Origin: Candidatus Nanoarchaeia archaeon | Lineage (GTDB): Archaea > Nanobdellota > Nanobdellia > SCGC-AAA011-G17 > DATDVL01 | Assembly: GCA_035289925.1 (NCBI GenBank) | Contig: DATDVR010000002.1 | Span: 10,590 to 74,589 of the forward strand | Reading direction: 5' to 3' | Length of the DNA stretch: 64,000 nucleotides | Part shown: in pieces, positions 1-64,000 of the stretch | How the letters are laid out: the number at the start of each line of letters is the position of its first letter | How positions within the stretch are numbered: position 1 is the first letter of the stretch | Made by a program: the position numbers and the translations under genes | Notes under the pieces: model-generated | The model's input: only the letters and a program-made list of their open reading frames with translations | Databases searched by the model: none | Told to the model about the DNA's origin: nothing

Positions 1-87
1 TTTGATATGTTTAGCAATAATATTTCTTACAGCTTCTTCATTTCCTGATGGACCAAAGGCCATGCTTAACTCTCTTAAAAGTTCCAT
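1..87 (-). CDS. M42-family (TET/FrvX-like) aminopeptidase, first 29 codons only; gene runs off the left edge
   Basis: Minus-strand ATG (CAT at 85-87) reads MELLRELSMAFGPSGNEEAVRNIIAKHIK. This resembles the L..L....G.SG.E..V N-terminus of M42 peptidases. Only 29 aa are visible, so the family call is weak. Confidence 0.4.
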   Translation of the reverse strand, partial: MELLRELSMAFGPSGNEEAVRNIIAKHIK

Positions 88-225
88 TTCAACCTCTTTT
101 TACTTTTAAAGAATTTGCTAGCTTTTAAGGTTTTTGATTAACTATGAAGAGAATAGTAAATAAAACTCTTTTTCTATAATAAAACAAGCTATCTAAAATG
201 CTTTCTTTGCCACCAAAAATAGAAC

Positions 226-237
226 TTTTTATAAATA
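226..237 (+). promoter_or_regulatory. TATA-like box TTTTTATAAATA, 21 nt upstream of ATG 258
   Basis: Same A/T box and spacing seen upstream of many genes in this window. Supports the internal start at 258 rather than 198. Confidence 0.4.
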
Positions 238-257
238 GAAAAATTATCCATTTTACT

Positions 258-707
258 ATGGCAAATGCCGATAAAACAATAGATGTAAAATGTAGTATTT
301 GCAATGCCAATATGCAGATGCCTGTATCTTTTTTGGAAAAAATTCCAGATAAAAAGGCAGAGAATATCCCACACATTTGTAGCGACTGTACAGAACGAAT
401 GGGGGAATATTCAGGCGATAATAAAATAGGTAATTTTATAGAAGAAATTAACAAACAAATGGAAAAGCTTGGAAAAAACAACAAAATAGCAGAACAAATA
501 GCTGAAGAAATAACAGAAGAAAACATATGGTCTTTATTGCAAGAATTGAAAAAAACTAATGCATCTGAAAAAGAAAAAATAACAGAGAGCTTTTATAGAG
601 GCGCTTGGACGACATTATTTTTAATAGCAAACAGCCACGGACCCAAATTTTTAAAGAAAGAAGCTAAAAAAATTACAGATTTCCATAAAAAAACAAGAAA
701 GATATGA
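258..707 (+). CDS. Hypothetical zinc-ribbon protein (CxxC...CxxC)
   Basis: ORF 198..707 trimmed to MANADKT because of the TATA box at 226-237. It has a CSIC...(34 aa)...CSDC cysteine pair and a Lys/Glu-rich helical rest. No family recognised. Confidence 0.5.
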   Translation: MANADKTIDVKCSICNANMQMPVSFLEKIPDKKAENIPHICSDCTERMGEYSGDNKIGNFIEEINKQMEKLGKNNKIAEQIAEEITEENIWSLLQELKKTNASEKEKITESFYRGAWTTLFLIANSHGPKFLKKEAKKITDFHKKTRKI

Positions 708-718
708 TATAAAGAGAA

Positions 719-816
719 TGCGTCGGCCGGGATTTGAAATCCCGAACACCCTTTTAAGGCATTTCCCGGGTCAAAAGCTTGGAAGGCTTTTATCCTAACC
801 ACTGGACGACCAACGC
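719..816 (-). tRNA. tRNA-Gly(UCC): tRNA-Gly (anticodon UCC) with a predicted 26-nt intron at position 53/54
   Basis: The reverse complement folds as acceptor GCGTTGG/CCGACGC plus A73, D arm GTCC-AGTGGTTA-GGAT, and anticodon arm AAAGC-CTTCCAA-GCTTT. Removing AAATGCCTTAAAAGGGTGTTCGGGAT gives a canonical T arm CCGGG-TTCAAAT-CCCGG. The junctions lie in 3-nt bulges flanking a 4-bp helix (BHB). Confidence 0.8.
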
Positions 817-841
817 ATTGCTTTAAAACTAAAGAATTTGC

Positions 842-850
842 TTTATAAAA
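842..850 (-). promoter_or_regulatory. TATA box (TTTTATAAA on minus strand) 26 nt upstream of the tRNA-Gly 5' end
   Basis: Same 26-nt spacing as the TATA box upstream of the second tRNA (7817-7824). Confidence 0.5.
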
Positions 851-859
851 CTTATTATT

Positions 860-1744
860 CTATCGTTTTTTAAACAATCTATCCAGCTCTTCTTCAGCCT
901 TGCTTTTGCCATACTTGCTTTTTACGTCTTTTAATTCAACTTTTTCAGAAAAAATATTGCCTTTGTCTTGCTTTGTTTCAGTTTTCTTGACGTTTTTCTT
1001 CATCTTAAAAGCAAAATACCAATATAAAGCTATGAATATTATCAAAAAAAACACGCCAAAGCTAACTAATCCAGTTTTAGATTTTGGCTCTTCAATATCT
1101 TCTTCAACAGGTTCTGCAACAGGCTCTTCAACTATTGGCTCTTCTTCTCTGCAGCTAGGACATTTTCCACCGCAATCAATATCTTCTTCATCTTGATTTT
1201 GTATTCCATCAAAGCAGGTTTCAAGAATTTTAGTTTCTGTCTTGCATGCAGGGCAAGGCCCTCCGCAGTCAACTCCAGTCTCGTTTTGATTTTGTATATT
1301 ATCAAAGCAGCTTGCCTTTACGCAGTTGTTGTCAATTACACCGTCACAATCATTGTCTAGATTATCGCCGCAGTAGTCAGAGACTACAGGTTCTAAATTG
1401 CCTTTGCATGTCCCCCATTTATTGTTCTCGCAAGTCTGAGTTCCTTTCTTGCATATTCCTTTGTCAAATTCTCCGCATTCTCTTTGTTGCCCAGTTTGAC
1501 ATTCGCAGTTATCATCTATAGTTCCATCGCAGTTGTTGTCCTTGCTGTCAAAGCAGATTTCATCTTCAGGATACACTGCACCTTGGCAAATTCCCCATTC
1601 GCCGTTAGAGCATATTTGAGTTCCTAACTTGCACTCGCCCAAGCTAGTTTCTCCGCAGCTTCTCTGCTCGTCATCAACACAGGTTTGTGCATCAACTAAA
1701 GCTGCAGTTAAAGCAACGAAAAAAACTAATAAAAGAAGTCTCAT
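860..1744 (-). CDS. Secreted, C-terminally membrane-anchored cysteine-rich repeat protein
   Basis: Signal peptide MRLLLLVFFVALTAALVDA. Two copies of a CGE..G.C..GTQ.C.N..WG.C.G...C.D..DNDCDG.ID.NC module and two of a CFD.IQNQ.E...DCGG.CP.C module. One TM helix (GLVSFGVFFLIIFIALYWYFAF) and a Lys-rich tail. ATGA start/stop overlap with the upstream gene. Confidence 0.75.
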   Translation of the reverse strand: MRLLLLVFFVALTAALVDAQTCVDDEQRSCGETSLGECKLGTQICSNGEWGICQGAVYPEDEICFDSKDNNCDGTIDDNCECQTGQQRECGEFDKGICKKGTQTCENNKWGTCKGNLEPVVSDYCGDNLDNDCDGVIDNNCVKASCFDNIQNQNETGVDCGGPCPACKTETKILETCFDGIQNQDEEDIDCGGKCPSCREEEPIVEEPVAEPVEEDIEEPKSKTGLVSFGVFFLIIFIALYWYFAFKMKKNVKKTETKQDKGNIFSEKVELKDVKSKYGKSKAEEELDRLFKKR

Positions 1745-4200
1745 TTTTTTATCTCTTTGACAACCTCAAAAACAAAATCAATCTGTTCTTTTGTCCATCC
1801 TCTTGCAATCAACACTTTCCTTAGCTTTTCTTTTTCAATCTTCTTTTCAGCTACGTTTTTATGGACATAATCTCTAAGTTTTTCATAGTCTTGCTTGCTC
1901 TTGAAATAATCCTGTAGCTTTCTTGCAAACAATCTTCTTGGTTTATAGACATCTATGTATAGAATAAGCAATATCAATACTATCAATATTGGAAGTATCA
2001 AGTTCCAGTTCAATGCTAATTTCCCTTTGCAGTCTGCAGGACAAACTACTTTGTCTTCCAATGGAACTAAGACTCCATTTATTTCTAGTGATGTGCAGAC
2101 TCCATCTCCGCATGTTGCAGTGAACTTATCAGCCTGCTCATTTAGGTTATTCGGCACAACAACAGTCTTCAATTCAGCTACAGCAGGTCCTATATCTCCA
2201 TTTATTATGTAAGATACTTGGTTTACTGGTCCAAAAGAAACTCTTCCATATTCTATGCTGGGATTTCCTAAGAAATTAATACTTTCTATGCTTGCAATGC
2301 TTGGATCTATTACTTCATATACTTTTGAATTGTAGGTGCTTCCTGCTATAACTTTATTTACTAATGTGTATGTTTCGCTGTCGCCAGAGTAGTAGTTTAT
2401 GCTGTATACTTTAGCATTTGTCTTTACATTGAACCCTTTTTGCACATAATAGACTGCATTTGCATCTTCAAATTGGCTGACATCATCAGGCCCGACAATT
2501 ACTACATCATCTATTTCATTTTTTACATAAATTTTCTTTGGCAAGTTGCTTATAGAGGAGTCAATTTCATTCATTATATCATCAAGCTCGCTTTCCTTGT
2601 CTGCAGAGCTCTCATTGCTTTGATCAAGCTCATTTATTCTTGCTACATAATCATCAAAAGAATTTATAGCCTGATTTATTCCAGAGTCAAGCCCTAATGC
2701 CTTGACAATTTCATCTTGGGATATTTCAATTAGATTGTCTTTTATCCTGTTTATTCTTTCAACACTTCCATCGAAGTCTATCTTTTTGTCAACAATTATG
2801 TTGAAAGTCTTTTTATCACCTGGCGAAAACTCTATTTCAAGTTCAAGAGTTTCCTCATCCTGTATTGCTGGAACTTCAAGCTCAAAATAGTTCAATGGTA
2901 TGTCTATTGTATAGTTGCTATAGTTTCCAAGGTCAACTCCATTTACTTTGTAGACATAAGGATGCAGTATAAACGTGTCATAAAAATTGTTTTCTTCCTT
3001 CAATAAGTTTCCATCCTTGTATGAAATGAGTATATTTGTAAGATAAATTTTTCCCTTGCTCTGTGATGAAACTTTGATAGGTATTGCGCAGGGGTCGGAT
3101 GAGCAGTCGCTTAGATATTCATTCAAAGCATTCACTGCACTATACTGAGTCTTTCCTTCAGCCAGATTTGACTTTTTATTTAAAATCTTATTATAGTCAG
3201 CAGCTCTCACTTTTATGTAAAAATCATCAGTATTTATTTTCTGGCAGCTTCCTGAATTTACAAAGAAAGGACACGTATATCCTGCAGTAGAAATTGTTTT
3301 GTCATTTGAAATCTTGTAGACTTTCTTTTTCTGGTTTGTTCCTATTGTATTCTGCAGGCAGATCAAGTATTTTCCTTTTATTGGGTTTGTCAAATTAATT
3401 GAGCATGAATTCCAATTTGAAGTTGTTCCAAGTTCTGGTAAATCACATTTGTTTGCTCCTCCTTCTGCCTGTATGTTGCTTCCAGTTCCAGAATATGAAA
3501 AAATAAATGCTTTTATGTCGCCAGAAGAGCTTGCATCATACAAGCTGTATTTAGAGCTTACTTCAAAGTCTTTTGAATAAGGCAAGTCAATTATCTCGCA
3601 GTAAGAAAGTCTATCATCAATCATTATTGTAGTTCCTTCAGTGTTCATGTCAAAGTTCTCAGGGTATATAGATTGGTTAAAAAATTCCTTGAAGCTTCCA
3701 AAATACTGCCACTCAAGATAGCCGTCATCTCCAAAATCTATTGCAGGGAAAGCTGGGTAATCATTGCCAACTAAAGCTCCTTCAATGTCCATGTTAATAG
3801 AATTTACAACTGCACTTTTTGGCAGCTTGAAAGAAGTTGCCTGCTCTCCATTCTGGTTGAACTCAAGTATTTTTAATACAGTAGGATTTACAGCATCTAT
3901 CTTTGGTTCTGTTTCAAGATAAGTGTTCCCATTTTCATCAAGAACATCTACTAGCTTCATTGTTATGATTTCATTTTCAAAGTTTATTTTTACATTAGTT
4001 TCAGAGTCAAAGTCGTCATTTAATGTAATTCTTAACAATCCATCAATTTTCTCTCTAGCATAATAGATGTTTTTGTCAAATTCTGCATTGAAGCTTATCT
4101 TGCTGTCAATGGTCACATATCCAGTCAATGTTGGCTTAAAAAACAGCAATGTCAATACTAACGCACTCAAACTTAGCAGAATAGCAATTTTCCTCATCAT
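1741..4200 (-). CDS. Large extracellular protein (819 aa) with signal peptide and C-terminal TM anchor; function unknown
   Basis: N-terminal MMRKIAILLSLSALVLTLLFF, then a long Asn/Ser/Thr-rich ectodomain with many N-x-S/T sequons. A CGDGVCTS...CPADC motif precedes a TM helix (WNLILPILIVLILLILYI), followed by a short cytosolic tail. Confidence 0.75.
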   Translation of the reverse strand: MMRKIAILLSLSALVLTLLFFKPTLTGYVTIDSKISFNAEFDKNIYYAREKIDGLLRITLNDDFDSETNVKINFENEIITMKLVDVLDENGNTYLETEPKIDAVNPTVLKILEFNQNGEQATSFKLPKSAVVNSINMDIEGALVGNDYPAFPAIDFGDDGYLEWQYFGSFKEFFNQSIYPENFDMNTEGTTIMIDDRLSYCEIIDLPYSKDFEVSSKYSLYDASSSGDIKAFIFSYSGTGSNIQAEGGANKCDLPELGTTSNWNSCSINLTNPIKGKYLICLQNTIGTNQKKKVYKISNDKTISTAGYTCPFFVNSGSCQKINTDDFYIKVRAADYNKILNKKSNLAEGKTQYSAVNALNEYLSDCSSDPCAIPIKVSSQSKGKIYLTNILISYKDGNLLKEENNFYDTFILHPYVYKVNGVDLGNYSNYTIDIPLNYFELEVPAIQDEETLELEIEFSPGDKKTFNIIVDKKIDFDGSVERINRIKDNLIEISQDEIVKALGLDSGINQAINSFDDYVARINELDQSNESSADKESELDDIMNEIDSSISNLPKKIYVKNEIDDVVIVGPDDVSQFEDANAVYYVQKGFNVKTNAKVYSINYYSGDSETYTLVNKVIAGSTYNSKVYEVIDPSIASIESINFLGNPSIEYGRVSFGPVNQVSYIINGDIGPAVAELKTVVVPNNLNEQADKFTATCGDGVCTSLEINGVLVPLEDKVVCPADCKGKLALNWNLILPILIVLILLILYIDVYKPRRLFARKLQDYFKSKQDYEKLRDYVHKNVAEKKIEKEKLRKVLIARGWTKEQIDFVFEVVKEIKK

Positions 4201-4299
4201 ATCCCTCTTTTATACCTTAAAAATGCGTTAATTTCTATATAAATCTTGCTCTTTCTTTTTTTAAAAAGGTTTTTAAATAGCCTTTTTTGTTAAATTCTC

Positions 4300-5187
4300 A
4301 TGGATATTGAGAAAGCAAAGGTCTGGTATTCAAACCACTACAAGAAGCTGTTTATTTTGCCAATTGCCATATTGTTGATATCATTATTCATCATAGTAAG
4401 CCACTACCAGAGAACAGGCGACATAATGGACAAGGATGTCAGCCTTAAAGGTGGTATTTCTGTAACAATCTACACTGAAAAAGAAGTCGATTTGGACAAT
4501 CTGAAAGATTATCTGTTAACATTATTCACAGATGTAAACGTAAGAAAAGTAGCAGAATTTGGCACAGAAAAGCAGCTGGGTATAATAGTAGACATATCAG
4601 AATTAGAAGAAACAAAATTGAAGTCTTCCTTATCTGAAAAATTAGGCTTGGAATTGACAGATGACAATTATTCTGTAGAAGTTTCAGGTGCAAGCTTAGG
4701 TGCAAGCTTCTACAACCAGATGCTTCGAGGAATTTTATTTGCTTTCCTGTTCATGAGCATTGTAGTCTTTATCATTTATAGAAGTGTAATCCCAAGCTTA
4801 GCAGTAATTCAGGCAGCAGTATTTGACATAATAGTGCCATTGGCTTTTGCAAATTTAATAGGATTAAAGATTTCAACAGCAGGAATCTCGGCTTTCCTAT
4901 TATTAATAGGTTACTCAGTAGACACAGACATCTTACAAACAACAAGGATGTTAAAGAGGACAGAAGGCACACCTTTAGACAGGATGTTCCAGTCCTTGCC
5001 AACAGGCTTGACCATGACATTTGCAACATTGGCAGCAGTCTCAGTAGGTTACTTCATCTCAGCTTCATTGGAAATAAAGGAGATGTTCTTGATTTTGATT
5101 GTAGGTCTAATAATGGATGTAATAGCAACTTACTTTGTAAACTCAGGAATTTTATATTGGTACACAGAAAGGAAAAAGCATGGCTAA
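4300..5187 (+). CDS. secF: Protein-export membrane protein SecF
   Basis: N-terminal TM, periplasmic domain and a C-terminal 5-TM bundle with the LLLIGYSVDTDILQTTRMLK signature. Overlaps the following secD by 8 nt. Confidence 0.9.
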   Translation: MDIEKAKVWYSNHYKKLFILPIAILLISLFIIVSHYQRTGDIMDKDVSLKGGISVTIYTEKEVDLDNLKDYLLTLFTDVNVRKVAEFGTEKQLGIIVDISELEETKLKSSLSEKLGLELTDDNYSVEVSGASLGASFYNQMLRGILFAFLFMSIVVFIIYRSVIPSLAVIQAAVFDIIVPLAFANLIGLKISTAGISAFLLLIGYSVDTDILQTTRMLKRTEGTPLDRMFQSLPTGLTMTFATLAAVSVGYFISASLEIKEMFLILIVGLIMDVIATYFVNSGILYWYTERKKHG

Positions 5188-6925
5188 AAAATTATTAAGC
5201 TTAAGAGTCTGGATTTACATAATAACCATAGTTCTATCTATAATGGCTATCAATCCAAGGCCATGGGCTTCAGGAGTTGAGATAAAAGGAATTGCAGAAA
5301 ACAGCATCGAAGCTGGCCAAGGTTTTGCAGTAGGAGAGAAAATAACTTCTATTGACAAGCAGTCCATTAATACAGTTGCAGACTATGTTCAAGCTACTGC
5401 TCCTTATGACACAGTAGAAAAAACTCTTTTAGTTGAAACTAAAGAAGGAATCTTCACTTACAACATCACAAATGATCTAGGTTTTTCCACAGATGAAAAT
5501 TTGACAGTAACTTTAGTAAAAGACTTCTCAATATTAAATGTAGGAGACAAAATAGTTTCTATTAACGGAAAACCACTTTCAACTTTATCAGAATTGATAG
5601 ATGAAGCTGAAAAATTAGTTCCAAAAAAGCTTATCACAATAAAGACTGACAAAAAAGAATATATTTACTTGGCTTCAGACGCTCCTGATTTAAGAGTCGG
5701 AATAGCATCAAAAACCAACATCAAGAAAGGCTTGGAATTGCAGGGTGGTACAAGAGTATTATTGAAGCCAGAAACCAACGGAACAGTTACTGACAACCAA
5801 ATTCTAGATTTAGTTGCAGTTTTGGAAAACAGGTTGAACGTTTATGGTTTAGCAGATCTAAGAATAAAACCAGCTTCAGATTTAGATGGAAATAAATTTG
5901 TAATGATTGAATTGGCAGGCGCCACAAGAGAAGAAGTTCGTGATTTAATAGGAAAACAAGGAATATTTGAAGCAAAGATAGGTGAGGAAGTCGTATTTGT
6001 AGGCGGCAAAGGGGACATTCCATTTGTCTGCAAGAATGATGGCTCATGCGCAGGAATAATTCCTCCTTGTCAGCAATTAGAAGAAGCAAACTGGGCATGC
6101 AGGTTCCAGTTCTCAATAAAATTAAGCCCAGAAGCTGCAAAAAATCATGCAGCTGTAACTTCACTTCTGTCCATCAACTCTTCCTTGACAGGAAATACAT
6201 ACTTAAGCAAAACTTTGGATTTATATCTTGACGGAAAGCAGGTTGACAGTCTTCAAATTGGAGCAGATCTAAAAGGCAGGGAAATCACAGACATCGCAAT
6301 TTCTGGTTCTGGCTACGGCCAAGACGAAAGAGCAGCAGTCGACAATGCATTGAAGCAGATGAACAAATTGCAAACAGTTTTGATTACAGGAAGCTTGCCT
6401 TTAAAATTGAACATTGAAAAATTAGACACAATAAGCCCTGTTCTAGGTTCAGCTTTCATAAAAAATTCACTCTTCATGGGCATCATTGCAATACTGATTG
6501 TAGGCTTAATAATTTTCATAAGATACAGAAGCTTCAAGATTTCATTCCCAATTATGTTTGTAGTCACATCAGAAGCAATCATTACTTTAGGATTTGCAGC
6601 CCTGCTTGGCTGGAACATGGACTTGGCTTCAATTGCAGGAATAATAGCTGCAATAGGAACTGGAGTAAATGACCAGATTGTCATCACAGATGAAGTCATA
6701 AGAAAAGAATCAGCATTATTAAACTGGAAGGAAAAAATAAAGAGAGCTTTTGGTGTGGTTATGGCTGCTTATGCAACTCTAGCAGTTGCAATGATTCCAT
6801 TGTGGTTTGTAGGCGCTGGCTTAATAAGAGGCTTCGCAGTCACAACATTAATAGGAATCACAATTGGGGTCTTCATAACAAGGCCAGCATTCGCTTCTAT
6901 AATAGAAACTTTGATGAATGAATAA
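5180..6925 (+). CDS. secD: Protein-export membrane protein SecD, with PDZ-like segments in the N-terminal extracytoplasmic region
   Basis: GLELQGGTRVLLKPE and IGTGVNDQIVITDE signatures with a C-terminal TM bundle. N-terminal GVEIKGIAENSIEAGQGFAVGEKITSIDKQSI and ILNVGDKIVSINGKPLSTLSELI look PDZ-like. Confidence 0.9.
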   Translation: MAKKLLSLRVWIYIITIVLSIMAINPRPWASGVEIKGIAENSIEAGQGFAVGEKITSIDKQSINTVADYVQATAPYDTVEKTLLVETKEGIFTYNITNDLGFSTDENLTVTLVKDFSILNVGDKIVSINGKPLSTLSELIDEAEKLVPKKLITIKTDKKEYIYLASDAPDLRVGIASKTNIKKGLELQGGTRVLLKPETNGTVTDNQILDLVAVLENRLNVYGLADLRIKPASDLDGNKFVMIELAGATREEVRDLIGKQGIFEAKIGEEVVFVGGKGDIPFVCKNDGSCAGIIPPCQQLEEANWACRFQFSIKLSPEAAKNHAAVTSLLSINSSLTGNTYLSKTLDLYLDGKQVDSLQIGADLKGREITDIAISGSGYGQDERAAVDNALKQMNKLQTVLITGSLPLKLNIEKLDTISPVLGSAFIKNSLFMGIIAILIVGLIIFIRYRSFKISFPIMFVVTSEAIITLGFAALLGWNMDLASIAGIIAAIGTGVNDQIVITDEVIRKESALLNWKEKIKRAFGVVMAAYATLAVAMIPLWFVGAGLIRGFAVTTLIGITIGVFITRPAFASIIETLMNE

Positions 6926-7621
6926 TTATTTTCCCATCCTTATCTTTATCAAGCTAAAAAACATTCTCGGTATTGCCCTGAACATATTTAATCTTGAATC
7001 CGGGTTGTCTTCCCAAGTAATTGGTATTTCCCTTATCTTAAATTTGTTTTTATTTAATAAATATAAAACTCCAACATCAAAAGCCCAGCCATGACTTTTT
7101 ATTTCAGATAGTATTTTTCTTAAAGCATTTCCTCTGAATAATTTAGCTCCAGCTTGCGTATCAGTAAACTGCAAATTTAATATTAGTCTTACTAGTGCAT
7201 TAAATCCTCTGCTGGCAAATCTTCTTATGGCAGGCTGTTTTTTTGTTATTATTGCATTTTCAATCCACCTACTTCCCATAACACAATCATAGTTTCCAAT
7301 GTTGTTCAATAATTTCATCAATGCTTCAGGTTTTGTAGAGTTGTCAGCATCAACATATGCAATCAAATCTCCTTTGGCCATCTTAAATCCGGCAATTATA
7401 GCCCCACCTTTTCCTATTTTATAATTGAAAACTTTATGCTTGACCTGCTTGTTCTTTTTCGCAATGTCCAAAACAATTTTTTCAGTATTATCCTTGCAGT
7501 TATTTGGTATTATAACAATCTCAAAGTCTTTTTTTTGTTTTTTAAAGAAATTCATGTAGCTTTTTACAGTATTGCCAATTACTTTTTCCTCGTTGTACGC
7601 TGGTATTATTATTGATATCAT
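6926..7621 (-). CDS. GT2 glycosyltransferase, polyprenyl/dolichyl-phosphate sugar synthase-like (DPM1/AglJ-like)
   Basis: MISIIIPAYNEE start, a DADNS (DxD-type) motif, 231 aa soluble GT-A size. GAGGTG Shine-Dalgarno-like sequence about 10 nt upstream. Confidence 0.8.
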   Translation of the reverse strand: MISIIIPAYNEEKVIGNTVKSYMNFFKKQKKDFEIVIIPNNCKDNTEKIVLDIAKKNKQVKHKVFNYKIGKGGAIIAGFKMAKGDLIAYVDADNSTKPEALMKLLNNIGNYDCVMGSRWIENAIITKKQPAIRRFASRGFNALVRLILNLQFTDTQAGAKLFRGNALRKILSEIKSHGWAFDVGVLYLLNKNKFKIREIPITWEDNPDSRLNMFRAIPRMFFSLIKIRMGK

Positions 7622-7691
7622 TTATTGCCTACCACCTCAGAATTCCCTGATTAAGCTCTAAAATATAGCTTTATAAAACTAATGAATCAGA

Positions 7692-7791
7692 CGCCAAGGC
7701 TAGGATTTGAACCTAGAAGTCCTCGCGGACGGCAGTTTTCGAGATTCAGCCTTATTAAGTCTGCTGCACTACCGGATTATGCGACCTTGGC
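7692..7791 (-). tRNA. tRNA-Ser(CGA): Class II tRNA, best read as tRNA-Ser (anticodon CGA) with a 16-nt intron at position 30/31
   Basis: The reverse complement has acceptor GCCAAGG/CCTTGGC plus G73, a long variable arm GTCC-GCGA-GGAC, and T arm CTAGG-TTCAAAT-CCTAG. Removing ACTTAATAAGGCTGAA gives a perfect anticodon arm GCAGT-CTCGAAA-ACTGC. The alternative Leu(UAA) reading is worse (see rejected). Confidence 0.7.
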
Positions 7792-7816
7792 TTGTAAAAT
7801 TCTTAATTTCATAAAG

Positions 7817-7824
7817 TTTTTATA
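7817..7824. promoter_or_regulatory. Shared A/T box (TTTTTATA / TATAAAAA) between divergent tRNA-Ser and the membrane-protein gene
   Basis: 26 nt upstream of the tRNA 5' end (7791) on the minus strand. 23 nt upstream of ATG 7847 on the plus strand. Confidence 0.45.
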
Positions 7825-7846
7825 CCTATCTAAAAAAAGAATTTTA

Positions 7847-8353
7847 ATGGAGCCATTGTTTCATATAATAATTCCTACTTTATTATTGCTAGTTTTCTTT
7901 CCAAAACTAGACAAAAAAATGATATTAATGCTGTCCCCATTTTCTATAATAACTGACTTAAGCCATTTCATTCCTGGAACACATAGGGTAGTCTTTTACA
8001 ACATATTCTTCTTGACATTAATTCTATTGATAGTTTTTATCATGGCAGGCAAATTGCCTACTTTAATAGCAGGATATTTCCTGGTTTCACACTACCTTCT
8101 TGATTTGGGCGAGCCAGGCATAGCATTTTTCTGGCCTCTGACAAACAATCTTTACTATTTAAAATTCCAGATTCTAGAAAAGCTTGGGCAATGGTCTACT
8201 AATATTTATTTTGGGGTCAATGCAATAGGCGGAGGCTTAAGAGATCCTTTGGGAAAAGTAGTTGACACTTGGGGTTTTTTGGCAACATTCATTGTATTGA
8301 TAACATTCGCAATATCATATTACATAAAAAGAAAGCATTATAAATCTAAATAG
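7847..8353 (+). CDS. Small polytopic membrane protein (possibly DUF457-like membrane-bound hydrolase)
   Basis: ORF 7682..8353 trimmed to MEPLFHIIIP because its first 55 codons are antisense to tRNA-Ser. About 5 hydrophobic helices. The family guess is weak. Confidence 0.5.
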   Translation: MEPLFHIIIPTLLLLVFFPKLDKKMILMLSPFSIITDLSHFIPGTHRVVFYNIFFLTLILLIVFIMAGKLPTLIAGYFLVSHYLLDLGEPGIAFFWPLTNNLYYLKFQILEKLGQWSTNIYFGVNAIGGGLRDPLGKVVDTWGFLATFIVLITFAISYYIKRKHYKSK

Positions 8354-8365
8354 TATTTTCATATC

Positions 8366-8695
8366 ATGAAAAAAATCAGGCAAAGATTCCACAAGATAAC
8401 CTACGCAAACAGGATAAAAAATATAAAAGCAAGAAAATTTTCAGGCAAAGATTTGAAGCTTGACAAGAAAGGTTTCTTCTTGATTAAACTAGAAGGCAAT
8501 CATATAAAGGTTGCATTCTGTACTTATAATTTTAAGATAACAAAGGTAATAACTAGCAATAATGCTCAGGATTTGTACAAAGAAATAATAAAAAGAAATA
8601 TAGTTTCAAGTTTGCAGCATGCCGCTTACTTAGGCTATGAGCTTGAAAAGGCAGAATATGCATTGAAGCATAAACAAAAATATATACAAGGATGA
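8366..8695 (+). CDS. Small protein resembling the DUF4346 (pterin-binding-like) domain
   Basis: LDKKGFFLIKLEGNHIKV...LQHAAYLGYELEKAEYAL matches my recollection of the DUF4346 signature (HAAYLG.EL.kAe). Not verified. Confidence 0.45.
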   Translation: MKKIRQRFHKITYANRIKNIKARKFSGKDLKLDKKGFFLIKLEGNHIKVAFCTYNFKITKVITSNNAQDLYKEIIKRNIVSSLQHAAYLGYELEKAEYALKHKQKYIQG

Positions 8696-9051
8696 AAATG
8701 TTGAGCAAAAAATCTGCAGTAATTCTTGTTTTATTCTGTGCTTTGATAACTGCAACCGCTCAAGTTCTATGGAAAATAGGCTCTTCATACTTAGAATTTA
8801 ATATTTTAAGCCTAATTACTAACTTTCACTTCATTTTAGGCTGTATTTTATATGCAATAGGATTGGTTTTGCTACTGATAGCATTGAAATCTGCAGAATT
8901 AAACTTGCTTTATCCTCTTTTTGCATCAAGCTACCTATGGACAGTTCTGATTTCATATTTTTTTCTATCTGAATCATTGACAACATCAAAGATTTTAGGC
9001 ATTATATTGATTACATCTGGTGTAGCCTTCATAGGAAGTGAGGCAAGATGA
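8692..9051 (+). CDS. 4-TM EamA/SMR-like small membrane protein (ArnE/ArnF-like half transporter), subunit 1
   Basis: 119 aa with four hydrophobic helices. Start overlaps the previous stop, and its stop overlaps the next paralogous gene. Confidence 0.65.
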   Translation: MKMLSKKSAVILVLFCALITATAQVLWKIGSSYLEFNILSLITNFHFILGCILYAIGLVLLLIALKSAELNLLYPLFASSYLWTVLISYFFLSESLTTSKILGIILITSGVAFIGSEAR

Positions 9052-9383
9052 ATCTTTTAATATTATTTTTAACTTTGGTTGTCTCTTTCATAGGCGCTTT
9101 CGGAGCAATTTACCTAAAAAAAGCAGCACCAAGCTTCAAGCTTAATCTAAAAGGAATTTTATTTAACAAATATTTGATAATTGGTATAATTTTCTATGCT
9201 TTATCAGTATTAATCTTTATTTATCTCTTAAAATTTGCTGAAGTTTCTGTTTTGTACCCTGCAATAGCCACAGTTTATATCTGGGTTAGCCTGTTTTCCA
9301 CTAAGATGCTTGATGAAAAAATGAGTTCAAAGAAGTGGATGGGGGTTTTATTGATTATTTTGGGTGTAATTTTTATAGTATAA
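9048..9383 (+). CDS. 4-TM EamA/SMR-like small membrane protein, subunit 2
   Basis: 111 aa with four helices. Translationally coupled (ATGA overlap) to the paralog upstream, the typical paired-SMR arrangement. Confidence 0.65.
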   Translation: MNLLILFLTLVVSFIGAFGAIYLKKAAPSFKLNLKGILFNKYLIIGIIFYALSVLIFIYLLKFAEVSVLYPAIATVYIWVSLFSTKMLDEKMSSKKWMGVLLIILGVIFIV

Positions 9384-9426
9384 AAGATTAATAAGCTTTT
9401 TAAATAGTGATTTTATCATAATTAAT

Positions 9427-10368
9427 ATGTTAACAGACATTATAACAAATCAAAGATTGGCTTGGAAATCTAAAACTTTTAAATCAGATAAAGACTTTAC
9501 TTTAGATTTAAGAGGGGAAACTTTAGAAGAATTAAAAAAACTATCCCCTGAGATGGCAATAAATCTAAACAGCTCAAAGTTCTGGATTTTATCAGCATTC
9601 CCAAATTTACAAAACGATGTTGAAAACTTTAAACTTAATTTTTTAGATACTGGTTATGGTTTTGGTTTAATAAAAGGTTTGAATTCAAAAGATTTTTCTA
9701 AAGAAGCTCAAACTAATATTTATTGGTTGATAGAAAACATATTAGGCACTCCTTTATCCCAAAATATTAATGGTGAAAAATTAGTAGTTGTAAAAGATGA
9801 AGGAAAAAAAATGGAAGAAGGTGGAAGATACCACCATACAAGACAAGGTGGTTCTTATCATACTGACAGCCCTCAATGGTCCAATGCTCCGGATTACTTA
9901 GGATTATTATGTTATCACCATGCATGGAGAGGTGGAGAAAGCAAATTGTTAAGTGTATACTCTGTTCATAATAGGTTGTTAAAAGCAGATTCAAATTTGT
10001 TAAAAGTTTTATATTCGCCATTTCATTTTGACAAAAGAGGAGAATTCAAAGAAAAAGAATCGCCAACAACTTTAGAACCAATCTTTAAGCACGAAAATGG
10101 AAATTTATACTTTAGATACTTAAGAAACTATATAGACGCAGGACATGAGGTTTCTAAAAAGCCACTGACAAAAAAACAAATTCAAGCATTAAAGTTTCTT
10201 GATGAAGTTTTATTAGATGAAAAATTGGTAATAAGTATGAGGATGCATTCAGGAGATGTTCAATATCTAAACAACCACAGAATTGTCCATGGAAGGACAG
10301 CTTTTACTGACTTTAAAGACAAAGACAAAAAAAGAGTAATGTTAAGAAGCTGGGTAAAAAGAGCTTAA
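9427..10368 (+). CDS. Fe(II)/2-oxoglutarate-dependent oxygenase, TauD / gamma-butyrobetaine-hydroxylase-like
   Basis: HxD facial-triad motif in GGSYHTDSPQW. Distal NNHRIVHGRTAF matches the DN.R..HGR..F motif of the GBBH/TauD clade. Confidence 0.7.
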   Translation: MLTDIITNQRLAWKSKTFKSDKDFTLDLRGETLEELKKLSPEMAINLNSSKFWILSAFPNLQNDVENFKLNFLDTGYGFGLIKGLNSKDFSKEAQTNIYWLIENILGTPLSQNINGEKLVVVKDEGKKMEEGGRYHHTRQGGSYHTDSPQWSNAPDYLGLLCYHHAWRGGESKLLSVYSVHNRLLKADSNLLKVLYSPFHFDKRGEFKEKESPTTLEPIFKHENGNLYFRYLRNYIDAGHEVSKKPLTKKQIQALKFLDEVLLDEKLVISMRMHSGDVQYLNNHRIVHGRTAFTDFKDKDKKRVMLRSWVKRA

Positions 10369-11123
10369 TTTCCATATATTTTATTATACAATTCTTCCTT
10401 TGCTATTAAGTAATCTTCTTTGTAATTTATGTTCATCCATGCAAGCCCATCAGAGGTTACATAGTGCAAAGGCATTCCAGTTTTTTTAATAAACTCGTTT
10501 AAAATAACTTCGTAATTGAAGCCTTTTCCATTTTTTTCAACAAATTCTTTTAGATAATCATAAAATTTTTCAAAGAATTCTGAAGAAAATTTATTTATGC
10601 CTATTAATTCTCCAACAACATCATCTATATTTTTTTTGTAAAAAACTAGGCTAGAAATTTTATTATTTTTTCCAGTAATTATCATTTCATCACCAGTTTT
10701 AACTGTATATTTATTATCAACACTAACAACATTGTCGAACTTAGAATCAATAACCTTCCCAAAGATTTTAGAATCACAAAATACATCGGCATGAATAAAA
10801 AAAATAGGTTTTTTTCCTTTAAGCCATCTTTCTCTTGTAGCAAAAGTTCCCCAACCATGATTTGTGCTAGGATCTACGTCAACATAATCTATATTTATAT
10901 TTTTATATTTATCCCTAAAAGTCTCCATAACAAGTTCTTTTTTAAATCCAACAACTAAAGTAGCTTCCTTAAAGCCTCTTTCACTTAAGGCATCAAAATG
11001 ATATTCTATTATCTTTTTATTATTTATTTCCAAAAAAAATTTAGGCTTTTCTGGAGTTAATTCTTTAAGTCTTTTACTTTCTCCAGCAGCCAATATTATA
11101 ACTTGATAGTCAGAATTTTTCAT
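10365..11123 (-). CDS. Nucleotidyltransferase (LicC/PntC-like cytidylyltransferase family)
   Basis: N-terminal VIILAAGESKRLKELTPEKPKFFLEI (the LAAG.G.R...PK signature). 252 aa. Overlaps the upstream methyltransferase gene by 4 nt. Confidence 0.75.
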   Translation of the reverse strand: MKNSDYQVIILAAGESKRLKELTPEKPKFFLEINNKKIIEYHFDALSERGFKEATLVVGFKKELVMETFRDKYKNINIDYVDVDPSTNHGWGTFATRERWLKGKKPIFFIHADVFCDSKIFGKVIDSKFDNVVSVDNKYTVKTGDEMIITGKNNKISSLVFYKKNIDDVVGELIGINKFSSEFFEKFYDYLKEFVEKNGKGFNYEVILNEFIKKTGMPLHYVTSDGLAWMNINYKEDYLIAKEELYNKIYGN

Positions 11124-11836
11124 TTTACTTTTTTTAAATATCCACCATTATTAAAAGACAGATAAAATTTCTCTCTTGTCTTATCAACTACGAAATTTTT
11201 GTTGGTTTTCATGAATTCTCGAGCAGCTTCTAATGGACCTTCACCAAAGTCAGGCCTTATCTTATTTATGTTAGTATCCTCAACTATAATATAGCTTCCT
11301 TTTGTTACAATTTTGCTGTAAATAGCAAGTTCTTTCATTACATAGTCTTTTTTATGAATAGCATCAAGAATAACAAGTACTTTATCCCCCAGTTTTATAT
11401 TTTTCTTAACTTGTGCAATGATTTTTGGATCTATACTAGATCCCAGAAGATAGTTAATTCTTTTATGTTTAGGTCTTTTCTTATCTTCTTCGGTATCTAT
11501 GGTAAAAATTTTACCTTTATCGACTATATCACATATTGAAGCTAAAAATAAAGCGCTTCCTCCATGAGCAGTTCCTGTTTCTATTATAACATCAGGTCTT
11601 AATTGATAAATAATTTCCTGATAGCACCAAAAATCAGTTGGGCATTTAAGAGTTTGGGCTCCAAGCCAATAAGTATTTCCCCAATTTTTACCCCATCTTC
11701 TAGAATCAAAATAAAGTTTGTGAAAACTATCAACTAAATTTTTTTCCATTCTGCTAGAAATGTAAAGTCTATGATGAACTAAATTTAGAATGGTTTTTAT
11801 TTCAATTTTTATCAATGACAATAACTTTTTAATCAT
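11120..11836 (-). CDS. CmcI-family (cephalosporin hydroxylase-like) class I methyltransferase
   Basis: WLGAQTLKCPTDFWCYQEIIYQLRPDVIIETGTAHGGSALFLAS is the characteristic CmcI-family core. Confidence 0.7.
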   Translation of the reverse strand: MIKKLLSLIKIEIKTILNLVHHRLYISSRMEKNLVDSFHKLYFDSRRWGKNWGNTYWLGAQTLKCPTDFWCYQEIIYQLRPDVIIETGTAHGGSALFLASICDIVDKGKIFTIDTEEDKKRPKHKRINYLLGSSIDPKIIAQVKKNIKLGDKVLVILDAIHKKDYVMKELAIYSKIVTKGSYIIVEDTNINKIRPDFGEGPLEAAREFMKTNKNFVVDKTREKFYLSFNNGGYLKKVK

Positions 11837-11858
11837 TCAAATTTCAACAAGAAAATGC

Positions 11859-11867
11859 TTTATAAAA
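11859..11867 (-). promoter_or_regulatory. TATA box 23 nt upstream of ATG 11836 (minus-strand operon)
   Basis: TTTATAAAA in the divergent intergenic region. Spacing implies a leaderless or near-leaderless transcript. Confidence 0.45.
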
Positions 11868-11929
11868 CTTATGAAATAGAGGTAGTATAATTAGATACTA
11901 ATAGGTGACGAAATTTGAATAGGATAAAA

Positions 11930-11937
11930 TTTATAAA
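11930..11937 (+). promoter_or_regulatory. TATA box 22 nt upstream of the pepM ATG (11959)
   Basis: TTTATAAA. Second box of the divergent promoter pair. Confidence 0.45.
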
Positions 11938-11958
11938 GAGTTCAGATGGTTTAAAGTT

Positions 11959-13584
11959 ATGCCAAGAACTAAGTCTAATACTCTAAAAGAACTTTTAAAA
12001 AAAGAAGGTCCTATTATTTTGTTAGGGGCGCACGATCCTTTAACTGCAAAGATGGCAGAAGAGGCAGGTTGCGATGCTATTTGGTCTTCAGGTTTTGAAA
12101 TTTCAGCTTCTTATGGCGTTCCAGATGCTAATATTATTCCTATGTCTGTAAATTTAGACGTTGCAAGAAGAATAAAAAAAGCTGTAAAAATTCCAGTAGT
12201 TGCAGATTGTGACAATGGATATGGTAATGTAAATAATGTTAAAACAACTGTAGAAGAATTTGAATCAGCAGGTATAGACGCAATATGCATCGAGGATAAT
12301 TTATATCCTAAGAATCATAGTTTTTGGGATAAAAGTAGAAATTTAGAATCAATACCTAGCTTCAGCGGAAAGATAAGTGCAGGGATATCAGCAAGACTTG
12401 AAGATTTAGTATTTATAGCTAGAACAGAGGCATTAATTCAAAAACTTGGTGTTGAAGAAGCATTGAAGAGAGCACATGCTTATGCAGATGCAGGGGCAGA
12501 TATGATTTTAATACATTCCAAAGCAAAAAAACCAGATGAAGTTCTAGAATTCGCAAGTAAATGGAATCAAAGAGTTCCATTAGTTGCAGTTCCAACAATT
12601 TATGATACAATTTCTGCTAACGAATTATACAAAGCAGGAATAAAAATGGTAATTTTTGCAAATCATGGAGTAAGGGCAGAAGTAAAAGCAATAAAAGAAA
12701 AATTTGGTAAATTAATGCAAACAAAAAGAGCTTCTGATATCCGTGAAGAAATAGCATCTTTACAAGAAATCTATGATTTAGTTGGTGTTAAAGAAATGCA
12801 AGAAAATGAAGAAAAATTTACGCCTAAAGATGAAAAAGTAAAAGCAGTTATTTTAGCAGCTGGTTTTGATCAAGCAATGGCTCAATTTATTCAAAACAAA
12901 CCAAAATGCATGTTAGAAGTAGATGGAAAAAGTCTTTTAGAAAAGCAAATTGATTCGCTTCATGAAGTAGGAATCAATGATATTACCGTTATAAGAGGTT
13001 ATAAAAAAGATGCAGTAAATGTAAAAGGTGTTAAATACTTTGACAACGATAATTACGCCAACACATCATCAATTGATGGATTATTCTTAGCAAAAGATGA
13101 ATTAAATGCTTCAACAGTTGTTATGTATTCAGATATCTTATTTGAAAGACAAATATTAGAAAGACTTTTGACAGCCAAAGGGGATATAAGTTTGGTAGTT
13201 GACCGTTCATTAAAAGAAAATGTTGATAGAACTAAACATCTTGATAAACTAGAAATAGTTCAAACCAGCAGAGGTTCATCATCAGAAACAAGGTATATGG
13301 GGGACAATATTATTTTAAAAGCTGGAAGAGCCTTAAAAGATTTAAGTTTACGTGAAGCTGATGGAGAATTCATTGGAATGGCTTATATAAGCAAAAAAAT
13401 GTGGCCAGATATGTTAAAAATTTATGAAAGTATGCCGAAGGATAAACCAAAAGGATTAATTGCTCTTTTTGATAAAGCAATTGAAGCAAAGCATAAAGTA
13501 AGTGCAGTTGATATTTACAGAGGATGGACAGAAATACATAGTTATCAAGATTACGCTAAATTATTAGAAAGATTTTCATCTTAA
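11959..13584 (+). CDS. pepM: Phosphoenolpyruvate mutase (PepM) fused to a C-terminal nucleotidyltransferase domain
   Basis: N-terminal domain has LLGAHDPLTAKMAEEAGCDAIWSSGFEISASYGVPDANI, VVADCDNGYG and IEDNLYPKNHS (variant of EDKx5NS). From about aa 294, KAVILAAGFDQ...KPKCMLEV is an NTP-transferase fold. Followed directly by ppd. Confidence 0.85.
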   Translation: MPRTKSNTLKELLKKEGPIILLGAHDPLTAKMAEEAGCDAIWSSGFEISASYGVPDANIIPMSVNLDVARRIKKAVKIPVVADCDNGYGNVNNVKTTVEEFESAGIDAICIEDNLYPKNHSFWDKSRNLESIPSFSGKISAGISARLEDLVFIARTEALIQKLGVEEALKRAHAYADAGADMILIHSKAKKPDEVLEFASKWNQRVPLVAVPTIYDTISANELYKAGIKMVIFANHGVRAEVKAIKEKFGKLMQTKRASDIREEIASLQEIYDLVGVKEMQENEEKFTPKDEKVKAVILAAGFDQAMAQFIQNKPKCMLEVDGKSLLEKQIDSLHEVGINDITVIRGYKKDAVNVKGVKYFDNDNYANTSSIDGLFLAKDELNASTVVMYSDILFERQILERLLTAKGDISLVVDRSLKENVDRTKHLDKLEIVQTSRGSSSETRYMGDNIILKAGRALKDLSLREADGEFIGMAYISKKMWPDMLKIYESMPKDKPKGLIALFDKAIEAKHKVSAVDIYRGWTEIHSYQDYAKLLERFSS

Positions 13585-13632
13585 GATTAAAGGTTCAATA
13601 ACCTTATAAATAGTTTAAAGGACATTTTAAAA

Positions 13633-14814
13633 ATGGAAGCAAATGAATTTTATGACATACTTAAATCAAAGGGATTTGATTTTTATACTGGAGTTCCTTG
13701 TTCATTCTTCAAAGGTGCAATAAACAAAATTCTTTCAGATGATGATTCTAAATATATCGCTGCAGCAAACGAAGGAGCAGCAGTTGCATTGGCAGGCGGA
13801 GCTTATTTAGCAGGAAAAAATCCAGTTGTCATGATTCAAGAATCTGGTTTGGGTAATACTATAAACCCTTTGACTTCTTTGAGCTTAATTTACAGGCTAC
13901 CCTTTTTGATGCTAATTAGTGGCAGAGGATACAGAATCAAAGACGAACCTCAGCACCAGATTATGGGAGCAAGGCTTCATGAGGTTTTAAGCGCAATAAG
14001 CGCAAGGAAAGATCAGATAACTGCAGTAGAAGCAAAAAAAGATTTTACAATTAGAAGTTTAGATATGCCTGAAGATCGATTCTGGCTAGAAAAAGCATTG
14101 GACAGTTATTTGGGTATTGAATTTAAAGATGGTTCTCCAAAGGCATACATTGTAAAAAAAGGCGCAATAGGCGAGTATGAACTAAAGAAAAGAGATGTAA
14201 AAAATACAAAAGAGCTTCCAGAATTTAAGCAAAAAATGGGAGAAGTAATTTTAAGTAGATTCCAGGCGCTAGAAGAAATTGTAAATGAACTTGAAGGAAA
14301 CGAGGCAGTTATTTCAACAACAGGAAAGATTTCAAGAGAATTATTTACAATAAATGACCAACCTAATAATTTTTACATGCAGGGTTCAATGGGACATGCC
14401 TCAGCAATCGGATTAGGGGTAGCATTAAATACAAAAAAGAAAGTCTATGTCCTTGATGGAGATGGCGCTTTAATAATGCACCTAGGTTCCTTGTCAACAA
14501 TTGGACATTATGCTCCAGAAAATCTTGTTCACATCTGCTTAGATAATGAAGCTTACGGAAGCACTGGAAGCCAGGCAACAACATCTTCAACAACTGCACT
14601 TGATTTAGCTGCTTTAGCCTGTGGTTACAAGGAAGTACATAGAGTTTATTCAAAAGAATCTCTAAAAGAAACAATGCAGGAAATAAAAAATAAAAAAGGA
14701 CCTATTTTTGTGTTAGTAAAAACAAACCAGAAAGAAAAAGAAGTTGAAAGAATCACAAAAAAGTATGAAACCGAGCAAATAACTAAAAATTTCATGAATT
14801 TCTTGAATAAATAA
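13633..14814 (+). CDS. ppd: Phosphonopyruvate decarboxylase (ThDP-dependent)
   Basis: N-terminal FYTGVPCSFFKG, ThDP-binding LDGDGALIMHLGSLSTIG, about 390 aa. Lies immediately downstream of pepM. Confidence 0.85.
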   Translation: MEANEFYDILKSKGFDFYTGVPCSFFKGAINKILSDDDSKYIAAANEGAAVALAGGAYLAGKNPVVMIQESGLGNTINPLTSLSLIYRLPFLMLISGRGYRIKDEPQHQIMGARLHEVLSAISARKDQITAVEAKKDFTIRSLDMPEDRFWLEKALDSYLGIEFKDGSPKAYIVKKGAIGEYELKKRDVKNTKELPEFKQKMGEVILSRFQALEEIVNELEGNEAVISTTGKISRELFTINDQPNNFYMQGSMGHASAIGLGVALNTKKKVYVLDGDGALIMHLGSLSTIGHYAPENLVHICLDNEAYGSTGSQATTSSTTALDLAALACGYKEVHRVYSKESLKETMQEIKNKKGPIFVLVKTNQKEKEVERITKKYETEQITKNFMNFLNK

Positions 14815-14815
14815 A

Positions 14816-15925
14816 ATGGAAAACCACTACAACCCTACAGAAATAATTTTTGGAGAGAAATCTTTAGAAAGACTTCCAGAAGTTGCAAAAAGATTCAAGT
14901 TTAAAAAAGTTTTCCTCGTAACTGGAAGAAATTCTTCAGACAGTTCTGGATTAACAAATAAAGTGGCAGATTATATTGGTGAATTGCAGCAGTATAAAGT
15001 AAATCCAAACCCAACAACTTTTGACATAGAACAAGGAATATCAATAATTGAAAAAGGTATGCCTTACCTATTCATTGGATTGGGTGGCGGAAGCGCAATA
15101 GACACAGCAAAAGCAATTTCAGTCCTGTCAAAAAATAAAGGTTTAGTGGCAAACTATCAAGATAAAAAACTGCAGATAAAAAACAGGGGACATCCATTGA
15201 TTGCAATCCCAACAACAGCAGGAACAGGTTCAGAAGTCACTCCTTATTCTTCATTGATGAAAGCGGACAAAACAAAAGCAAGTATAGCGCATAACTTCCT
15301 TTATCCAAATGTAGCAATAATAGATCCAGAATTAACTTACAATTCACCAAAAGAAGTCATAGCATGTTCAGGCATGGACGCATTATGCCAGGCAATAGAA
15401 TCTTTCTGGTCAAGAAATAACAGTCCTTTTTCAGAATCTCATGCATTGAAAGCAATAAAACTAATTTATCACAATATAAAAGAATCTTTCAGCAATGAAA
15501 ACGCTTTTGAAGCCAAACGAGCTATGTCACTAGGAAGTTGTTTGGCAGGAATTGCAATAAGCCAAACAAAAACAACTGCAGTTCACGCAGTATCATATCC
15601 AATAACAGGAATTTTCAATGTTCCTCACGGCCATGCATGCGCTTTAACTTTGTCTTCTTTTTTAAATTATAACAAATGTGCAGCGCCAGAAAGAGTATCA
15701 AAGATGGCAGAAATTTTAGGTTATGATAAAGTTGAAGATGCAGCAGAAGGCATTAACAATTTAATGGATTATCTATGTCTTGAAAGAAAGCTTTCAAAGC
15801 TTGGAATTGATGAATCTGGGATAGAATTAATAATAAAAAATGGTTTCAATCCTGACAGAGTGAGCAACAATCCAAGAAAATTAACAGAAGAAGATCTAAG
15901 AAAAATGTTAACAAACTTATTGTAG
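14816..15925 (+). CDS. Iron-containing alcohol dehydrogenase; predicted phosphonoacetaldehyde reductase (PhpC/FomC-like)
   Basis: GLGGGSAIDTAKAIS and HAVSYPITGIFNVPHGHACA (Fe-ADH metal-binding histidines). Start is 2 nt after the ppd stop. Confidence 0.8.
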   Translation: MENHYNPTEIIFGEKSLERLPEVAKRFKFKKVFLVTGRNSSDSSGLTNKVADYIGELQQYKVNPNPTTFDIEQGISIIEKGMPYLFIGLGGGSAIDTAKAISVLSKNKGLVANYQDKKLQIKNRGHPLIAIPTTAGTGSEVTPYSSLMKADKTKASIAHNFLYPNVAIIDPELTYNSPKEVIACSGMDALCQAIESFWSRNNSPFSESHALKAIKLIYHNIKESFSNENAFEAKRAMSLGSCLAGIAISQTKTTAVHAVSYPITGIFNVPHGHACALTLSSFLNYNKCAAPERVSKMAEILGYDKVEDAAEGINNLMDYLCLERKLSKLGIDESGIELIIKNGFNPDRVSNNPRKLTEEDLRKMLTNLL

Positions 15926-15973
15926 ATTGATGATTAGCAACATTTTTAAAGATGCTATTTTTAAGTTCTTGTA

Positions 15974-17377
15974 ATGGGTATAAAAAACGTCGTGATGAAG
16001 AATTTAGGCTGGCTTGTTTTATCTGATGTAGCCGACAAGATACTAAGCTTTATTGTTGTAACCCTTCTTGCAAGATATTTAGGTGCCAATAATTTTGGAA
16101 TCTACTCTTTTGTAATATCATTTGTCTTAATCTTTGGGACAATTTCAGATTTTGGTTTTCCAACAATTACCTTAAGAGACTTGGCAAGAAACAAGAAAAA
16201 AAGCAGCTATTACATAGGCAATATAATTACATTAAAGTTGATAATAAGCATAATTGTCTTTTCTTTGATAGTTCTTTCAATTAAAATGCTTAACAAAAGT
16301 CCAGAAATTAATTATTTAGTTTATTTAGGTGGTTTATGGGCAATAACCTCTTCATTTACGCAGTTTTTCTCTGCAATATTCAGGGCTTATGAGAAAATGT
16401 TTTATGAAACCCTAGTGGTCACATTTGAAAACATACTTAAGACAACTTTTGTTATTTTTATTGTAGTAAAAAGTCTGTCATTGAGCAGCATTTTCCTTCT
16501 TTACACAGCTTCCACAGTATTTTCTTTCTTGTTAGCTTTCTTTTTCATAGTAAAGCACTTCACAAAATTCACTTTAAGGTTTGATTTTTCATTTTTCAAG
16601 TATATCATAAAGGAAAGTTGGCCAATAATGTTAGGGGCATCATCAGTAACAGTTTACGCTTATGTAAACTCAATTTTCTTGTCAGTATATCATACAGATT
16701 TGTTAGTAGGATTGTTCAACGCAGGCTATAAATTAGTAATTGTTTTGGCAGCAGGAAGAAGAATCCTAGCAGTTGCAATTTATCCCGCATTGTCAAGGTT
16801 TTACGTCCAATCTAAGGAAAAGCTTAAAGCGCTTATCTTGAAGTCAGAAAAAATTGCATTAACTTTCGCAATACCGGCCACTTTTGCTACAATAATTTTG
16901 GCAGAAAAAATAATAAATCTGGTATATGGCTCAGCTTATGTTCCAGGAGCAATTGCATTGAAAATAACAATCTTCCAGATGCTTATAATCTATATAAATT
17001 TGTCATTTATTCATATGCTTAATATTTCTGGGAACCAAAGATGGTATTTATTTACTGTGACAAGCGGAGCCTTATTGAACTTGGCTCTGAACTTTATACT
17101 AGTGCCTAAATTTGGCATGGTAGGTGCAGGAATTTCTACAGTAATATCAGAATTTTTAGTATTATTAATCTCCTACATCAAAACTTACAGCTTGATTCAA
17201 ATAAATATTTTACCATTGTTTGTAAAACCAATAATAGCTTCAATAATAATGTCAATAGTCTTGCTTTTAATAATCAATTGGAACGTTTTAATTATTACAG
17301 TAATAGGATTAGCAACGTATTTAGTTACATTATATCTAATAAATGGTATTAGAAAAGAAGACTTTCATCTAGAATGA
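15974..17377 (+). CDS. Wzx-like oligosaccharide/polysaccharide flippase (MOP superfamily)
   Basis: 467 aa with about 12-14 TM helices. The N-terminal LGWLVLSDVADKILSFIVVTLLARYLG pattern is typical of the polysaccharide biosynthesis protein family. Confidence 0.8.
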   Translation: MGIKNVVMKNLGWLVLSDVADKILSFIVVTLLARYLGANNFGIYSFVISFVLIFGTISDFGFPTITLRDLARNKKKSSYYIGNIITLKLIISIIVFSLIVLSIKMLNKSPEINYLVYLGGLWAITSSFTQFFSAIFRAYEKMFYETLVVTFENILKTTFVIFIVVKSLSLSSIFLLYTASTVFSFLLAFFFIVKHFTKFTLRFDFSFFKYIIKESWPIMLGASSVTVYAYVNSIFLSVYHTDLLVGLFNAGYKLVIVLAAGRRILAVAIYPALSRFYVQSKEKLKALILKSEKIALTFAIPATFATIILAEKIINLVYGSAYVPGAIALKITIFQMLIIYINLSFIHMLNISGNQRWYLFTVTSGALLNLALNFILVPKFGMVGAGISTVISEFLVLLISYIKTYSLIQINILPLFVKPIIASIIMSIVLLLIINWNVLIITVIGLATYLVTLYLINGIRKEDFHLE

Positions 17378-17988
17378 AGATTTGTGTTATATTTTATAGT
17401 TTTATAACTGCTGCTTAAAACATAAGGATTCGATCTCATTTTTGAATCAACTTTAATAAGTACATATCTTAAAGCCAATGCAGGATATCTATAAGACAAA
17501 TAAGTTTCATAAAGATGCATATTTCTCAAGCTTGAATTAGCCCATTTCTGAATTAAATATGTCCATGGCAAGAACTTGTTAGTCCTTATTTTTATTTCTC
17601 TTTTTATTATTATGAATCTAGAATCTTTCATGTTTTTGTAGTAGCTTCTATCTCTTCCAATTTCAGTATTGATATCAAAATGGTCCATTGCATGAAGAGA
17701 AAATTCATGTTTCAAAAAAGGATTATGCATTCTAGTATTTGTAAAATGCGGTACTATAATTTCCAATCTTCCTCCAATCTTCAATATTCTATGAAATTCA
17801 GTTATTGTAAAAACAGCATTGTCTAAGTGAGGTAAAGTATTTTTAGAATAAATTTCATCAACAGAATTGTCTTTAAACTTTAATTTCTTGTTGACATCCA
17901 TTACATAGTCTACACCAGGTAATTTAACCAAATCTACTCCTTTGAATCCTGGTTTCTTGTCAGTGCCGCATGCAATGTCTAATTTCAT
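17365..17988 (-). CDS. Class I SAM-dependent methyltransferase
   Basis: MKLDIACGTDKKPG (motif I-like), VDEIYSKNTLPHL and ILKIGGRLEI. ORF 17365..18039 trimmed to M18, which has an A/T box (GCTTAAAAA) about 26 nt upstream. The longer start is not excluded. Confidence 0.65.
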   Translation of the reverse strand: MKLDIACGTDKKPGFKGVDLVKLPGVDYVMDVNKKLKFKDNSVDEIYSKNTLPHLDNAVFTITEFHRILKIGGRLEIIVPHFTNTRMHNPFLKHEFSLHAMDHFDINTEIGRDRSYYKNMKDSRFIIIKREIKIRTNKFLPWTYLIQKWANSSLRNMHLYETYLSYRYPALALRYVLIKVDSKMRSNPYVLSSSYKTIKYNTNLHSR

Positions 17989-18076
17989 AATAAATTTTAC
18001 AAAAAAACTGTTTTTAAGCTTTGCTAATTGAAGATACATTCATAAGATTTAAAAAAGGGCCTTAGTTATTACTACT

Positions 18077-18808
18077 ATGTTCACTTTTCGAGACATTAGA
18101 AAAAAATCTTTAAAGCCCATCTGCACTTTTGGAGAAAGGATTTATGATCCAATAGCAATTCCTTTTGTCTGGTTTTTGGCAAATTTCACCTTCATCAATC
18201 CTTACATGGTTAATTTCATTAATTTTTTATCAAGTATTTTGTCAGGTTACTTCTTTTTCAAAGGAAACATAACTGCAGGAGCTTTACTATTCGCTCTAGC
18301 TTCATTGGCAGATTTTTCAGATGGCAAATTAGCAAGGTTAAAATTCAAGCCAAGCCTTTTAGGGATGTTCACAGATTTGAATGGAGACAAAATAAGGGTT
18401 CTATTCCCATTAATAGGGTTGACAGCAGCCTATTTTAATGCAACAAACGACATTTCAATATTTTACTGGGCATTAATCTTTCTTTACACAAATTTATTTT
18501 TCCCATTTGCAGAAGCTTACATGTATTACCAATCTATGAGACGTGGTCTAACAGATAGACACATGATGGGATCTTCTTTAGACTCAAGAAAAATCAGCAA
18601 GATACGTGCATTTTTGCAAAAAAGAAGAGTTGATTTAATGTATACAACAGCAGACCAAGAGCAATTAATCTTCTTGTTATTCCCATTGTTAAGCCACTTA
18701 AATTTTGAATTTATTAAATACGGTTATATTTTAGCTACAGTAACTTACATAGTTTGGATGTTATTAGTTAGATATCCAAGGCAAGTAAGAAGAATAGTAA
18801 GTGCTTAG
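18077..18808 (+). CDS. CDP-alcohol phosphatidyltransferase-family membrane protein, paralog 1
   Basis: Complete D-x2-DG-x2-AR-x8-G-x3-D-x3-D motif: DFSDGKLARLKFKPSLLGMFTDLNGD. Polytopic. Confidence 0.8.
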   Translation: MFTFRDIRKKSLKPICTFGERIYDPIAIPFVWFLANFTFINPYMVNFINFLSSILSGYFFFKGNITAGALLFALASLADFSDGKLARLKFKPSLLGMFTDLNGDKIRVLFPLIGLTAAYFNATNDISIFYWALIFLYTNLFFPFAEAYMYYQSMRRGLTDRHMMGSSLDSRKISKIRAFLQKRRVDLMYTTADQEQLIFLLFPLLSHLNFEFIKYGYILATVTYIVWMLLVRYPRQVRRIVSA

Positions 18809-18843
18809 AAAGCTTTAAAAACACGATATAAAGGAGAAATATT

Positions 18844-19599
18844 ATGTATACCTATCAAGATTTAAAGAAAATTCAAAAACCAGTCTTGCCATTTGCAGGA
18901 CGTTTATTTGATCCAATTGCAGAACCATTAGTCCTTTTTCTTGCTAATTACACAAGAATAACTCCAACAATGCTTAATTGGGGCAATATTATAATTAGTC
19001 TTGCTTCAGCATATTATTTTTATTCAGGTGAAGTAATTTTAGGAGCAATTCTATTTGCAATAGCATTTTTATGTGACTGCATGGATGGCAATCTCGCAAG
19101 GATGAAGTTCAAAGCAAACAGATTTGGCATGTTTATGGAAGTAAATGGAGACAAGATAAGAGTTATGCTTCCATTATTAGGATTAACACATACTTATTAT
19201 TTAGCAACAAATGACATTTCAATATTTTACTGGGCATTCGCTTTTATTTCAACAAACTTATTCTTCCCATTCGCAGAGGCTTATATGGGATATCAATCAG
19301 GGAAGAAAGGTTATGAAAAAAGTTATGTAGTAACTGATGCTAATGCAGGAGCTCAATTTACAACAGGAAAGTTAGCAAGAATGAGAAATTTCCTTAGAAA
19401 AAGAAGATTTGATATTATTTATACTGGTTTAGACCAAGAAGTTGCAGCAATATTAATATTCCCATTGCTAAGTTATTTTAGTTTTGAATTAATAAAATGG
19501 GGTTTCATATTCGCAGCATTCTCCTATACTTTATGGGTTTTAATCATTAGGTACCCAAGGCAAATAAAAAATATTCTTGAAGAAGATAGGAAGAATTAA
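18844..19599 (+). CDS. CDP-alcohol phosphatidyltransferase-family membrane protein, paralog 2 (third Asp replaced by Glu)
   Basis: DCMDGNLARMKFKANRFGMFMEVNGD. Shares ATNDISIFYWA...TNLFFPFAEAYM with paralog 1. Confidence 0.75.
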   Translation: MYTYQDLKKIQKPVLPFAGRLFDPIAEPLVLFLANYTRITPTMLNWGNIIISLASAYYFYSGEVILGAILFAIAFLCDCMDGNLARMKFKANRFGMFMEVNGDKIRVMLPLLGLTHTYYLATNDISIFYWAFAFISTNLFFPFAEAYMGYQSGKKGYEKSYVVTDANAGAQFTTGKLARMRNFLRKRRFDIIYTGLDQEVAAILIFPLLSYFSFELIKWGFIFAAFSYTLWVLIIRYPRQIKNILEEDRKN

Positions 19600-19624
19600 T
19601 AAGATTATCTACTAGGTAAATAAC

Positions 19625-21223
19625 ATGAAAAAAGGAAGAATTTTATTGATGAGTCCAAATTTAAGGGGACTTCAAGATGGGATTATACGTATTCAACCAG
19701 GTTTAGGTATAGGTTATGTTGCAGCAGTTGCACGACAAATGGGACATGAAGTTTTTGTAAGAGACACTGCACTAGAAGGATATGACAAAGTTTCAGCAAT
19801 AGATGATCGTACAATTGGCGTTGGAGAATCAGATAAAGACATTGCAGATTATATTTCAAATGTTCACCCAGATGTTTTAGGTATATCAGTTTTATTTTCA
19901 AATTTAATAGACTCTGGTCATAATATTGCTAGAATTGCAAAAGAAGTAAATCCAAAAATTAAGGTAATTATTGGCGGTAACCATGTAAGCAATGCCAGTC
20001 TTGATTTTATTGTTGCTCAAGATCCTACTTCAGGTTTGCCTAAAAGGTTCCCAGATATTGAAAATAAAAATGTTGATTATGCAATGCGTGGAGAAGTTGA
20101 TTTCTTATCAGGAGAATTATTTGATGCAATAATAAATGAAAGAGATCCTACTAATATAGATGGTTTAATTTTTAAAAAGAAAGAACATACAGGTCCAAAA
20201 GTAGAAGGGCAAAAAGTTATTAAATTAAATAATCAAGAGTCTATTTTTATTAACAAAAAAACAAAAGTTGCAAATTTGACAAGCTTACCATCCCCAGCAA
20301 GAGACTTGATGAACATGGAAGGCTATTTCAAAATAGCAAGATTTCATTCTGCAAAATCAAAATCAGACAGAGTATTGAATGTAATGTGCTCTCGTGGATG
20401 CCCAGAGCATTGTACTTTCTGTACAACTCCCGAACAATTTGGACAAACTGTAAGGTGGAGAGATCCTCAAAATATCTATAATGAAATAAAATGGGGCATT
20501 GATAATCTAAAAATTGGTGAAGTCCAGTTTGAAGATGACAGTTTAACAGCACATAGAGTAAATTTAGAAAAATTATGTACTTTAATCGAGCCTTTAGGAA
20601 TTTTATGGTGTACTCCAAATGGTACAAAAGTAAATTACCAACAAGGTGGCGGAATGGAAGGTGGAGTCTTCAAAAAACAACTAGAGATGTACAAAAGAAT
20701 GAAAGCTTCAGGTTGTTACAGTATAACTTTAGCTTGCGAAAGTGGTTCCCAAAGAGTATTGGATAAAATTATAGGTAAAAGATTGAACTTAGAAGATGTT
20801 GCTCCTGCAATAGAAGCAGCAAAGAAAGCGGATCTTTATGTTCATACTTTCTGGGTTGTAGGATTCCCAGGAGAAACAAGGGAAGAAATGGAACAAACTA
20901 TTGAATTTGCTAAAAAAACAGGTGCAGACAGCTATTCATTAGCAATTTTAAGTCCACTGCCAGGAACCCCAATTTATCATCAAGTTATGAGAGAAAAACT
21001 TTGGTGGAATCAAGAAGATAATTTAGAGCACTTAATGTACAGAAATTCATTAGTCAAAGTAGACGGATTTAAAGATGGAGTTGAATTCCAAAGATGGGTA
21101 GATACTAAACAAAAAGAATTAAACTTGTTACTTAAAATAAAAGATCCTAAAAAATTCGAAGATAACTACAGCAGGGGCGGCAGAATTTTAATAGAAGATA
21201 AAAACTTATTAAGACAAGGTTAG
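19625..21223 (+). CDS. Cobalamin-binding (class B) radical SAM enzyme, Fom3-like methyltransferase candidate
   Basis: N-terminal B12-binding-type domain (RILLMSPN...GLGIGYVAAVARQMGHEV...ISVLFSN). Radical SAM motif CSRGCPEHCTFC (Cx3Cx2C). 532 aa. Last gene of the plus-strand phosphonate operon. Confidence 0.8.
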   Translation: MKKGRILLMSPNLRGLQDGIIRIQPGLGIGYVAAVARQMGHEVFVRDTALEGYDKVSAIDDRTIGVGESDKDIADYISNVHPDVLGISVLFSNLIDSGHNIARIAKEVNPKIKVIIGGNHVSNASLDFIVAQDPTSGLPKRFPDIENKNVDYAMRGEVDFLSGELFDAIINERDPTNIDGLIFKKKEHTGPKVEGQKVIKLNNQESIFINKKTKVANLTSLPSPARDLMNMEGYFKIARFHSAKSKSDRVLNVMCSRGCPEHCTFCTTPEQFGQTVRWRDPQNIYNEIKWGIDNLKIGEVQFEDDSLTAHRVNLEKLCTLIEPLGILWCTPNGTKVNYQQGGGMEGGVFKKQLEMYKRMKASGCYSITLACESGSQRVLDKIIGKRLNLEDVAPAIEAAKKADLYVHTFWVVGFPGETREEMEQTIEFAKKTGADSYSLAILSPLPGTPIYHQVMREKLWWNQEDNLEHLMYRNSLVKVDGFKDGVEFQRWVDTKQKELNLLLKIKDPKKFEDNYSRGGRILIEDKNLLRQG

Positions 21224-22137
21224 CTAAACTCTTTTCTTCCGTAATTTTCAAATAAGCCATCAAACAATCCTATTAAGAACCATTTGGTGCTCTTAAATTT
21301 CAATTTGACAATCCTTCTTAACAAATTAGATGGAGTTGCAAAGAAAAACAGGTATAGGAAGAAGAAAAATTTATCTGAAAACCTTGCATGCTTCTCCATT
21401 ACCAATATTCTATTCCTTGTTGTGTAATAGTCAAATATAATTCTGGTTGGTTGTGATCTCCCACCTTTATGCCAAACTTTGGCTTTTGGAGCAATTAATA
21501 CTTTATATCCAGCATTTTTAACTCTTAATTGATAATCTAGAGCTTCATAATATACAAATATATTATCATCATAAAATCCTACTTTTTTTATCTTGTCAAC
21601 ATCGTACATCACAGAGCCAGCCCATACATATTCAGCTTCTTTTATGTGGTCAAACTGTCCTTTGTCTTCTGCTTCTCCAAAAGTGCAGACTAATCTTCCA
21701 GTTCTCCATACCATTTTTCTTGCAACGCTCATCAATAGGTTTCTTTTTTCAAAATCATAATATTTAGAACCTACTGCAGCCGCTTTCTTGTTTTTCTGAA
21801 TAACATTCACCATTTCATTCAAGCAATTTCTGTCAATCTCAACGTCATTGTTCATTATCCAGACATACTTGAAGCCGTTGTTTATTGCATAATTTATTCC
21901 TACGTTGTTGCCTCCGCTGCATCCTAAGTTTCCATTGTTGAAAATATGTATAACTTTGGGATATTTCTTCTTCAAGTAAACAAATCCTTTGTTGTCTTTA
22001 GAGTTGTCAGCAATTAATATTTTAAAATTCTTGTAGTTCAGTTTAGAAGCTGTTTTTATAAAATCCTCAGTATCAGGCAAATTATTGTAGTTTAAAGTTA
22101 CAATCAAGACTTTAGGTTTTTTCATAAAATTATTCAA
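21220..22137 (-). CDS. GT2 glycosyltransferase (rhamnosyltransferase/WbbL-like)
   Basis: KVLIVTLNYNN start and NNDVEI (DxD-like), 305 aa. Confidence 0.8.
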   Translation of the reverse strand: MNNFMKKPKVLIVTLNYNNLPDTEDFIKTASKLNYKNFKILIADNSKDNKGFVYLKKKYPKVIHIFNNGNLGCSGGNNVGINYAINNGFKYVWIMNNDVEIDRNCLNEMVNVIQKNKKAAAVGSKYYDFEKRNLLMSVARKMVWRTGRLVCTFGEAEDKGQFDHIKEAEYVWAGSVMYDVDKIKKVGFYDDNIFVYYEALDYQLRVKNAGYKVLIAPKAKVWHKGGRSQPTRIIFDYYTTRNRILVMEKHARFSDKFFFFLYLFFFATPSNLLRRIVKLKFKSTKWFLIGLFDGLFENYGRKEFS

Positions 22138-22155
22138 TAAAATCCTTTTATAAAT

Positions 22156-23547
22156 CTACTGAACCTTTAAGACATATATCTTTTCGCCATTTAATTGCTT
22201 GTCAAACTTGTACATTTTTAGTACATCTTCTTTTTCGAGCCAGTCTAGTCTAGAGTCCAATATAGAAATCACTTTAGGCTTCTCTTTTTTTATGGTTTGA
22301 ATCAAGTCTGTTCTCTTCAAGTATCCATTGTTGAAGGCATAAGCTGAAGTGTCGTACCATTTTCCAGGCTTATTTCTGTCAGCATAGAAGTTTATGGCGC
22401 TATTATCAACCAAAACAGTATCATTAGCATTCGTTATTGACTTTATATAGTCAGCAACTTCCTTTATCTCTGCATGTTCTTCAGGATAATGCAAAATTTG
22501 CTTGCTAAATTGGGTTAAAAATCCTAAAGCAAATAGATTTAGTATAACAAAAACCAAAAATACGTGGTAGATTTTATTTTTAGATATTTCCTTGAAGCTA
22601 ATTCTTATCTTTATTATCTCAGCAGCAGCAATCAGGCACAAAAAGGGAACAAATATTACAACATAATGCGTTCCAAACATCTTTATTGATATCAAGAACA
22701 ATGCAAATGCCAAGGTTGCAAATGAAACAAGCTTGTGATTGTCAGCAACATCTTCTTTTTTCACAATTTTTACTATGGTATATACAGCAAGCGCTATCCC
22801 AAGCAGGTAAAATGGATTTATTATCACAAGAATTGCCATGTATTTTTCAGTTGCAGAAAAGCTTGAAGGATAATTTACAAAAGTCATTAATTGATTTATG
22901 AAGCTAAAAGATCCAGTTTGTAAATACAAAAACATTGTCATCAAAAGTGTGAACAAAGCTCCTCCAATGATATAATGAGCAATCACTTTCCTGTTTCTAT
23001 AGAAAAGCATGAAAGCCAAGGTAGCAATCACAAAGTATCCAAAAGACTGCTTAGTAAATACTGCAGCTGCAATTGCAATTCCAGCAAATAAATACTTCAA
23101 ATTATTTCCTTCTTTGGTTATTAAATAAAAAGATAATAACAAGAACGGCACTCCAATATAATCAACATAGTATCCATTCCTGACAAATTCAGGTGAAATC
23201 AAAAATAGTAAAGAAGCAATTAATCCTACTCTAACGCTTTTCATTTTTCCAATCAAAAATAGTATGAAAGCTGAAAGTATTGCCATCAAATTAGAAAATA
23301 TTGAGCCAACAACTAAACTTTTTCCAAATATTGTCATGAACAATGCCATAAGATAATGTCCTAAAGGAGGATAGACATGGTAAAAATCTTTGTAAGGAAC
23401 TTCACCATTTGACATCTGCAGCGCAATGTAACTTTGCTGAGCTCCACTCCAGTAAGGCCCTACTGTATTCTCGATGTTTACAAATCTTGCTCCAGCTACA
23501 AGTATTAAAATTATTACAAGCACCCAATCAATCTTGCTAAGCTTCAT
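22156..23547 (-). CDS. GT-C fold membrane glycosyltransferase, ArnT/PMT-like (1 of 3)
   Basis: 463 aa with about 11 TM helices. First-loop motif YKDFYHVYPPLGHY and a C-terminal soluble domain. Confidence 0.6.
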   Translation of the reverse strand: MKLSKIDWVLVIILILVAGARFVNIENTVGPYWSGAQQSYIALQMSNGEVPYKDFYHVYPPLGHYLMALFMTIFGKSLVVGSIFSNLMAILSAFILFLIGKMKSVRVGLIASLLFLISPEFVRNGYYVDYIGVPFLLLSFYLITKEGNNLKYLFAGIAIAAAVFTKQSFGYFVIATLAFMLFYRNRKVIAHYIIGGALFTLLMTMFLYLQTGSFSFINQLMTFVNYPSSFSATEKYMAILVIINPFYLLGIALAVYTIVKIVKKEDVADNHKLVSFATLAFALFLISIKMFGTHYVVIFVPFLCLIAAAEIIKIRISFKEISKNKIYHVFLVFVILNLFALGFLTQFSKQILHYPEEHAEIKEVADYIKSITNANDTVLVDNSAINFYADRNKPGKWYDTSAYAFNNGYLKRTDLIQTIKKEKPKVISILDSRLDWLEKEDVLKMYKFDKQLNGEKIYVLKVQ

Positions 23548-24802
23548 TGTACAAGTATTTCCTTACTGCTTTATATGCTTCTTCTGGTTTTATAACCTGC
23601 AAGCAGACATTGTTGCTGCATACAGATAGTTTATGGTTGAATGTTCCAATGCATGGGCTGCACGCAAAATCAGAATATAATACAGTGACTTTCTTTCCTA
23701 TAGGTTTGTATTCTTTCAATGGAGTTGGTCCAAAAAATGCAACAATCGGAACTTTAGATGCAGATATGAAGTTTGTTGCTCCACCGTCATTTGAAATAAA
23801 CAGGTCTGCAATGTTTCCAAAGTCGATCAATTCTCTTAAAGTAAGTTCAACTGCGAAGCATCTTTCATTTTTTATTGTTTCTATTATGAAGCTTACCTCG
23901 TCATTTGATCTTAAGGCATTCAATTCTCCTTTTATTTCTGAAACTGCAAGCTTTGAAGGAGTTTTTTCAAGTACAACATAAACATTTTCATCTTTGAGCA
24001 TCTTCCTTATCAATGAAATGTAGTGAGTCAAAGGCCACTTCCTCAATGTTAATAATTTTGTAGTAGGGCTTACAATAACAATTTTGCTTTTTTCATTTAT
24101 TTTAATGTTTTTTTCTTTTAATTTCTTCCACAAGTCCTGTTTAGCTTTCTGAGATGTAAATACTGGAGGAGTTTCAAGTTCATCTTCGCTGATATGTCTC
24201 TTTCCAAGAGGATATTCTTCTTTAGGTGCTTTCAAGGCATAGACCATTGACAAAAACCCAACTCCAAGGTGATGATTTGTGTTATATGTTATTTTATGCG
24301 TCAAGAAATCTCCCCTGTAAAGCCCTTCCATGTTAAAATTATAGAACCCGACTCTTGTAGGAGCTCCGCTCAAGTAAGTTATCAGGCTTGTAAATCTTGA
24401 AAACAGTTCCAAATCAATTATCACATCAACATTATTTCTTCTTGCCCATGAAATGAATTTTATAGTGTCCCATGTTAGAAGAAAAAAGTTCTTGCTTCTT
24501 ATTGTCAATATGTTTTTTTCAGGTAAATAGCCAAAAGCTTTCAAGCTTACTTCTAATTCCTTGAATATCAGGAAATATGCTTCAGTATTTGGATAAAACT
24601 GCTTGAATTTCTTTATTGCAGAGTAAGCCAATACAGTGCTTCCCATCTCAGACAATTCAATAAATACCGCTTTTCTTATTTGTCTGTTCGTATCATCTTT
24701 TACAAATCCTAAAAATTTATTTAAAGAATGAAAAACAGAAAGTAAAAAGCACAGAGGTATGCCTACATACTTGTCAATTTTAACCATTAAACTCATTTTC
24801 AT
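23537..24802 (-). CDS. GT9 glycosyltransferase (heptosyltransferase-like)
   Basis: C-terminal LFISNDGGATNFISASKVPIVAFFGPT matches the GT9 D(S/G)G..H.A.A...P.v.lFG.t signature. Confidence 0.75.
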   Translation of the reverse strand: MKMSLMVKIDKYVGIPLCFLLSVFHSLNKFLGFVKDDTNRQIRKAVFIELSEMGSTVLAYSAIKKFKQFYPNTEAYFLIFKELEVSLKAFGYLPEKNILTIRSKNFFLLTWDTIKFISWARRNNVDVIIDLELFSRFTSLITYLSGAPTRVGFYNFNMEGLYRGDFLTHKITYNTNHHLGVGFLSMVYALKAPKEEYPLGKRHISEDELETPPVFTSQKAKQDLWKKLKEKNIKINEKSKIVIVSPTTKLLTLRKWPLTHYISLIRKMLKDENVYVVLEKTPSKLAVSEIKGELNALRSNDEVSFIIETIKNERCFAVELTLRELIDFGNIADLFISNDGGATNFISASKVPIVAFFGPTPLKEYKPIGKKVTVLYSDFACSPCIGTFNHKLSVCSNNVCLQVIKPEEAYKAVRKYLYNEA

Positions 24803-24803
24803 T

Positions 24804-25541
24804 TTATTTCACGTAATTTAAACTCTTCAAAGTACCAAAAAGACTTCTTACTGCTAGCAATGGAAGTAATATAGCGTAAACAATTATCAATTTGTCAATG
24901 AATCCAAAAATTCCAGCCCATAAAACCAAGCTTAAATTATTAGGTCTCAATATTTCATGTAAAAATTCTACAAATTTGTTCTTCTTTCTCTCAACATTCT
25001 GTGAATAATACTTTTTTATCTCGTCAAACTTCTGATATTGGCACAAAGCTTCGTATTTTTTCAATTTATACAGATTATCTAATAAAATTCCAAGAGTTGC
25101 TGCAAATCCAGCGTACAAATACCAAATATCTCCATAAGTATTGTATGCCCACAATCCCATGCAGGTCATTATTAATCCTCTATGAGTGTAATGTCCTATA
25201 ATATCCAGATAAGCTCCTTTCAAATATGCATTTTTATCCTTTAAGTTCTTGAATCTTGCCAATTCTCCATCCAATAAATCAGACAATAAAGCAATCTGGT
25301 AAACTACCATCCCAATCAATCCAAAAGTATAGCCTCCTGGAATCAACAATAAACATCCAATTATTCCCAAAGATATCCAGAAAGCTGTTATCTGGTTAGG
25401 TGTTATCTTAGTTCTTATCAAAAGACAGGTTATGTAGACAGAAATCTTCCTGTAAGCCCACATGTTCCAGCTCCAGTTCTTGCTTACTTCTTTAGAATGG
25501 ACTACGCTCTTTAATTCAGCTAAGGTTGGATACTTATTCAT
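24804..25541 (-). CDS. Divergent CDP-alcohol phosphatidyltransferase-family membrane protein, paralog 3
   Basis: DLLDGELAR-(12 aa)-GAYLDIIGH. The spacer is longer and the last Asp is replaced by His. Confidence 0.6.
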   Translation of the reverse strand: MNKYPTLAELKSVVHSKEVSKNWSWNMWAYRKISVYITCLLIRTKITPNQITAFWISLGIIGCLLLIPGGYTFGLIGMVVYQIALLSDLLDGELARFKNLKDKNAYLKGAYLDIIGHYTHRGLIMTCMGLWAYNTYGDIWYLYAGFAATLGILLDNLYKLKKYEALCQYQKFDEIKKYYSQNVERKKNKFVEFLHEILRPNNLSLVLWAGIFGFIDKLIIVYAILLPLLAVRSLFGTLKSLNYVK

Positions 25542-25638
25542 TATTTATAGCCACTTAAAAGAACCTTTTAAAACTTACGATTTTCAAGTCTTTTTGGTTA
25601 ATAAGTTATATAAACCACATTTTAAGGCATAAAATATC

Positions 25639-26712
25639 ATGATAGGAACAATAATCTTGGTTTTGATAATATTTATAGTTGTATTTCTGCAGTTTCTATA
25701 CTCGCCATTATTAGATTTTTTTATAGGCAATAAAATATTGATTAGAAAAAAGCAGGTTCTTCCAGTTTCAATAATTATTCCAGCTTATAATGAGGAAAAA
25801 TACATCGCAAGAAAGATAAAAAACTTGAAAGAACTGGATTATCCAAAAAAAAAGTTTGAAATAATAGTTGTTGACAATGGTTCAAAAGATAATACTGTAA
25901 AAATTGCCAAAAAATTAGGTGTTAAAGTCTTGACTTCGGAAAGAGGAAAGACAAATGCATTAAATATGGGAATAAAATCAGCAAAATACAATATTGTAGC
26001 AATGACAGATGCAGACACAACATTATCAAAAAATGTTTTAAGAAGCTGCGTTGAATTGATTCATAACGATGTTGCAGCAGTCTCTGCTTTCACCAAGGTT
26101 ATACCTAAAGATCTTTATTATTTTGAAGCAAAAAACAGATATCACGAAGAAGACTGGCAGTTAAGGCACAAGGAAGGAATGCTTGACACTACCTGCAGCT
26201 TGGATGGAAAATTTATTATGTTCAACAAACAGCATTTTCAAGAATTTCCTAAGAATACAATATGCGATGACTTTGTAATAACATTAGAATTGAGAAAAAA
26301 AGGATTTAGAAGCGTAGTTGATCCTGATTCAATAGTTTTTGAAGAATGCCCTTCATCAATCTCAGAAGAATTAAAGCAGATAAGAAGAAGAGTCGGTTTA
26401 GGATTAGATACTGTCTTCACAAAAGATGTCATCTCAATGCTTTTCAATCACGGTTATTTCGGAAATTTAATTTTGCCTGCAAGAAGATTCTTGTCTTTGA
26501 TAGTTCCTTTATTCGGATTGTATATAACAATTTATCTTTTCATAAAATTAAACGCGTTTATAGCTTTGGCAATAATCTTGCTTGGATTTATCTTATTGTC
26601 AATCTCAATGCCCTACACTTTGTTGCAGCTTCTAGGCGCTTCATTAGGATGGTTAGACTTATTTTTAGGCAACATCAACAAAACAACATACTGGCAAAAA
26701 GTAAAAAGTTAA
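25639..26712 (+). CDS. Membrane-anchored GT2 glycosyltransferase
   Basis: VSIIIPAYNEEKYI, TDADT (DxD), QIRRR (Q/RxxRW-like), flanking TM helices. Confidence 0.8.
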   Translation: MIGTIILVLIIFIVVFLQFLYSPLLDFFIGNKILIRKKQVLPVSIIIPAYNEEKYIARKIKNLKELDYPKKKFEIIVVDNGSKDNTVKIAKKLGVKVLTSERGKTNALNMGIKSAKYNIVAMTDADTTLSKNVLRSCVELIHNDVAAVSAFTKVIPKDLYYFEAKNRYHEEDWQLRHKEGMLDTTCSLDGKFIMFNKQHFQEFPKNTICDDFVITLELRKKGFRSVVDPDSIVFEECPSSISEELKQIRRRVGLGLDTVFTKDVISMLFNHGYFGNLILPARRFLSLIVPLFGLYITIYLFIKLNAFIALAIILLGFILLSISMPYTLLQLLGASLGWLDLFLGNINKTTYWQKVKS

Positions 26713-27848
26713 GCAACTACTTGCTTTTGAGCATTTAACTCAGAATATTCTTTCTGATTCATCTTTATCTTTGCAGCCTTTGTAACAAGTTCAGGAATAT
26801 ACTGAGGATTAGAAATTACATTTATAGACCATGCGCATTCATAGCTGCATCTACAATCAGTATCCTTGATAAATTTCTTGACATCTTTAGTTTCCTGATT
26901 TTTCCATAATTTCATGAAGTCCATATCATATTGCCTCAAATTTCCTAATTTTTTCTTATAAAGTATTTCACAGGGATAAACATCACCATTTGCATAGACA
27001 ACTCCAAACAAAGCTCCTGCAGGGCAATGTGATGTGTAATCATTTGTTAAGTAAGTTTTTCCTAGTATATTATTTATTATCATGTTCTTGGCGCTCATCA
27101 ATGTTCCTTGTATCGTTGTACCCCATCCAAGAGTTATTCCATTCATCTGGTCTTCATGTATTTTCTTTGTTAATTTTATATATTCTCTCAAGATTCCTTT
27201 CTTTATCTCAGGATCAATTCTTTTAATTACTCCTTCTTCCCTCATTATTATTGCTGTAAAAGATTTAACGCAAATAGTCTTAAGATATTCGTACAATTCC
27301 ACAACCTTCAAATAATTATGGTCAGTTACAGTTAGTGCAACATTGCATATTATATTTGGTTTGTTGTATTCCATTATCATTTTATAAGTGTTCATAGCGT
27401 GGAAGTACAAGTTTTCAGATCTTCTATTTTCATTGTGTTCTTTTTCAAAATTGTCTATAGAAATTGAGAAAAATAACTTGCCTTTTATTCCAGAAGCGAT
27501 GAATTTGTCTATGAAATTCTTGGTTAATTTTGTGAATCTTCCGTTTGTTGTTATAAAAACAGATTCTATTGGAGTGTTTGTAAAGTAAGCTTTAACAATT
27601 TCAAATATGTCGTTTCTCAAGAAAGGTTCTCCGCCAGTCAAGTTGACATTTACCAATCCTTTTCCTAGATTTTTGGTGAATTTTTCAATTTCTTGTATTG
27701 ATAATTCTCCTGCAAAAGCATCTGGAGCGTCAAAGTCAATAAAGCAGTGCTTGCATCTTGCATTGCACCTATTAGTAATAAAATGCACCAAGCTCAAAGG
27801 CTGTGATTTGGTTACATAAGAATTTACAGCTACTCTCAATGGATTCAT
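26709..27848 (-). CDS. Radical SAM enzyme with C-terminal SPASM-type auxiliary cluster domain
   Basis: HFITNRCNARCKHCF (Cx3Cx2C). C-terminal CPAGALFGVVYANGDVYPCE and CRCSYEC cysteine clusters. Confidence 0.8.
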   Translation of the reverse strand: MNPLRVAVNSYVTKSQPLSLVHFITNRCNARCKHCFIDFDAPDAFAGELSIQEIEKFTKNLGKGLVNVNLTGGEPFLRNDIFEIVKAYFTNTPIESVFITTNGRFTKLTKNFIDKFIASGIKGKLFFSISIDNFEKEHNENRRSENLYFHAMNTYKMIMEYNKPNIICNVALTVTDHNYLKVVELYEYLKTICVKSFTAIIMREEGVIKRIDPEIKKGILREYIKLTKKIHEDQMNGITLGWGTTIQGTLMSAKNMIINNILGKTYLTNDYTSHCPAGALFGVVYANGDVYPCEILYKKKLGNLRQYDMDFMKLWKNQETKDVKKFIKDTDCRCSYECAWSINVISNPQYIPELVTKAAKIKMNQKEYSELNAQKQVVA

Positions 27849-27895
27849 ATGCTAAAACTATCAATGAGACTTTAAAAAGCTTGCGAACTTTAAAT

Positions 27896-28816
27896 TTATT
27901 GCAGGTGAGCTTCTTCGCCAAACTGCCTTAAAACTCCAGCTAAGCTACCATATATCCTTACTGTAATAAAAATAGGATACAAGTACAATAAAGTCAGGTT
28001 GTTTTCCTTGTAGGTTTTCTTCAAGGTCATGTAGATTACATAAAATAAGTAAAATCCAATTAATATTGAACCAAATATTTCAAATGAAAGTAAAAAATCT
28101 TCAGTAAAGATTGCACTTGTCATGAATGCTGCTAAAAATAAGAATATTGCTGCCATCAAGTGATATTTTACCTTGTAGCTTCCACCAATCCATCTTGCCT
28201 GCGAGTAAGTTTCTTTTAATGTGCTTGGATTGTTGTGGTATGCAATTGCATTTTCAACTAGTTTCGCATTTCCAATTTTAGCTGTTAGACTTTGATCATC
28301 AGCATATCCCCAGCTTGGATCAAAACCTGCTGCTTTTTCAAATATTTTTTTCTGTACACATCTATAATTATGTGGAATCCTTTCTTTTATTGTTGGCAAG
28401 ACCCTTATCTTTCCCCAGCATCTTGCCCAAGGATTGTCTAAATTTGTAGCATATTCCTGTCCATGCGTAGTTCCCTTCACATTTTCTTTCAAAATAGGTT
28501 GAATCATAGTTTTAATATAGTTTTTATCCAATCTCATATCAGCATCATGGAAGAAAATTATACTTCCCTTAGAATTTTTAACACCATTGTTTCTTGCAGA
28601 CCCTAATCCTGCATGCTTTTGCTTTACAATCCTAAAATTCTTGAACTGTTTCTTGTATTTATTTGCAACTTCTATTGTTTTATCCTTGCTTCCATCATCT
28701 ATTACTAAAACTTCATAGTCTGTAAAAGTCTGTTTCTTTAAGTCTTCTAAGCAGCCTGGCAAATATTTCTCTTCATTGTAGCAGCACAATACAATAGAAA
28801 CTTTTGGCTTTTTCAT
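27896..28816 (-). CDS. GT2 glycosyltransferase with C-terminal TM helices
   Basis: KVSIVLCCYNEEKYL and HDADM (DxD). Two or three C-terminal TM helices. Confidence 0.8.
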   Translation of the reverse strand: MKKPKVSIVLCCYNEEKYLPGCLEDLKKQTFTDYEVLVIDDGSKDKTIEVANKYKKQFKNFRIVKQKHAGLGSARNNGVKNSKGSIIFFHDADMRLDKNYIKTMIQPILKENVKGTTHGQEYATNLDNPWARCWGKIRVLPTIKERIPHNYRCVQKKIFEKAAGFDPSWGYADDQSLTAKIGNAKLVENAIAYHNNPSTLKETYSQARWIGGSYKVKYHLMAAIFLFLAAFMTSAIFTEDFLLSFEIFGSILIGFYLFYVIYMTLKKTYKENNLTLLYLYPIFITVRIYGSLAGVLRQFGEEAHLQ

Positions 28817-28925
28817 TTTCTAAAAGTTCTAAAACCTATTTATAAAACTTATGGACAAGTAGTAATAGTAGTAAATAATCTGGTAGTTAATAACCTTTAT
28901 AAATCAAATTTTGAGTATTTTTTAG

Positions 28926-29513
28926 ATGGACATCATAAAATTTTTAAGAAGAAAACAGACTTTGTACTGGATTTTTGAAACATTAAGAAAGCCTTTGTAC
29001 TGGATTTATCTTAAAAGAAGATATGTCAAATTTAGCAAGATAAAACTTTTTGGAAAGCCTTTTGTTTTAAATCGTGGAATCATCTCAATAGGAGAAAACA
29101 CAAAGGTTGTTTCTTCAAAATATTACTATGGCGAAGATTTGCCTCAAGTTTCTTTCAATGCAATAGAAGAAGATAGCATTATCGACATAGGTTCAAACTG
29201 CACTTTGTACGGCACTTCATTCAGGTGTGTAAAAAGAATTAAAGTTGGAAACGATGTTGTTTTCGCTTCAGGATGTAAAGTTGTTGATCATGACCATTTT
29301 TTTGAAGTAGAAAGAAGAGGAATCTCAAGTTTCCCGGCAAAAGAAATAATTATCGGCAACAATGTCTGGTGCGGTTTCAATGTAATTATCTTGAAAGGTG
29401 TAAAGATTGGTGACAATTCTATAATTGGAGCTGGTTCTGTAGTTACAAAAGATATCCCAGCAAACGTAATTGCAGCAGGCATGCCCGCAAAGGTAATAAA
29501 GAAAATAAAATGA
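28926..29513 (+). CDS. Left-handed beta-helix (hexapeptide-repeat) acyl/acetyltransferase
   Basis: Repeated [LIV]G..xx hexads: IGNNVWCGFNVIILKGVKIGDNSIIGAGSVVTKDIPANVIAAGMPAKV. Confidence 0.8.
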   Translation: MDIIKFLRRKQTLYWIFETLRKPLYWIYLKRRYVKFSKIKLFGKPFVLNRGIISIGENTKVVSSKYYYGEDLPQVSFNAIEEDSIIDIGSNCTLYGTSFRCVKRIKVGNDVVFASGCKVVDHDHFFEVERRGISSFPAKEIIIGNNVWCGFNVIILKGVKIGDNSIIGAGSVVTKDIPANVIAAGMPAKVIKKIK

Positions 29514-30646
29514 AAATTGCTTTTGTAAACGAATATTACAAGCCGGTAATTGGCGGAGTAAATCAGGTAGTTGAAGAGCTTTCAAAATTATATTTAAAAG
29601 ACGGCCATGAAGTTCATGTTTATTGTTCAGATTGGGATAAAAATAAAAGAATTTCAAGAAAAAAAGAAATAATTGATGGAGTTTATGTCAATAGATGCTT
29701 CCACTGGTTCAGAGCTGGTAATTTTGTAACGTTTTTCCCTTCAGTTTTCTTTAAATTGCTAAAAAAAGACTTTGACATAATCCATTCGCATGAATCGGGA
29801 CATCCTCACGTTTTCTTTTCTGCATTAGCTTCATTCTTAAAAGGAGTTCCTCACATCCATACCACGCATTGTCCTTGGACAGATTCTTTCAGAAGTTTCT
29901 TTGCCAATATCATGAAATGGCCAGCCTACAATATTTTCATGAGATTGTCTTATTCAATGTCAAAAGCAGTTGTTGCAATCACGCCATGGGAGCTTCCAAT
30001 TCTTTCAAAATACGTTTCAAGAAGTAAAATAAAAGTTATTCCTAACGGCATGTCTTCAATATTCTTCAATAAAGTAAAAAATAATAATTTTAGGAAGAAA
30101 ATAAAGTCAAAAAAGAACTTAATTTTATTCTTTGGCAGATTAAACGTCACAAAAGGTCCTGACAAGTTTGTTCTTGCTGCAAAAGAAATACTAAAAGAAA
30201 GAAAAGATGTCACTTTTGTTATTCGTGGACCAGACGAAGGCATGAAATCTAAAGTTAGATTCTTGATTGGAGATGAAAAGAACATAGTTTTGATGGAACC
30301 AACCACAAATAAAGTGGAAATTGCAAAGATGTATCAAGCTTCAGATGTTTTTGTTCTTCCAAGCTATAGGGAAGGCTTGCCTTTGACTATCTTTGAAGCC
30401 ATGGCTTCTGGCTTGCCAATTGTAGCTTCTCCTGTTAATGGGGTTCCTTTCGAGATGAAGCACAATGAAAACGGATTGTTTGTAAATTACGGCAACATTC
30501 AAGGATTGAAAAAATCTATTTTAACATTGTTGAAAGATAAAAAATTAGTTTCTAAGATGAAAAAGAATAATTTAGAAAAGGCAAAGAACTACAGATGGGA
30601 AATTATTTATAAAAAATATCTAAATCTTTATAAGAAGTTTTATTAG
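29510..30646 (+). CDS. GT4 (GT-B, retaining) glycosyltransferase
   Basis: PSYREGLPLTIFEAMASGLPIVASPVNG is the E-x7-E motif region. Confidence 0.85.
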   Translation: MKIAFVNEYYKPVIGGVNQVVEELSKLYLKDGHEVHVYCSDWDKNKRISRKKEIIDGVYVNRCFHWFRAGNFVTFFPSVFFKLLKKDFDIIHSHESGHPHVFFSALASFLKGVPHIHTTHCPWTDSFRSFFANIMKWPAYNIFMRLSYSMSKAVVAITPWELPILSKYVSRSKIKVIPNGMSSIFFNKVKNNNFRKKIKSKKNLILFFGRLNVTKGPDKFVLAAKEILKERKDVTFVIRGPDEGMKSKVRFLIGDEKNIVLMEPTTNKVEIAKMYQASDVFVLPSYREGLPLTIFEAMASGLPIVASPVNGVPFEMKHNENGLFVNYGNIQGLKKSILTLLKDKKLVSKMKKNNLEKAKNYRWEIIYKKYLNLYKKFY

Positions 30647-30683
30647 ACAGATTTATAAACTTAAAGAATCATCATTTGCTTTA

Positions 30684-31193
30684 ATGGATAAAAGAGGTTC
30701 AGCAAGTGAATGGTTCTTAGTAATTGTTGTAGTATTAGTTGTAGGTGGTTTAGTTTTGTTCATTTCTTCAAGAATGTTCTACACAAAAGCAGGTGTTGAT
30801 AAGATGCTAACTGATACTAAAGAACAGATTAAGTCAGAAGGCTACAGTAAATGCCAATCAGTATTGTTAACTGACAGTGCCAGAAGCAGTTCATACAAGT
30901 CAGAATATTTAGGAAAAACTCCAAAGCAGATTTGTAATGATCTAAACAAAGACCTTAAGTTCTTGAATCAGATTTACAATTTTGGAATCTATACTGGAGA
31001 TACTGCAGCTACTTGCGACGATTACCAAAAAAACGACTTAACATTTTCAGTAAGCGAGTTTAGATTGGCTGATGAATCTGAATTTGATAAAGCCTTGACG
31101 CAACAAAGTGGAGAACCTACTTGCATAACGAGAAGAAATACTTATAGCAGAGGTTTTGAATCAACAGTTAATCAAATGGCAATCTGCTGTTAA
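30684..31193 (+). CDS. Hypothetical exported protein, possible class III (archaeal pilin-like) signal peptide
   Basis: MDKRG/SASEWFLVIVVVLVVGGLVLF (basic residues, Gly, then a hydrophobic stretch). Six Cys, including a terminal CC. The pilin-like call is tentative. Confidence 0.4.
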   Translation: MDKRGSASEWFLVIVVVLVVGGLVLFISSRMFYTKAGVDKMLTDTKEQIKSEGYSKCQSVLLTDSARSSSYKSEYLGKTPKQICNDLNKDLKFLNQIYNFGIYTGDTAATCDDYQKNDLTFSVSEFRLADESEFDKALTQQSGEPTCITRRNTYSRGFESTVNQMAICC

Positions 31194-31969
31194 TTAGTGA
31201 TTTTTTCATAAATTGAAGTATCTTTCTTGTTACTCCAGTAAAAAGCCATCTTTCTTAGCATACAATTAGCACAATAGCCACAATGAACTGGAACCTTTCC
31301 CTTAAACTCTCCACCATTATAGCAGCTATAAGTATTTCTCCAGTCAATTTTTAGTTTATTTCCAAGATTTACAACATCTTCCTTGTCCATCTTCATTAAT
31401 GGAGCTAAGATTTTATATCCTTCATCCAAAGTTGATTGATTGGCAGCCAAATTTATTATTTTTAAAAAAGTAGGTGTGCAGTCCTTCATTGGAACTCTTC
31501 CTTCTTCTCTTATTCCCATAAAAATATCATATCTTTTCTTCTTTCTCAAGTAATAAGATTCAGCATGTGCCAAAGCTGCAAAAGTAAATAAAGAATTCCT
31601 GCAGGGAACCCACCATTTTCTTATTTTTTCTTTTTCCTTTTCTATATTTCCTAAGTCTTTTTTAGTTGTCTTAGGTATTTTGGCATCAATTTTGTTCAAT
31701 AAGGCAGGACTTATCTCTCCAAGCCATCTCAAGTTTATTGTTTTCACTTTTGCTTTTAGTTGTTTAGCTATCTGATTTACGCAAAACTCTTCCTGTTTTA
31801 AGGTTCTCTGTCCATAGTCAAAGAACAAAAATTCAAGATTAGAATAATTAAGCTTCTTTTTGACATAATAAGCTACAGTTGAGCTGTCTAGTCCTCCAGA
31901 AATAACTATTATTGCATTTTTTTGCATAGAATTAACAGCTATTTTCAATTTATAAGTATTCTGAATCAA
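31190..31969 (-). CDS. queC: 7-cyano-7-deazaguanine synthase (QueC)-family PP-loop ATPase
   Basis: IIVISGGLDSST (SGGxDS PP-loop), DYGQR, VPCRNSLF, and a C-terminal SCYNG...HCGYCANCMLRK zinc-cysteine cluster. Confidence 0.7.
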   Translation of the reverse strand: MIQNTYKLKIAVNSMQKNAIIVISGGLDSSTVAYYVKKKLNYSNLEFLFFDYGQRTLKQEEFCVNQIAKQLKAKVKTINLRWLGEISPALLNKIDAKIPKTTKKDLGNIEKEKEKIRKWWVPCRNSLFTFAALAHAESYYLRKKKRYDIFMGIREEGRVPMKDCTPTFLKIINLAANQSTLDEGYKILAPLMKMDKEDVVNLGNKLKIDWRNTYSCYNGGEFKGKVPVHCGYCANCMLRKMAFYWSNKKDTSIYEKITN

Positions 31970-32003
31970 AAGATTTATAAAAACTTACACAATCTTTTTT
32001 AAT

Positions 32004-32201
32004 ATGAAAGTTAAGGTAAAAGACTTGCAGGTCGGCAATACTGTTCTTATAGAAGGAAAAGAGCACAAAATAACAAGATTTGAAATGTCCAACATAGGCA
32101 AGCAAGGTTCATCCAAATGCAGGATTGAAGCAACAGAAAAATCATCTGGAGCAAACAAGATTTACATCAAATTATCAGAAGAAGATATAGAAATTCTTTA
32201 A
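32004..32201 (+). CDS. aIF5A-like protein consisting only of the N-terminal SH3-like domain (65 aa)
   Basis: LQVGNTVLIEGKEHKITRFEMSNIGKQGSSKCRIEA parallels the aIF5A hypusine loop (..SKPGKHGSAKARI..). The ORF stops after about 65 aa, with no OB-fold C-domain in any frame downstream. Confidence 0.6.
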   Translation: MKVKVKDLQVGNTVLIEGKEHKITRFEMSNIGKQGSSKCRIEATEKSSGANKIYIKLSEEDIEIL

Positions 32202-32240
32202 TTCATAAGCTTTTTAAAGCATATTCTACAGTATATAATT

Positions 32241-32972
32241 ATGGAAAATCACATTTCTTGGAAGAATCATTTAGAAGGATTAGTAGCTAGTCTTGAAAAA
32301 TCAGGAGAAAACTTAGAGGGTAAATTCTGCAAAATGTTAGCAAATGACATTGTAAGAGAAGCAAATAGAAGAGGAAATTATTATAGACAATTAAGTGGCA
32401 GAAAAAGAGGCAGTTATGTAAGAGATTCAATAAGGGAAGTATTGCCTAGTTTAGAAACTGGAGTATTATATTCAAATAGAGATATTGCTAACAAAACAGG
32501 ACACTTTATTAGCAGTATTAATAACGCTTTAATAGATTTACAAGATGAAAGTGGTTTAGTGTCAATTCTATTATGTAAGGATATATTTACTCAAGGTAGT
32601 GATTATTACTGGATGGCCCCAATAGAACAAAAAAGAAAACAAAAAATAAAAGTTAAATTACCTAAAGAATTACCAGAAGTATTTATAAAAAAGAATTACA
32701 ATATAAAAGAATTAGAAAAAATTTGGGGTAACGCGGTAACAACAGTAAAGAAAGCCGGATATGTAGAACTAAAGGGTTTTACTTTAGATTGGCAACGTGA
32801 AAATGAATATCTTTTTGAATTATTTATTTCAATTAATAAGTTATCTATAGGAAAACTTCCATCAGGAAAAGTAGTAATTGGTTATGATGCAAAATATGTT
32901 AAAGATTTCAAAAGAGATCATTCTGGATATAGAGTAAAAAAGAACGCAAAACCTGCCGTTAATAACCTTTAA
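32241..32972 (+). CDS. Hypothetical protein
   Basis: 243-aa ORF with its own upstream A/T box. No motif recognised. Confidence 0.5.
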   Translation: MENHISWKNHLEGLVASLEKSGENLEGKFCKMLANDIVREANRRGNYYRQLSGRKRGSYVRDSIREVLPSLETGVLYSNRDIANKTGHFISSINNALIDLQDESGLVSILLCKDIFTQGSDYYWMAPIEQKRKQKIKVKLPKELPEVFIKKNYNIKELEKIWGNAVTTVKKAGYVELKGFTLDWQRENEYLFELFISINKLSIGKLPSGKVVIGYDAKYVKDFKRDHSGYRVKKNAKPAVNNL

Positions 32973-32997
32973 AAACAGTATTTCTAGCTTTCTTTAG

Positions 32998-33909
32998 ATG
33001 TTACACATTATCATAACAGCTTACGGAGAGCCAAAAGCAACAGAAAAAGCAGTAAGATGCATTCTAGACCAGGATTTGCCAGTCAACACTAAAATTATAG
33101 TTTGTGATCCATTTCCAGATGTAAAAACTTATATTGAAAAAAAGTTTGGAAATAAAATAGAATTCTTTGTAGATCCTGATGAAGGAAAATCAACAGCATT
33201 GAACATTATTTTTAACAACATCTGGTCTGAAAACATAGATGACATAATTATGATGACAGATGGAGATGTTTTCCTAGAAAAAAACTCAGTAAGAGAAATA
33301 ATTTCTAAATTTAAAGACAAAAAAGTAGGCGTTGTTTGTGGTCATCCAGTTCCTTTGAATGATAAAAATACAAAATATGGATTCTGGGCACATTTCCAGT
33401 TCCATTGCATGAACTTAATAAGAAAAACATTTGCAGTCAAAGACAAATTCTTTGAAACATCAGGTTATTTATGGGCAATTAGAAATGGAGTGATAAAATC
33501 ATTCCCAATAGATTCCTCAGAAGACTCAATAGTCCCATATTTATTCTATGACAAAGGTTATTATGTTGACTATTCAGAAAATGCCAAGGTTTTAGTCTTG
33601 AATCCTCAAAACTGGAACGATTGGATTAACCAAAGAAAGAGAAACATCAAAGGACACTCAACAATAGAAAAGAACAAGCCTAAAAATTCTCCAAAAAGGA
33701 TTAAAACATTCTTGAATGAAGTAAAAAAAGGAGTTTTAATGTCGTTGTCTTATCCAAAATCAATAAAAGAATGGATATGGATGCTTCAATTTTACTTTGC
33801 AAGAACCTATGGCTGGTTTATAGCTTACTATGAGATGAAGTTCAAGAAGAAAAAATACAAAGATGGCTGGAGAGAAACAGAAATGGCTTCAACAAGGCCT
33901 TTAGATTAA
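32998..33909 (+). CDS. GT2 glycosyltransferase
   Basis: MLHIIITAYGEPK and TDGDV (DxD), 303 aa. Confidence 0.75.
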   Translation: MLHIIITAYGEPKATEKAVRCILDQDLPVNTKIIVCDPFPDVKTYIEKKFGNKIEFFVDPDEGKSTALNIIFNNIWSENIDDIIMMTDGDVFLEKNSVREIISKFKDKKVGVVCGHPVPLNDKNTKYGFWAHFQFHCMNLIRKTFAVKDKFFETSGYLWAIRNGVIKSFPIDSSEDSIVPYLFYDKGYYVDYSENAKVLVLNPQNWNDWINQRKRNIKGHSTIEKNKPKNSPKRIKTFLNEVKKGVLMSLSYPKSIKEWIWMLQFYFARTYGWFIAYYEMKFKKKKYKDGWRETEMASTRPLD

Positions 33910-33949
33910 GTTCACAAAGCTTATAAACACAAACTAATAGTTAAAAATA

Positions 33950-34195
33950 ATGACAGAACCTCTAGAAAAAAAATTGGAGAATTCAGATACAATTAATAGA
34001 ACCATTAATTGTAGAATGATAGATTTTGTTCCTCTGGCTGGAATTTTAACATACTTTTGTCGCATGAAAGACTTTGATGAAAAAACTTATGGGAAACCTA
34101 TAGAATTAAATGAAAATCAATTTTACGATCAAAATAGTTTATCTATTTTTATGGGAGCCTATCATACTGCAGCAGCAATAATTTTATTTAGTTAA
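33950..34195 (+). CDS. Small hypothetical protein
   Basis: 81-aa ORF in otherwise empty space. No motif. Its 3' end overlaps the convergent gene by 12 nt. Confidence 0.3.
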   Translation: MTEPLEKKLENSDTINRTINCRMIDFVPLAGILTYFCRMKDFDEKTYGKPIELNENQFYDQNSLSIFMGAYHTAAAIILFS

Positions 34196-34771
34196 ATTAA
34201 TTTTCTCTAAAGCATCTTTCTTGTCAACATCAATCAAAAAACATCTTTTATCTTTAGCAATCTGCTTAAATCCATAATCAATTAGTTTTAGCATTCCTAT
34301 TTCTTCTTCAGTATATTTTTTTCCATCTCTTTTTTCAGCTCTTTTAACAGCATCCTCAAATTTTCCAGTTAATATTATGACTTTTTCTGGTATCAATCCT
34401 AATTTTTTCCTTATCTCCATTAATTTACGATATTCTTTCATCAATTCTTTCTTGTTTCCCTTGCATAATTGGGCAGCAGCATACAAGCAGGAAGTGTCAG
34501 CTCCCCTATCTTGAATTACATTTCCTTTTTTCAAGTTAGGCTTGACTTTTTTCTCTATCTGCTCCAAGTCTATTGCAAAAAACTTCAATACATCATCAAT
34601 AGGATTCTCAGTTCTATAAAAAATGTCGTCATTATTCAAGGTTTTAATTATCTTTTCTCCAAATTCTGTCAATTCAGTATCTTTAATCACAAAAGCATTT
34701 GTAATTTTGTCTAAGAAAAAGCTTTTCCCTATTCCTTCAATGCCTTCTATTGAAATATATTTTCCTTTCAT
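34184..34771 (-). CDS. Thymidylate kinase-like P-loop kinase
   Basis: KYISIEGIEGIGKSFF (Walker A, Tmk-type IEG.dGsGKs) and QDRGADTSCLYAAAQ (DR-motif region). Confidence 0.6.
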   Translation of the reverse strand: MKGKYISIEGIEGIGKSFFLDKITNAFVIKDTELTEFGEKIIKTLNNDDIFYRTENPIDDVLKFFAIDLEQIEKKVKPNLKKGNVIQDRGADTSCLYAAAQLCKGNKKELMKEYRKLMEIRKKLGLIPEKVIILTGKFEDAVKRAEKRDGKKYTEEEIGMLKLIDYGFKQIAKDKRCFLIDVDKKDALEKINLTK

Positions 34772-35163
34772 TTTATTTTTTCTAGTTCTTTTCTTAAAAG
34801 TTCAATCGATTGAACCATCTGAACAGAGTTTGTAATCATCAAGTTTATATCAACTGGCCTAAATCTTACATCTTCTAATAATCCAATTACTTTTTTTCCT
34901 TTTGCAATAGCATATCCTATTTCCCAGGCAGTTCCAGGATCTATTGCTTGTCCATTTAGCACAGCAATCATAAAATCACATTCTACAACAGCATCCCTAT
35001 CTCTTTTATATATCCAAGAACTATCTCCTTCTCCATCCCAGACAGCAGCATCTCTTTGCGGCAGGTAGGTATCAATTTTCAAACTTTTACATAATTTATC
35101 AATCTTTTCCAGATAGCTTCTTTCTCCTTCATTGAACAATGGGCCTGCAATGTAAACTTTCAT
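34768..35163 (-). CDS. Nucleoside 2-deoxyribosyltransferase-family protein
   Basis: MKVYIAGPLFNEGER...DPGTAWEIGYAIAKGKKVIGL is the family signature. Confidence 0.7.
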   Translation of the reverse strand: MKVYIAGPLFNEGERSYLEKIDKLCKSLKIDTYLPQRDAAVWDGEGDSSWIYKRDRDAVVECDFMIAVLNGQAIDPGTAWEIGYAIAKGKKVIGLLEDVRFRPVDINLMITNSVQMVQSIELLRKELEKIK

Positions 35164-36431
35164 AGCGTCACGTGTATTGTAGAGTAAAACTTATTTATTT
35201 TTCTTTCTTTCAATATCTTTTCAGCCTTATCTTCTACTTTTTTTCCATTTTTTCTTAGATATTCAACAACTTCTTTAACTTTGTCGCACATCACTTTTAT
35301 GTTTTCTTTGTTTAGATTAGGATAATTAGGCAATATTAAGTGGTTGTTGCAAAATTTATCAGTCTCAGGATAATTTCCTTTGTCATTTATTATTTTTATC
35401 TTGGCCAGGTTAGTAGGGAAATAAACTCCTATAGGTATCCCTTCCAAAGCCAGGCTAGCATATAAAGTATTTCTAGTAAATTCATTGCTTTCTATTGTAC
35501 AAGGTATATTAGAATATATTCTTCCTTCGTCAGTATCTTCTTGGAACTTTAATTCCTTTACATTTTTCAATTCATTCTTGATTTGCAAGGCATTTCTGTT
35601 AAATCCTTCAATAAATTCTGGTAATTCTTTCAGTTTATGCATAGCAACAGCAGCCAATATTGGGCTAAACCTGAAATTATATCCTATTCTTGGATATTCT
35701 ACACCATTTATCCAGTCAGAAGCAGTTATTTCTGAAACTTGTGTAATGTTTTCATCAAATCTTTTTATTATTTCTCCTTCATGTCTTAAGATTCTTACTT
35801 GTTTTGTAATTTCATCATTATTTGTTGTTACAGCTCCGCCTTCACCAATCCTTAAAACCTTGGCTTCACCAAAGCTATGGCATCCAATTCCAAAGCTTCC
35901 AACATTTTTTCCTCTGTATTTGGCTCCAGTAGCATGTGCACAGTCTTCAACAACAGGAATATTCAGTTTCATTATTTCATTCATGTTGCAGGGATTTCCA
36001 AACATGTGGACAGGGATAATTGCTTTCGTTTTATTGGTTATTTTATTTTTGAGCTGTTTAACATCCATATTTACTGTCTTGTCAATATCTACAAAAACAG
36101 GTTTTGCTCCAGTTGCAAGTACAGACATCAATGTGGCGACATAAGTATAGCTTGGTAATATTACTTCATCATCTCCTCCAACATTTAAAGCTTTTAATGA
36201 TGCAAACAATGCTGATGTGCAGTTAGTTACAGCAATTGTATTTTTAGAATTTACATATTTTCCAAATTTATCCTCAAATTCCTTCACTTTAGGATTGTCA
36301 AACATGGAAAAGCTTCCAGATTTTAATACATCATTGACTTCAGTTATCAAATTATCATTGCAGCTGTTGCTATCATAAGGAAAATAATCTTCTCTTATTG
36401 TTTTATCACCATTTTCAATTGCTAATTTCAT
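35160..36431 (-). CDS. DegT/DnrJ/EryC1-family PLP-dependent sugar aminotransferase or dehydratase
   Basis: VEDCAHATGAKYRGKNVGSFGIGCHSFGEAKVL (PLP-lysine region), 423 aa. Confidence 0.85.
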   Translation of the reverse strand: MKLAIENGDKTIREDYFPYDSNSCNDNLITEVNDVLKSGSFSMFDNPKVKEFEDKFGKYVNSKNTIAVTNCTSALFASLKALNVGGDDEVILPSYTYVATLMSVLATGAKPVFVDIDKTVNMDVKQLKNKITNKTKAIIPVHMFGNPCNMNEIMKLNIPVVEDCAHATGAKYRGKNVGSFGIGCHSFGEAKVLRIGEGGAVTTNNDEITKQVRILRHEGEIIKRFDENITQVSEITASDWINGVEYPRIGYNFRFSPILAAVAMHKLKELPEFIEGFNRNALQIKNELKNVKELKFQEDTDEGRIYSNIPCTIESNEFTRNTLYASLALEGIPIGVYFPTNLAKIKIINDKGNYPETDKFCNNHLILPNYPNLNKENIKVMCDKVKEVVEYLRKNGKKVEDKAEKILKERKINKFYSTIHVTL

Positions 36432-37156
36432 TTTAACAAGTATCCTGCGTCAACATTTATTAATTGTCCAGTAATGTTCCTTGCTTTTTCAGACGATAAA
36501 AATAAAATTGCATTTGCTACATCCTCAGCTTCATTTATTCTATTCAATGGAAGCTTTTTCTTATAAAATTCCTCGCTTATTTCATCCAAAATCTCTTTTG
36601 TCATCTCGGTTTTCGTTAAAGTAGGGCATATTCCATTGACATTTATGTTGTATTTTGCTAATTCCAATGCCAAAGCTTTTGTAAAAGTTGCAATTGCTCC
36701 TTTTGAAGCTGCATAAACAATAGCATTTTCAGTTCCAAGCTCAGAATCATTATTTTTTTTAGGAAAAGCATGTGTTGAAACAACGTTGACAATTTTTCCG
36801 CCATTTGTCTTCATTTTCTCTCCAAAAATCTTTGAGCAATTAAATACGCCAAGAACATTTGTATCAATTATCTTGCTCCAATCTTTCTCATCTTGTTCTA
36901 AAAATTCATTTACTAGAATTATCCCTGCATTATTGACCAAAACATCAACTTTTTTTATTTTCTCGGCTGCTTTTCTAACTTCTTCAATCTTAGAAACATC
37001 GCATTTGTAAAACTCTACATTCTTGTCCTTGGGCTGCTCTAAATCTAGCACAACTACCTTGGCTTCAGCTTCTGAAAAAAGCCTTGCAGAAGCCTCTCCT
37101 ATGCCTCTGGAGCCACCTGTAATAACAACATTTTTACCCATGAAATTGAGGTTCAT
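36428..37156 (-). CDS. Short-chain dehydrogenase/reductase (SDR)
   Basis: GKNVVITGGSRGIGEA (TGxxxGxG), NNAG, YAASKGA (YxxxK). ORF 36428..37216 trimmed to MNLNF, which lies 24 nt downstream of a TATA box (about 37173-37185). Confidence 0.85.
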   Translation of the reverse strand: MNLNFMGKNVVITGGSRGIGEASARLFSEAEAKVVVLDLEQPKDKNVEFYKCDVSKIEEVRKAAEKIKKVDVLVNNAGIILVNEFLEQDEKDWSKIIDTNVLGVFNCSKIFGEKMKTNGGKIVNVVSTHAFPKKNNDSELGTENAIVYAASKGAIATFTKALALELAKYNINVNGICPTLTKTEMTKEILDEISEEFYKKKLPLNRINEAEDVANAILFLSSEKARNITGQLINVDAGYLLK

Positions 37157-37234
37157 AAACCAATTTAAAGGACCTTTTTTATAAATCTTATGTATATCAG
37201 GTAAATTTAAAAGCAATTAAGGGGTTTCATAATT

Positions 37235-38341
37235 ATGGAAATTACTTGGAAAAAAGACTGTAAATCTTTCGTAGGAGGATTTGTATGCGATGTCCTAAAG
37301 TCCAACGGCTACAAGCACTGCGGAGAATGCAACTTCTATAATCCTTACTCCAAAAAAGTATTGATAGTCAAGACAGGAAGCTTAGGTGATGTTCTAAGAA
37401 CAACTTGTTTGATTCCAGGTATCAGGAGAAAATATGGAGAAAATGCAATGATTTACTGGCTTGTCTTTGAAAAGAACAAAGAGCCCTTGTTGAACAATCC
37501 TTACATAGACAAATTGCTGATTTACAACCAAGATACAATGCTAAGATTGCAATATGAAGAGTTTGACGCTGTTTTCAGCATGGATACAGATTTACCATCA
37601 ATAGCAATAGCAAATTTAGTCAAGGCAAAAGAGAAGTTTGGTTATTACTTTGATAAAACTGGAAATCCTTCTGCAATAAACAAGGCTGCAAACTACTATT
37701 TGGAAACTGCCCAATCAGATTATCTGAACAAGAAAAACAGAAAATCATATCCTGAGATGATTTATGAGATAGCAGAACTTAAATTTGAAAAAGATTTGCC
37801 TATTTTGTCTGTTTCCCAGTCTCAAGTTGATTTTGGAAAAGATTTTTTGAAGAAAAACAACGTCTCTAATAAAAATATCATAGGAATCAACATAGGCTCA
37901 GCTCCAAGATGGCCGTCAAAAGTCTGGCACAACTCAAAAGTCACAGAATTAATCAAGAAAATAAAGAAAAACAATCATGAAGTTGTTATTCTAGCAGGTC
38001 CATCAGAAGTTGAAACTTTAAAAAACATGAAGAATGAATTGAAGAAAGAAAATATATCAATTATTCACAACGATCCAAACAACTCACTGCACGATTTCAT
38101 TTCAGTCTTGAACATTTGCAATACTGTAATAACTGGAGACAGCTTGCATCTGCATTTGGCAACAGCATTGAAGAAAAAGATAGTTGCTTTGTTCTTCTGC
38201 ACCCCTCATTGGGAGATTGAAGATTATGGCATAGTCAAAAAGGTTATAAGCCCTTTATTTGAAAATTATTTCTTCGCAGACAAATATGTAGAAGAACTAG
38301 TGAACAGCATCTCAGCAGAACAAGTCTACAAGGAAATTTGA
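37235..38341 (+). CDS. GT9 glycosyltransferase (heptosyltransferase-like), second copy, with an N-terminal Cys cluster
   Basis: VITGDSLHLHLATALKKKIVALFF (GT9 signature). N-terminal C..(x)..CDV...HCGEC. Confidence 0.7.
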   Translation: MEITWKKDCKSFVGGFVCDVLKSNGYKHCGECNFYNPYSKKVLIVKTGSLGDVLRTTCLIPGIRRKYGENAMIYWLVFEKNKEPLLNNPYIDKLLIYNQDTMLRLQYEEFDAVFSMDTDLPSIAIANLVKAKEKFGYYFDKTGNPSAINKAANYYLETAQSDYLNKKNRKSYPEMIYEIAELKFEKDLPILSVSQSQVDFGKDFLKKNNVSNKNIIGINIGSAPRWPSKVWHNSKVTELIKKIKKNNHEVVILAGPSEVETLKNMKNELKKENISIIHNDPNNSLHDFISVLNICNTVITGDSLHLHLATALKKKIVALFFCTPHWEIEDYGIVKKVISPLFENYFFADKYVEELVNSISAEQVYKEI

Positions 38342-38342
38342 T

Positions 38343-39047
38343 ATGGAATCGCACGAAATAAAGAAGATGTACGAACTAGAGGAGTTCCATTACTGGTTCA
38401 AAGCCAAAAGGGAAATGATTATTGATTTATTTAAAAAATACTGCAAGCCTGGCTTGGTTTTGGATGTCGGCTGTGGCACAGGGGCAATCTCAAAGGCATT
38501 AAAGAAGTTCACAAAAGTCATCAGCTGTGATTTTTCAGATGATTCTGTAAAGTATTCAAGGATAAGAAATCCTGACATTGAAGTTGTAAGGGGGGATGCA
38601 CAAGCTTTAGGATTCAAGTCAAACAGGTTTGATGCATTAGTTTCCTCAGATTTAGTTGAGCATGTCAAAGACGACAACAAGGCAATAAAAGAATTTAACA
38701 GAGTTTTAAAAAAAAATGGCAGATTAATTCTAACAGTGCCAGCTTTCCAGTTTTTATGGAGCAAGGATGATGTCTCATTAGGCCATCACAGAAGATATAC
38801 AAGGAATCAAATAAAGAATTTATTGGAAAGAAATAATTTTAAGATTGAATTCTTGAATTACTGGAACTTCAGCTTGTTTCCAGCTTATCTCGCATATAAA
38901 TTCGTAAACAAGTCAAGCTCGGCAACAAAAGTCCCAGAGATTCTTAACAAATTGCTTCACTTAGGCTTCAGGTTTGATTCAAAATTGATACAATTGATAA
39001 AAGTCCCTTGGGGAACTTCAGTAGTGGCAGTCGCAACAAAAAAATGA
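38343..39047 (+). CDS. Class I SAM-dependent methyltransferase
   Basis: VLDVGCGTGAIS (motif I), FDALVSSDLVEHV, LKKNGRLILTVP. Confidence 0.8.
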   Translation: MESHEIKKMYELEEFHYWFKAKREMIIDLFKKYCKPGLVLDVGCGTGAISKALKKFTKVISCDFSDDSVKYSRIRNPDIEVVRGDAQALGFKSNRFDALVSSDLVEHVKDDNKAIKEFNRVLKKNGRLILTVPAFQFLWSKDDVSLGHHRRYTRNQIKNLLERNNFKIEFLNYWNFSLFPAYLAYKFVNKSSSATKVPEILNKLLHLGFRFDSKLIQLIKVPWGTSVVAVATKK

Positions 39048-40564
39048 AAAGCTTTTTCACAGAAAAGAGAATATTGATTTACATCTTCCTTTTTGCACTT
39101 GTTTTAAGGTTGTTAATGCTTAATTTGCATTCAGTAATTGAGACAGATGGCACTTACTATGTTCGCATGGCAGATAATCTTTTCTCAGGCAAAGGCTTAG
39201 TTGACATTGAAAACCAGTTCCAGACTTCCTTGACTCCATTTTATCCTGTAATGATAGGTTTATTTAACTTAATTATAAACAATGGAGAACTATCAGCAAG
39301 GTTAGTTTCAATTTTATTCGGAGCTTTACTGATTTTCCCAGTCTATTTCATAGCAAGAAGATTGTTCAGCAAGAAAACAGCATTGATAACAGCCTTGGTA
39401 ATGTCAGTTTATCCTGCCTTGGCTTATGTTTCAACAATAACATACACAGATTCATTATTTTTATTCCTGTTATTCACTTCAATCCTAATTTTGATTAAAT
39501 TTTTAGAAAAAGAGTCAATCTACAATGCTTTGTTTCTAGGTTTTATGCTAAGCCTGTGCTATTTGACAAGGCCAGAAGGCTTCACTTATCTTCTTATAGC
39601 AATATTCTTGACATTTATCATAAAATTCAAGAACTTTAAAGAGATTCTTCCAAAAGTTTTGGCAATAGTCTTGGTTTTCTTTCTAGTTGCTTCACCTTAT
39701 TTGGCATTTTTGAAAGAGCAGACAGGCTCATTCTCATTGTCAAGCAAAGGATATGTAATTTACAAGTTCAGGGAATTCAAACCTTACACTTTGGAGTATG
39801 AAAAAAACATTTTCTCCTTGAATAACGACAAGACAGATGTCAGATTAAATCCTTACACTGTAAAAGGAAGTCTAGTTTCAGAAATCTTTTCAGACTTTTA
39901 CACATTTATCTCAAGATACACCTACAATTTGATTACTGAGCTGGTTAAGTCTCTTCCAGCACTATTCCCATTGTTTCCTTTGTCAATTTTAGGCTTCATG
40001 AACAGGAAAAAAAGAAAGATAAACTTGGCTTTGCTTCTTTTAGCAGGCTACACAATATTGTTTTTCCCAATTTTCTGGGTTGAATCTAGATATTTACTTC
40101 CAATCTTGCCAATCCTGATAATGTGGGCGGCAGAAAGCACTTCAATTCTAGAAATTATAGTCAACAAAAAAATATTGATAGCAGGTTTTTCATTTTTAAT
40201 GTTATTTTTATTGGTTTCAAACGCATTTGCCAATCATCTTATTGATAAAAGATTTGAAAAGCTAGATCCACCAATTGAACACAAGCAAGCAGGTTTAATG
40301 TTGAAGGAACTTTACAAAAATCCTATTGTAATGTCAAGAAAGCCTTACATTTCTTTTTATTCTAATGGTTATTATGTTAACTTACCATACGCTTCTTTAA
40401 AAGACACTTTAAATTTTGCATGCTACAAAGATGTGCAATTCCTGGTTGCAGATTCGAGATATTATTCTTTAAGACCAGAATTGATGAAAGAATTGAAAAA
40501 TTCTAACTTGGAAAAAGTATATAACAAGGAAGATATTATAATCTATAAGTTAAATTGTAGGTAA
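39044..40564 (+). CDS. GT-C fold membrane glycosyltransferase, ArnT/PMT-like (2 of 3)
   Basis: ETDGTYYVRMADNLFSGKG...TPFYPVMIG first-loop motif and more than 10 TM helices. Start set to MKSFF (ATGA overlap with the previous stop) rather than 39008. Confidence 0.7.
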   Translation: MKSFFTEKRILIYIFLFALVLRLLMLNLHSVIETDGTYYVRMADNLFSGKGLVDIENQFQTSLTPFYPVMIGLFNLIINNGELSARLVSILFGALLIFPVYFIARRLFSKKTALITALVMSVYPALAYVSTITYTDSLFLFLLFTSILILIKFLEKESIYNALFLGFMLSLCYLTRPEGFTYLLIAIFLTFIIKFKNFKEILPKVLAIVLVFFLVASPYLAFLKEQTGSFSLSSKGYVIYKFREFKPYTLEYEKNIFSLNNDKTDVRLNPYTVKGSLVSEIFSDFYTFISRYTYNLITELVKSLPALFPLFPLSILGFMNRKKRKINLALLLLAGYTILFFPIFWVESRYLLPILPILIMWAAESTSILEIIVNKKILIAGFSFLMLFLLVSNAFANHLIDKRFEKLDPPIEHKQAGLMLKELYKNPIVMSRKPYISFYSNGYYVNLPYASLKDTLNFACYKDVQFLVADSRYYSLRPELMKELKNSNLEKVYNKEDIIIYKLNCR

Positions 40565-40565
40565 A

Positions 40566-40883
40566 ATGAAAGTATTATTTATATGCAACCAAGGAAAACA
40601 CAGGAGCAGGACAGCTTCAGACATATTCAAAGATAGATTTGAAACTAACTATGCAGGCTTGTTCAGCGAAAATCCAGTCACAGAAAAGCAGCTTTCATGG
40701 GCAGACTTGATTGTTGTCATGGAAGACTTTCAAAGGACAGAGATATCTAAAAGATTTCCTAAGCAGTATATTAAAAAAAGAATATTAAGCTTGGATATCG
40801 CAGATGTATATTCTTATATGCAGCCAGAATTAATTGACAGGCTCAGGCTAAAGATGAACCAGCTTATTGAAGCCATTCATTAA
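40566..40883 (+). CDS. Small low-molecular-weight phosphotyrosine-phosphatase-like protein
   Basis: MKVLFICNQGKHRSRTA contains a C-x5-R-S P-loop, 105 aa. Confidence 0.55.
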   Translation: MKVLFICNQGKHRSRTASDIFKDRFETNYAGLFSENPVTEKQLSWADLIVVMEDFQRTEISKRFPKQYIKKRILSLDIADVYSYMQPELIDRLRLKMNQLIEAIH

Positions 40884-41114
40884 ATTGTTTTAGCGCCTCT
40901 TCCTTGTTCTTAAAGAATTTGGTTTCAGCAATTTTAAGTTCAGGCATTCTTCTTGTAACTTTAAACAAAACTTCACCATTTGGTTTTAATACTTTTATTG
41001 AAACTAGCCATTTTGCCATAAGACAATAAGACTTCAAACTTTAATAAGGATTGCCTAGAAAAACACGTAAATTTTACAATAAAATTAAAAAATTTATTAT
41101 AAGTCTTATAAAAA

Positions 41115-41291
41115 TTATGCAAATAATATTTTTATTCCTTTCTTTTCCGGTACTATTGTAACCTCATCTTCTTCCTTGAGCTTGTATCTTTTTATCAAGT
41201 CTTTAGGTATAATTAATCCAAGGCTTAATCCCAATTTGCTTAGCTTGACACTATATCTTTTTACAGCCCTATATTTAAATTTTAAAGTCAT
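41115..41291 (-). CDS. AbrB/SpoVT-type (looped-hinge helix) small DNA-binding protein, not in the ORF track (58 aa)
   Basis: Own translation: MTLKFKYRAVKRYSVKLSKLGLSLGLIIPKDLIKRYKLKEEDEVTIVPEKKGIKILFA. The l.iPk.l...y.l..gd.v.i pattern is AbrB-like. It starts 2 nt after the upstream gene's stop. Confidence 0.5.
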   Translation of the reverse strand: MTLKFKYRAVKRYSVKLSKLGLSLGLIIPKDLIKRYKLKEEDEVTIVPEKKGIKILFA

Positions 41292-41292
41292 T

Positions 41293-41487
41293 TTAGAATA
41301 TCATTGCTTCTTTATCAGGCACTCGAATCAACAAGGGAGTTTCAGTAGGATATTTTCTTTTAGCTTCTTCCAATACTTTATTTATGTCCTTTCCATGTGA
41401 TACAATTTTCTCTTTAGCTACAACTATCCATTCACCGATATATTTGTCGACATTAGTTTTCATAAAATAATCATAGTTTTTGTCCAT
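41293..41487 (-). CDS. Small DUF5678-like protein (antitoxin-like)
   Basis: YIGEWIVVAKEKIVSHGKDINKVLEEAKRKYP...LIRVP resembles the y.GkWVai.dgkvv.hg.dl.ev pattern. Confidence 0.45.
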   Translation of the reverse strand: MDKNYDYFMKTNVDKYIGEWIVVAKEKIVSHGKDINKVLEEAKRKYPTETPLLIRVPDKEAMIF

Positions 41488-41574
41488 AAGAAGTGTAAAT
41501 GAATCAGTCTTTATTAACTTTACTTAGAAATTTCCGCAAATCTTCCTATAGAAAGCTATAAAAGCACGGCTTTT

Positions 41575-43137
41575 ATGAGATTTATTATGGGTTCTATAGA
41601 GCACAGAAAGAATAGAATTTTAGAATTTTTGAAACACAAGAAGATAATAATATTAATTTTAATTCTTCTTTTAGCATTTTTTATAAGATTAAGGTACAAC
41701 AGCGTAAACACAGCACAGTGGTGGGACTCAGCAGACTACATGATGGGTGCCAAGGAGATAGCTGGAACTGACTTAGCCACATACGAATTCAATCCCAGAA
41801 GACCATTTTTCCTTTCATTGTTGTGGGGAGTAATCTTATGGCTAGGCGGAAATGATTCAGCATTAACATTTTCAGTTTTGATATTGTCTTTAATCACGGT
41901 TTTCTACACTTACCTGATTGGTAAAGAATTATTTAATGATGAAGTAGGATTAATAGCAGCATTTTTGCTGGGAGTTTTCTGGGAGCATTTGTTTTTTACA
42001 GCAAGATTGCTTACAGATATCCCTTCAGCTGCATTTTTGATAATGGGATTCTATCATTTCATAAAAGGTCCTTTGAATGACGGAGCTAGAAAGCATTCAA
42101 TCTTGTCAGGAATCTTCTTAGGATTGGCTTGGTTCACAAGGTCAGCTTCTTTGGTGATGTTGATTCCTCTTTTCATAATGATTTTCATGAAAAAAAAGTT
42201 TTCAATATTGAAGGACAAGAATTCATGGATAACTTTAGGCATGATATTTGTAGTGATGCTTCCATTCTTCATATTTTTAATTTCTTCAAGCAGCGATGCA
42301 TTGAAAGCCTACACAGGTGTCGGAGCTGGAAGGTTTGAAGGTGGTGGCATAACAGGTTTATGGGAAAATCTTAAATTAATTATGAGAACTTTAACACCAT
42401 TTTACTACTGGATATTTTACATTGGATTATTTTTCATAGCAGACTGCTTTTTAGGATTGGATCTTATAGGAAAAAACAAGGACAAAGATCTTGCAAATAA
42501 ACTATATTTATTTTTATGGACAATAGCTCCTTGGATTTTCTTTGGTTTGACATTTAATAGAGCATTAGAAGACCGTTATTTCATGGCAATCTACCCAACA
42601 ATGCTTATCATAGCAGCTTACGGCTTGTTCAGGATAAAAAACTACATTGAAAAATTCAACAAGTGGGCTGCAATAGGATTCATAGTAATTTTATTGGTAA
42701 TTGTTTCATATCCTCAAGTCACTATGGCAGATGATGTAATAAATTCCAGGTCTCAAGGTTTCGCAGAAGTTGCAATCGGAGGCTACTGGATAAAAGAAAA
42801 CTCAAATCAAAATGATAATGTAATCTCAGCTTCAACATTGCAGAATATGTATTACTCTGAAAGAAATACCTATCCATTTGCAGAAAATAGTTCAACACGA
42901 AATGATCCAAATGCTTTCCTTCCTTATTTAGAAAAAATAAATCCAAGATATGTCGTGATTTCAGTATACGAGCAAGGCTTTACTCCTCAATGGGCTTACA
43001 CCTTCGGCAATGACCATCCAGAATTACTTACCCCAGTTCAAGGCTATGCAAATCCGCAGCAGCAACCAATCTTGGTAATCTACAAGTACAATAACTTTAA
43101 AGAATCTACTTCACTAGTGGTAAGGCCTTCTTCATAA
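41575..43137 (+). CDS. GT-C fold membrane glycosyltransferase, ArnT/PMT-like (3 of 3)
   Basis: WWDSADYMMGAKEIAG...NPRRPFFLSLLWG first-loop motif, about 12 TM helices and a C-terminal soluble domain. Confidence 0.7.
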   Translation: MRFIMGSIEHRKNRILEFLKHKKIIILILILLLAFFIRLRYNSVNTAQWWDSADYMMGAKEIAGTDLATYEFNPRRPFFLSLLWGVILWLGGNDSALTFSVLILSLITVFYTYLIGKELFNDEVGLIAAFLLGVFWEHLFFTARLLTDIPSAAFLIMGFYHFIKGPLNDGARKHSILSGIFLGLAWFTRSASLVMLIPLFIMIFMKKKFSILKDKNSWITLGMIFVVMLPFFIFLISSSSDALKAYTGVGAGRFEGGGITGLWENLKLIMRTLTPFYYWIFYIGLFFIADCFLGLDLIGKNKDKDLANKLYLFLWTIAPWIFFGLTFNRALEDRYFMAIYPTMLIIAAYGLFRIKNYIEKFNKWAAIGFIVILLVIVSYPQVTMADDVINSRSQGFAEVAIGGYWIKENSNQNDNVISASTLQNMYYSERNTYPFAENSSTRNDPNAFLPYLEKINPRYVVISVYEQGFTPQWAYTFGNDHPELLTPVQGYANPQQQPILVIYKYNNFKESTSLVVRPSS

Positions 43138-44146
43138 GGTCAACAACATGAATTTCTTTCTTTCCTTTTAGCCCTTTTACCATGTAGAATGTCTTTTGCT
43201 GCTTAGGATCCCAGCCATGCTGCGCCTTCTGCTCTTTCCCGAAGAAGTTTGGATAGAATACAGTGCCTTTATTTGCTAAAAATATTAAGTCACATTCTTT
43301 TGGAAGTTTATATTCCTTAAAATCCACAATCTTTCCAGCTTTTATTCCTTTCAATAAGTCTTCGACTTTGGCTTCTGCAAAAGAGTTCTTGAACCAGAAT
43401 CTTATAAATGTAGAGCCAATGAAATAAATAAAATCTTTTCCATAAGTCAAGTTTAAATCAATTAATTCTTTCTCTAAATCATATCTCTTTTCAATCATGT
43501 CCATTGAATGGTCTGAGAAAAAAAGCATTTTTTTAGTATCTAATTCCTGGCACGCTTCATCTATTCTCCTTACTGCATCTTTAGTTACATTGGAATATAT
43601 TCCATGCTCATGCCCTATGTCATCTAATTCCAAGAAATGAATCCAGTTAAAGTCAGCTTTCAATGTTTTAGCCTTTCTTAGTGTAGCTTCAGTGCTTTTC
43701 TGCACAAATAAGCTTGCTTTCCTGTTGTTGAATATGAAGGGCCAGTCTAAAAATGTAAAACTTTTATTTTTCTTCTCCAAAGTGTCAAATATTGTTGGAA
43801 CTTTCAATGAATTCTTCTGAGGCCATATCTTTTTCAGGCTTGGCTCAAAGTATTTTGCAGCTTCGTGCTGTAATGGGCTGTACAAAAAAAGATTTTTAGT
43901 CATCAATCTTGCTAGGCTTGCAATATATTTATTCTTAATATGAAATCCAGGCTTTTTTCTTAATGTGAAAGTATCAATTACTCCATGCTTCTCAGGATAA
44001 AATCCAGAAACAAGGCTTGCAATTATGCTTGTATATCCAAAAGTCACTTCCAAATTTCCATGCAGATTTTCCTTGCTTAATTCTTTTAAATAAGAAGTCC
44101 ATTTTAAGTATCTAGGATTGAAAGCGTCAATAAAAATGCAGTTCAT
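43106..44146 (-). CDS. Alkaline-phosphatase-superfamily enzyme (type I phosphodiesterase / nucleotide pyrophosphatase-like)
   Basis: FIDAFNP (metal Asp), FGYTSIIASLVSGFYPEKHGV (nucleophile region), ELDDIGHEHG, FFSDHSM. No TM helix. Confidence 0.7.
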   Translation of the reverse strand: MNCIFIDAFNPRYLKWTSYLKELSKENLHGNLEVTFGYTSIIASLVSGFYPEKHGVIDTFTLRKKPGFHIKNKYIASLARLMTKNLFLYSPLQHEAAKYFEPSLKKIWPQKNSLKVPTIFDTLEKKNKSFTFLDWPFIFNNRKASLFVQKSTEATLRKAKTLKADFNWIHFLELDDIGHEHGIYSNVTKDAVRRIDEACQELDTKKMLFFSDHSMDMIEKRYDLEKELIDLNLTYGKDFIYFIGSTFIRFWFKNSFAEAKVEDLLKGIKAGKIVDFKEYKLPKECDLIFLANKGTVFYPNFFGKEQKAQHGWDPKQQKTFYMVKGLKGKKEIHVVDLMKKALPLVK

Positions 44147-45330
44147 AGCAACCTCTGCGTGTAGTAGTTTCCATAAGCGTATAGAGCTGCCTTTCTTAAT
44201 CCTTCAAAGTCGTCTTTCTTTATTGGAGCCATGTTCCATAAGTATCTCTTTGCTTCCTTCAATAAAGATCTGTCTTCAATTCCATACAATAAAAGCAGGC
44301 ATGGCATCATCATCCTGTATCCTATGTCTCTCCAGTCAAACAATACAGGCAGATGTCCAGTTTTCCTGAAATATAACAAGTTTAGTAAATATTGAGAAGG
44401 GAAAGTTATATTTCCTAATGGGATGTAAGGCACATGGTACTTGAATGCCATTTTTCTATTCAGTTTTGACAATAATTCTTTCAAGCTTGAAGCTGTTATT
44501 CCAAAATCTTTCTCAGCCATGTATTTTAAAGTGAATTTTAAAAAATTTCTTGCTTCTTTCCAAAGTTTTATTGGATTCTTTATCTTGTCTGGCCTGAAAT
44601 CTTGTTTAAAATTAGTTGCCCAGTTTAATTTTTTAGCTATCTCAGGCATTTCTTTTCCGTAAAGCTTTTTAAATAATTTGTTTCTTCCACCATAAGTTCC
44701 AGAGTATTGTTTTTTAAGCAGCAACATTGCAGCAGAGCAGTCAATAAACGTTTTCAGGCAATAGTAAATAGCAATCAATCTTTCATCCTTGTTGAAATGG
44801 TTTGAAAATCTTCTAGAATCCATTGCTAATAATAATAAGGCAGACTTGTTTATCAAATATCTCCATCCTTCAGATGTTGGAAGCTCTTTTTCATTAATTT
44901 TTATTAAATGTCTCGTGTCTTTTCCATACAAAAGCTGAGTTGCATATTTTATTTCAAAAGTTCTTGTAGTTTTTCTTAAAGATTTTAGATTTTTTAATGT
45001 GATTGCTCTCAAATCAACATGAAAAAACTTCTTCCTGTCGTAATTTGTTCCATCTGTTTCTATGAATTCACCTCCGCCCATTCCTATCGCATTTGAAGCT
45101 TTCCTTCCAACTCTATCAAGCTCAGAATCTTTCACCTTGTCCTTTGTTATTATGTACATGTCAAAGTCGTTGAAGACTTCTTTTCCATTCAAGACAGTTC
45201 CTTCTCCTTTTCCGAAGCTTCCAAAAAGTAAAACAGATACAGGTTTCAATTCATCAGCTATTATTTTTGTAACTATCTTAAGCTTCTTCTCAACCTGCTT
45301 GTTCATTTTAGGATTTTTTACAAACTTCAT
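44143..45330 (-). CDS. Protein with N-terminal Pol-beta-type nucleotidyltransferase domain
   Basis: VLLFGSFGKGEGT...FNDFDMYII (GS...DxD). The remaining roughly 280 aa are helical and unassigned. Confidence 0.55.
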   Translation of the reverse strand: MKFVKNPKMNKQVEKKLKIVTKIIADELKPVSVLLFGSFGKGEGTVLNGKEVFNDFDMYIITKDKVKDSELDRVGRKASNAIGMGGGEFIETDGTNYDRKKFFHVDLRAITLKNLKSLRKTTRTFEIKYATQLLYGKDTRHLIKINEKELPTSEGWRYLINKSALLLLAMDSRRFSNHFNKDERLIAIYYCLKTFIDCSAAMLLLKKQYSGTYGGRNKLFKKLYGKEMPEIAKKLNWATNFKQDFRPDKIKNPIKLWKEARNFLKFTLKYMAEKDFGITASSLKELLSKLNRKMAFKYHVPYIPLGNITFPSQYLLNLLYFRKTGHLPVLFDWRDIGYRMMMPCLLLLYGIEDRSLLKEAKRYLWNMAPIKKDDFEGLRKAALYAYGNYYTQRLL

Positions 45331-46256
45331 AGGTATTCCTCGTCCCTGAAAGCTAGAAATGCTCCAAACAATATTACGGCTAAGGAAATTATTAATCCAG
45401 CTAAAGACATTGCAACTACAGTCTTAGGCACTACGTAATATTTATCAAATAAAGCTATCATGGCTATTTCTCTTGTTCCTAGCCCGCTTATTGTTACAGG
45501 AATCAATCCTATCATCGTGACTATTGACATTATTGGCACAAAATAATACAAAGGCACAACAATGTTAAGGGAAAGCGCAACCAGATATAACTGCATGTAG
45601 ATTGTGACCCAGGTTATCACAGTGAGTATGAAGGGAACTAGCAGATGCTTTGGATGTATAGTTGCTTCATAAAATCCCTGAAACAATTCCTTAGCTTTAT
45701 CTTTAAATCTTGCAGGGACTAAAAAATTAAAAACAAACCTCAATACTTTGGCAGTCATCTCCTTGTTTGAAAATATATAGATTACAAAGAATGCAAATAT
45801 CAAGACTGTTGTAATTTCCAGTAAAACATTTGAATAATCCTTTATTACTAAAAAAGCCCCTAACAATGACAACAAAGTTACCACAAACAAGTCCAAAAAT
45901 CTCTCCATCAGCACAGAGGGCAAGCAAGTCCCGTAGTTTCTTCCTATTTTTTTATGCAGATAATGAACTTTAATGAAAGAGCCTAGTTTTCCAGGAGTTA
46001 TTGTTCCGTAAAACAGGCTTATGAACTGTACTTTTATTGCATATATGAAAGGAATATGATAATTCTGTCCTTTTACAATCATGTGCCACTTGTATGCCTG
46101 CAGTAAAACTGTGAAAAAGCTTATCACCAATGCAAATAACAAGTAAGAAACCTTTGCTGCTGATAAGGTTACTAAAATTTCCTTGATTCCTACCTTAGTT
46201 ATTACTAAAATAAAGATAAAAATTCCAATTAAAGGCAATATTTTTGTTATCTTCAT
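45327..46256 (-). CDS. Polytopic membrane protein, lysyl-PG-synthase-TM / UPF0104 (flippase-like) family candidate
   Basis: 309 aa with about 8 TM helices. The arrangement is typical of UPF0104 proteins next to glycosyltransferases. The call rests on topology and weak motif memory. Confidence 0.5.
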   Translation of the reverse strand: MKITKILPLIGIFIFILVITKVGIKEILVTLSAAKVSYLLFALVISFFTVLLQAYKWHMIVKGQNYHIPFIYAIKVQFISLFYGTITPGKLGSFIKVHYLHKKIGRNYGTCLPSVLMERFLDLFVVTLLSLLGAFLVIKDYSNVLLEITTVLIFAFFVIYIFSNKEMTAKVLRFVFNFLVPARFKDKAKELFQGFYEATIHPKHLLVPFILTVITWVTIYMQLYLVALSLNIVVPLYYFVPIMSIVTMIGLIPVTISGLGTREIAMIALFDKYYVVPKTVVAMSLAGLIISLAVILFGAFLAFRDEEYL

Positions 46257-46264
46257 TTAAATCA

Positions 46265-48319
46265 CTAATCTGTTGTTTTTAATTCAGTTACAGGTCTAGA
46301 GAAGTCCTTTAAGTGACCGAAAACAGCCTTGGCTCCTTTTACTGTGTATAAAAAGTCCTGCCAGCTTCTTATCTGTGATAATTTTCTAGCTACATATCTT
46401 GGATCTATGAAAATATGATAAATTTTGTTGCACATTGTCTGTATTTCTTCTGGCGTCATGTCCGGACTTTTGAATACAGGCTCTGCCATGTCGTAAGCTT
46501 CATAGTTGAAAGGATCAAAGTCATCTCTGAACCAGTTGTTTTTTATTGCATCTCTGTTCAATGGAGTTCCTGGATAAGGAATTACTGTAGTTGATTGTAA
46601 AACATCTGCATATCCTTTAATCATTAGTCTTTTAGCTAGTCTGTAAGTCTTCATTGCATCTTCTTTTGTTTCCCAAGGATATCCTACCATGATTGTTAAA
46701 TGAACTGTCAATCCAGCTTCTTTTGCATACTTGCAAGAAGGTTCTACTTCTTCTATTTTAGTTCCCTTGTCTAGTCTGTTTATTGTTTCTTGATTTCCAG
46801 ATTCTAGTCCGAATTTTAATAATCTAAATCCTGCTTCCTTCATTAATTTGTATTCTTCTAAGCTTACCGCTCCAAATCTCATATTGCATGAATATAAAAC
46901 TTTTTTATTGTAGCCAGACTCAATCATTAAATTGCAGAATTTCTTTAGCCAAAGACCTACAGTTATTGTACCGCAGTCATCAAAAATTTCCTTTACTCCA
47001 ATCTCATCTACTAAATATTTTACTTCTTCCATTACATTTTCAGGTGATCTTGCTCTGAAAGTTCCTTTTGGATACAACGTATGATCCCAGACGCAGTTTG
47101 AAACAGACATTAAATTTGCATTGTAAGAATGCTCATTTTCAACAGATATATTATAGACTTCCCCAACATATTCTTCTTTCTTGATTTCTTTTATAGGGAA
47201 TAATATTCTGTTGTCTTGTATCTTTATTTTATTGCTTAAATCAGCTTCTATAAGACTTTGAATTTCTTGAGTTCCATCTTCAGTTACTAAAATAAATTGT
47301 TTGTTTAAAGTCTCAGAAACATTGTTTAAAGAGATGCCTTCTATTGTTGCAGAAGTTAAAAAATCTCCTTCAGTTAATTCACTGGCTTCAATAAACTCTG
47401 GCTTAGATTCTCCATTTTTAATTGCAAAAAACTTATGATTTGGTGTGCATTTAGTAATTTCCTTAATTCCATCTGCTTTAATATTTATTAATTCTCCAGA
47501 ATAGCTTCTTCTAAAAATAAAGTTGTTTTTTTCGTATTTTCCATTATGTGTTAATACTTCTTCTCCTAATTTTAAATCTTTAATCTTTACAATTCCATTT
47601 TTAGTTGTTATTTTAGTATCTGGATGGAAGCAGAATGTACAGCGTCCCCACCAGCAGTCTCTTCCTGACATGATGTAAGCTAAAGGTCTTCCTGCTAAAT
47701 TGAATTCTTTTTGATACCATTCATTGTGTGTAAATACTCTGTCAATAATTGGAGCATCATCTAATGGTCTTGCTAAGTTGTATCTTCCATTTTCTACTAT
47801 TTTTCCATCTTTCCTGTACCATATCCCCTTAGGAATTTCAGTCTTGTTTTCCAAAGCCTCTGCTAAATCAACAGTTGCAAAGTCATGGTATCCACCGCAG
47901 ATTAAAAAATCAATTGGAGAATTTTCCATTGACTCTTTTGGCAATGCAGTTGGATGGTCTCCGCATAAAGCTAGTTTTAATTTTGGGAATTTTTCCTTTA
48001 AAACTTTTGCAATTGCCCAGTGTTTTTTAATAGTTGGAGTTTTAGTATCAAAAATAAACAAATCTGGCTGTTCTTTTTCTAAAAACTTAAAAAAATTTTC
48101 TTCAGATACGCCTTCTGCAATGCAGTCTTTCCAGTAAGTTTTGTATCCTAACTGTTTAAGCCATGTTGCTGCAGTGCCCATAGCTACTGGAAATAAGAAA
48201 GTTGGATTGTTAAAATACTGAAATTGCCTGTTTTGTGATAGTAAAGGTATTCCTCTGGCGGAAAATGTTGGAGGATATCCAACTACAATTTTAAGCTTCT
48301 TTTTAGCCATAGTAATCAA
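46265..48319 (-). CDS. Cobalamin-binding-domain radical SAM enzyme interrupted by a mini-intein
   Basis: N-terminal B12-binding-like domain. Cluster motif DCWWGRCTF|C. Residues 230-408 are a Hint domain. The C-extein resumes CVWDHTLYPKGTFRARSPENVMEEVKYLV (typical radical SAM continuation). Confidence 0.85.
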   Translation of the reverse strand: MITMAKKKLKIVVGYPPTFSARGIPLLSQNRQFQYFNNPTFLFPVAMGTAATWLKQLGYKTYWKDCIAEGVSEENFFKFLEKEQPDLFIFDTKTPTIKKHWAIAKVLKEKFPKLKLALCGDHPTALPKESMENSPIDFLICGGYHDFATVDLAEALENKTEIPKGIWYRKDGKIVENGRYNLARPLDDAPIIDRVFTHNEWYQKEFNLAGRPLAYIMSGRDCWWGRCTFCFHPDTKITTKNGIVKIKDLKLGEEVLTHNGKYEKNNFIFRRSYSGELINIKADGIKEITKCTPNHKFFAIKNGESKPEFIEASELTEGDFLTSATIEGISLNNVSETLNKQFILVTEDGTQEIQSLIEADLSNKIKIQDNRILFPIKEIKKEEYVGEVYNISVENEHSYNANLMSVSNCVWDHTLYPKGTFRARSPENVMEEVKYLVDEIGVKEIFDDCGTITVGLWLKKFCNLMIESGYNKKVLYSCNMRFGAVSLEEYKLMKEAGFRLLKFGLESGNQETINRLDKGTKIEEVEPSCKYAKEAGLTVHLTIMVGYPWETKEDAMKTYRLAKRLMIKGYADVLQSTTVIPYPGTPLNRDAIKNNWFRDDFDPFNYEAYDMAEPVFKSPDMTPEEIQTMCNKIYHIFIDPRYVARKLSQIRSWQDFLYTVKGAKAVFGHLKDFSRPVTELKTTD
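47096..47632 (-). mobile_element. Mini-intein (179 aa, no homing-endonuclease domain)
   Basis: Block A CFHPDTKITT, block B TKCTPNHKF (TxxH), blocks F/G VYNISVENEHSYNANLMSVSN followed by +1 Cys. The DNA codons were checked: TGC at 47630-47632, AAC at 47096-47098, +1 TGC at 47093-47095. Confidence 0.8.
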
Positions 48320-48443
48320 CTAGATTTTGATATATTTAAAGGTTTTTAGAAGGTTTATAAGCTTTATTAATGAATAGTTTTAAGATGAGATAGTAGTGTC
48401 AATACACTACGTGGAGCTTATACCTATTGTGTCTTTATACTTA

Positions 48444-48872
48444 TTAAGCCACAAATTTACTTTCTCTAGCCATGTCAGGATACTTCTGATAAACGTATCT
48501 TAACAACTCTGTAGCATTGAAATCAATAAATTTCTTGCACATTTCACCTATTTTTTGTTTTTCTTTTATGTTTTCTTTTGAAAAAAATATTTTTGCAGTT
48601 TCATTCTTACCAGATTCCGTAAGAGAATATTGATAATAATCATGATTCGATTTCCCAGGAAGTAGCTTTTCTTCTATCAAACCAGCACTAACAAATTCGT
48701 TTAAAGTGTCATTTAATTCTGAAGAAAATGGACCATATAAATAAGCTTGATACTTAAAAGTCTCGACTATTTCTTTATTAATCAAAAACATCAATTTTTG
48801 AAGAAAAGTTCTTCCAAAAACATTCCCCATTTCATAAAAAACAACTAACAATGCCTCTTTTTTATTAATCAT
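48444..48872 (-). CDS. Panacea/SocA-like (DUF4065) domain protein
   Basis: GRTFLQKLMFLINKE...YLYGPFSSELNDTL matches the kLqKLlY....GP.s pattern. The C-terminal DYYQYSLTESGKNE looks like a winged-helix wing. Confidence 0.55.
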   Translation of the reverse strand: MINKKEALLVVFYEMGNVFGRTFLQKLMFLINKEIVETFKYQAYLYGPFSSELNDTLNEFVSAGLIEEKLLPGKSNHDYYQYSLTESGKNETAKIFFSKENIKEKQKIGEMCKKFIDFNATELLRYVYQKYPDMARESKFVA

Positions 48873-49567
48873 TTTTTTACCTCCTTTTTCATAAAATCAT
48901 AAATCACCTTATCCATAGTCAAACTACCAAAGAAACTTTGTTTTCCTTTTTTATCAGCTCTCTTAGATATTAAAACAACACCATATTTTTCTTTCTTTTT
49001 ATTCTCTATTAAGATTACATTCAACTTACCTTCCATTAAAGTCAAACCACTACTAAATTGAAATTTTTCGATTTTTTTCTTAAATTCCAAGGACTGCACT
49101 TCTTTGTCAAGATAAACTAAGAGTTCATATCCTTTTTGGACTAATTCGTTAAGCGTTGTTATTAACAATCCTTCACTTTTTAAAATCATAGATTCATTAG
49201 CAGGATCCTCTTTGTCAAAATCTGGAATTTCCTTTGATTGTTCAAGCAAAGATATCTCCTTTTCTATTTGATCCCAATCTTCTTTTAATTCTAATAATAA
49301 GTGCCTTGGATGTATTGCTTTATAACTTTTCACGTTTGAACTAGTATCTTCAAATATAACTCTTTTAGATTCTAAATTATTTAATATTTGATAAGGCCTT
49401 GAAACTGAGTTACCCAATCCGTTTTTCTCCAAGATATCTCCTATATCAGTAGCTTTCACATTTCCTTTTTGTATTATTCTTAGTAAAACCAAGGTTTCAT
49501 CTTTACTTAAATTATGTAAATTCTGTAAAGCTGAAGCTGTTTTCTCAAAACCATTAAGTGTACCCAT
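48869..49567 (-). CDS. TrmB-like winged-helix transcriptional regulator
   Basis: N-terminal LSKDETLVLLRIIQKGNVKATDIGDILE...RPYQILNNLESKRVIFE. 4-nt overlap with the downstream Panacea gene. Confidence 0.55.
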   Translation of the reverse strand: MGTLNGFEKTASALQNLHNLSKDETLVLLRIIQKGNVKATDIGDILEKNGLGNSVSRPYQILNNLESKRVIFEDTSSNVKSYKAIHPRHLLLELKEDWDQIEKEISLLEQSKEIPDFDKEDPANESMILKSEGLLITTLNELVQKGYELLVYLDKEVQSLEFKKKIEKFQFSSGLTLMEGKLNVILIENKKKEKYGVVLISKRADKKGKQSFFGSLTMDKVIYDFMKKEVKK

Positions 49568-49620
49568 ATAATCTATTTCTCCATAGTTTTTTTACCTTTA
49601 TATCTTGTTATTTAGGACTT

Positions 49621-49680
49621 AGAATATTATTCTCTTTTAATATAAATATTTTTGCTTTAAAATAATATTCAGTAATATTC
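49621..49680. promoter_or_regulatory. Candidate operator set: palindrome AGAATA-T-TATTCT plus two direct TAATATTC copies
   Basis: GAATATTA at 49622-49629 is the inverse of TAATATTC at 49663-49670 and 49673-49680. All three lie in the divergent intergenic region between the TrmB-like operon and the HTH gene. Confidence 0.35.
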
Positions 49681-49766
49681 TACAATTTTTAGTAGAAAAA
49701 ATAGAAAGATTTAAAAAGATAGCTTCATTAGTTATATTATAAAAAGTCAATGTAGGGAGGCCTAAA

Positions 49767-50294
49767 ATGACGGACTTAAATAAGAAATTCAGTAGAATAG
49801 CAGAAAAGCATAAAAAAATAGATTTACATAAAGTAGATGATGTATATGAAACCATAGATACATTAAGTAAACAAAAAAAGGCTACAAATACTAATATAGC
49901 TAATAAACTTAAATTCAAAAGAAATACTGTAACAAGAATAGTAGCTCTTCTCAAAAAGTATGCTTATGCAGCATTAGCAGAGGGGGGTAATGGAATTCCT
50001 TTTTTAGCAATAATTGAAAGTGATAATTCAGAGAGAAGTCCTTTATTTGGAAAAGAAAAAATAGGGAAATTCGTTGAAGAAAATTTTGAGGAGCTCAAAG
50101 AAAATCTTAGTAAGATTCCTGGATTTTATAAAGAGAAAAATGAAATATTAAGCTATAAAAGTAAAGATAAAAATGGAAGTTTTTTCAACAAGTTTAATTA
50201 TCTAGTCGAGCAATTATGGAAAATAGATAAAACTATAGAAATATTTAAAATTCAAATAAGGAGTATGGCAAATCGCTATGTAATAAGGAAATAA
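49767..50294 (+). CDS. Hypothetical protein with probable helix-turn-helix
   Basis: GGGAGG Shine-Dalgarno 7 nt upstream. ATNTNIANKLKFKRNTVTRIVALL looks like an HTH. Confidence 0.45.
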   Translation: MTDLNKKFSRIAEKHKKIDLHKVDDVYETIDTLSKQKKATNTNIANKLKFKRNTVTRIVALLKKYAYAALAEGGNGIPFLAIIESDNSERSPLFGKEKIGKFVEENFEELKENLSKIPGFYKEKNEILSYKSKDKNGSFFNKFNYLVEQLWKIDKTIEIFKIQIRSMANRYVIRK

Positions 50295-50295
50295 A

Positions 50296-50535
50296 ATGGC
50301 AAAGAAGAATAATTTTGCAATTGGATTTAATATAGGAGATAAAACTCAAACTATATTAGATATTTTACCAAAAGATAATAAACTTGAAAAAGAAAAAAGA
50401 CTAGAAATAGGAAAAAAAGTTTTGATTTTAGGTGGTTTATCAAGGTTATTCTCTGAAAAGAAAGAGGATAAAGAATTAGGTGAAAAAGCAATGGGTTTTG
50501 GGGCTTCATTTATTTTAGGGTGTATACTAAGATGA
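50296..50535 (+). CDS. Small hypothetical protein
   Basis: 79 aa. Starts 2 nt after the previous stop. Hydrophobic C-terminus. Confidence 0.4.
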   Translation: MAKKNNFAIGFNIGDKTQTILDILPKDNKLEKEKRLEIGKKVLILGGLSRLFSEKKEDKELGEKAMGFGASFILGCILR

Positions 50536-50666
50536 ATAAAAAAGGATTTTATTTAGCACCTCTTGCAATGGCATTAATAGTTGGTTTTTTGATTTTTGTT
50601 TTCATTATGTCAACTACAACATTAAGAGAAGGCTTTTTTCAAGCTTTAAAGATAATTTTTGGATAA
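50532..50666 (+). CDS. Small single-TM protein (44 aa), not in the ORF track
   Basis: Own translation: MNKKGFYLAPLAMALIVGFLIFVFIMSTTTLREGFFQALKIIFG. ATGA overlap with the previous gene. Confidence 0.35.
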   Translation: MNKKGFYLAPLAMALIVGFLIFVFIMSTTTLREGFFQALKIIFG

Positions 50667-50698
50667 ATAAAGGTTCCTACTTGATAATAACCATAATA

Positions 50699-51190
50699 TT
50701 AAATCTTTAATAAATTAAAGTTATTTATATATTCAGAATAATCAACCATCACATCCCTATCTTCCCAAGCCTTATTTTTTTGAATTTTAAAATAATAATC
50801 AAACCTATTTTTTCTATCCTTTTTATTTTTTGACTTATCTAACAATATATCAGAAGGTATAATCAACATTCTAGGGGTCATCATTTTCTTATATTCCTTG
50901 TCTTCAGCAGTATAAATTAAAAATATATAAAAATCTGCAACTTTATTCAAAACTTTATCTTTACTTACACTAAACCAGCCATTAGCTTGTCCTAAATTAT
51001 ATTCCCTACTTTCTTTAACTTGTATCTTTACAACTTTCTTAGTCTTTTGATTCATTAAAACCAGATCATAATCTTTTAATTGATTGTTTAATGGTATAAA
51101 TATTTCATAAGATTTACCAAGTGCCTTTTTTATATAATCCGAAGCTATAATTTCTCCAACTTGTAAAGACCAAATATTTTTTAGAGTCAT
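50699..51190 (-). CDS. Hypothetical protein with PD-(D/E)XK-like motif
   Basis: GEIIASDYIKK...DYDLVLMNQKTKKVVKIQVKESR (E...D...QxK). Start set to MTLKNIW (ATGA overlap with the upstream nuclease gene). Confidence 0.45.
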   Translation of the reverse strand: MTLKNIWSLQVGEIIASDYIKKALGKSYEIFIPLNNQLKDYDLVLMNQKTKKVVKIQVKESREYNLGQANGWFSVSKDKVLNKVADFYIFLIYTAEDKEYKKMMTPRMLIIPSDILLDKSKNKKDRKNRFDYYFKIQKNKAWEDRDVMVDYSEYINNFNLLKI

Positions 51191-51903
51191 TTTTCTTTCC
51201 ACTCACAAAACTTACATTCTTTACTAGCCTTAGGCATCTTTCCATTTAATACCTTTATAGCCTTCTTAAACAAGTTTTCAGCATGCTTAACATTAATATT
51301 CATCTTTACTAGTTCAGTCTTGAAAACAAATTCTCCTGACTTTAAAACATTTTCAGGAACATAAAACAATAGATAAGCATAATCCTCAGTTTCATAACCA
51401 TTTTTTCTTAGTAAAAAATTATAGATATTTAACTGATCTTGGTAATGATGTGCAGTATCTTCTTTTACTGGAAATCCTCTGGTTTTATAGTCTAAAACAA
51501 CTAATTTCTTTCCTTTTATTAATATATTATCTACTGCTCCTCTTAACAAAATTCCAGAATTTTTATCTTCATATTGAATACCTTTAAAGTTGTTTCTCCA
51601 AATACTTAATAATTCCTTGTTGTTAAAAAGTTTATAATCATGTTTTTTGTGATAGATTAATTCTAGAGGTAACTTGTCTTTTTCCATGAAAGAATCAAAA
51701 TGTTGTTTTAATATTTTATCAACACCAGAAGGTAAACTGGGAAAAGGGCCTGAAGGCCTTGATATTTTATTTACTAATTGTAAATAAAAGCATCTAGGAC
51801 AATCCTCTAAAAGATTTAAAGATGATGGTGATAGTTTATACATAGTTTTATTAAAATTTTGTATATTTATATAGTTTCGGAAATCTTTCGGTAAATAAGA
51901 CAA
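51187..51903 (-). CDS. PD-(D/E)XK nuclease, Cas4/RecB-like with four-Cys cluster
   Basis: LSPSSLNLLEDCPRCFYLQ, GAVDNILIKGKKLVVLDYKT (D...DxK), QLNIYNFLL, C-terminal ECKFCEW. Confidence 0.7.
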   Translation of the reverse strand: MSYLPKDFRNYINIQNFNKTMYKLSPSSLNLLEDCPRCFYLQLVNKISRPSGPFPSLPSGVDKILKQHFDSFMEKDKLPLELIYHKKHDYKLFNNKELLSIWRNNFKGIQYEDKNSGILLRGAVDNILIKGKKLVVLDYKTRGFPVKEDTAHHYQDQLNIYNFLLRKNGYETEDYAYLLFYVPENVLKSGEFVFKTELVKMNINVKHAENLFKKAIKVLNGKMPKASKECKFCEWKEK

Positions 51904-51988
51904 ACGGCATACAAAAGTTTATAAATTACGGAAGATTTTCAATAAATACTGCGAAAACTTATTAAATACCTATTGCAGTTATAATCCA

Positions 51989-53374
51989 ATGAATGAAAAC
52001 ACGATTGTATCGCAAAAATTAGATTTTGTGGATGTCGATATGGGTTCCCTTAGCAATAAGGATATTATAAAAAAATTAAATGGACTAAGTAGGCTTCCCG
52101 AAAACTTTAATGAAGCTCCTTTATTAGCTTTGCTTAATAATAAAAATGAAAACATAAGACTATTAGCCGTTAAGAATTTAGCTAAGTTAAAAAGATTTAG
52201 TTTACTAAATACTTATGTAGGGATTATTATATCTGATATAAGTTCCGATGTAAGAAGAGAAGCCGTGTCAGCTATAGGCAGATTAAGAAATGAGCATGCC
52301 AAATCAGTTCTAATTAAATTATTAAAGGATAAAGATCCAGAAATCATTTTACAAGCTATAAGGGGGCTATTAGTTTTTAAGGGCAACATTTCCATAAGGA
52401 AAACTTTACTTAACCTTAAAAAACATCCCAATGAAATCATTCAAGAAGTAATAAAAAAAGAATTTTATAACAATTCCTCAAATAAACCAGATTTAAACCA
52501 TAATTCTTCTCCAGATTTTCTTAAAAATACTGTTATTCATGGAGATGTTAGAACGATACTCAAACAGGTAAAAAATGATTCCGTCCATCTGACTTTTACT
52601 TCACCCCCTTATTATAATGCTAGAGATTACTCCATATATGCAAGTTACAAAGAATATTTGGGATTTCTTGAAGAAGTTTTTAAAGAAGTTTATAGAATTA
52701 CAAAAGAAGGACGTTTTTTCTTATTAAATACCTCGCCGATTATTATCCCTCGCGCCGGTAGACAATATTCGAGTAAGAGATATCCGATCCCTTACGATAT
52801 TCATCCGTTACTGATTAAAATGGGTTGGGAGTTTATCGACGATATTATTTGGTTAAAACCAGAGGCAAGTGCAAAAAATAGAAATGCTGGTTTCTTACAG
52901 CATAGAAAACCATTAGCATATAAACCTAATGCTTGTACTGAATGCGTAATGGTTTATAGGAAAAAAACCGATAAACTAATTGACTGGAATATAAAACAAT
53001 ATTCGAAAGACATAGTAGAAAAAAGTAAGATAAACGGAGATTTTGAATCTTCTAATGTTTGGAACATTGACCCTGTATTTGATAAAACTCATAGTGCGGT
53101 CTTTCCTATAGAATTGTGCAATAAGATCATAAAGTTTTATTCATTTAAAGGGGATTTAGTATTCGATCCTTTTGCAGGAAGCGGAACACTTGGCGTATCT
53201 GCAATAGGGCTTGACAGACATTTCTTTTTAACTGAACTAAACAAAGAGTATTTTGATAGGATTCAAGAGAATATTGCCCAAACTAAAATATTCTCTAAAA
53301 ATTTGATTAAGCCAAGATTTATAAATATCGAGGAGTTCAAGAAGCTATCCCGAAATGACAAAAATATTAAGTAA
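51989..53374 (+). CDS. DNA methyltransferase (beta-class, SPPY motif IV before FxGxG motif I) with N-terminal HEAT-like repeats
   Basis: HLTFTSPPYYNARDY and VFDPFAGSGTLGVSA. N-terminal repeats: NIRLLAVKNLAKL / DVRREAVSAIGRLRN / DPEIILQAIRGL. Confidence 0.8.
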   Translation: MNENTIVSQKLDFVDVDMGSLSNKDIIKKLNGLSRLPENFNEAPLLALLNNKNENIRLLAVKNLAKLKRFSLLNTYVGIIISDISSDVRREAVSAIGRLRNEHAKSVLIKLLKDKDPEIILQAIRGLLVFKGNISIRKTLLNLKKHPNEIIQEVIKKEFYNNSSNKPDLNHNSSPDFLKNTVIHGDVRTILKQVKNDSVHLTFTSPPYYNARDYSIYASYKEYLGFLEEVFKEVYRITKEGRFFLLNTSPIIIPRAGRQYSSKRYPIPYDIHPLLIKMGWEFIDDIIWLKPEASAKNRNAGFLQHRKPLAYKPNACTECVMVYRKKTDKLIDWNIKQYSKDIVEKSKINGDFESSNVWNIDPVFDKTHSAVFPIELCNKIIKFYSFKGDLVFDPFAGSGTLGVSAIGLDRHFFLTELNKEYFDRIQENIAQTKIFSKNLIKPRFINIEEFKKLSRNDKNIK

Positions 53375-54287
53375 CCGAATTACAAAAAATGTAATAAAAA
53401 AATTGTTGGCTGGACAAGATTATAGAATAGAAATCGTTAATCAAATTAATGAAGACTTCTTAAGATATGTAATTGATTTTTTTAAGAAAGTTGTCAGTGC
53501 TAAACTAAAGAATAAGGGTATCACACTAGATTGGTACCGAAAGGAGTTTTTATCAGATAAGCTAAATTCTGAAGATCTTGCAATTAATTCTGGTTTGAAT
53601 AAGAAGACTATTTCTAACATGTATAATTCTGCAACTAGAGAGATAGTACTTGAAGCATCTAAAGAACATTATGATATCCTCTATGGAACAATAAACGCTT
53701 TAATTAGTGGTGAACCTGAAGTAGATCTTACGCTAACTATTAAGTTTAAAGGAGTTAGTGTAGATTTATCAATTAGTGAAAGTTTAGTCGTCATTAATAA
53801 CTTGGCTGTAAAAAGAGCAGCCTTGAGGGGAGGTTTATGGAGTGCAATCGGTAAAAGGGTAGAAGGTCCTTTAATGTTAACATTATGTAAATTATATAAT
53901 CTCAACGCAAAAAATTTTAGTTTAAAAATAGAGGGTGGTGGAAAAGCAAGCTATGGAAATTTTGAAAGAGAGATAGATTTTTTCTTAAAAAATAAAGATG
54001 AAATTTATAAATGTGAGGTAAAATTAATGGGAAAGGGGAATCCCGAAAGCGCCGATGCCTTTATTGCTAGAGAAAGTAGAATCTTCATTGCCGATAAACT
54101 TTCAGATAAAAATAAAAATCAATTCGATAGTCTTGGAGCTCAGTGGGTTGAATTAAGATCTAAAGAGGGCTTTAGAAGATTTGAAAAAATATTGAAGAAA
54201 CTAAAGATACCTTATTCCGAACTACCTAAAGATATCAACAAAAGAATAGACTGTATTCTTGATGAAATAATAAAGAAAGACAATTAG
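53355..54287 (+). CDS. Candidate type II restriction endonuclease partner
   Basis: Overlaps the methyltransferase 3' end by 20 nt. EREIDFFLKNKDEIYKCEVKLMGKG contains a D...ExK arrangement. Confidence 0.5.
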   Translation: MTKILSNRITKNVIKKLLAGQDYRIEIVNQINEDFLRYVIDFFKKVVSAKLKNKGITLDWYRKEFLSDKLNSEDLAINSGLNKKTISNMYNSATREIVLEASKEHYDILYGTINALISGEPEVDLTLTIKFKGVSVDLSISESLVVINNLAVKRAALRGGLWSAIGKRVEGPLMLTLCKLYNLNAKNFSLKIEGGGKASYGNFEREIDFFLKNKDEIYKCEVKLMGKGNPESADAFIARESRIFIADKLSDKNKNQFDSLGAQWVELRSKEGFRRFEKILKKLKIPYSELPKDINKRIDCILDEIIKKDN

Positions 54288-54351
54288 TATTTCTGATTAT
54301 CATTTTACATACCTAATTAGCTTGCATGATTAAAATTAAAGAAGAAAATAT

Positions 54352-54486
54352 TTAAAGGTTCGTATAACCCTTCTTTAACTTATCAATCTCAATCTTCTTC
54401 ATAATGGCTTCAAAAAGAACTTTATCCCTTTTAGCTAATTTGTTTAGTGTTTTAGCAAGATAGTCGCTTAGCTCATAGTTTGTCAT
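54352..54486 (-). pseudogene. Truncated RelE/ParE-like toxin remnant (44 codons)
   Basis: Own translation: MTNYELSDYLAKTLNKLAKRDKVLFEAIMKKIEIDKLKKGYTNL*. It resembles only the N-terminal half of RelE-family toxins. Overlaps the RHH gene stop by 14 nt. Confidence 0.35.
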
Positions 54487-54721
54487 TCTCTATCAACTTC
54501 CTTAGTTCAGCAATAGTGTTAAATTTATGGTACTTCCCTTCCCTTATTTTTGCAAGTTTCTTGAGATAGCTAGGTTTGACTTTTCGATTGTCAAATTCGT
54601 CCCCTATCTGGGATTCCATATAAAGTTCTATTTGTTTGCTCATGCTTATCCCGTGCTCCTTGCAAAACTTGGAAAACTTACCATACACTTCTTCCTGAAC
54701 GTTGAAAGTTTTCAAAACCAT
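54473..54721 (-). CDS. Ribbon-helix-helix (CopG-like) antitoxin
   Basis: MVLKTFNVQEEVYGKFSKFCKEHGISMSKQIELYM (beta strand followed by two helices). Confidence 0.6.
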   Translation of the reverse strand: MVLKTFNVQEEVYGKFSKFCKEHGISMSKQIELYMESQIGDEFDNRKVKPSYLKKLAKIREGKYHKFNTIAELRKLIENDKL

Positions 54722-54745
54722 AGTTAAATAACATTATTTAACATT

Positions 54746-54759
54746 ATTTAAGCTTTTCT
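54746..54759 (-). promoter_or_regulatory. Shared 14-mer ATTTAAGCTTTTCT (TATA-like on minus strand), 25 nt upstream of the RHH start
   Basis: The identical 14-mer recurs at 55918-55931 upstream of the MNT gene. Confidence 0.4.
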
Positions 54760-54906
54760 CTTTTTCAAGTTCAAGATTAATCATAAACTAGTAAAGGCAA
54801 AATTCTTTAAGAACTTTTCTTAGAAAAATCCGTAAATCTTCCGATTAATTAGTAATCCCACTAGGAACTATAAGCCTTTAAGATTTATAAAATTATGCTC
54901 TAAGAA

Positions 54907-55317
54907 TTAAATTTTGTTTAATTCTTCTTTTACAGCTTTTAAAATTGGTTCAAAACAAGCTTCTTCAATAGAAATTACATCTTGCACATCTTTTATAGAT
55001 GGAATATAACCTCTATAATTTATATTGTTTCTCAAGCTTTTTAGACTATTTAGGACCATAATAGGTCTCTTTGTATTAACTTTTAAAGTAAATAGTTCAT
55101 TAATCATTTCAGTATGATGATCCTGTCCTATGACCTCTTTTCCCCTTATTAATAAAAGAGCATCACCAAGCATTCTAAAATTTTCATAAATCCTACTTAC
55201 AATTGTTATTCCAGACTGGTTTGAAGGCTTTAATGTTTGTATAAAGTTTATTTCGATTTCTGCCGCCTGAACAATACTTCTTGCTTTAGCTTTGTCAGGT
55301 ACTCTTTGTCTTATCAT
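54907..55317 (-). CDS. HEPN-like protein (partner of the MNT nucleotidyltransferase)
   Basis: All-helical, 136 aa, 4-nt overlap with the MNT gene. It carries LRNNINYRGY where HEPN RNases have R-x4-6-H. Confidence 0.5.
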   Translation of the reverse strand: MIRQRVPDKAKARSIVQAAEIEINFIQTLKPSNQSGITIVSRIYENFRMLGDALLLIRGKEVIGQDHHTEMINELFTLKVNTKRPIMVLNSLKSLRNNINYRGYIPSIKDVQDVISIEEACFEPILKAVKEELNKI

Positions 55318-55895
55318 GGTCTAACCTCTAAAAATCCATCCAATACAATGCCATTGGCAATGTTTGCAAATAAATTTAAATCTATTTTATTTCTTGAAAA
55401 TACATGAATATTTGCCTTTATATTTTGCCTATATCCCAATTCCTTTATTATAATTTCAAATATCTCTAAAGGTTTATTATCCAAAACTTCTACAGCTATG
55501 TCTAAATCACTATCCTTAATATCATCTCCCCACCTAAAACTTCCAAATAAAACAATGCATTTTGCGTTAGGTAAGCTCTTTTTAATCACATCCAATATTG
55601 GACTTTCATAAATTAATCTTAAGTTGAAAGGTATCTTTCTGGTTTTAAAATATGGGTGCTGAGGATTAGATTTTATTCTCCACAATTTGCCAATTATGCT
55701 AATTTTTAAAAATCCATCTTTTTCTAGTTCAGATACCACTAAATTCGCAGTAGTTTTGCTTATATCTGTTGCTTTACAAACATCATTCAAAGAAAATTCC
55801 TCTTGAGGATATGCAAAGAACCAAGCATGAACTTTATCATAAGCTCTTTCCAATTTTGGAATTTCAGTTCCACTAATCTTTTTTGTTTTAAGCAT
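55314..55895 (-). CDS. Minimal nucleotidyltransferase (MNT) with N-terminal winged-helix domain
   Basis: IVLFGSFRWGDDIKDSDLDIAVEV (GS...DxD). N-terminal DISKTTANLVVSELEKDGFL is a wHTH. Confidence 0.7.
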   Translation of the reverse strand: MLKTKKISGTEIPKLERAYDKVHAWFFAYPQEEFSLNDVCKATDISKTTANLVVSELEKDGFLKISIIGKLWRIKSNPQHPYFKTRKIPFNLRLIYESPILDVIKKSLPNAKCIVLFGSFRWGDDIKDSDLDIAVEVLDNKPLEIFEIIIKELGYRQNIKANIHVFSRNKIDLNLFANIANGIVLDGFLEVRP

Positions 55896-55917
55896 CTAAA
55901 TAGTAACTCATAAGACT

Positions 55918-55931
55918 ATTTAAGCTTTTCT
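55918..55931 (-). promoter_or_regulatory. Second copy of ATTTAAGCTTTTCT, 23 nt upstream of the MNT start
   Basis: Exact repeat of 54746-54759. Confidence 0.4.
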
Positions 55932-55995
55932 ATTACCATATGGTTCTTAAAAAAGTTTAATGGTTTTATAAAAATTCTTTAAGAAGTTTTCTTTT

Positions 55996-56307
55996 TTATT
56001 GGGAAGTTTCAGAAGATTTTTTATCTTCATATCTTTTAAGAATTCTTTCTAAACTGGCTATCCTGTTTTTTCTTATGGTCAATCTCTTTTCTGTCAAGAA
56101 AGGAGGTTTATCTTTATAATTAGGAGCAACATTAGAAACAATTACCCTATCTTCAGCTACACTAAATATATAGCTGGTTATAGGACAAGGATTATCTATA
56201 GAAGCCTCAGATTTTTTATAGTAGACTCTTACAATGTCTCCTACACTTAATACTGTAAGACCTCTGTCTGTATGAGAAACTTCTTCAATTATTAATTCTG
56301 GTTGCAT
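55996..56307 (-). CDS. Hypothetical protein
   Basis: 103-aa ORF with an A/T box upstream. No motif recognised. Confidence 0.4.
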   Translation of the reverse strand: MQPELIIEEVSHTDRGLTVLSVGDIVRVYYKKSEASIDNPCPITSYIFSVAEDRVIVSNVAPNYKDKPPFLTEKRLTIRKNRIASLERILKRYEDKKSSETSQ

Positions 56308-56396
56308 AAAATTGTAATAAATAGTCTATTTATAAAACTTTCACTACTACTATTATTATTAGATAAGTTTAAAAACAGTCAGAAAATTTTTCATCT

Positions 56397-56813
56397 ATGC
56401 AAAGATTAAGAAAATTTCATGAAGCATATCTTGCTGCAAGACTGGATTCTATAGCCTGGCAGATAGAGGACTATGATTCCAAAGAATTGGTTCAATTAAG
56501 AAAGGGTCTTGAAAACAGGTTTGACAAGTCTGGAGCATTATCCTGCCTTATAACTTTGGATGACGCTATTGAAACTTATTTTGCAAAGTTTACTAAAAGC
56601 CATGACTCAAGATTGGATACTATAAAAGGAATAACTTCGCTGTTAGAAAAGCTTCAATATCACTCAGTAAATTTATTGATTTTCAATTCAATAATAGAAA
56701 AATACTACGTTGAAAATACAATTTATGGTGTGGAAAAAGAAAAAAAGGTTATTAAGGGTAAAAATAAAGTGCATAGAAAATCCAAGAGAATTCCTTATGT
56801 AAGGTCTTTCTGA
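56397..56813 (+). CDS. Hypothetical protein
   Basis: 138-aa ORF with a basic C-terminus. No motif recognised. Confidence 0.4.
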   Translation: MQRLRKFHEAYLAARLDSIAWQIEDYDSKELVQLRKGLENRFDKSGALSCLITLDDAIETYFAKFTKSHDSRLDTIKGITSLLEKLQYHSVNLLIFNSIIEKYYVENTIYGVEKEKKVIKGKNKVHRKSKRIPYVRSF

Positions 56814-57722
56814 TTATCCCCTGATAAAGTTCCAAATCATTCCTAGCCCATAAGAAAGATGCACCAAAGGATAAATAATCAATATCATAGGATACTCCAA
56901 TATTGCTAAATTTTTAATCATTTGAAAAGTTCCAAACAATAACACAAGTGCAATATACAATGCCAAAGGATACAGCATTAAATTTCCAAGCTGGTAGTGT
57001 ATCAACGGCAATAATATTAAATAAATAAGAAACATTGATGGAACAAATATTACTGGATTTATTTCAGCAAAAGGAGTCTTGTTTATTCTTTCTTTCTTCA
57101 ATCTCACATATCCATACTTGAAAAACTGCTTCAAGAATCCTTTCAAGTCTGCTCTTCTTCTGTGGTAGATTATTATTTCTGGGTTGTAAGCCAGTTTAAA
57201 TCCAGCTTTCTTGACTCTGTAATAGAATTCTGGATCTTCTCCAGGATAAAGTCTTGGATCAAACCCTTTTATCTTCTTGAAAACTTCTTTCTTAACTATG
57301 CAGTTTGCTGAAGTTAAATTAAATTCATCTACATTCAAATCTAGATTTCCTTTTTTGTATCTTGAGCTCATTTTGAAGGTTGCAAACCATGATTCAAATA
57401 CATATCCGCATGATCTTGCAAAATATCCATCATCTTTTGGAGTTAGCTGAGGTCCTCCAACCAAATCTACCTCTTTATGTTCATTAAAAAACTTCTCAGC
57501 ATTCTTCAGATAATCATTGTCAAGTACAGCATCATCATCCACAAACACCAAGTATTTCCCTTTTGCTTTTTTTATTCCATAATTCCTGTTTTCAGAAGGA
57601 TTTAATCCATATTTAATAATGACTTCATATTCTTTCTTGTTATAATTTAATTTCTTCAGGCTTTCCTTTATCTCGCATTTCCTGTCAGGAGCTACAGGCA
57701 CAATTATAGAAAATTTTACCAT
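56814..57722 (-). CDS. GT2 glycosyltransferase with C-terminal TM helices
   Basis: KFSIIVPVAP and VDDDAV (DxD). C-terminal hydrophobic helices. Confidence 0.8.
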   Translation of the reverse strand: MVKFSIIVPVAPDRKCEIKESLKKLNYNKKEYEVIIKYGLNPSENRNYGIKKAKGKYLVFVDDDAVLDNDYLKNAEKFFNEHKEVDLVGGPQLTPKDDGYFARSCGYVFESWFATFKMSSRYKKGNLDLNVDEFNLTSANCIVKKEVFKKIKGFDPRLYPGEDPEFYYRVKKAGFKLAYNPEIIIYHRRRADLKGFLKQFFKYGYVRLKKERINKTPFAEINPVIFVPSMFLIYLILLPLIHYQLGNLMLYPLALYIALVLLFGTFQMIKNLAILEYPMILIIYPLVHLSYGLGMIWNFIRG

Positions 57723-57723
57723 T

Positions 57724-58710
57724 TTAAAGTACCCAGATTAAGCTTGAAAAGAATAACTGTATTAATATCATGAAAAAAGTTATTTGTTTTTCAGTAAATT
57801 TTCCAGTTCTTGAAAATATATGCGGAATTGAATAAATTTTGTCTCCATGCCAGCTCATTATCTTCCCGTTTTTGTAAAATCCATAGCTTTTTGCGTTAAA
57901 TTTAGCTCTTGCCTTCAAAACAAACTCAATAAAGAATGGAATTGATGCAATCAATGCAGCTTTCTCAATGTTTCCAACTATTGCAATAGAAACTATTACA
58001 GCACCTAAAAAATAAGTAAGTGAATCTCCGGGCATTATTTTTGCAGGATACTTGTTATAGTAATAAAATGCCAATAAACTTGCAAAGGCTATTGCTCCAA
58101 TTGCTGCAGCAGAATATCTTCCGGCAGAATATGCATAGATGCTAAGCATTCCAGTATAGACTAATCCCATTCCAGCCTCCATTCCATTAAATCCTCCTAG
58201 AATGTTCACCATGTTTGCAGCCCCAACAATTCCTATCGGAACAAAAAGCAGAGGATACATCAATCCAACATCAATTTTTCCTAGAATTGGAAAGGTCATA
58301 ACAGTATGCCCTGCATTTATCACAACCAAAGGAACTGCAGTAAGTATTGTAAGTAAAGGCTTTTGCCACTGCCTTAATCCAACAGATTCACCTATGTGCT
58401 TATTGACTATTAAGTCATCTAAAAATCCTACAAATGTAATCAATATTATTGTAGTTGTCGCAGCAAACATTATTATCAACGAATTTGTAGTCTGGTAATA
58501 AAAAGTCTGCACAAAAACATACACCATCAATCCTGCAAGCATTCCAGCCAAAGCTGCCACGCCTCCAGAAGCCACAATTAAAGGTTTATTTTTCTTGTTC
58601 TGGTCTGCAGAAACCAAGTCAACTTTCTTCAAGTATCTAATCCATAAAGGAGTTGACAAAAAAGTCACGATAAATGCTATCAATGGTCCTAGATACAAGA
58701 ATATTTGCAT
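57724..58710 (-). CDS. aglH: UDP-GlcNAc:dolichyl-phosphate GlcNAc-1-phosphate transferase (MraY/WecA/GPT family, AglH-like)
   Basis: Ten or more TM helices. GFLDDL and NMVNILGGFNGMEAGMG motifs are typical of archaeal GPT-family enzymes. Confidence 0.8.
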   Translation of the reverse strand: MQIFLYLGPLIAFIVTFLSTPLWIRYLKKVDLVSADQNKKNKPLIVASGGVAALAGMLAGLMVYVFVQTFYYQTTNSLIIMFAATTTIILITFVGFLDDLIVNKHIGESVGLRQWQKPLLTILTAVPLVVINAGHTVMTFPILGKIDVGLMYPLLFVPIGIVGAANMVNILGGFNGMEAGMGLVYTGMLSIYAYSAGRYSAAAIGAIAFASLLAFYYYNKYPAKIMPGDSLTYFLGAVIVSIAIVGNIEKAALIASIPFFIEFVLKARAKFNAKSYGFYKNGKIMSWHGDKIYSIPHIFSRTGKFTEKQITFFMILIQLFFSSLIWVL

Positions 58711-58749
58711 AAAATCTTTAAAAAAAGTCCATTTAAATATGTTGTGAAC

Positions 58750-61383
58750 TTAATTGGGAAGTGTCAATCTGATGTCAGGATACTGCGTTTCCAGATATTC
58801 TGGCTTGAATTTAGTATATCTTGTGTCTGCTTCCCATATCTTTAATGGTCCTATCAATCTTCCTTGGTAGATTGCCAAGGGCATGTTTGAAGAATCTTCA
58901 TAAACTGTCTTGAATCCTGGCAAGTCTTTTCCTAAAAGATACATCTGTCCGAATAATGTCCTGTAAACTCTTGGTGATACAAATATTGCTGCTCCAAAAA
59001 AGTCTCCTTTTGTAGTTGTTGTGAAAGTTGGGATTATCCTCAAGCAGCCAGACATGAAATCTTCTCCGTCAAACCTGTATTCTACATTGTTGAAAAACAC
59101 GCATTGCAATGGTACTAAATGTTGTTTGTCTTGGAATGCAATAACAGCATCAACTCTGTTAAATTTGCCTGTGAAAATTCTTGTGTCTGCTGTCATGTTA
59201 CCAACATGCACTATAAATCCTATCACGCCCGAAGCTCTTCCAGGAAATACGGTTCCTTTATATTTATAAGTTTCATCCAGTGTAACTCCGCCCTGATATA
59301 TTAAAAGAGTTTCATTTTTTGTTGCCTGTGTTTGCTTTGGATCAAGACTAAAAGTCCCTATAGTTGAAAATCTGTCATAGTTCTCGTCGCTACCAATGCT
59401 TGAATATGCCCCATATTTTCCAATTTCATCTGCTACCATGAGCAAATATGTTGCGTTATGCGCCTTCATGAATTCCAAGGCTTCATTCGAATCTTGCGCT
59501 GTAAGTAAATGTCTTCCGCTTAGATAGTTCCAGTAGATGAAGAAGTTTCCTCCGTCAGTTACTGTAGCTCTTTCAAATCCAGACTGCACCCAGTATCCAT
59601 AGTCCCACCAGTGCGCAAAAACTGCATCCTTTGGTGTGTTTTCTCTTGCCCATTTCCCAGCCTGCTGCCATTGCTGGTTGTACCATGGATAAATAGATTT
59701 AGCCTGTTGGTAGCTTGAATCAGCCTGCACCAAAACAATGCCTTTTGAAAAACTGAAAGGGCTTATTAATAAAAATACAAGCAAAAATATAAGTGCATAT
59801 CTTAATATTTTATTGTTCAATGCCTTGAAGTAGTCAAATGCAAACACGACAAAGAAAGCAGCCAATGGAGCAGTCACTAATGAAAACTCAAACATCAATC
59901 TTATTGCCGATGTTGCAGCAATTATCTTTATGAAGAACCAGATGAATACAAAAGAGTAATCTATATTAAGGTTATTTTCAATATCTTTAAACAATTCTCT
60001 GTTCTTGTAGAAGGTTCTTAAATATCCATAGCTCAATGTTCCAAAAAAAAGAAGTATGCTTCCATAGAAAAGGAAATGCGCTATTCCAGTCTCTCCGTTG
60101 AGTTTTGTATTAGGAGAGTATCTTGAAAATACATAACCAAAAATGAACAATGCGTAAATTATTGTTAATTTCCATGAAGCTTTAAGTTTCTTCACAGTAT
60201 TGTAAAATAATGCTATTGAACCAAAGATAAAAAAGTATACATAAAGTTTACCCATCTCGCTCATCCAGTCAACAACAAACGGCTTCCTGTTTTCAGCAAC
60301 AGTTAAGCTCCATCTGCTCTGACCGTAAGCCTCAAAAAGATGATGGTAAACTTCGAAAAACATATCAATGAAGAATTTCGAGCCAAGTATGAAGTAAAGA
60401 ATTACTGTGCTTATCAAAACTGTTACTATCAATGCAATTATTCCTTTAGGCAATGAATTTGAAATCTTCTCACTTAGTTTCACAACCTTAAATTCAAATA
60501 AAATCATGTAAATTGTTGCTAAAGCTAAAGCGGCAAAAGCTGTTAAAGATGGTGCAGCAGATAAGAAAGGTCTTATTCCGTAGTCTGTCAAAAATTGCCA
60601 GTAGATTATGAAAGGCAGTATCCATGCAAGGTATGTATAGTAATCTTGTTTCTTGAACTTGTCAAATAATATTTTTACTATGTTGAACGCTCCAAATATG
60701 AACAGTATGAAATTTGCATTTCCTGCAGTTTCCATAGCAGCTACAGTTATTATTCCTGCAAAAGCTGCTAAAATTATTGACTTCAATAAATTGTCTGTTT
60801 TTGTTGATATGAAATAAAAGTAGAACGCCATTATCATTAGCATTACTGCAAGTATGTCATGATCTGTGCTTCCTGCAGTGCTTCTGAAGATGAAAGTTGG
60901 CAAAATATTGATAAATAAAACGCTCAACAATCCAGTTTTCCAGTCAAATAATTTCCTCATCAATAAAAACATGAATATTGAAAGGGTAATCATAGCAATC
61001 AATGGATAAATTATGTCAACATATTCTACAGTCAATGAAGGATTGAAGACATGTAAGAACTTCCACAGATAAGCTACGAAATAAGATGTAAAGACTCCAA
61101 TCCCAGTTAAGTCAGCTCCAATTGGATAGAATCTCATCTGGTCAACTTTGAACAAAGTTCCATGCTCTGCAATATACTGCGCATATCTTAAGAATAATGT
61201 TGAATCCAGCTCAGCAGTTATATATTTTCCTGTTGTAGAATCTTTCAACGTCCCAATGTTCTGTGTTCTTATGTTGAAACCATACCAGATTATTATTGCT
61301 AATATAAAAAAGACTAGGTAAACTTTATAGTTCTTGATAAAAGATATTAATTTCTCTTTCCTTTTATTCAACACATCATCCAT
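58750..61383 (-). CDS. aglB: Oligosaccharyltransferase AglB (STT3 family), copy 1
   Basis: 13-TM-type N-terminal region plus a C-terminal globular domain with AHWWDYGYWVQ (WWDYG). Confidence 0.9.
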   Translation of the reverse strand: MDDVLNKRKEKLISFIKNYKVYLVFFILAIIIWYGFNIRTQNIGTLKDSTTGKYITAELDSTLFLRYAQYIAEHGTLFKVDQMRFYPIGADLTGIGVFTSYFVAYLWKFLHVFNPSLTVEYVDIIYPLIAMITLSIFMFLLMRKLFDWKTGLLSVLFINILPTFIFRSTAGSTDHDILAVMLMIMAFYFYFISTKTDNLLKSIILAAFAGIITVAAMETAGNANFILFIFGAFNIVKILFDKFKKQDYYTYLAWILPFIIYWQFLTDYGIRPFLSAAPSLTAFAALALATIYMILFEFKVVKLSEKISNSLPKGIIALIVTVLISTVILYFILGSKFFIDMFFEVYHHLFEAYGQSRWSLTVAENRKPFVVDWMSEMGKLYVYFFIFGSIALFYNTVKKLKASWKLTIIYALFIFGYVFSRYSPNTKLNGETGIAHFLFYGSILLFFGTLSYGYLRTFYKNRELFKDIENNLNIDYSFVFIWFFIKIIAATSAIRLMFEFSLVTAPLAAFFVVFAFDYFKALNNKILRYALIFLLVFLLISPFSFSKGIVLVQADSSYQQAKSIYPWYNQQWQQAGKWARENTPKDAVFAHWWDYGYWVQSGFERATVTDGGNFFIYWNYLSGRHLLTAQDSNEALEFMKAHNATYLLMVADEIGKYGAYSSIGSDENYDRFSTIGTFSLDPKQTQATKNETLLIYQGGVTLDETYKYKGTVFPGRASGVIGFIVHVGNMTADTRIFTGKFNRVDAVIAFQDKQHLVPLQCVFFNNVEYRFDGEDFMSGCLRIIPTFTTTTKGDFFGAAIFVSPRVYRTLFGQMYLLGKDLPGFKTVYEDSSNMPLAIYQGRLIGPLKIWEADTRYTKFKPEYLETQYPDIRLTLPN

Positions 61384-61420
61384 TTTTTTCTAAAAAATTC
61401 CCATTAAATATGTTATGAAC

Positions 61421-64000
61421 TTAATTCGGCAATGTCAGTCTCACGTCAGGATACTGAGTTTCCAGATATTCTGGCTTGAAAGCTACTCCTCTTGTGTCTG
61501 CTTCCCATATTTTTAGTGGACCAATCAATCTTCCTTGGTAGATTGCCAATGGCATGTTGTTTGAATCTTCATATACTGTTTTAAATCCAGGCAAGTCCTT
61601 TTCTAAAAGATACATCTGGCCAAATACAGTCCTGTATACTCTTGGCGATACAAATATTGCTGCTCCAAATCCATCTCCTTGTGTATTGCTTACAAAAGTT
61701 GGTATTATTCTCAAGCAGGCAGGCATGAAATCTTCACCATCAAATCTTAATTCTACATTATTGAAAAACACGCATTGCAATGGAACAAGATATTGCTGGT
61801 TCTGGAAATAAATTACTGCATCAACTCTGTTGAAGTTTGCTGTAAAAGATTGTTCATTAGGCGTCAAGTTCCCAAGATGAACTATAAATCCAATTACTCC
61901 TGCCGCGCCTCCAGGCAATACAGTGCCTTTGTAGTTGAAAGTTTCGTCTAGAGTAACGCCTCCAGTATAAATTAGCAAAGTTTCATTTCTTGTTTCCTGT
62001 CTCTGCTTCGGATCAAGGCCAAAAGTTCCTATGGTTGAAAATCTGTCATAGTTCTCGTCGCTTCCAATGCTTGCATAGGCTCCATATTTTCCAATTTCAT
62101 CAGAAATCATAAGAAGATAAGTTGCATTGTGAGCTTTCATGAATTCCAATGCTTCATCTGGACTCTGAGCAGTTAACAAATGTCTTCCGCTTAGATAGTT
62201 CCAGTAGATGAAAAAATTTCCTCCGTCAGTTACTGTAGCTCTTTCAAATCCTGATTGAACCCAATATCCATAGTCCCACCAATGTGCAAACACTGCATCT
62301 TTTGGAGTGTTTTCTCTTGCCCATTTTCCAGCCTGCTGCCATTGCTGGTTGTAAGATGGATAAATAAACTTGGCCTGCTGAGAGCTTGATTCAGCCTGCA
62401 CAGGTATTATCCCTTTTGAAAAAGAAATTTTTCCAAGTGAAATGCTGATTGGATTGATAAGTAAGAATACTAATATCACTAATGACGCAATTCTTGCAAA
62501 TTTGTTTGCTTTTATATAATGAACGGCAGAAAATAGTATGCCAAAAAATATCAAAGCCATAATAATCTGTACTTTAAATGCAAATGCTGCAAACAATACT
62601 ATTCCTAAAAGAAAAGATAATGCACTCATCAAGTAGTAATTTGCATTTTCATTTTTCTTTATTTCATCCCATGCATAAATGGCAAAGAATGCTGCCAATG
62701 GCGCAGTCACAAGTGAAAACTCGAACATAAGCCTTATTGCAGATGTTGCAGCAATTATCTTTATGAAGAACCAGATAAATATAAATGCATAGTCAATGTT
62801 TAAGTTTGATTCAATATCTTTAAACAATTCTCTGTTTTTGTAGAAAGTTCTCAAATATCCATAACTCAATGTTCCAAAAAGAAGTATCAATCCACCATAG
62901 AAAAGGAATTGCGCTATTCCAGTCTCTCCATTAAGCTTAGTATCAGGAGAATATCTTGAAAATACATATCCCAAAATGAACAATCCGTAAACCAAAGTAA
63001 GCTTCCATGCTCCTTTAAGCTTGCTCACCATCTTGTGAAATAAAGCTATTGATCCAAAAATAAAGAAATAGACATACACTTTCCCCATCTGGCTCATCCA
63101 GTCAACTACAAAAGGCTTTCTGTTTTCTGCAACAGTCAAGCTCCATCTTGTCTGTGAATATGCCTTGAATAAATGATTGTAAACTTCTGTAAACCTATCA
63201 ACAATAAACTGGCTTCCAAACAATATATACATCAGTATCCCAACAATCAATAAAGCTATTATCAAAGACAATAATCCTTTTGGTACAAGATTCATTATTT
63301 TTTCATTGAGTTTTGTTAGTTTAACTTCAAATACTAGGAAATAAACTGTTGCCAATGCAAGCGCAAAGAAAGCAACAGCAGAGGTAGCTGCAAATAAGAA
63401 AGGTCTTATTCCGTAGTCTGTCAAAAACTGCCAGTAGATTATGAAAGGCAGAATCCATGCAAGATATGTATAATAGTCTTGTTTTCTGAATTTGTCAAAT
63501 AATATTTTTACTATGTTGAACGCTCCAAATATGAACAGTATGAAGTTTGCATTTCCTGCAGTTTCTCTTGCAGCTGCCGTAATTACTCCTGCAAAAGCTG
63601 CTAGAAATAAAGACTTCCATAAATTATCTGTTTTTGTTGATATGAAATAAAAGTAGAATGCCATTATCATCAACATTACTGCAAGTATGTCGTGGTCTGT
63701 GCTTCCTGCCGTGCTTCTAAATATAAAAGATGGTAAAATATTGATAAAAATTACGCTCAGCAATCCAGTTCTCCAGTCAAATAATTTTCTCATCAATAAA
63801 AACAAGAATATTGAAAGAATTATCATTGATATTATAGGATAAATTACGTCAACATATTCAACAGTCAATGAAGAATTGAAAACGTGCAAAAATTTCCACA
63901 GATAAGCTACAAAATAAGATGTAAAAACTCCAGTTCCTGTCAAGTCAGCTCCAATTGGATAGAACCTCATTGGATCAACTTTGAATAAAGTCCCATGCTC
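61421..64000 (-). CDS. aglB: Oligosaccharyltransferase AglB (STT3 family), copy 2; N-terminus lies beyond the right edge
   Basis: Same WWDYG region. The frame stays open to base 64000 (EHGTLFKVDPMRFYP aligns with internal EHGTLFKVDQMRFYP of copy 1), so Met at 63970 is internal. Confidence 0.9.
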   Translation of the reverse strand, partial: EHGTLFKVDPMRFYPIGADLTGTGVFTSYFVAYLWKFLHVFNSSLTVEYVDVIYPIISMIILSIFLFLLMRKLFDWRTGLLSVIFINILPSFIFRSTAGSTDHDILAVMLMIMAFYFYFISTKTDNLWKSLFLAAFAGVITAAARETAGNANFILFIFGAFNIVKILFDKFRKQDYYTYLAWILPFIIYWQFLTDYGIRPFLFAATSAVAFFALALATVYFLVFEVKLTKLNEKIMNLVPKGLLSLIIALLIVGILMYILFGSQFIVDRFTEVYNHLFKAYSQTRWSLTVAENRKPFVVDWMSQMGKVYVYFFIFGSIALFHKMVSKLKGAWKLTLVYGLFILGYVFSRYSPDTKLNGETGIAQFLFYGGLILLFGTLSYGYLRTFYKNRELFKDIESNLNIDYAFIFIWFFIKIIAATSAIRLMFEFSLVTAPLAAFFAIYAWDEIKKNENANYYLMSALSFLLGIVLFAAFAFKVQIIMALIFFGILFSAVHYIKANKFARIASLVILVFLLINPISISLGKISFSKGIIPVQAESSSQQAKFIYPSYNQQWQQAGKWARENTPKDAVFAHWWDYGYWVQSGFERATVTDGGNFFIYWNYLSGRHLLTAQSPDEALEFMKAHNATYLLMISDEIGKYGAYASIGSDENYDRFSTIGTFGLDPKQRQETRNETLLIYTGGVTLDETFNYKGTVLPGGAAGVIGFIVHLGNLTPNEQSFTANFNRVDAVIYFQNQQYLVPLQCVFFNNVELRFDGEDFMPACLRIIPTFVSNTQGDGFGAAIFVSPRVYRTVFGQMYLLEKDLPGFKTVYEDSNNMPLAIYQGRLIGPLKIWEADTRGVAFKPEYLETQYPDVRLTLPN

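Follow-up and report, generated by a model that had tools for sequence, protein, structure and literature searches.

The stretch of DNA analysed here (64 kb in full, hereafter the window) is a glycosylation locus over its entire length, containing two AglB/STT3 genes, and carries the genes collected in Table 1. Its proteins match the NCBI entries HLD14986-HLD14996 exactly, from a 165,908-bp contig of a 'Candidatus Nanoarchaeia archaeon' MAG, which bears out the "DPANN-like" host named in the original prediction; this host is a tiny symbiotic-type archaeon, uncultured and known as a MAG. All eleven domain calls of that prediction were recovered using Pfam and NCBIfam, with the genes found where they had been placed: the observation is thus confirmed, whilst the accompanying reading of the pathway is supported only in part.

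Table 1. Features of the phosphonate gene group and its surroundings (positions within the window).
Feature	Position	Strand	Length (aa)	Family evidence
Two adjacent, overlapping half-size EamA membrane proteins	8692..9383	+	119 and 111	Pfam EamA, E 1.3e-6 and 6.6e-8
Fe(II)/2-oxoglutarate dioxygenase, FrbJ-like	9427..10368	+	313	Pfam TauD, E 6.6e-34
PntC/LicC-like nucleotidyltransferase, stand-alone	10365..11123	-	252	Pfam NTP_transferase/NTP_transf_3
CmcI/rhamnosyl-O-methyltransferase-family SAM methyltransferase	11120..11836	-	238	Pfam RMNT_CmcI, E 1.7e-58
PepM-like domain (residues 1-290) with LicC/PntC-like nucleotidyltransferase domain (~295-541)	11959..13584	+		Pfam PEP_mutase, E 9e-60; NTP_transf_3
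Phosphonopyruvate decarboxylase Ppd, ThDP-type	13633..14814	+	393	TIGR03297
Group III iron alcohol dehydrogenase (Fe-ADH)	14816..15925	+	369	Pfam Fe-ADH and ADH_Fe_C
Wzx/MOP-family flippase	15974..17377	+	467	Pfam Polysacc_synt, E 7e-36
SAM-dependent methyltransferase	17365..18039	-	224	Methyltransf_11, 2.1e-7
CPT1, CDP-alcohol phosphotransferase family	18077..18808	+	243	PF01066, 39.6 bits (cut-off 22)
CPT2, CDP-alcohol phosphotransferase family	18844..19599	+	251	PF01066, 41.6 bits
Class B (cobalamin-binding) radical SAM enzyme (rSAM)	19625..21223	+	532	Pfam B12-binding and Radical_SAM
GT2	21220-22137	-		Pfam
PMT_2/ArnT-like GT-C	22156-23547	-		Pfam
GT9	23537-24802	-		Pfam
CPT3, CDP-alcohol phosphotransferase family	24804..25541	-	245	PF01066, 28.6 bits
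LPG_synthase_TM gene	45327-46256

The pepM, ppd and adh genes are contiguous in the ORF list. The region 11959-21223 had been taken as a single operon, but is split between Wzx and CPT1 by a methyltransferase gene absent from the original prediction and antisense to its flanking genes, and hence comprises at least two plus-strand units. Of the three genes described as divergent, those of the stand-alone nucleotidyltransferase and the CmcI-type methyltransferase do lie on the minus strand; the TauD-like gene, however, is the final member of a plus-strand run (7682-10368) and is convergent with the nucleotidyltransferase gene (4-nt overlap) rather than divergent from pepM. The EamA pair stands directly upstream of it in the same direction, whilst CPT3 leads a run on the minus strand that continues with GT9, PMT_2 and GT2, their ORFs being contiguous or overlapping.

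Linkage of the rSAM and CDP-alcohol transferase genes to pepM in relatives, a check set beforehand, is conserved. Among 40 related loci with rSAM clade members of at least 47% identity, pepM lies within 10 kb of the rSAM gene in 23 and ppd in about 20; a CyTase-PepM fusion resembling Fom1 is seen in most of the pepM-linked loci, and a Fe-ADH in about 13. The CDP-alcohol-transferase family (CDP-OH_P_transf) adjoins the rSAM gene in about 12 loci from at least six phyla (L002, L008, L011, L013, L016, L021, L022, L027, L031, L039, L043, L053). The linked loci range over SAR11, Nitrospinota, Planctomycetia, CPR bacteria, Methanosarcinales and other DPANN; in two of them (L001 and L013) the gene order is CyTase-PepM, Ppd, NTase, ADH, rSAM, CPT, and in three SAR11 loci (L016, L021, L026) the TauD and nucleotidyltransferase pair is kept next to the clade-W rSAM. 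A Wzx is found in the Nanoarchaeota pepM cluster L085 as well.

Taken together, we judge the odds to lie somewhat in favour of a predicted cluster for tailoring a cell-envelope phosphonate, on the branch leading to 2-hydroxyethylphosphonate (HEP). From the observed gene content, families and conserved linkage we infer the following chemistry, including the nucleotide used, the sites of methylation and hydroxylation and the acceptor. The PepM-like domain would convert PEP to phosphonopyruvate, Ppd would decarboxylate this to phosphonoacetaldehyde and so pull the equilibrium, and the Fe-ADH would reduce the aldehyde to HEP. Activation with CTP to CMP-HEP could then be carried out by the PepM-fused domain, by the stand-alone PntC-like enzyme or by both. 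Whilst bound to the nucleotide, the head group would be modified by the cobalamin rSAM, most likely a C-methylase by analogy to Fom3, as well as by the FrbJ-like Fe/2OG hydroxylase, with the SAM methyltransferases as possible further tailoring enzymes. At least one of the three membrane CDP-alcohol-phosphotransferase-family enzymes would transfer the phosphonyl group, releasing CMP, to a hydroxyl group on a membrane-anchored acceptor, which could be a lipid or else a sugar or glycan linked to polyprenol; Wzx, and possibly the EamA pair, would flip the product for display via the surrounding glycosylation machinery.

The transfer step relies upon the CPT paralogues as the sole candidates for consuming the CMP-phosphonate, since neither LicD nor cupin (HppE/HEPD/MpnS-type) or DUF402 (FomD-type) domains were found in domain searches of the window ORFs scanned; the predicted lack of an HppE-type epoxidase and a FomD-like hydrolase is thus borne out. 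The two tandem paralogues of the original prediction were confirmed, although a third, CPT3, had been missed outside the range it considered. CPT1 exhibits the complete motif (DGxxAR-x8-GxxxDxxxD) and is 43% identical to a CPT from the Woesearchaeota locus L039; CPT2, sharing 51% identity with CPT1, has the third Asp replaced by Glu, and CPT3 displays a 12-residue spacer and a His in place of the fourth Asp. CPT3 groups with 13 proteins encoded near rSAM homologues, and its subfamily is conserved alongside this rSAM clade in further phyla. The fourth Asp is missing from most members of this linked subfamily, CPT3 included, and hence its chemistry may differ from that of the canonical enzymes.

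Lipid head groups are the classical product of CDP-alcohol phosphotransferases, and the same route to a CMP-phosphonate could therefore end in an archaeal phosphonolipid, with direct, Kennedy-type transfer of the head group onto archaeol or a diether glycerol and the glycosylation genes unrelated. The nearest predicted analogue, from Burkholderiales, has been read as a phosphonolipid pathway (PMC8942020), and an LPG_synthase_TM gene lies in the window as well as beside rSAM genes in Nitrohelix (L002) and Nanoarchaeota (L085). Against this, Wzx resides within the pepM operon; CPT3 shares its direction with three glycosyltransferases, whose run likely places the acceptor in a glycan or lipid-linked-glycan setting; and in L016 and L039 the module comes with LicD and glycosyltransferases. 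Lipid synthesis is moreover missing in many DPANN, and the phosphonolipid outcome thus appears unlikely, if still deserving of some weight. The EamA pair may, by likeness to ArnE/ArnF-type pairs, act as a small flippase for a lipid-linked substrate, with its place in the system uncertain.

Turning to tailoring of the head group, the nearest solved relatives of the TauD-like protein (HxD at residues 145-147) are FrbJ (5eqn, E 3.5e-28) and 7n7v (2e-26), whilst GBBH and TmpA match far more weakly (E 3e-4 to 6e-3): of the earlier label "TauD/GBBH-type" the first half stands, but FrbJ is much closer than GBBH. As FrbJ is a phosphonate-pathway hydroxylase, we propose the same role here on the phosphonate head group. 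The CmcI-type methyltransferase scores 138 bits with NF045824, below the cut-off of 400. The rSAM enzyme carries its CxxxCxxC motif at residues 259-266 and scores 204 bits with NF038361, under the cut-off; the NCBIfam model that fits it best bears the annotation of a P-methyltransferase (Sden_1168) rather than that of a C-methyltransferase. It shares 30% identity with authentic Fom3 (Q56184), scarcely more than with unrelated class B enzymes (26-30%), and belongs to a pepM-linked clade separate from that of Fom3 and its relatives, which rules out a Fom3 orthologue; true Fom3-clade members are present in other Nanoarchaeota (46% identity). The proposed Fom1/Fom2/FomC/Fom3 logic thus holds for the gene set in outline, but for Fom3, which acts on CMP-HEP (PMC8158854), only as an analogy. 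We propose the window's rSAM to be a methyltransferase acting on the nucleotide-bound phosphonate.

Alternatively, the rSAM enzyme, possibly together with the CmcI-type and SAM methyltransferases, could act on a sugar or lipid belonging to the glycosylation locus, leaving plain or hydroxylated HEP as the attached phosphonate. The low identity to Fom3 would fit this, as would the sugar context of the two other radical SAM genes in the window and the outer rSAMs of the clade (40-45% identity; L045, L048-L052), whose genes adjoin those of CmcI-like methyltransferases and lack both pepM and ppd within 10 kb, so that linkage to phosphonate genes does not hold throughout the clade. The inner clade to which the window protein belongs is, however, pepM-linked in the 23 loci counted above, from very different genomes and glycan contexts, and the L001/L013 gene order places rSAM amidst the phosphonate genes, so that we regard modification of a sugar or lipid as distinctly unlikely.

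For the fusion protein we propose C-P bond formation plus CMP activation. Its first domain is placed by sequence in the PepM/PPH branch (PepM 5unc, 3.7e-81, vs lyases at 1e-28 or weaker), but the literal EDKx5NS motif reads EDNLYPKNHS and the TIGR02320 score of 278.6 bits fails the cut-off of 319.55. These changes (Asn122, Mytilus numbering, to His; Lys of EDK to Asn) are the reason for considering that the domain may not be a mutase and that no C-P bond is made, the head group instead being a scavenged phosphonate or a non-phosphonate such as a sulfonate. In a related Nanoarchaeia MAG (locus L022), indeed, PepM is clearly degenerate (IKDNVGLKKYS) and Ppd is missing. The sulfonate version would call for a sulfopyruvate-type decarboxylase and a sulfoacetaldehyde-type reductase; the Fe-ADH does score 198 bits on sulfoacetaldehyde reductase SarD, below the cut-off. 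On the other hand, D58, D85, D87, E114, K120, S123, R159 and H190 are conserved and, N122 excepted, all metal- and phosphoryl-binding residues are retained; position 122 alternates between N, C, H and S in the "EDN" clade in which the domain sits, where P0289 (N-type) and P0290 (C-type) both keep an adjacent Ppd-like decarboxylase; and the phosphonopyruvate hydrolase clade (EDK..KD[TS]S) stands apart. Ppd, furthermore, clears the curated TIGR03297 equivalog cut-off (358.3 vs 312.5 bits) and falls below the cut-offs of both sulfopyruvate decarboxylase models, confirming the predicted assignment. A non-mutase origin of the head group is thus quite improbable.

The Fe-ADH is our proposed phosphonoacetaldehyde reductase yielding HEP: its sequence is not diagnostic (235 bits on TIGR03405 Phn_Fe-ADH, cut-off 424; generic PDB matches), and this role is assigned because its gene begins 2 nt after ppd and because of the ADH linkage in about 13 pepM and rSAM loci. 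As tblastn detected no AEP-type aminotransferase in the 64-kb window, nor a second PepM or a Fom1-type CyTase, the predicted order of early steps leading to HEP and not AEP holds in its logic. Nucleotidyl activation is likewise plausible, with the fused domain matching LicC (2e-16) and the stand-alone enzyme a phosphonate cytidylyltransferase-AEPT fusion (PntC, 6pd1; 2e-10 over residues 7-249), then LicC (2.4e-9).

That the product is a diffusible fosfomycin-like antibiotic or other small-molecule phosphonate, as the Fom-like outline of the gene set and the known role of FrbJ-like hydroxylases in antibiotic pathways could suggest, is very improbable given the membrane transferases, flippase and glycosyltransferases of the cluster, the position of rSAM outside the Fom3 clade, and the lack of an HppE-type epoxidase, FomD-type hydrolase, resistance gene or antibiotic-cluster exporter among the window ORFs scanned.

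The original prediction was not aware of such a pathway being described for this kind of archaeon; the module is not confined to it but widespread, and a SAR11 single-cell genome contains nearly the same gene set. Neither is the pairing of CDP-alcohol transferases with phosphonate genes a new idea, as it was already predicted for Burkholderiales: the "Group 1 phosphonolipid / Burkholderiales_CDP-OH" core (Yu et al. 2013, described in Li & Horsman 2022, PMC8942020), itself predicted and uncharacterised, combines a PepM-PntC fusion, a second PntC, a 2OG oxygenase and a CDP-alcohol transferase, just as the window does, and includes LPG_synthase_TM, for which the window also has a gene. The fusion protein is collinear with the Burkholderiales aepX (30.8% identity over 543 aa) and the stand-alone nucleotidyltransferase matches PntC from the Mycetohabitans cluster (E 9e-13). 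Since the same gene set is widespread, the archaeal cluster is best seen not as a one-off invention but as a variant, itself uncharacterised, of a type of pathway already predicted.

Open reading frame (ORF) listing of the window, together with Pfam and NCBIfam profile searches, recovered every gene named in the original prediction, which had described a fosfomycin-like phosphonate cluster wired to CDP-alcohol phosphotransferases and a flippase. The cluster proteins are exact sequence matches to NCBI HLD14986-HLD14996 from a Candidatus Nanoarchaeia archaeon MAG (contig of 165,908 bp), so the attribution to a DPANN genome is right; the window overall contains two STT3/AglB genes and SecDF and has a G+C content of ~32%. 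Some details of the arrangement were found to be different from those proposed: the TauD-like gene is not divergently transcribed but lies on the + strand, as the last member of a run of + strand genes beginning at 7682, two half-size EamA proteins among them, and it converges on the nucleotidyltransferase gene, whilst the proposed single operon is broken by a 224-aa methyltransferase gene on the - strand. The two tandem CDP-alcohol phosphotransferase paralogues (CPT1 and CPT2, 51% identity) had been called correctly, but not the complete set, as a third (CPT3) lies outside the range that had been considered.

Genes of the phosphonate cluster and the third CDP-alcohol phosphotransferase gene, with the basis of each call
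Feature	Coordinates	Strand	Basis or context
TauD-family dioxygenase	9427-10368	+	ORF listing, profile search
Nucleotidyltransferase, stand-alone	10365-11123	-	ORF listing, profile search
CmcI-type methyltransferase	11120-11836	-	ORF listing, profile search
PEP_mutase + NTP_transf_3 fusion, 541 aa	11959-13584	+	ORF listing, profile search
ThDP decarboxylase (Ppd)	13633-14814	+	ORF listing, profile search
Iron alcohol dehydrogenase (Fe-ADH)	14816-15925	+	ORF listing, profile search
Wzx-type flippase	15974-17377	+	ORF listing, profile search
SAM methyltransferase, 224 aa	17365-18039	-	ORF listing
CDP-alcohol phosphotransferase CPT1	18077-18808	+	profile search
CDP-alcohol phosphotransferase CPT2	18844-19599	+	profile search
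B12-binding radical SAM protein, 532 aa	19625-21223	+	ORF listing, profile search
CDP-alcohol phosphotransferase CPT3	24804-25541	-	heads a run with GT9, PMT_2 and GT2

The best PDB matches of the window PepM domain are PepM 5unc (3.7e-81), phosphonopyruvate hydrolase (PPH) 2dua (1.4e-69) and Mytilus PepM (1.5e-56), with lyases at 4.5e-28 or weaker; the domain thus clearly belongs to the PepM/PPH branch of the isocitrate lyase superfamily, as opposed to the lyases, and NJ placed it among PepM-type representatives, apart from the PPH clade. A reading as PPH (TIGR02321, 252 bits) was rejected, since the PPH clade is separate and exhibits EDK..KD[TS]S. The domain remains below the TIGR02320 equivalog cut-off (278.6 versus 319.55 bits), and its loop IEDNLYPKNHSF (EDNLYPKNHS; PepM residues 111-122, window 12289-12324) departs from the diagnostic EDKx5NS motif, an anomaly that the original prediction had missed. 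The same loop reads EDKRFPKVNS in 5unc, EDKLFPKTNS in Mytilus PepM and EDKTFPKDTS in PPH, and EDKx5NS is present in 26 of the 27 pepM matches of related loci, the exception (locus L022) being degenerate. All other catalytic and metal-binding residues are kept in the window domain (Mytilus S46, G47, D58, D85, D87, E114, K120, S123, R159 and H190). Among homologues searched for in 1.84 billion representative proteins, the window domain falls in an 'EDN' clade of ~40 of the 144 close representatives, whose members show N, C, H or S, interleaved, at the site corresponding to Mytilus Asn122. The neighbour P0289 (EDN...NS), like the Cys-type P0290, is a fusion of PepM to a nucleotidyltransferase, and in both cases a Ppd-like decarboxylase comes next. 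The window PepM domain probably functions as a mutase and represents a variant subgroup, with the adjacent Ppd as indirect support; the C-P claim is weakest where the domain departs from the defining motif. Inventories filtered on EDKx5NS, as is common, would miss the 'EDN' clade, and the variant motif suggests that surveys of this kind undercount C-P producers.

Homologues with EDN...[C/H/S]S are represented by P0290-P0294, P0305, P0307, P0308 and P0326, many of them fused to a nucleotidyltransferase and with a Ppd-like gene after. The degenerate loop of L022 (IKDNVGLKKYS) belongs to a CyTase-PepM fusion at 7633-8487 of that locus (Candidatus Nanoarchaeia archaeon SMAG_U8099), which adjoins a radical SAM gene of the same clade as that of the window (clade W); no Ppd was detected within 10 kb of the fusion, and this PepM may be decaying or repurposed, in another DPANN genome.

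In case of the phosphonopyruvate decarboxylase (Ppd), a score of 358.3 bits passes the TIGR03297 equivalog cut-off of 312.5, but scores against the sulfopyruvate decarboxylase models are below their cut-offs (beta 180 versus 221.5, alpha 96 versus 148): the result favours the phosphonate chemistry originally proposed, and a sulfonate pathway as the main reading was rejected on the same scores. The alcohol dehydrogenase is by sequence a generic group III enzyme, and its position and recurrent linkage in related loci point to a phosphonoacetaldehyde reductase. Since no 2-aminoethylphosphonate (AEP) transaminase, second PepM or Fom1-type cytidylyltransferase is present in the 64-kb window, and no LicD, cupin or DUF402 domain in the scanned window ORFs, the proposal that the pathway leads to 2-hydroxyethylphosphonate (HEP) and not to AEP stands. 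In clusters of such type nucleotidyl activation is the rule (PMC6697681). Both window nucleotidyltransferases exhibit the LicC-like NTP_transf_3 fold and are similar to characterised PntC: the C-terminal domain fused to PepM matches LicC 1jyk (2e-16) and, more weakly, PntC 6pd1 (5e-6) in the PDB, and the stand-alone enzyme has its best PDB match in 6pd1 (Treponema PntC-AEPT fusion; 2e-10, full-length domain), with 1jyk at 2.4e-9. The 541-aa PepM fusion aligns end to end with the Burkholderiales 'aepX' PepM-PntC fusion. CTP and a phosphonate would be the predicted substrates of both enzymes.

The B12 radical SAM enzyme (rSAM) displays class B architecture (Pfam B12-binding 1.5e-11, Radical_SAM 2.3e-19; CPEHCTFC, i.e. 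CxxxCxxC, at residues 259-266) and has >1,100 homologues at E < 1e-20, of which the best after a 99% identical twin is only 57% identical. Scanning the family alignment against one genome per GTDB species gave 80 loci, to which the window proteins were then applied by tblastn. As multidomain fusions caused PepM, NTase, Ppd and ADH to fall together in single-linkage clustering of neighbouring ORFs, linkage was read from per-query tblastn and HMM results. For the 40 loci whose rSAM is at least 47% identical to the window protein (inner clade W), several of which sit on contigs too short for assessment, pepM was found within 10 kb in 23, mostly as a Fom1-type CyTase-PepM fusion, ppd in ~20 and Fe-ADH in ~13; CyTase, PepM, Ppd and Fe-ADH are encoded alongside the rSAM in the window and in most of these relatives. 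This recurrence answers the objection that the rSAM gene might show no linkage to pepM outside the window. The carriers comprise many SAR11 single-cell genomes, Nitrospinota, Rhodospirillales, Planctomycetia, Gammaproteobacteria, Saccharibacteria, Omnitrophota, Methanosarcinales and several Nanoarchaeota/Woesearchaeota, with one Nanoarchaeota contig showing the order CyTase-PepM, Ppd, NTase, ADH, rSAM, CDP-OH transferase. Loci of the outer branch of clade W (40-45% identity; L045 and L048-L052, from Lindowbacteria, Deltaproteobacteria and Desulfobacula) exhibit a CmcI-like methyltransferase gene adjoining the rSAM and no pepM or ppd within 10 kb, and this branch probably has a non-phosphonate substrate.

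Comparison of the window rSAM with Fom3 (Q56184, P0271; obtained by homology search and cluster listing) gave 30% identity (219 bits). The NJ tree unites Fom3 with proteins that share 37-80% identity with it, one of them a Nanoarchaeota protein (46%) encoded in another pepM cluster, and puts the window protein in a separate clade; orthology with Fom3 is rejected on this tree, and the relationship to Fom3 had been overstated. Fom3 is a C-methylase that acts on CMP-HEP (PMC8158854). That the window rSAM would likewise methylate a phosphonate carried on CMP is a reasonable analogy, as distinct from a proven homology of function. A P-methyltransferase, suggested by the best NCBIfam model (Sden_1168) and by matches to PhpK, was dropped as a reading because Fom3 scores higher on the same model (289 bits): being also the best model for Fom3, Sden_1168 is silent on the atom methylated. 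Phosphinate-forming genes are not present.

The dioxygenase had been described as TauD/GBBH-type; its closest solved relatives are FrbJ (3.5e-28) and 7n7v (2e-26); a GBBH/TmpA identity was rejected, as those matches are weak and FrbJ is far closer. FrbJ is a hydroxylase of the FR-900098 phosphonate pathway. Naming 7n7v as DfmD was dropped, since the authors of the DfmD paper did not obtain a crystal structure of that enzyme. A pair of TauD-like and nucleotidyltransferase genes (32-36% identity) adjoins the rSAM in the SAR11 loci L016, L021 and L026, and L016 (SAR11 SAG AG-894-A09) has nearly the same gene set as the window, in the order CyTase-PepM, CDP-OH transferase, TauD-like, NTase, TylF methyltransferase, rSAM, ..., ADH, ..., LicD, Ppd. 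Further neighbours of the rSAM clade (L016-L053, mostly SAR11 SAGs; the P0010 contig; L085) are a PhyH-family dioxygenase in 13 loci, an unannotated 327-aa protein in 10 and an APS kinase in 7, with a sulfotransferase or ATP sulfurylase in some; these families provide hints of sulfated or otherwise further modified phosphonates. Campylobacter has a family combining ppm-ppd, rSAM and APS kinase (PMC8942020).

All three CDP-alcohol phosphotransferases pass the Pfam PF01066 threshold of 22 bits (CPT1 39.6, CPT2 41.6, CPT3 28.6), and their only PDB similarity is to AF2299, PgsA and PIPS, at E 0.003 or weaker. The canonical motif DGxxAR-x8-GxxxDxxxD is complete in CPT1 and shows Glu at the third Asp in CPT2, whilst in CPT3 the spacer is 12 residues long and His replaces the fourth Asp. 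Neighbour-ORF clustering and HMM analysis revealed that one CDP-OH_P_transf family recurs beside the clade-W rSAM (in Nitrohelix, Planctomycetia, Omnitrophota, 3 Nanoarchaeota/Woesearchaeota, 3 Methanosarcinales and 3-4 SAR11), so that the linkage expected from the original prediction is found in several phyla; the window holds three members, and CPT3 belongs to the subfamily kept beside the rSAM clade in other phyla. Alignment of the linked members (L002, L008, L011, L013, L016, L021, L022, L027, L031, L039, L043, L053 and CPT3) showed that nearly all pepM/rSAM-linked proteins have G, A, S, T, V or H in place of the fourth Asp, with an acidic residue at this site only in CPT1 and CPT2. Given that neither LicD nor a FomD-type hydrolase is present in the window, CPT1-3 would be its only candidates to consume a CMP-phosphonate. 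A lipid-linked glycan would be the favoured acceptor of the head group, given that Wzx lies inside the pepM unit, CPT3 is co-directional with GT9/PMT_2/GT2 and a glycosylation locus surrounds the cluster; a direct phosphonolipid as end product is a live alternative. The subfamily beside clade W is likely to be the long-sought phosphonyl transferase for part of the surface-phosphonate pathways.

Elsewhere in the window, an LPG_synthase_TM membrane protein (45327-46256, -), of a family that is found in the Burkholderiales phosphonolipid core and also neighbours the rSAM in L002 and L085, lies with a type I phosphodiesterase/nucleotide pyrophosphatase gene (43106-44146, -) ~22-24 kb from the cluster. 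The half-size EamA pair (8692-9383, +), a small GT2 (6926-7621, -) and three PMT_2/ArnT-like GT-C proteins (22156-23547, 39008-40564 and 41575-43137) are reminiscent, by analogy, of Arn-type synthesis, flipping and transfer of a polyprenyl-phosphate sugar. Tandem STT3/AglB-like oligosaccharyltransferase paralogues of 877 and 849 aa (58750-61383 and 61421-63970, both -) come after a Glycos_transf_4 (GT4-family) initiating transferase (57724-58710). A radical SAM protein (46265-48319, -) is split by an intein (Intein_splicing and Hint_2, residues 230-406), and a mobile defence islet is the probable nature of the low-G+C stretch 48000-54300 (26-29%), whose products are a SocA/Panacea antitoxin-domain protein, a PD-(D/E)XK nuclease, a HEAT-repeat N6/N4 DNA methylase and a CfrBI-type restriction endonuclease. 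Two other DPANN loci deserve mention. L039 (Woesearchaeota SI039_bin115) contains a 1164-aa ORF (6298-9792, -) that joins Fe-ADH, a CTP_transf_like cytidylyltransferase, an NTP_transferase and a class V aminotransferase (AEPT-like), and adjoins a clade-W rSAM, LicD, Ppd and a PepM-NTase fusion. L085/L086 (Nanoarchaeota GCA_018816725.1) holds a second, different phosphonate cluster, with three B12 rSAM genes, one in the Fom3 clade (46%), as well as CyTase-PepM, Ppd, ADH, NTase, Wzx, ATP sulfurylase and APS kinase; phosphonate clusters thus recur in Nanoarchaeota MAGs.

The mechanism originally proposed is plausible in outline, although it made too much of Fom3 and of the novelty of the transferase step and passed over the PepM motif. 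A broader scenario, which we hold to be rather unlikely and put forward only tentatively, is that the rSAM clade and the CDP-alcohol transferase subfamily (fourth Asp often missing) mark an undescribed, horizontally spread pathway making a C-methylated and/or hydroxylated hydroxyalkylphosphonate on CMP and passing it straight to envelope lipids or glycans, carried by SAR11, Nitrospinota, Planctomycetia, CPR bacteria, Methanosarcinales and DPANN; if it were true, the 'EDN...[C/H/S]S' PepM clade would show that EDKx5NS inventories miss part of the C-P-forming enzymes. About half of microbial phosphonate clusters are thought to be surface-decorating, and almost no products or transferases are known (PMC8942020, PMC6697681). 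The locus and its relatives provide a testable module of putative nucleotide-activated HEP-type phosphonate, pepM-linked B12 rSAM clade, FrbJ-like hydroxylase and divergent CDP-alcohol phosphotransferase subfamily. The module also occurs in SAR11, which is more abundant than any other marine bacterium and is predicted to be a major producer of phosphonates (PMC8931226). Knowing its product would have implications for phosphorus cycling in the sea and for the source of alkylphosphonate esters in seawater. A propylene-yielding ester is reportedly among the findings of Repeta and colleagues from 2016. For DPANN archaea, phosphonate on the surface would add something new to the envelope through which they make contact with their hosts. 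Three leads stand out as the most valuable: the pepM-linked rSAM clade, the divergent subfamily of CDP-alcohol transferases shared with SAR11, and the 'EDN' PepM clade.

Comparison with known systems helps to place the cluster. With PntC-dependent phosphonyl tailoring of surface glycans (Rice et al. 2019, PMC6697681) it shares a predicted LicC-like cytidylyl activation of a phosphonate, encoded with or fused to PepM, and an expected cell-surface destination; characterised PntCs, however, prefer AEP and the downstream transferases discussed in that work are LicD-like, whereas the window is without LicD and exhibits CPTs and a HEP-type branch. Surface phosphonates of the HEP branch are known from the Nitrosopumilus maritimus methylphosphonate cluster and the Stackebrandtia nassauensis HEP-exopolysaccharide (both as cited in PMC8942020): the PepM-Ppd-Fe-ADH route to HEP and glycan-related genes are common to these systems, one of the two belonging to an archaeon, but the window has no MpnS/HEPD-type cupin dioxygenase and adds the rSAM, the FrbJ-like hydroxylase and the CDP-alcohol transferases. 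The early fosfomycin pathway of Streptomyces (Fom1, CyTase-PepM; Fom2, Ppd; FomC, ADH; Fom3, B12 rSAM; PMC8158854) follows the order of chemistry predicted here up to nucleotide-bound HEP and likewise has a class B rSAM encoded with pepM, ppd and adh, and many relatives of the window rSAM adjoin a Fom1-type CyTase-PepM. Differences are that the domain order of the window fusion is opposite, with an NTP_transf_3/LicC-like and not a CTP_transf_like fold, and that membrane transferases and a flippase take the place of the FomD hydrolase and the Fom4/HppE epoxidase, as no cupin (HppE/Fom4 epoxidase) or DUF402 domain (FomD CMP-HPP hydrolase) is present in the scanned window ORFs.

Of the architectures described, the closest is the predicted, uncharacterised Group 1 phosphonolipid or Burkholderiales_CDP-OH family (Yu et al. 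2013, via Li & Horsman 2022, PMC8942020), whose seven-gene core, as outlined in the latter article, consists of a PepM-PntC fusion, Ppd, AEP transaminase (AEPT), 2OG oxygenase, a second PntC, a CDP-OH transferase and an LPG-synthase-TM protein. On Mycetohabitans rhizoxinica pBRH01 the order is CDP-alcohol transferase, 2OG oxygenase, LPG-synthase-TM, PntC, PepM-PntC, Ppd, AEPT. Measured against this outline, the window fills 5 of the 7 roles: PepM with a C-terminal PntC-type nucleotidyltransferase (30.8% over 543 aa), an adjoining Ppd (35.5%), a second PntC-like enzyme, an Fe/2OG oxygenase and a CDP-alcohol phosphotransferase family membrane protein. Against the AEPT of the bacterial core stands the Fe-ADH of the window (HEP branch), with no transaminase; the window adds a B12 rSAM, Wzx and two methyltransferases, has three CPT paralogues versus one, and its LPG_synthase_TM gene is 24 kb off the cluster. 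Its oxygenase is FrbJ/TauD-like and shows no similarity by BLAST to the 2OG-Fe(II) oxygenase of Mycetohabitans, and its PepM motif is variant where that of Mycetohabitans is canonical (EDKQFPKTNS). The window therefore displays an architecture related to the Group 1 core without being a member of it, as AEPT is missing and the oxygenase is of another family. Because the same pairing is predicted for that core, attachment of a CMP-phosphonate by a CDP-alcohol transferase has already been predicted, and the novelty claimed for it had been set too high. In the literature searched, no described DPANN phosphonate pathway, no combination of Fom3 with a phosphonolipid and no propylene-yielding marine phosphonates were found, and neither the HEP-branch version with an rSAM nor its spread across lineages appears to have been described there. 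From its gene content and conservation, we regard the locus as a real, coherent and conserved phosphonate-tailoring cluster, and as a new version of a largely predicted type.

Follow-up and report, generated by a model that had tools for sequence, protein, structure and literature searches.

A B12-type radical SAM gene in the 64-kb window (the whole stretch of DNA analysed here, from a Candidatus Nanoarchaeia archaeon) encodes a protein whose [4Fe-4S]-binding cysteine motif is interrupted by 179 residues, which raises the question of what this segment is and how an enzyme so interrupted could work. A preliminary description had taken it for a mini-intein. We show here that it is a class-1 intein placed exactly before the third cysteine of the motif, and we weigh whether it is a selfish element or one that the host has put to use.

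The interrupted gene and its surroundings

The ORF list opens the gene at a TTG codon (Table 1); the true start is probably the ATG at 48310 (MAKKK), as in an ortholog that is 98% identical (P0001). The protein matched the Pfam Radical_SAM model with 60.3 bits (cut-off 29.5). Its match to the Pfam B12-binding model, at 22.5 bits, lay below the cut-off of 32.1, and many orthologs have a precomputed PF02310 match. The AF2 model of an intein-free ortholog that is 86% identical (P0002; pLDDT 89.3) had its best Foldseek matches in MgmA/QCMT (9CCB), AprD4, OxsB, TsrM, CysS, and TokK. The top NCBIfam match of the precursor was HpnJ, with 175 bits against a cut-off of 577, and it fell into two separate stretches; the spliced sequence gave a single continuous match to the same model (residues 82-473, 187.5 bits), under the equivalog cut-off of 577.6 bits for HpnJ membership. 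Intein-bearing proteins of this sort are under-scored by gene callers and family models.

Three co-oriented genes lie downstream and are conserved together with the radical SAM gene, in an order that is common to intein-containing (L001-L003) and intein-free (L004) ortholog loci. For the 395-aa neighbor, a sequence search of solved structures gave no usable match.

Table 1. Features of the intein-containing radical SAM locus, with positions counted along the window.
Feature	Position	Strand	Remarks
Intein-containing B12-type radical SAM gene	46265..48319	-	684 aa from TTG at 48319, stop codon included; from ORF list
N-extein, residues 1-229	47633..48319	-	Predicted Rossmann-type B12 domain and start of radical SAM core
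CWWGRCTF, end of N-extein	47633-47656	-	First two cluster cysteines, Cys222 and Cys227
Class-1 mini-intein, 179 aa, precursor residues 230-408	47096..47632	-	CFHPDT...NANLMSVSN
Block A, CFHPDT	47615..47632	-	Cys1, nucleophile of the N-S acyl shift
Cys62, then block B, TPNH	47435..47449 (TPNH 47435-47446)	-	Thr63 and His66, assisting residues
Variable linker, intein residues 99-126	47255..47338	-	Predicted disordered; pLDDT < 50
Blocks F/G, VYNISVENEHSYNANLMSVSN	47096..47158	-	Block F position 4 Asn161, position 13 His168; penultimate Ser178; terminal Asn179
+1 Cys codon	47093..47095	-	Splice-junction nucleophile; third [4Fe-4S] ligand of CX4CX2C after splicing
C-extein	46265..47095	-	Remaining radical SAM core, C-terminal domain and stop codon
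Flippase-like LPG_synthase_TM protein	45327-46256	-	Pfam/NCBIfam
395-aa protein, no assigned function	44143-45330	-	Pfam/NCBIfam
Type I phosphodiesterase (alkaline-phosphatase superfamily)	43106-44146	-	Pfam/NCBIfam

The inserted segment is a class-1 intein

Hint-domain models, which the preliminary description had suggested as a check, recognized the segment. Scores exceeded the cut-offs for Pfam Intein_splicing (48.6 bits; cut-off 35.8) and Hint_2 (31.4 bits; cut-off 28.4) as well as for NCBIfam intein_Nterm (41.2; cut-off 24.5) and, with the full protein as query, intein_Cterm (16.2; cut-off 15.6). When the AF2 model of the intein (pLDDT 82.9) was compared with the PDB using Foldseek, the top matches were all HINT domains (E 5e-8 to about 3e-5; target TM up to about 0.8), including a BIL domain, PhoCDC21-1, gp41-1, Hedgehog, and the Mtu RecA and Ssp DnaB mini-inteins. 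Blocks A, B, and F/G were found as they had been described, all of them on the minus strand. Assignment to class 3 was ruled out: inteins of that class are without a Cys1 or Ser1 nucleophile and have Cys at position 4 of block F (F:4), whereas here Cys1 is present and F:4 is Asn. The HINT fold, Cys1, TxxH, terminal Asn, +1 Cys, and insertion at a conserved host site confirm that the segment is a class-1 intein. A search of six-frame ORFs with the family HMM found no second intein in the 64-kb window.

The intein separates the ligands of the iron-sulfur cluster

The intein stands between DCWWGRCTF on its N-terminal side and CVWDH on its C-terminal side. In over 100 orthologs that have no intein (Woesearchaeota, Pacearchaeota, and Nanoarchaeota), the protein runs ...RDCWWG[RK]CTFCVWDH..., precisely as splicing is predicted to leave it, and at the DNA level the junction is conserved whether the site is occupied or empty. 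The alignment of orthologs and the junction DNA thus confirmed the earlier placement of the insertion between Phe and the third Cys, with the +1 Cys restoring CTFC. The preliminary description had also considered that the segment might be a conserved non-splicing domain, or that a different cysteine triad might ligate the cluster. The segment is absent from these >100 orthologs, and a different triad was rejected, as Cys222, Cys227 (position -3 relative to the intein), and Cys230 (spliced numbering) align with the canonical triad in the 9CCB motif and are invariant in 121/121 orthologs.

The CX4CX2C spacing of the motif occurs in 119/120 orthologs, with or without an intein, and is a one-residue variant that aligns, with a one-residue gap, to the CX3CX2C of 9CCB/QCMT and of another gene of the window (19625-21223; CPEHCTFC). 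The two spacings had been reported correctly, but a tie between the wider one and the intein was rejected in favor of a family-wide trait. The gene at 19625-21223, earlier called an intein-free paralog, does belong to the same superfamily, but it is only 26% identical to the intein-bearing enzyme and is a distant relative rather than a close paralog.

In the unspliced precursor the third ligand stands 179 residues from the other two, and only the spliced protein has all three adjacent, so we infer with good reason that radical SAM activity requires splicing. Because the +1 nucleophile is itself a [4Fe-4S] ligand, the enzyme would be unable to bind its cluster before the intein leaves, an arrangement that shows inteins exploiting invariant catalytic residues.

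Endonuclease loss and conservation among orthologs

An intein is present at the same site in 19 ortholog clusters. Eight of the 19 inteins (P0273-P0279 and P0127) are about 435 aa long and contain a LAGLIDADG_3 domain, which aligns exactly at the disordered linker of the window intein. No endonuclease domain had been noticed in the latter, and it indeed gave no Pfam match to one. Since eight sister inteins have LAGLIDADG at the linker position, the window intein has lost its endonuclease, and the linker is, as judged from this alignment, the scar of that loss.

The residues needed for splicing are strictly maintained, with Cys1, TxxH, the terminal Asn, and the +1 Cys each found in 19/19 intein-bearing orthologs; in an alignment of 11 mini-inteins, Cys1, Phe2, and Pro4 were invariant. 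Position F:4 is Asn in all 19. Before the terminal Asn, 15 copies have Ser and 4 have Ala, endonuclease-bearing ones among them, so that the penultimate Ser, correctly noted before, is not peculiar to the window intein but belongs to a Ser/Ala state fixed across the set. No locus has a broken reading frame, and dN/dS was 0.08-0.27 in the intein against 0.04-0.13 in the exteins, values that are rough since dS is near saturation. In several lineages, purifying selection maintains mini-inteins that have no endonuclease. The spread of the intein is patchy; it is present in the 98%-identical ortholog and absent from the 86%-identical one. Taken together, the conserved Ser/Ala and Asn positions and the low dN/dS argue for an active intein.

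The penultimate His (G:6) and an Asp at F:4, which are common but non-obligatory assisting residues, are both absent from the window intein. In a review, both positions are listed as assisting and less conserved (PMC4031507). With two assisting residues off their commonest state, Asn rather than Asp and Ser rather than His, splicing could be slow or conditional.

Related inteins in other radical SAM enzymes

Relatives of the intein were gathered by a profile search of a representative library, which gave 14,181 matches, and a search with the full precursor; a word-index search for homologs of the intein alone returned only three unrelated IMPDH-intein proteins. In public data, at least four radical SAM families besides that of the window enzyme have related inteins at this motif position; hosts identified here are P0130, P0200, and P0243 (all three B12-type), P0267 (AmmeMemoRadiSam system enzyme), and L019 (Nitrososphaerales). 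Unlike the window enzyme, to which they are non-orthologous, these hosts have the canonical CX3CX2C; their inteins begin directly after CX3CX2, the third Cys follows, and identity to the window intein is 48%, 43%, 33%, and 29%. In P0130, identity is 48% over the intein but 28% over the extein, and for P0267 the intein matched with E = 1e-27 and the extein was without similarity. The P0200 intein has retained its endonuclease. Among the four C-termini compared, the penultimate His is absent from P0200, P0243, and P0267 and present in P0130. In addition, the model of a curated family, NF038136, was matched across its extein/intein boundary by junction peptides from the window protein, P0130, P0243, and P0200, with the cysteine motif on model positions 66-75 and the intein Cys1 on 76; this alignment indicates that NF038136 has the same insertion point. 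Viewed as a whole, these comparisons show the motif position to be a recurrent landing site, at which inteins appear to jump between radical SAM families.

Similar inteins were also observed inside the NuoI ferredoxin motif. Matches in Thermococci, which came from a scan of a genome collection, were rejected as MoaA or Tes; their N-exteins (...ITATPTL/C) are of another kind, presumably helicase-like.

Literature searches on inteins in combination with radical SAM, tetraether synthase, DPANN, or iron-sulfur insertion sites brought up no description of this intein family. The statement in the preliminary description that no intein had been described at this site nevertheless fails in spirit, given the related inteins at this position in four or more further radical SAM families, NF038136, and the redox-trap precedent of the MoaA intein (PMC3922620, PMC10663303). 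The window intein is real, but its insertion point has already been used by related inteins, and it brings no new mechanism.

A selfish element or a switch

We consider it highly probable that the segment is a class-1 mini-intein descended from a LAGLIDADG homing intein, now without its endonuclease, which sits in a gene of a DPANN archaeon (Woesearchaeota/Nanoarchaeota type) before the third Cys of the CX4CX2C [4Fe-4S] motif as a selfish element and makes enzyme activity dependent on splicing. Helped by Thr63 and His66 of block B, an N-S acyl shift would take place at Phe229-Cys1, after which the N-extein would be transferred to the +1 Cys; cyclisation of Asn179 would then free the intein, and an S-N shift would give ...CWWGRCTF-CVWDH.... 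A selfish mobile element is the simplest account, and such an element would persist because its DNA target is invariant and well conserved and because the enzyme is preserved only when the element is excised exactly from the protein. As Cys-3, Cys1, and Cys+1 (plus Cys-8) come together in the precursor, splicing is plausibly sensitive to oxidation or thiophilic metals, by analogy with the MoaA intein of P. abyssi; if the element is selfish, this sensitivity would be a by-product. A small endonuclease-free intein with a Ser-Asn/Cys junction could also serve as a scaffold for protein engineering.

Purifying selection on endonuclease-less copies, which persist in several lineages, also fits a co-opted regulatory role, although a selfish element needs none. 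It is possible, if doubtful, that the intein has become a conditional switch, in which a disulfide between Cys-3 and Cys1 (CTFC, CxxC) or between Cys1 and Cys+1, or the binding of a metal, would allow splicing, and with it the making of the oxygen-labile radical SAM enzyme, only under reducing, anoxic conditions or when Fe-S clusters are available. The CxxC arrangement of extein Cys-3 and intein Cys1 (C-T-F-C1) is present in 19/19 intein-bearing orthologs and a further Cys immediately before block B in 16/19, and control of splicing by a Cys-3/Cys1 disulfide has a precedent in P. abyssi MoaA (PMC3922620, PMC10663303). The host motif, however, dictates the cysteines, so their presence is uninformative about selection for sensing. 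Most orthologs, one of them at 86% identity, are free of the intein, so the pathway does not depend on regulation by it; relatives that keep an endonuclease, together with the jumps between host families, point instead to a mobile parasite.

A broader form of this idea seems unlikely to us. It would have a single intein lineage specialised on the third Cys of the radical SAM CX3-4CX2C motif and hopping between unrelated radical SAM families, with related inteins on cysteines of ferredoxin-type motifs such as that of NuoI; in hosts such as this DPANN enzyme, copies without an endonuclease would have been kept because they gate the maturation of oxygen-labile enzymes by oxygen, thiols, or iron-sulfur supply, with the precursor's cluster of four cysteines as the sensor of redox state or metal supply.

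We regard it as very improbable that the insert is what remains of a HINT domain that has decayed and does not splice, whether in a pseudogene or in a precursor that is active unspliced by way of other cysteines. The missing penultimate His and block F Asp would suit such decay, and the exteins do contain other well-conserved cysteines (Cys283 in 121/121 orthologs; Cys299, Cys350, and Cys451 in at least 110/121). Set against this, Cys1, the block B Thr and His, the terminal Asn, and the +1 Cys are invariant, copies that keep an endonuclease have the same fixed Ser/Ala and Asn, dN/dS is well below 1 with the frame intact in all loci, and it is Cys222, Cys227, and Cys230 that match the canonical triad of cluster ligands. 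Inteins that lack the penultimate His are, moreover, reported to splice in work cited by the review (PMC4031507, its references 74 and 87). Hardly credible is a cleaving-only HINT domain of the BIL or Hedgehog type, or an accessory domain conserved in the enzyme family: a BIL domain from Clostridium thermocellum was the best Foldseek match and Hedgehog HINT domains ranked high, but Foldseek does not separate HINT subfamilies, the intein-specific terminal Asn is followed by the +1 Cys, Intein_splicing and the NCBIfam intein N- and C-terminal models scored above their cut-offs, most orthologs lack the segment with their flanks perfectly continuous, and sister copies carry a homing endonuclease.

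Comparison with known systems

In its predicted domain order, a putative B12 Rossmann domain followed by the radical SAM core, the host enzyme resembles HpnJ and class B (cobalamin-dependent) radical SAM enzymes, and the pairing of its gene with a flippase-like LPG_synthase_TM gene is a further likeness to HpnJ, since a membrane protein of this sort, HpnL, is encoded in hpn clusters. It differs from HpnJ in its CX4CX2C spacing, in a score far under the family cut-off, and in belonging to an archaeon without hopanoids.

The C-terminal junction of the intein is like that of Ssp DnaE, an efficient class-1 intein without the penultimate His, in that Ser/Ala precedes the Asn and a +1 Cys follows. 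The C-terminus of Npu DnaE reads ...ASN/C. The DnaE inteins are split and have Asp at F:4, whereas the window intein is in one piece, with Asn at that position.

Among curated radical SAM families, NF038136 (intein-containing Rv2578c family radical SAM protein) and NF045703 (tetraether lipid synthase Tes, intein-containing) are both defined by an internal intein, which the window protein has too. Both are other host families, and the window protein, scoring far below the cut-offs, is not a member; on the Tes-intein model different peptides mapped inconsistently.

MoaA is a radical SAM enzyme. The MoaA intein of Pyrococcus abyssi is a redox trap, as PMC3922620 and PMC10663303 relate from Callahan et al. 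2011: a disulfide between Cys-3 and Cys1, of a kind known only for MoaA, blocks splicing until conditions are reducing; its host is given as oxygen-labile (PMC10663303). The window intein has the same CxxC pair of an extein Cys at -3 and Cys1. The MoaA site may lie at the same position of the N-terminal CX3CX2C motif or in the second cluster motif of MoaA. The hosts differ, one being a Thermococcales MoaA and the other a DPANN B12-type radical SAM enzyme. The recurrent insertion site described here offers a natural panel for the study of redox- or metal-dependent maturation gates of the kind proposed for P. abyssi MoaA.

Identity and Position of the Intein

Only the minus strand gave a clean translation of the segment at 47096-47632, which was found to be enclosed by a single long ORF of 684 aa. 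The start codon of the host gene is probably an internal ATG, because the database protein P0001 (98% identical) starts there. In the unspliced precursor, the intein comprises residues 230-408 (CFHPDT...NANLMSVSN), preceded by ...SGRDCWWGRCTF and followed by CVWDHTLYPK. The segment had been described preliminarily as a mini-intein, and intein and Hint-domain models agreed: Pfam Intein_splicing (48.6 bits; gathering score, 35.8), Pfam Hint_2 (31.4 bits; gathering score, 28.4), NCBIfam intein_Nterm (41.2 bits; cut-off, 24.5) and intein_Cterm (16.2 bits in the full protein; cut-off, 15.6). Judged by these scores, the similarity to inteins far exceeds chance. With 11 homologous inteins as input, AlphaFold2 gave a model (mean pLDDT, 82.9) of an all-beta domain in which residues 99-126 are unstructured. 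When this model was compared to the PDB with Foldseek, all of the top 50 matches were HINT domains (target-normalised TM up to ~0.8), including a BIL domain, PhoCDC21-1, gp41-1, Hedgehog, and the Mtu RecA and Ssp DnaB mini-inteins. No second intein was found in the window by family HMM.

Table. Positions of the intein, its host gene and other genes of the window.
Feature	Positions	Strand	Remarks
Host ORF	46265-48319	-	684 aa from TTG
Probable host start codon	48310	-	ATG (MAKKK)
Block A	47615-47632	-	Re-translated
Cys62 and TPNH (block B)	47435-47449	-	Re-translated
Block F/G	47096-47158	-	Re-translated
+1 Cys (first C-extein residue)	47093-47095	-	Re-translated
Downstream three genes of four-gene unit	43106-46256	-	Order: radical SAM gene, flippase-like LPG_synthase_TM, 395-aa gene, phosphodiesterase (type I, alkaline-phosphatase-type); conserved in loci L001-L004
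Directly upstream of intein-bearing gene	48444-49567	-	SocA/Panacea-domain protein; weak TrmB-like regulator
Further upstream	51187-53374		PD-(D/E)XK nuclease; N6/N4 DNA methylase fused to HEAT repeats
DPANN phosphonate-type gene cluster	11959-21223	+	PEP mutase fused to NTP-transferase domain, TPP-dependent decarboxylase-like gene, Fe-alcohol dehydrogenase, Polysacc_synt flippase, two CDP-alcohol phosphatidyltransferases, B12-type radical SAM gene
Radical SAM gene of that cluster	19625-21223		Nearest: Sden_1168-family P-methyltransferases (204 bits, below cut-off 575)
Third radical SAM gene	26709-27848	-	Radical_SAM and SPASM domains; among glycosyltransferases; without intein
PMT_2 (GT-C) membrane glycosyltransferase genes	22156-23547, 39008-40564, 41575-43137		Three genes
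AglB/STT3-like oligosaccharyltransferase genes	58750-63970	-	Tandem pair

Insertion Point and Cluster Cysteines

Thousands of relatives were retrieved using the joined exteins as query, and the best 120 (55-96% identical; metagenomic Nanoarchaeota, Pacearchaeota and Woesearchaeota) were analyzed as orthologs. Most are 480-550 aa long and have an uninterrupted motif, ...SGRDCWWG[RK]CTFCVWDH..., as in P0002 (86% identity), identical to the sequence expected after ligation of the exteins. Occupied sites and the empty site of L004 are also conserved in DNA sequence over the 30 nt that flank the insertion point on each side. The insertion is thus within the cysteine motif, at CTF/C (slash, insertion point), as originally proposed. 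Alignment of 121 exteins showed that Cys222, Cys227 and Cys230 are invariant. If a gap of one residue is allowed, they align to the CX3CX2C motif in a solved B12-dependent enzyme (PDB entry 9CCB) as well as to the motif of the window's radical SAM gene at 19625-21223. That the cluster is bound by a different cysteine triad, as the preliminary description had allowed, is therefore unlikely. Entry 9CCB is MgmA/QCMT (PMC12931638), in agreement with our structure search. The CX4CX2C spacing that had been set against the CX3CX2C of the gene at 19625-21223, first described as an intein-free paralog, is real; however, it occurs in 119 of the 120 orthologs, and the additional residue thus characterizes the family and is unrelated to the intein.

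Host Enzyme and Gene Neighborhood

The NCBIfam HpnJ model matched the spliced sequence continuously (187.5 bits; residues 82-473), whereas its match to the precursor was split in two. As this score is far under the cut-off of 577.6, the host enzyme is not HpnJ. The Pfam B12-binding match in the window protein was below threshold. An AF2 model of P0002 (pLDDT, 89.3) resembled MgmA, AprD4, OxsB, TsrM, CysS and TokK, a predicted cobalamin-dependent radical SAM architecture. The gene heads a four-gene unit that adjoins both intein-containing and intein-free orthologs, and the region around it has many glycosyltransferase, AglB and phosphonate genes. A lipid- or glycan-linked head group is the probable substrate. 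The 395-aa protein of the unit had no family match and no PDB sequence match. By eye, its N-terminus (LFGSFGKGEG…DFDMY) carries a nucleotidyltransferase-like motif. The window as a whole forms an island of cell-surface glycan and lipid genes.

Endonuclease Loss and Conservation of the Intein

When the full precursor was used as query, eight more orthologs (926-986 aa) were retrieved, with a ~435-aa insert at the same CTF/C site that contains Pfam LAGLIDADG_3. The N- and C-terminal splicing regions of these inteins are clearly homologous to those of the window intein (e.g., ...ILFPIKEIKKEEYYGDVYNISVENEHSYTANLVGVAN vs. ...ILFPIKEIKKEEYVGEVYNISVENEHSYNANLMSVSN), and in the alignment the endonuclease falls exactly at the window intein's short disordered linker. 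The window copy, already seen to be devoid of an endonuclease domain, is thus a homing-intein derivative that has lost it. Among the matches listed, 19 ortholog clusters bear the intein (11 mini, 8 full-length) vs. ~100 that are intein-free, among them P0002, a patchy distribution such as gain and loss usually produce.

All 19 intein-bearing orthologs have Cys-3 (the third residue before Cys1), Cys1, Thr and His of block B, the terminal Asn and the +1 Cys, as well as Asn at block F position 4. A Cys directly precedes block B in 16. The penultimate Ser noted initially, in place of His, proved to be lineage-wide (Ser in 15/19, Ala in 4/19). Since the two unusual residues (penultimate Ser/Ala and block F Asn) are shared with copies that still have the endonuclease, they are ancestral traits of the lineage rather than marks of decay. 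A review (PMC4031507) counts the penultimate His, together with positions 4 and 13 of block F, among the assisting, less conserved positions and cites splicing without the penultimate His (its references 74 and 87).

Pairwise dN/dS was 0.08-0.27 for the intein and 0.04-0.13 for the exteins, rough values with synonymous divergence near saturation. Intein and extein identities were only moderately correlated (r = 0.58). Of 11 loci compared (window, L001, L005-L013), 10 had intein DNA of lower G+C content than the host gene. The G+C content of the intein tracked each host's overall composition; in the window it was 27.2% vs. 35.0% for the rest of the gene (GC3, 17% vs. 27%). This pattern fits long residence under weaker constraint.

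Related Inteins in Other Hosts

A profile of the 11 mini-inteins gave 14,181 matches (E up to 0.001) among 1.84 billion representative proteins, i.e., inteins in general, of which the best 150 were screened for C..C.. directly before the first intein residue. Besides the window family, this identified three B12-type radical SAM enzymes with canonical CX3CX2C spacing (P0130, P0200, P0243) and an AmmeMemoRadiSam-system radical SAM enzyme (P0267; 282.8 bits, cut-off 220), in each of which the intein directly precedes the third Cys. Another case, GCSWACSY/C, was found in a Nitrososphaerales genome (L019:1411-1560). The inteins of these non-orthologous enzymes are closer to the window intein than their hosts are to its host: for P0130, 48% identity in the intein vs. 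28% in the extein; for P0267, an intein E of 1e-27 and no detectable extein similarity. This indicates that the intein lineage has moved between radical SAM families, each time inserting at the same place in the motif. In alignments to NCBIfam NF038136 ('intein-containing Rv2578c family radical SAM protein'), junction peptides also span the boundary between extein and intein (Cys motif at model positions 66-75, Cys1 at 76). NCBIfam curates one more radical SAM family with an intein, NF045703 ('Tes, intein-containing'). As its most useful by-product, this analysis gives evidence that inteins have landed repeatedly at the third cysteine of the radical SAM motif.

Inteins were also seen in other hosts. 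The NuoI-type 2x[4Fe-4S] subunits P0151, P0227 and P0250 have two inteins each inside one CxxCxxCxxxCP motif, one before the first Cys and the other before the third (…DYGR/C…HN/CVFCGL/C…HN/CVDACP). Protein P0124 (2602 aa) is heavily intein-loaded, with seven separate N-terminal splicing-domain matches. Outside radical SAM hosts, the nearest inteins follow …ITATPTL/ in Thermococci (L014-L018) and …VATPTL/ in a Nitrososphaeria archaeon (L020), in hosts that look helicase-like; others follow …PAH/ in genomes of DPANN, Altarchaeum and CPR (L021-L024, L037).

Predicted Splicing and Possible Redox Sensitivity

Standard class-1 protein splicing, by a selfish element that has lost its endonuclease, is the interpretation with the most support and would rebuild the host's cluster motif; the feature first described is real and was accurately read. 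Enzyme activity would depend on splicing, because the precursor sequence puts the third ligand 179 residues from the other two, with the intein's own Cys1 in its place. MoaA is a radical SAM enzyme. In two reviews, a native Cys-3/Cys1 disulfide in the P. abyssi MoaA intein is reported to block splicing under oxidising conditions, and reduction to free the active, oxygen-labile MoaA (PMC3922620; PMC10663303, citing Callahan et al., 2011). Given this precedent and the CxxC arrangement, redox or metal sensitivity of splicing is plausible here by analogy. We consider it rather unlikely that the intein is an adaptive switch gating splicing by redox or metal, and such sensitivity may be no more than a by-product. 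The literature search found no description of this specific intein family. The likeness to the P. abyssi MoaA intein is drawn on the Cys-3/Cys1 pair common to both. A known phenomenon is extended to a new host family and a new organism group, so the window intein is a further example of a kind already known.
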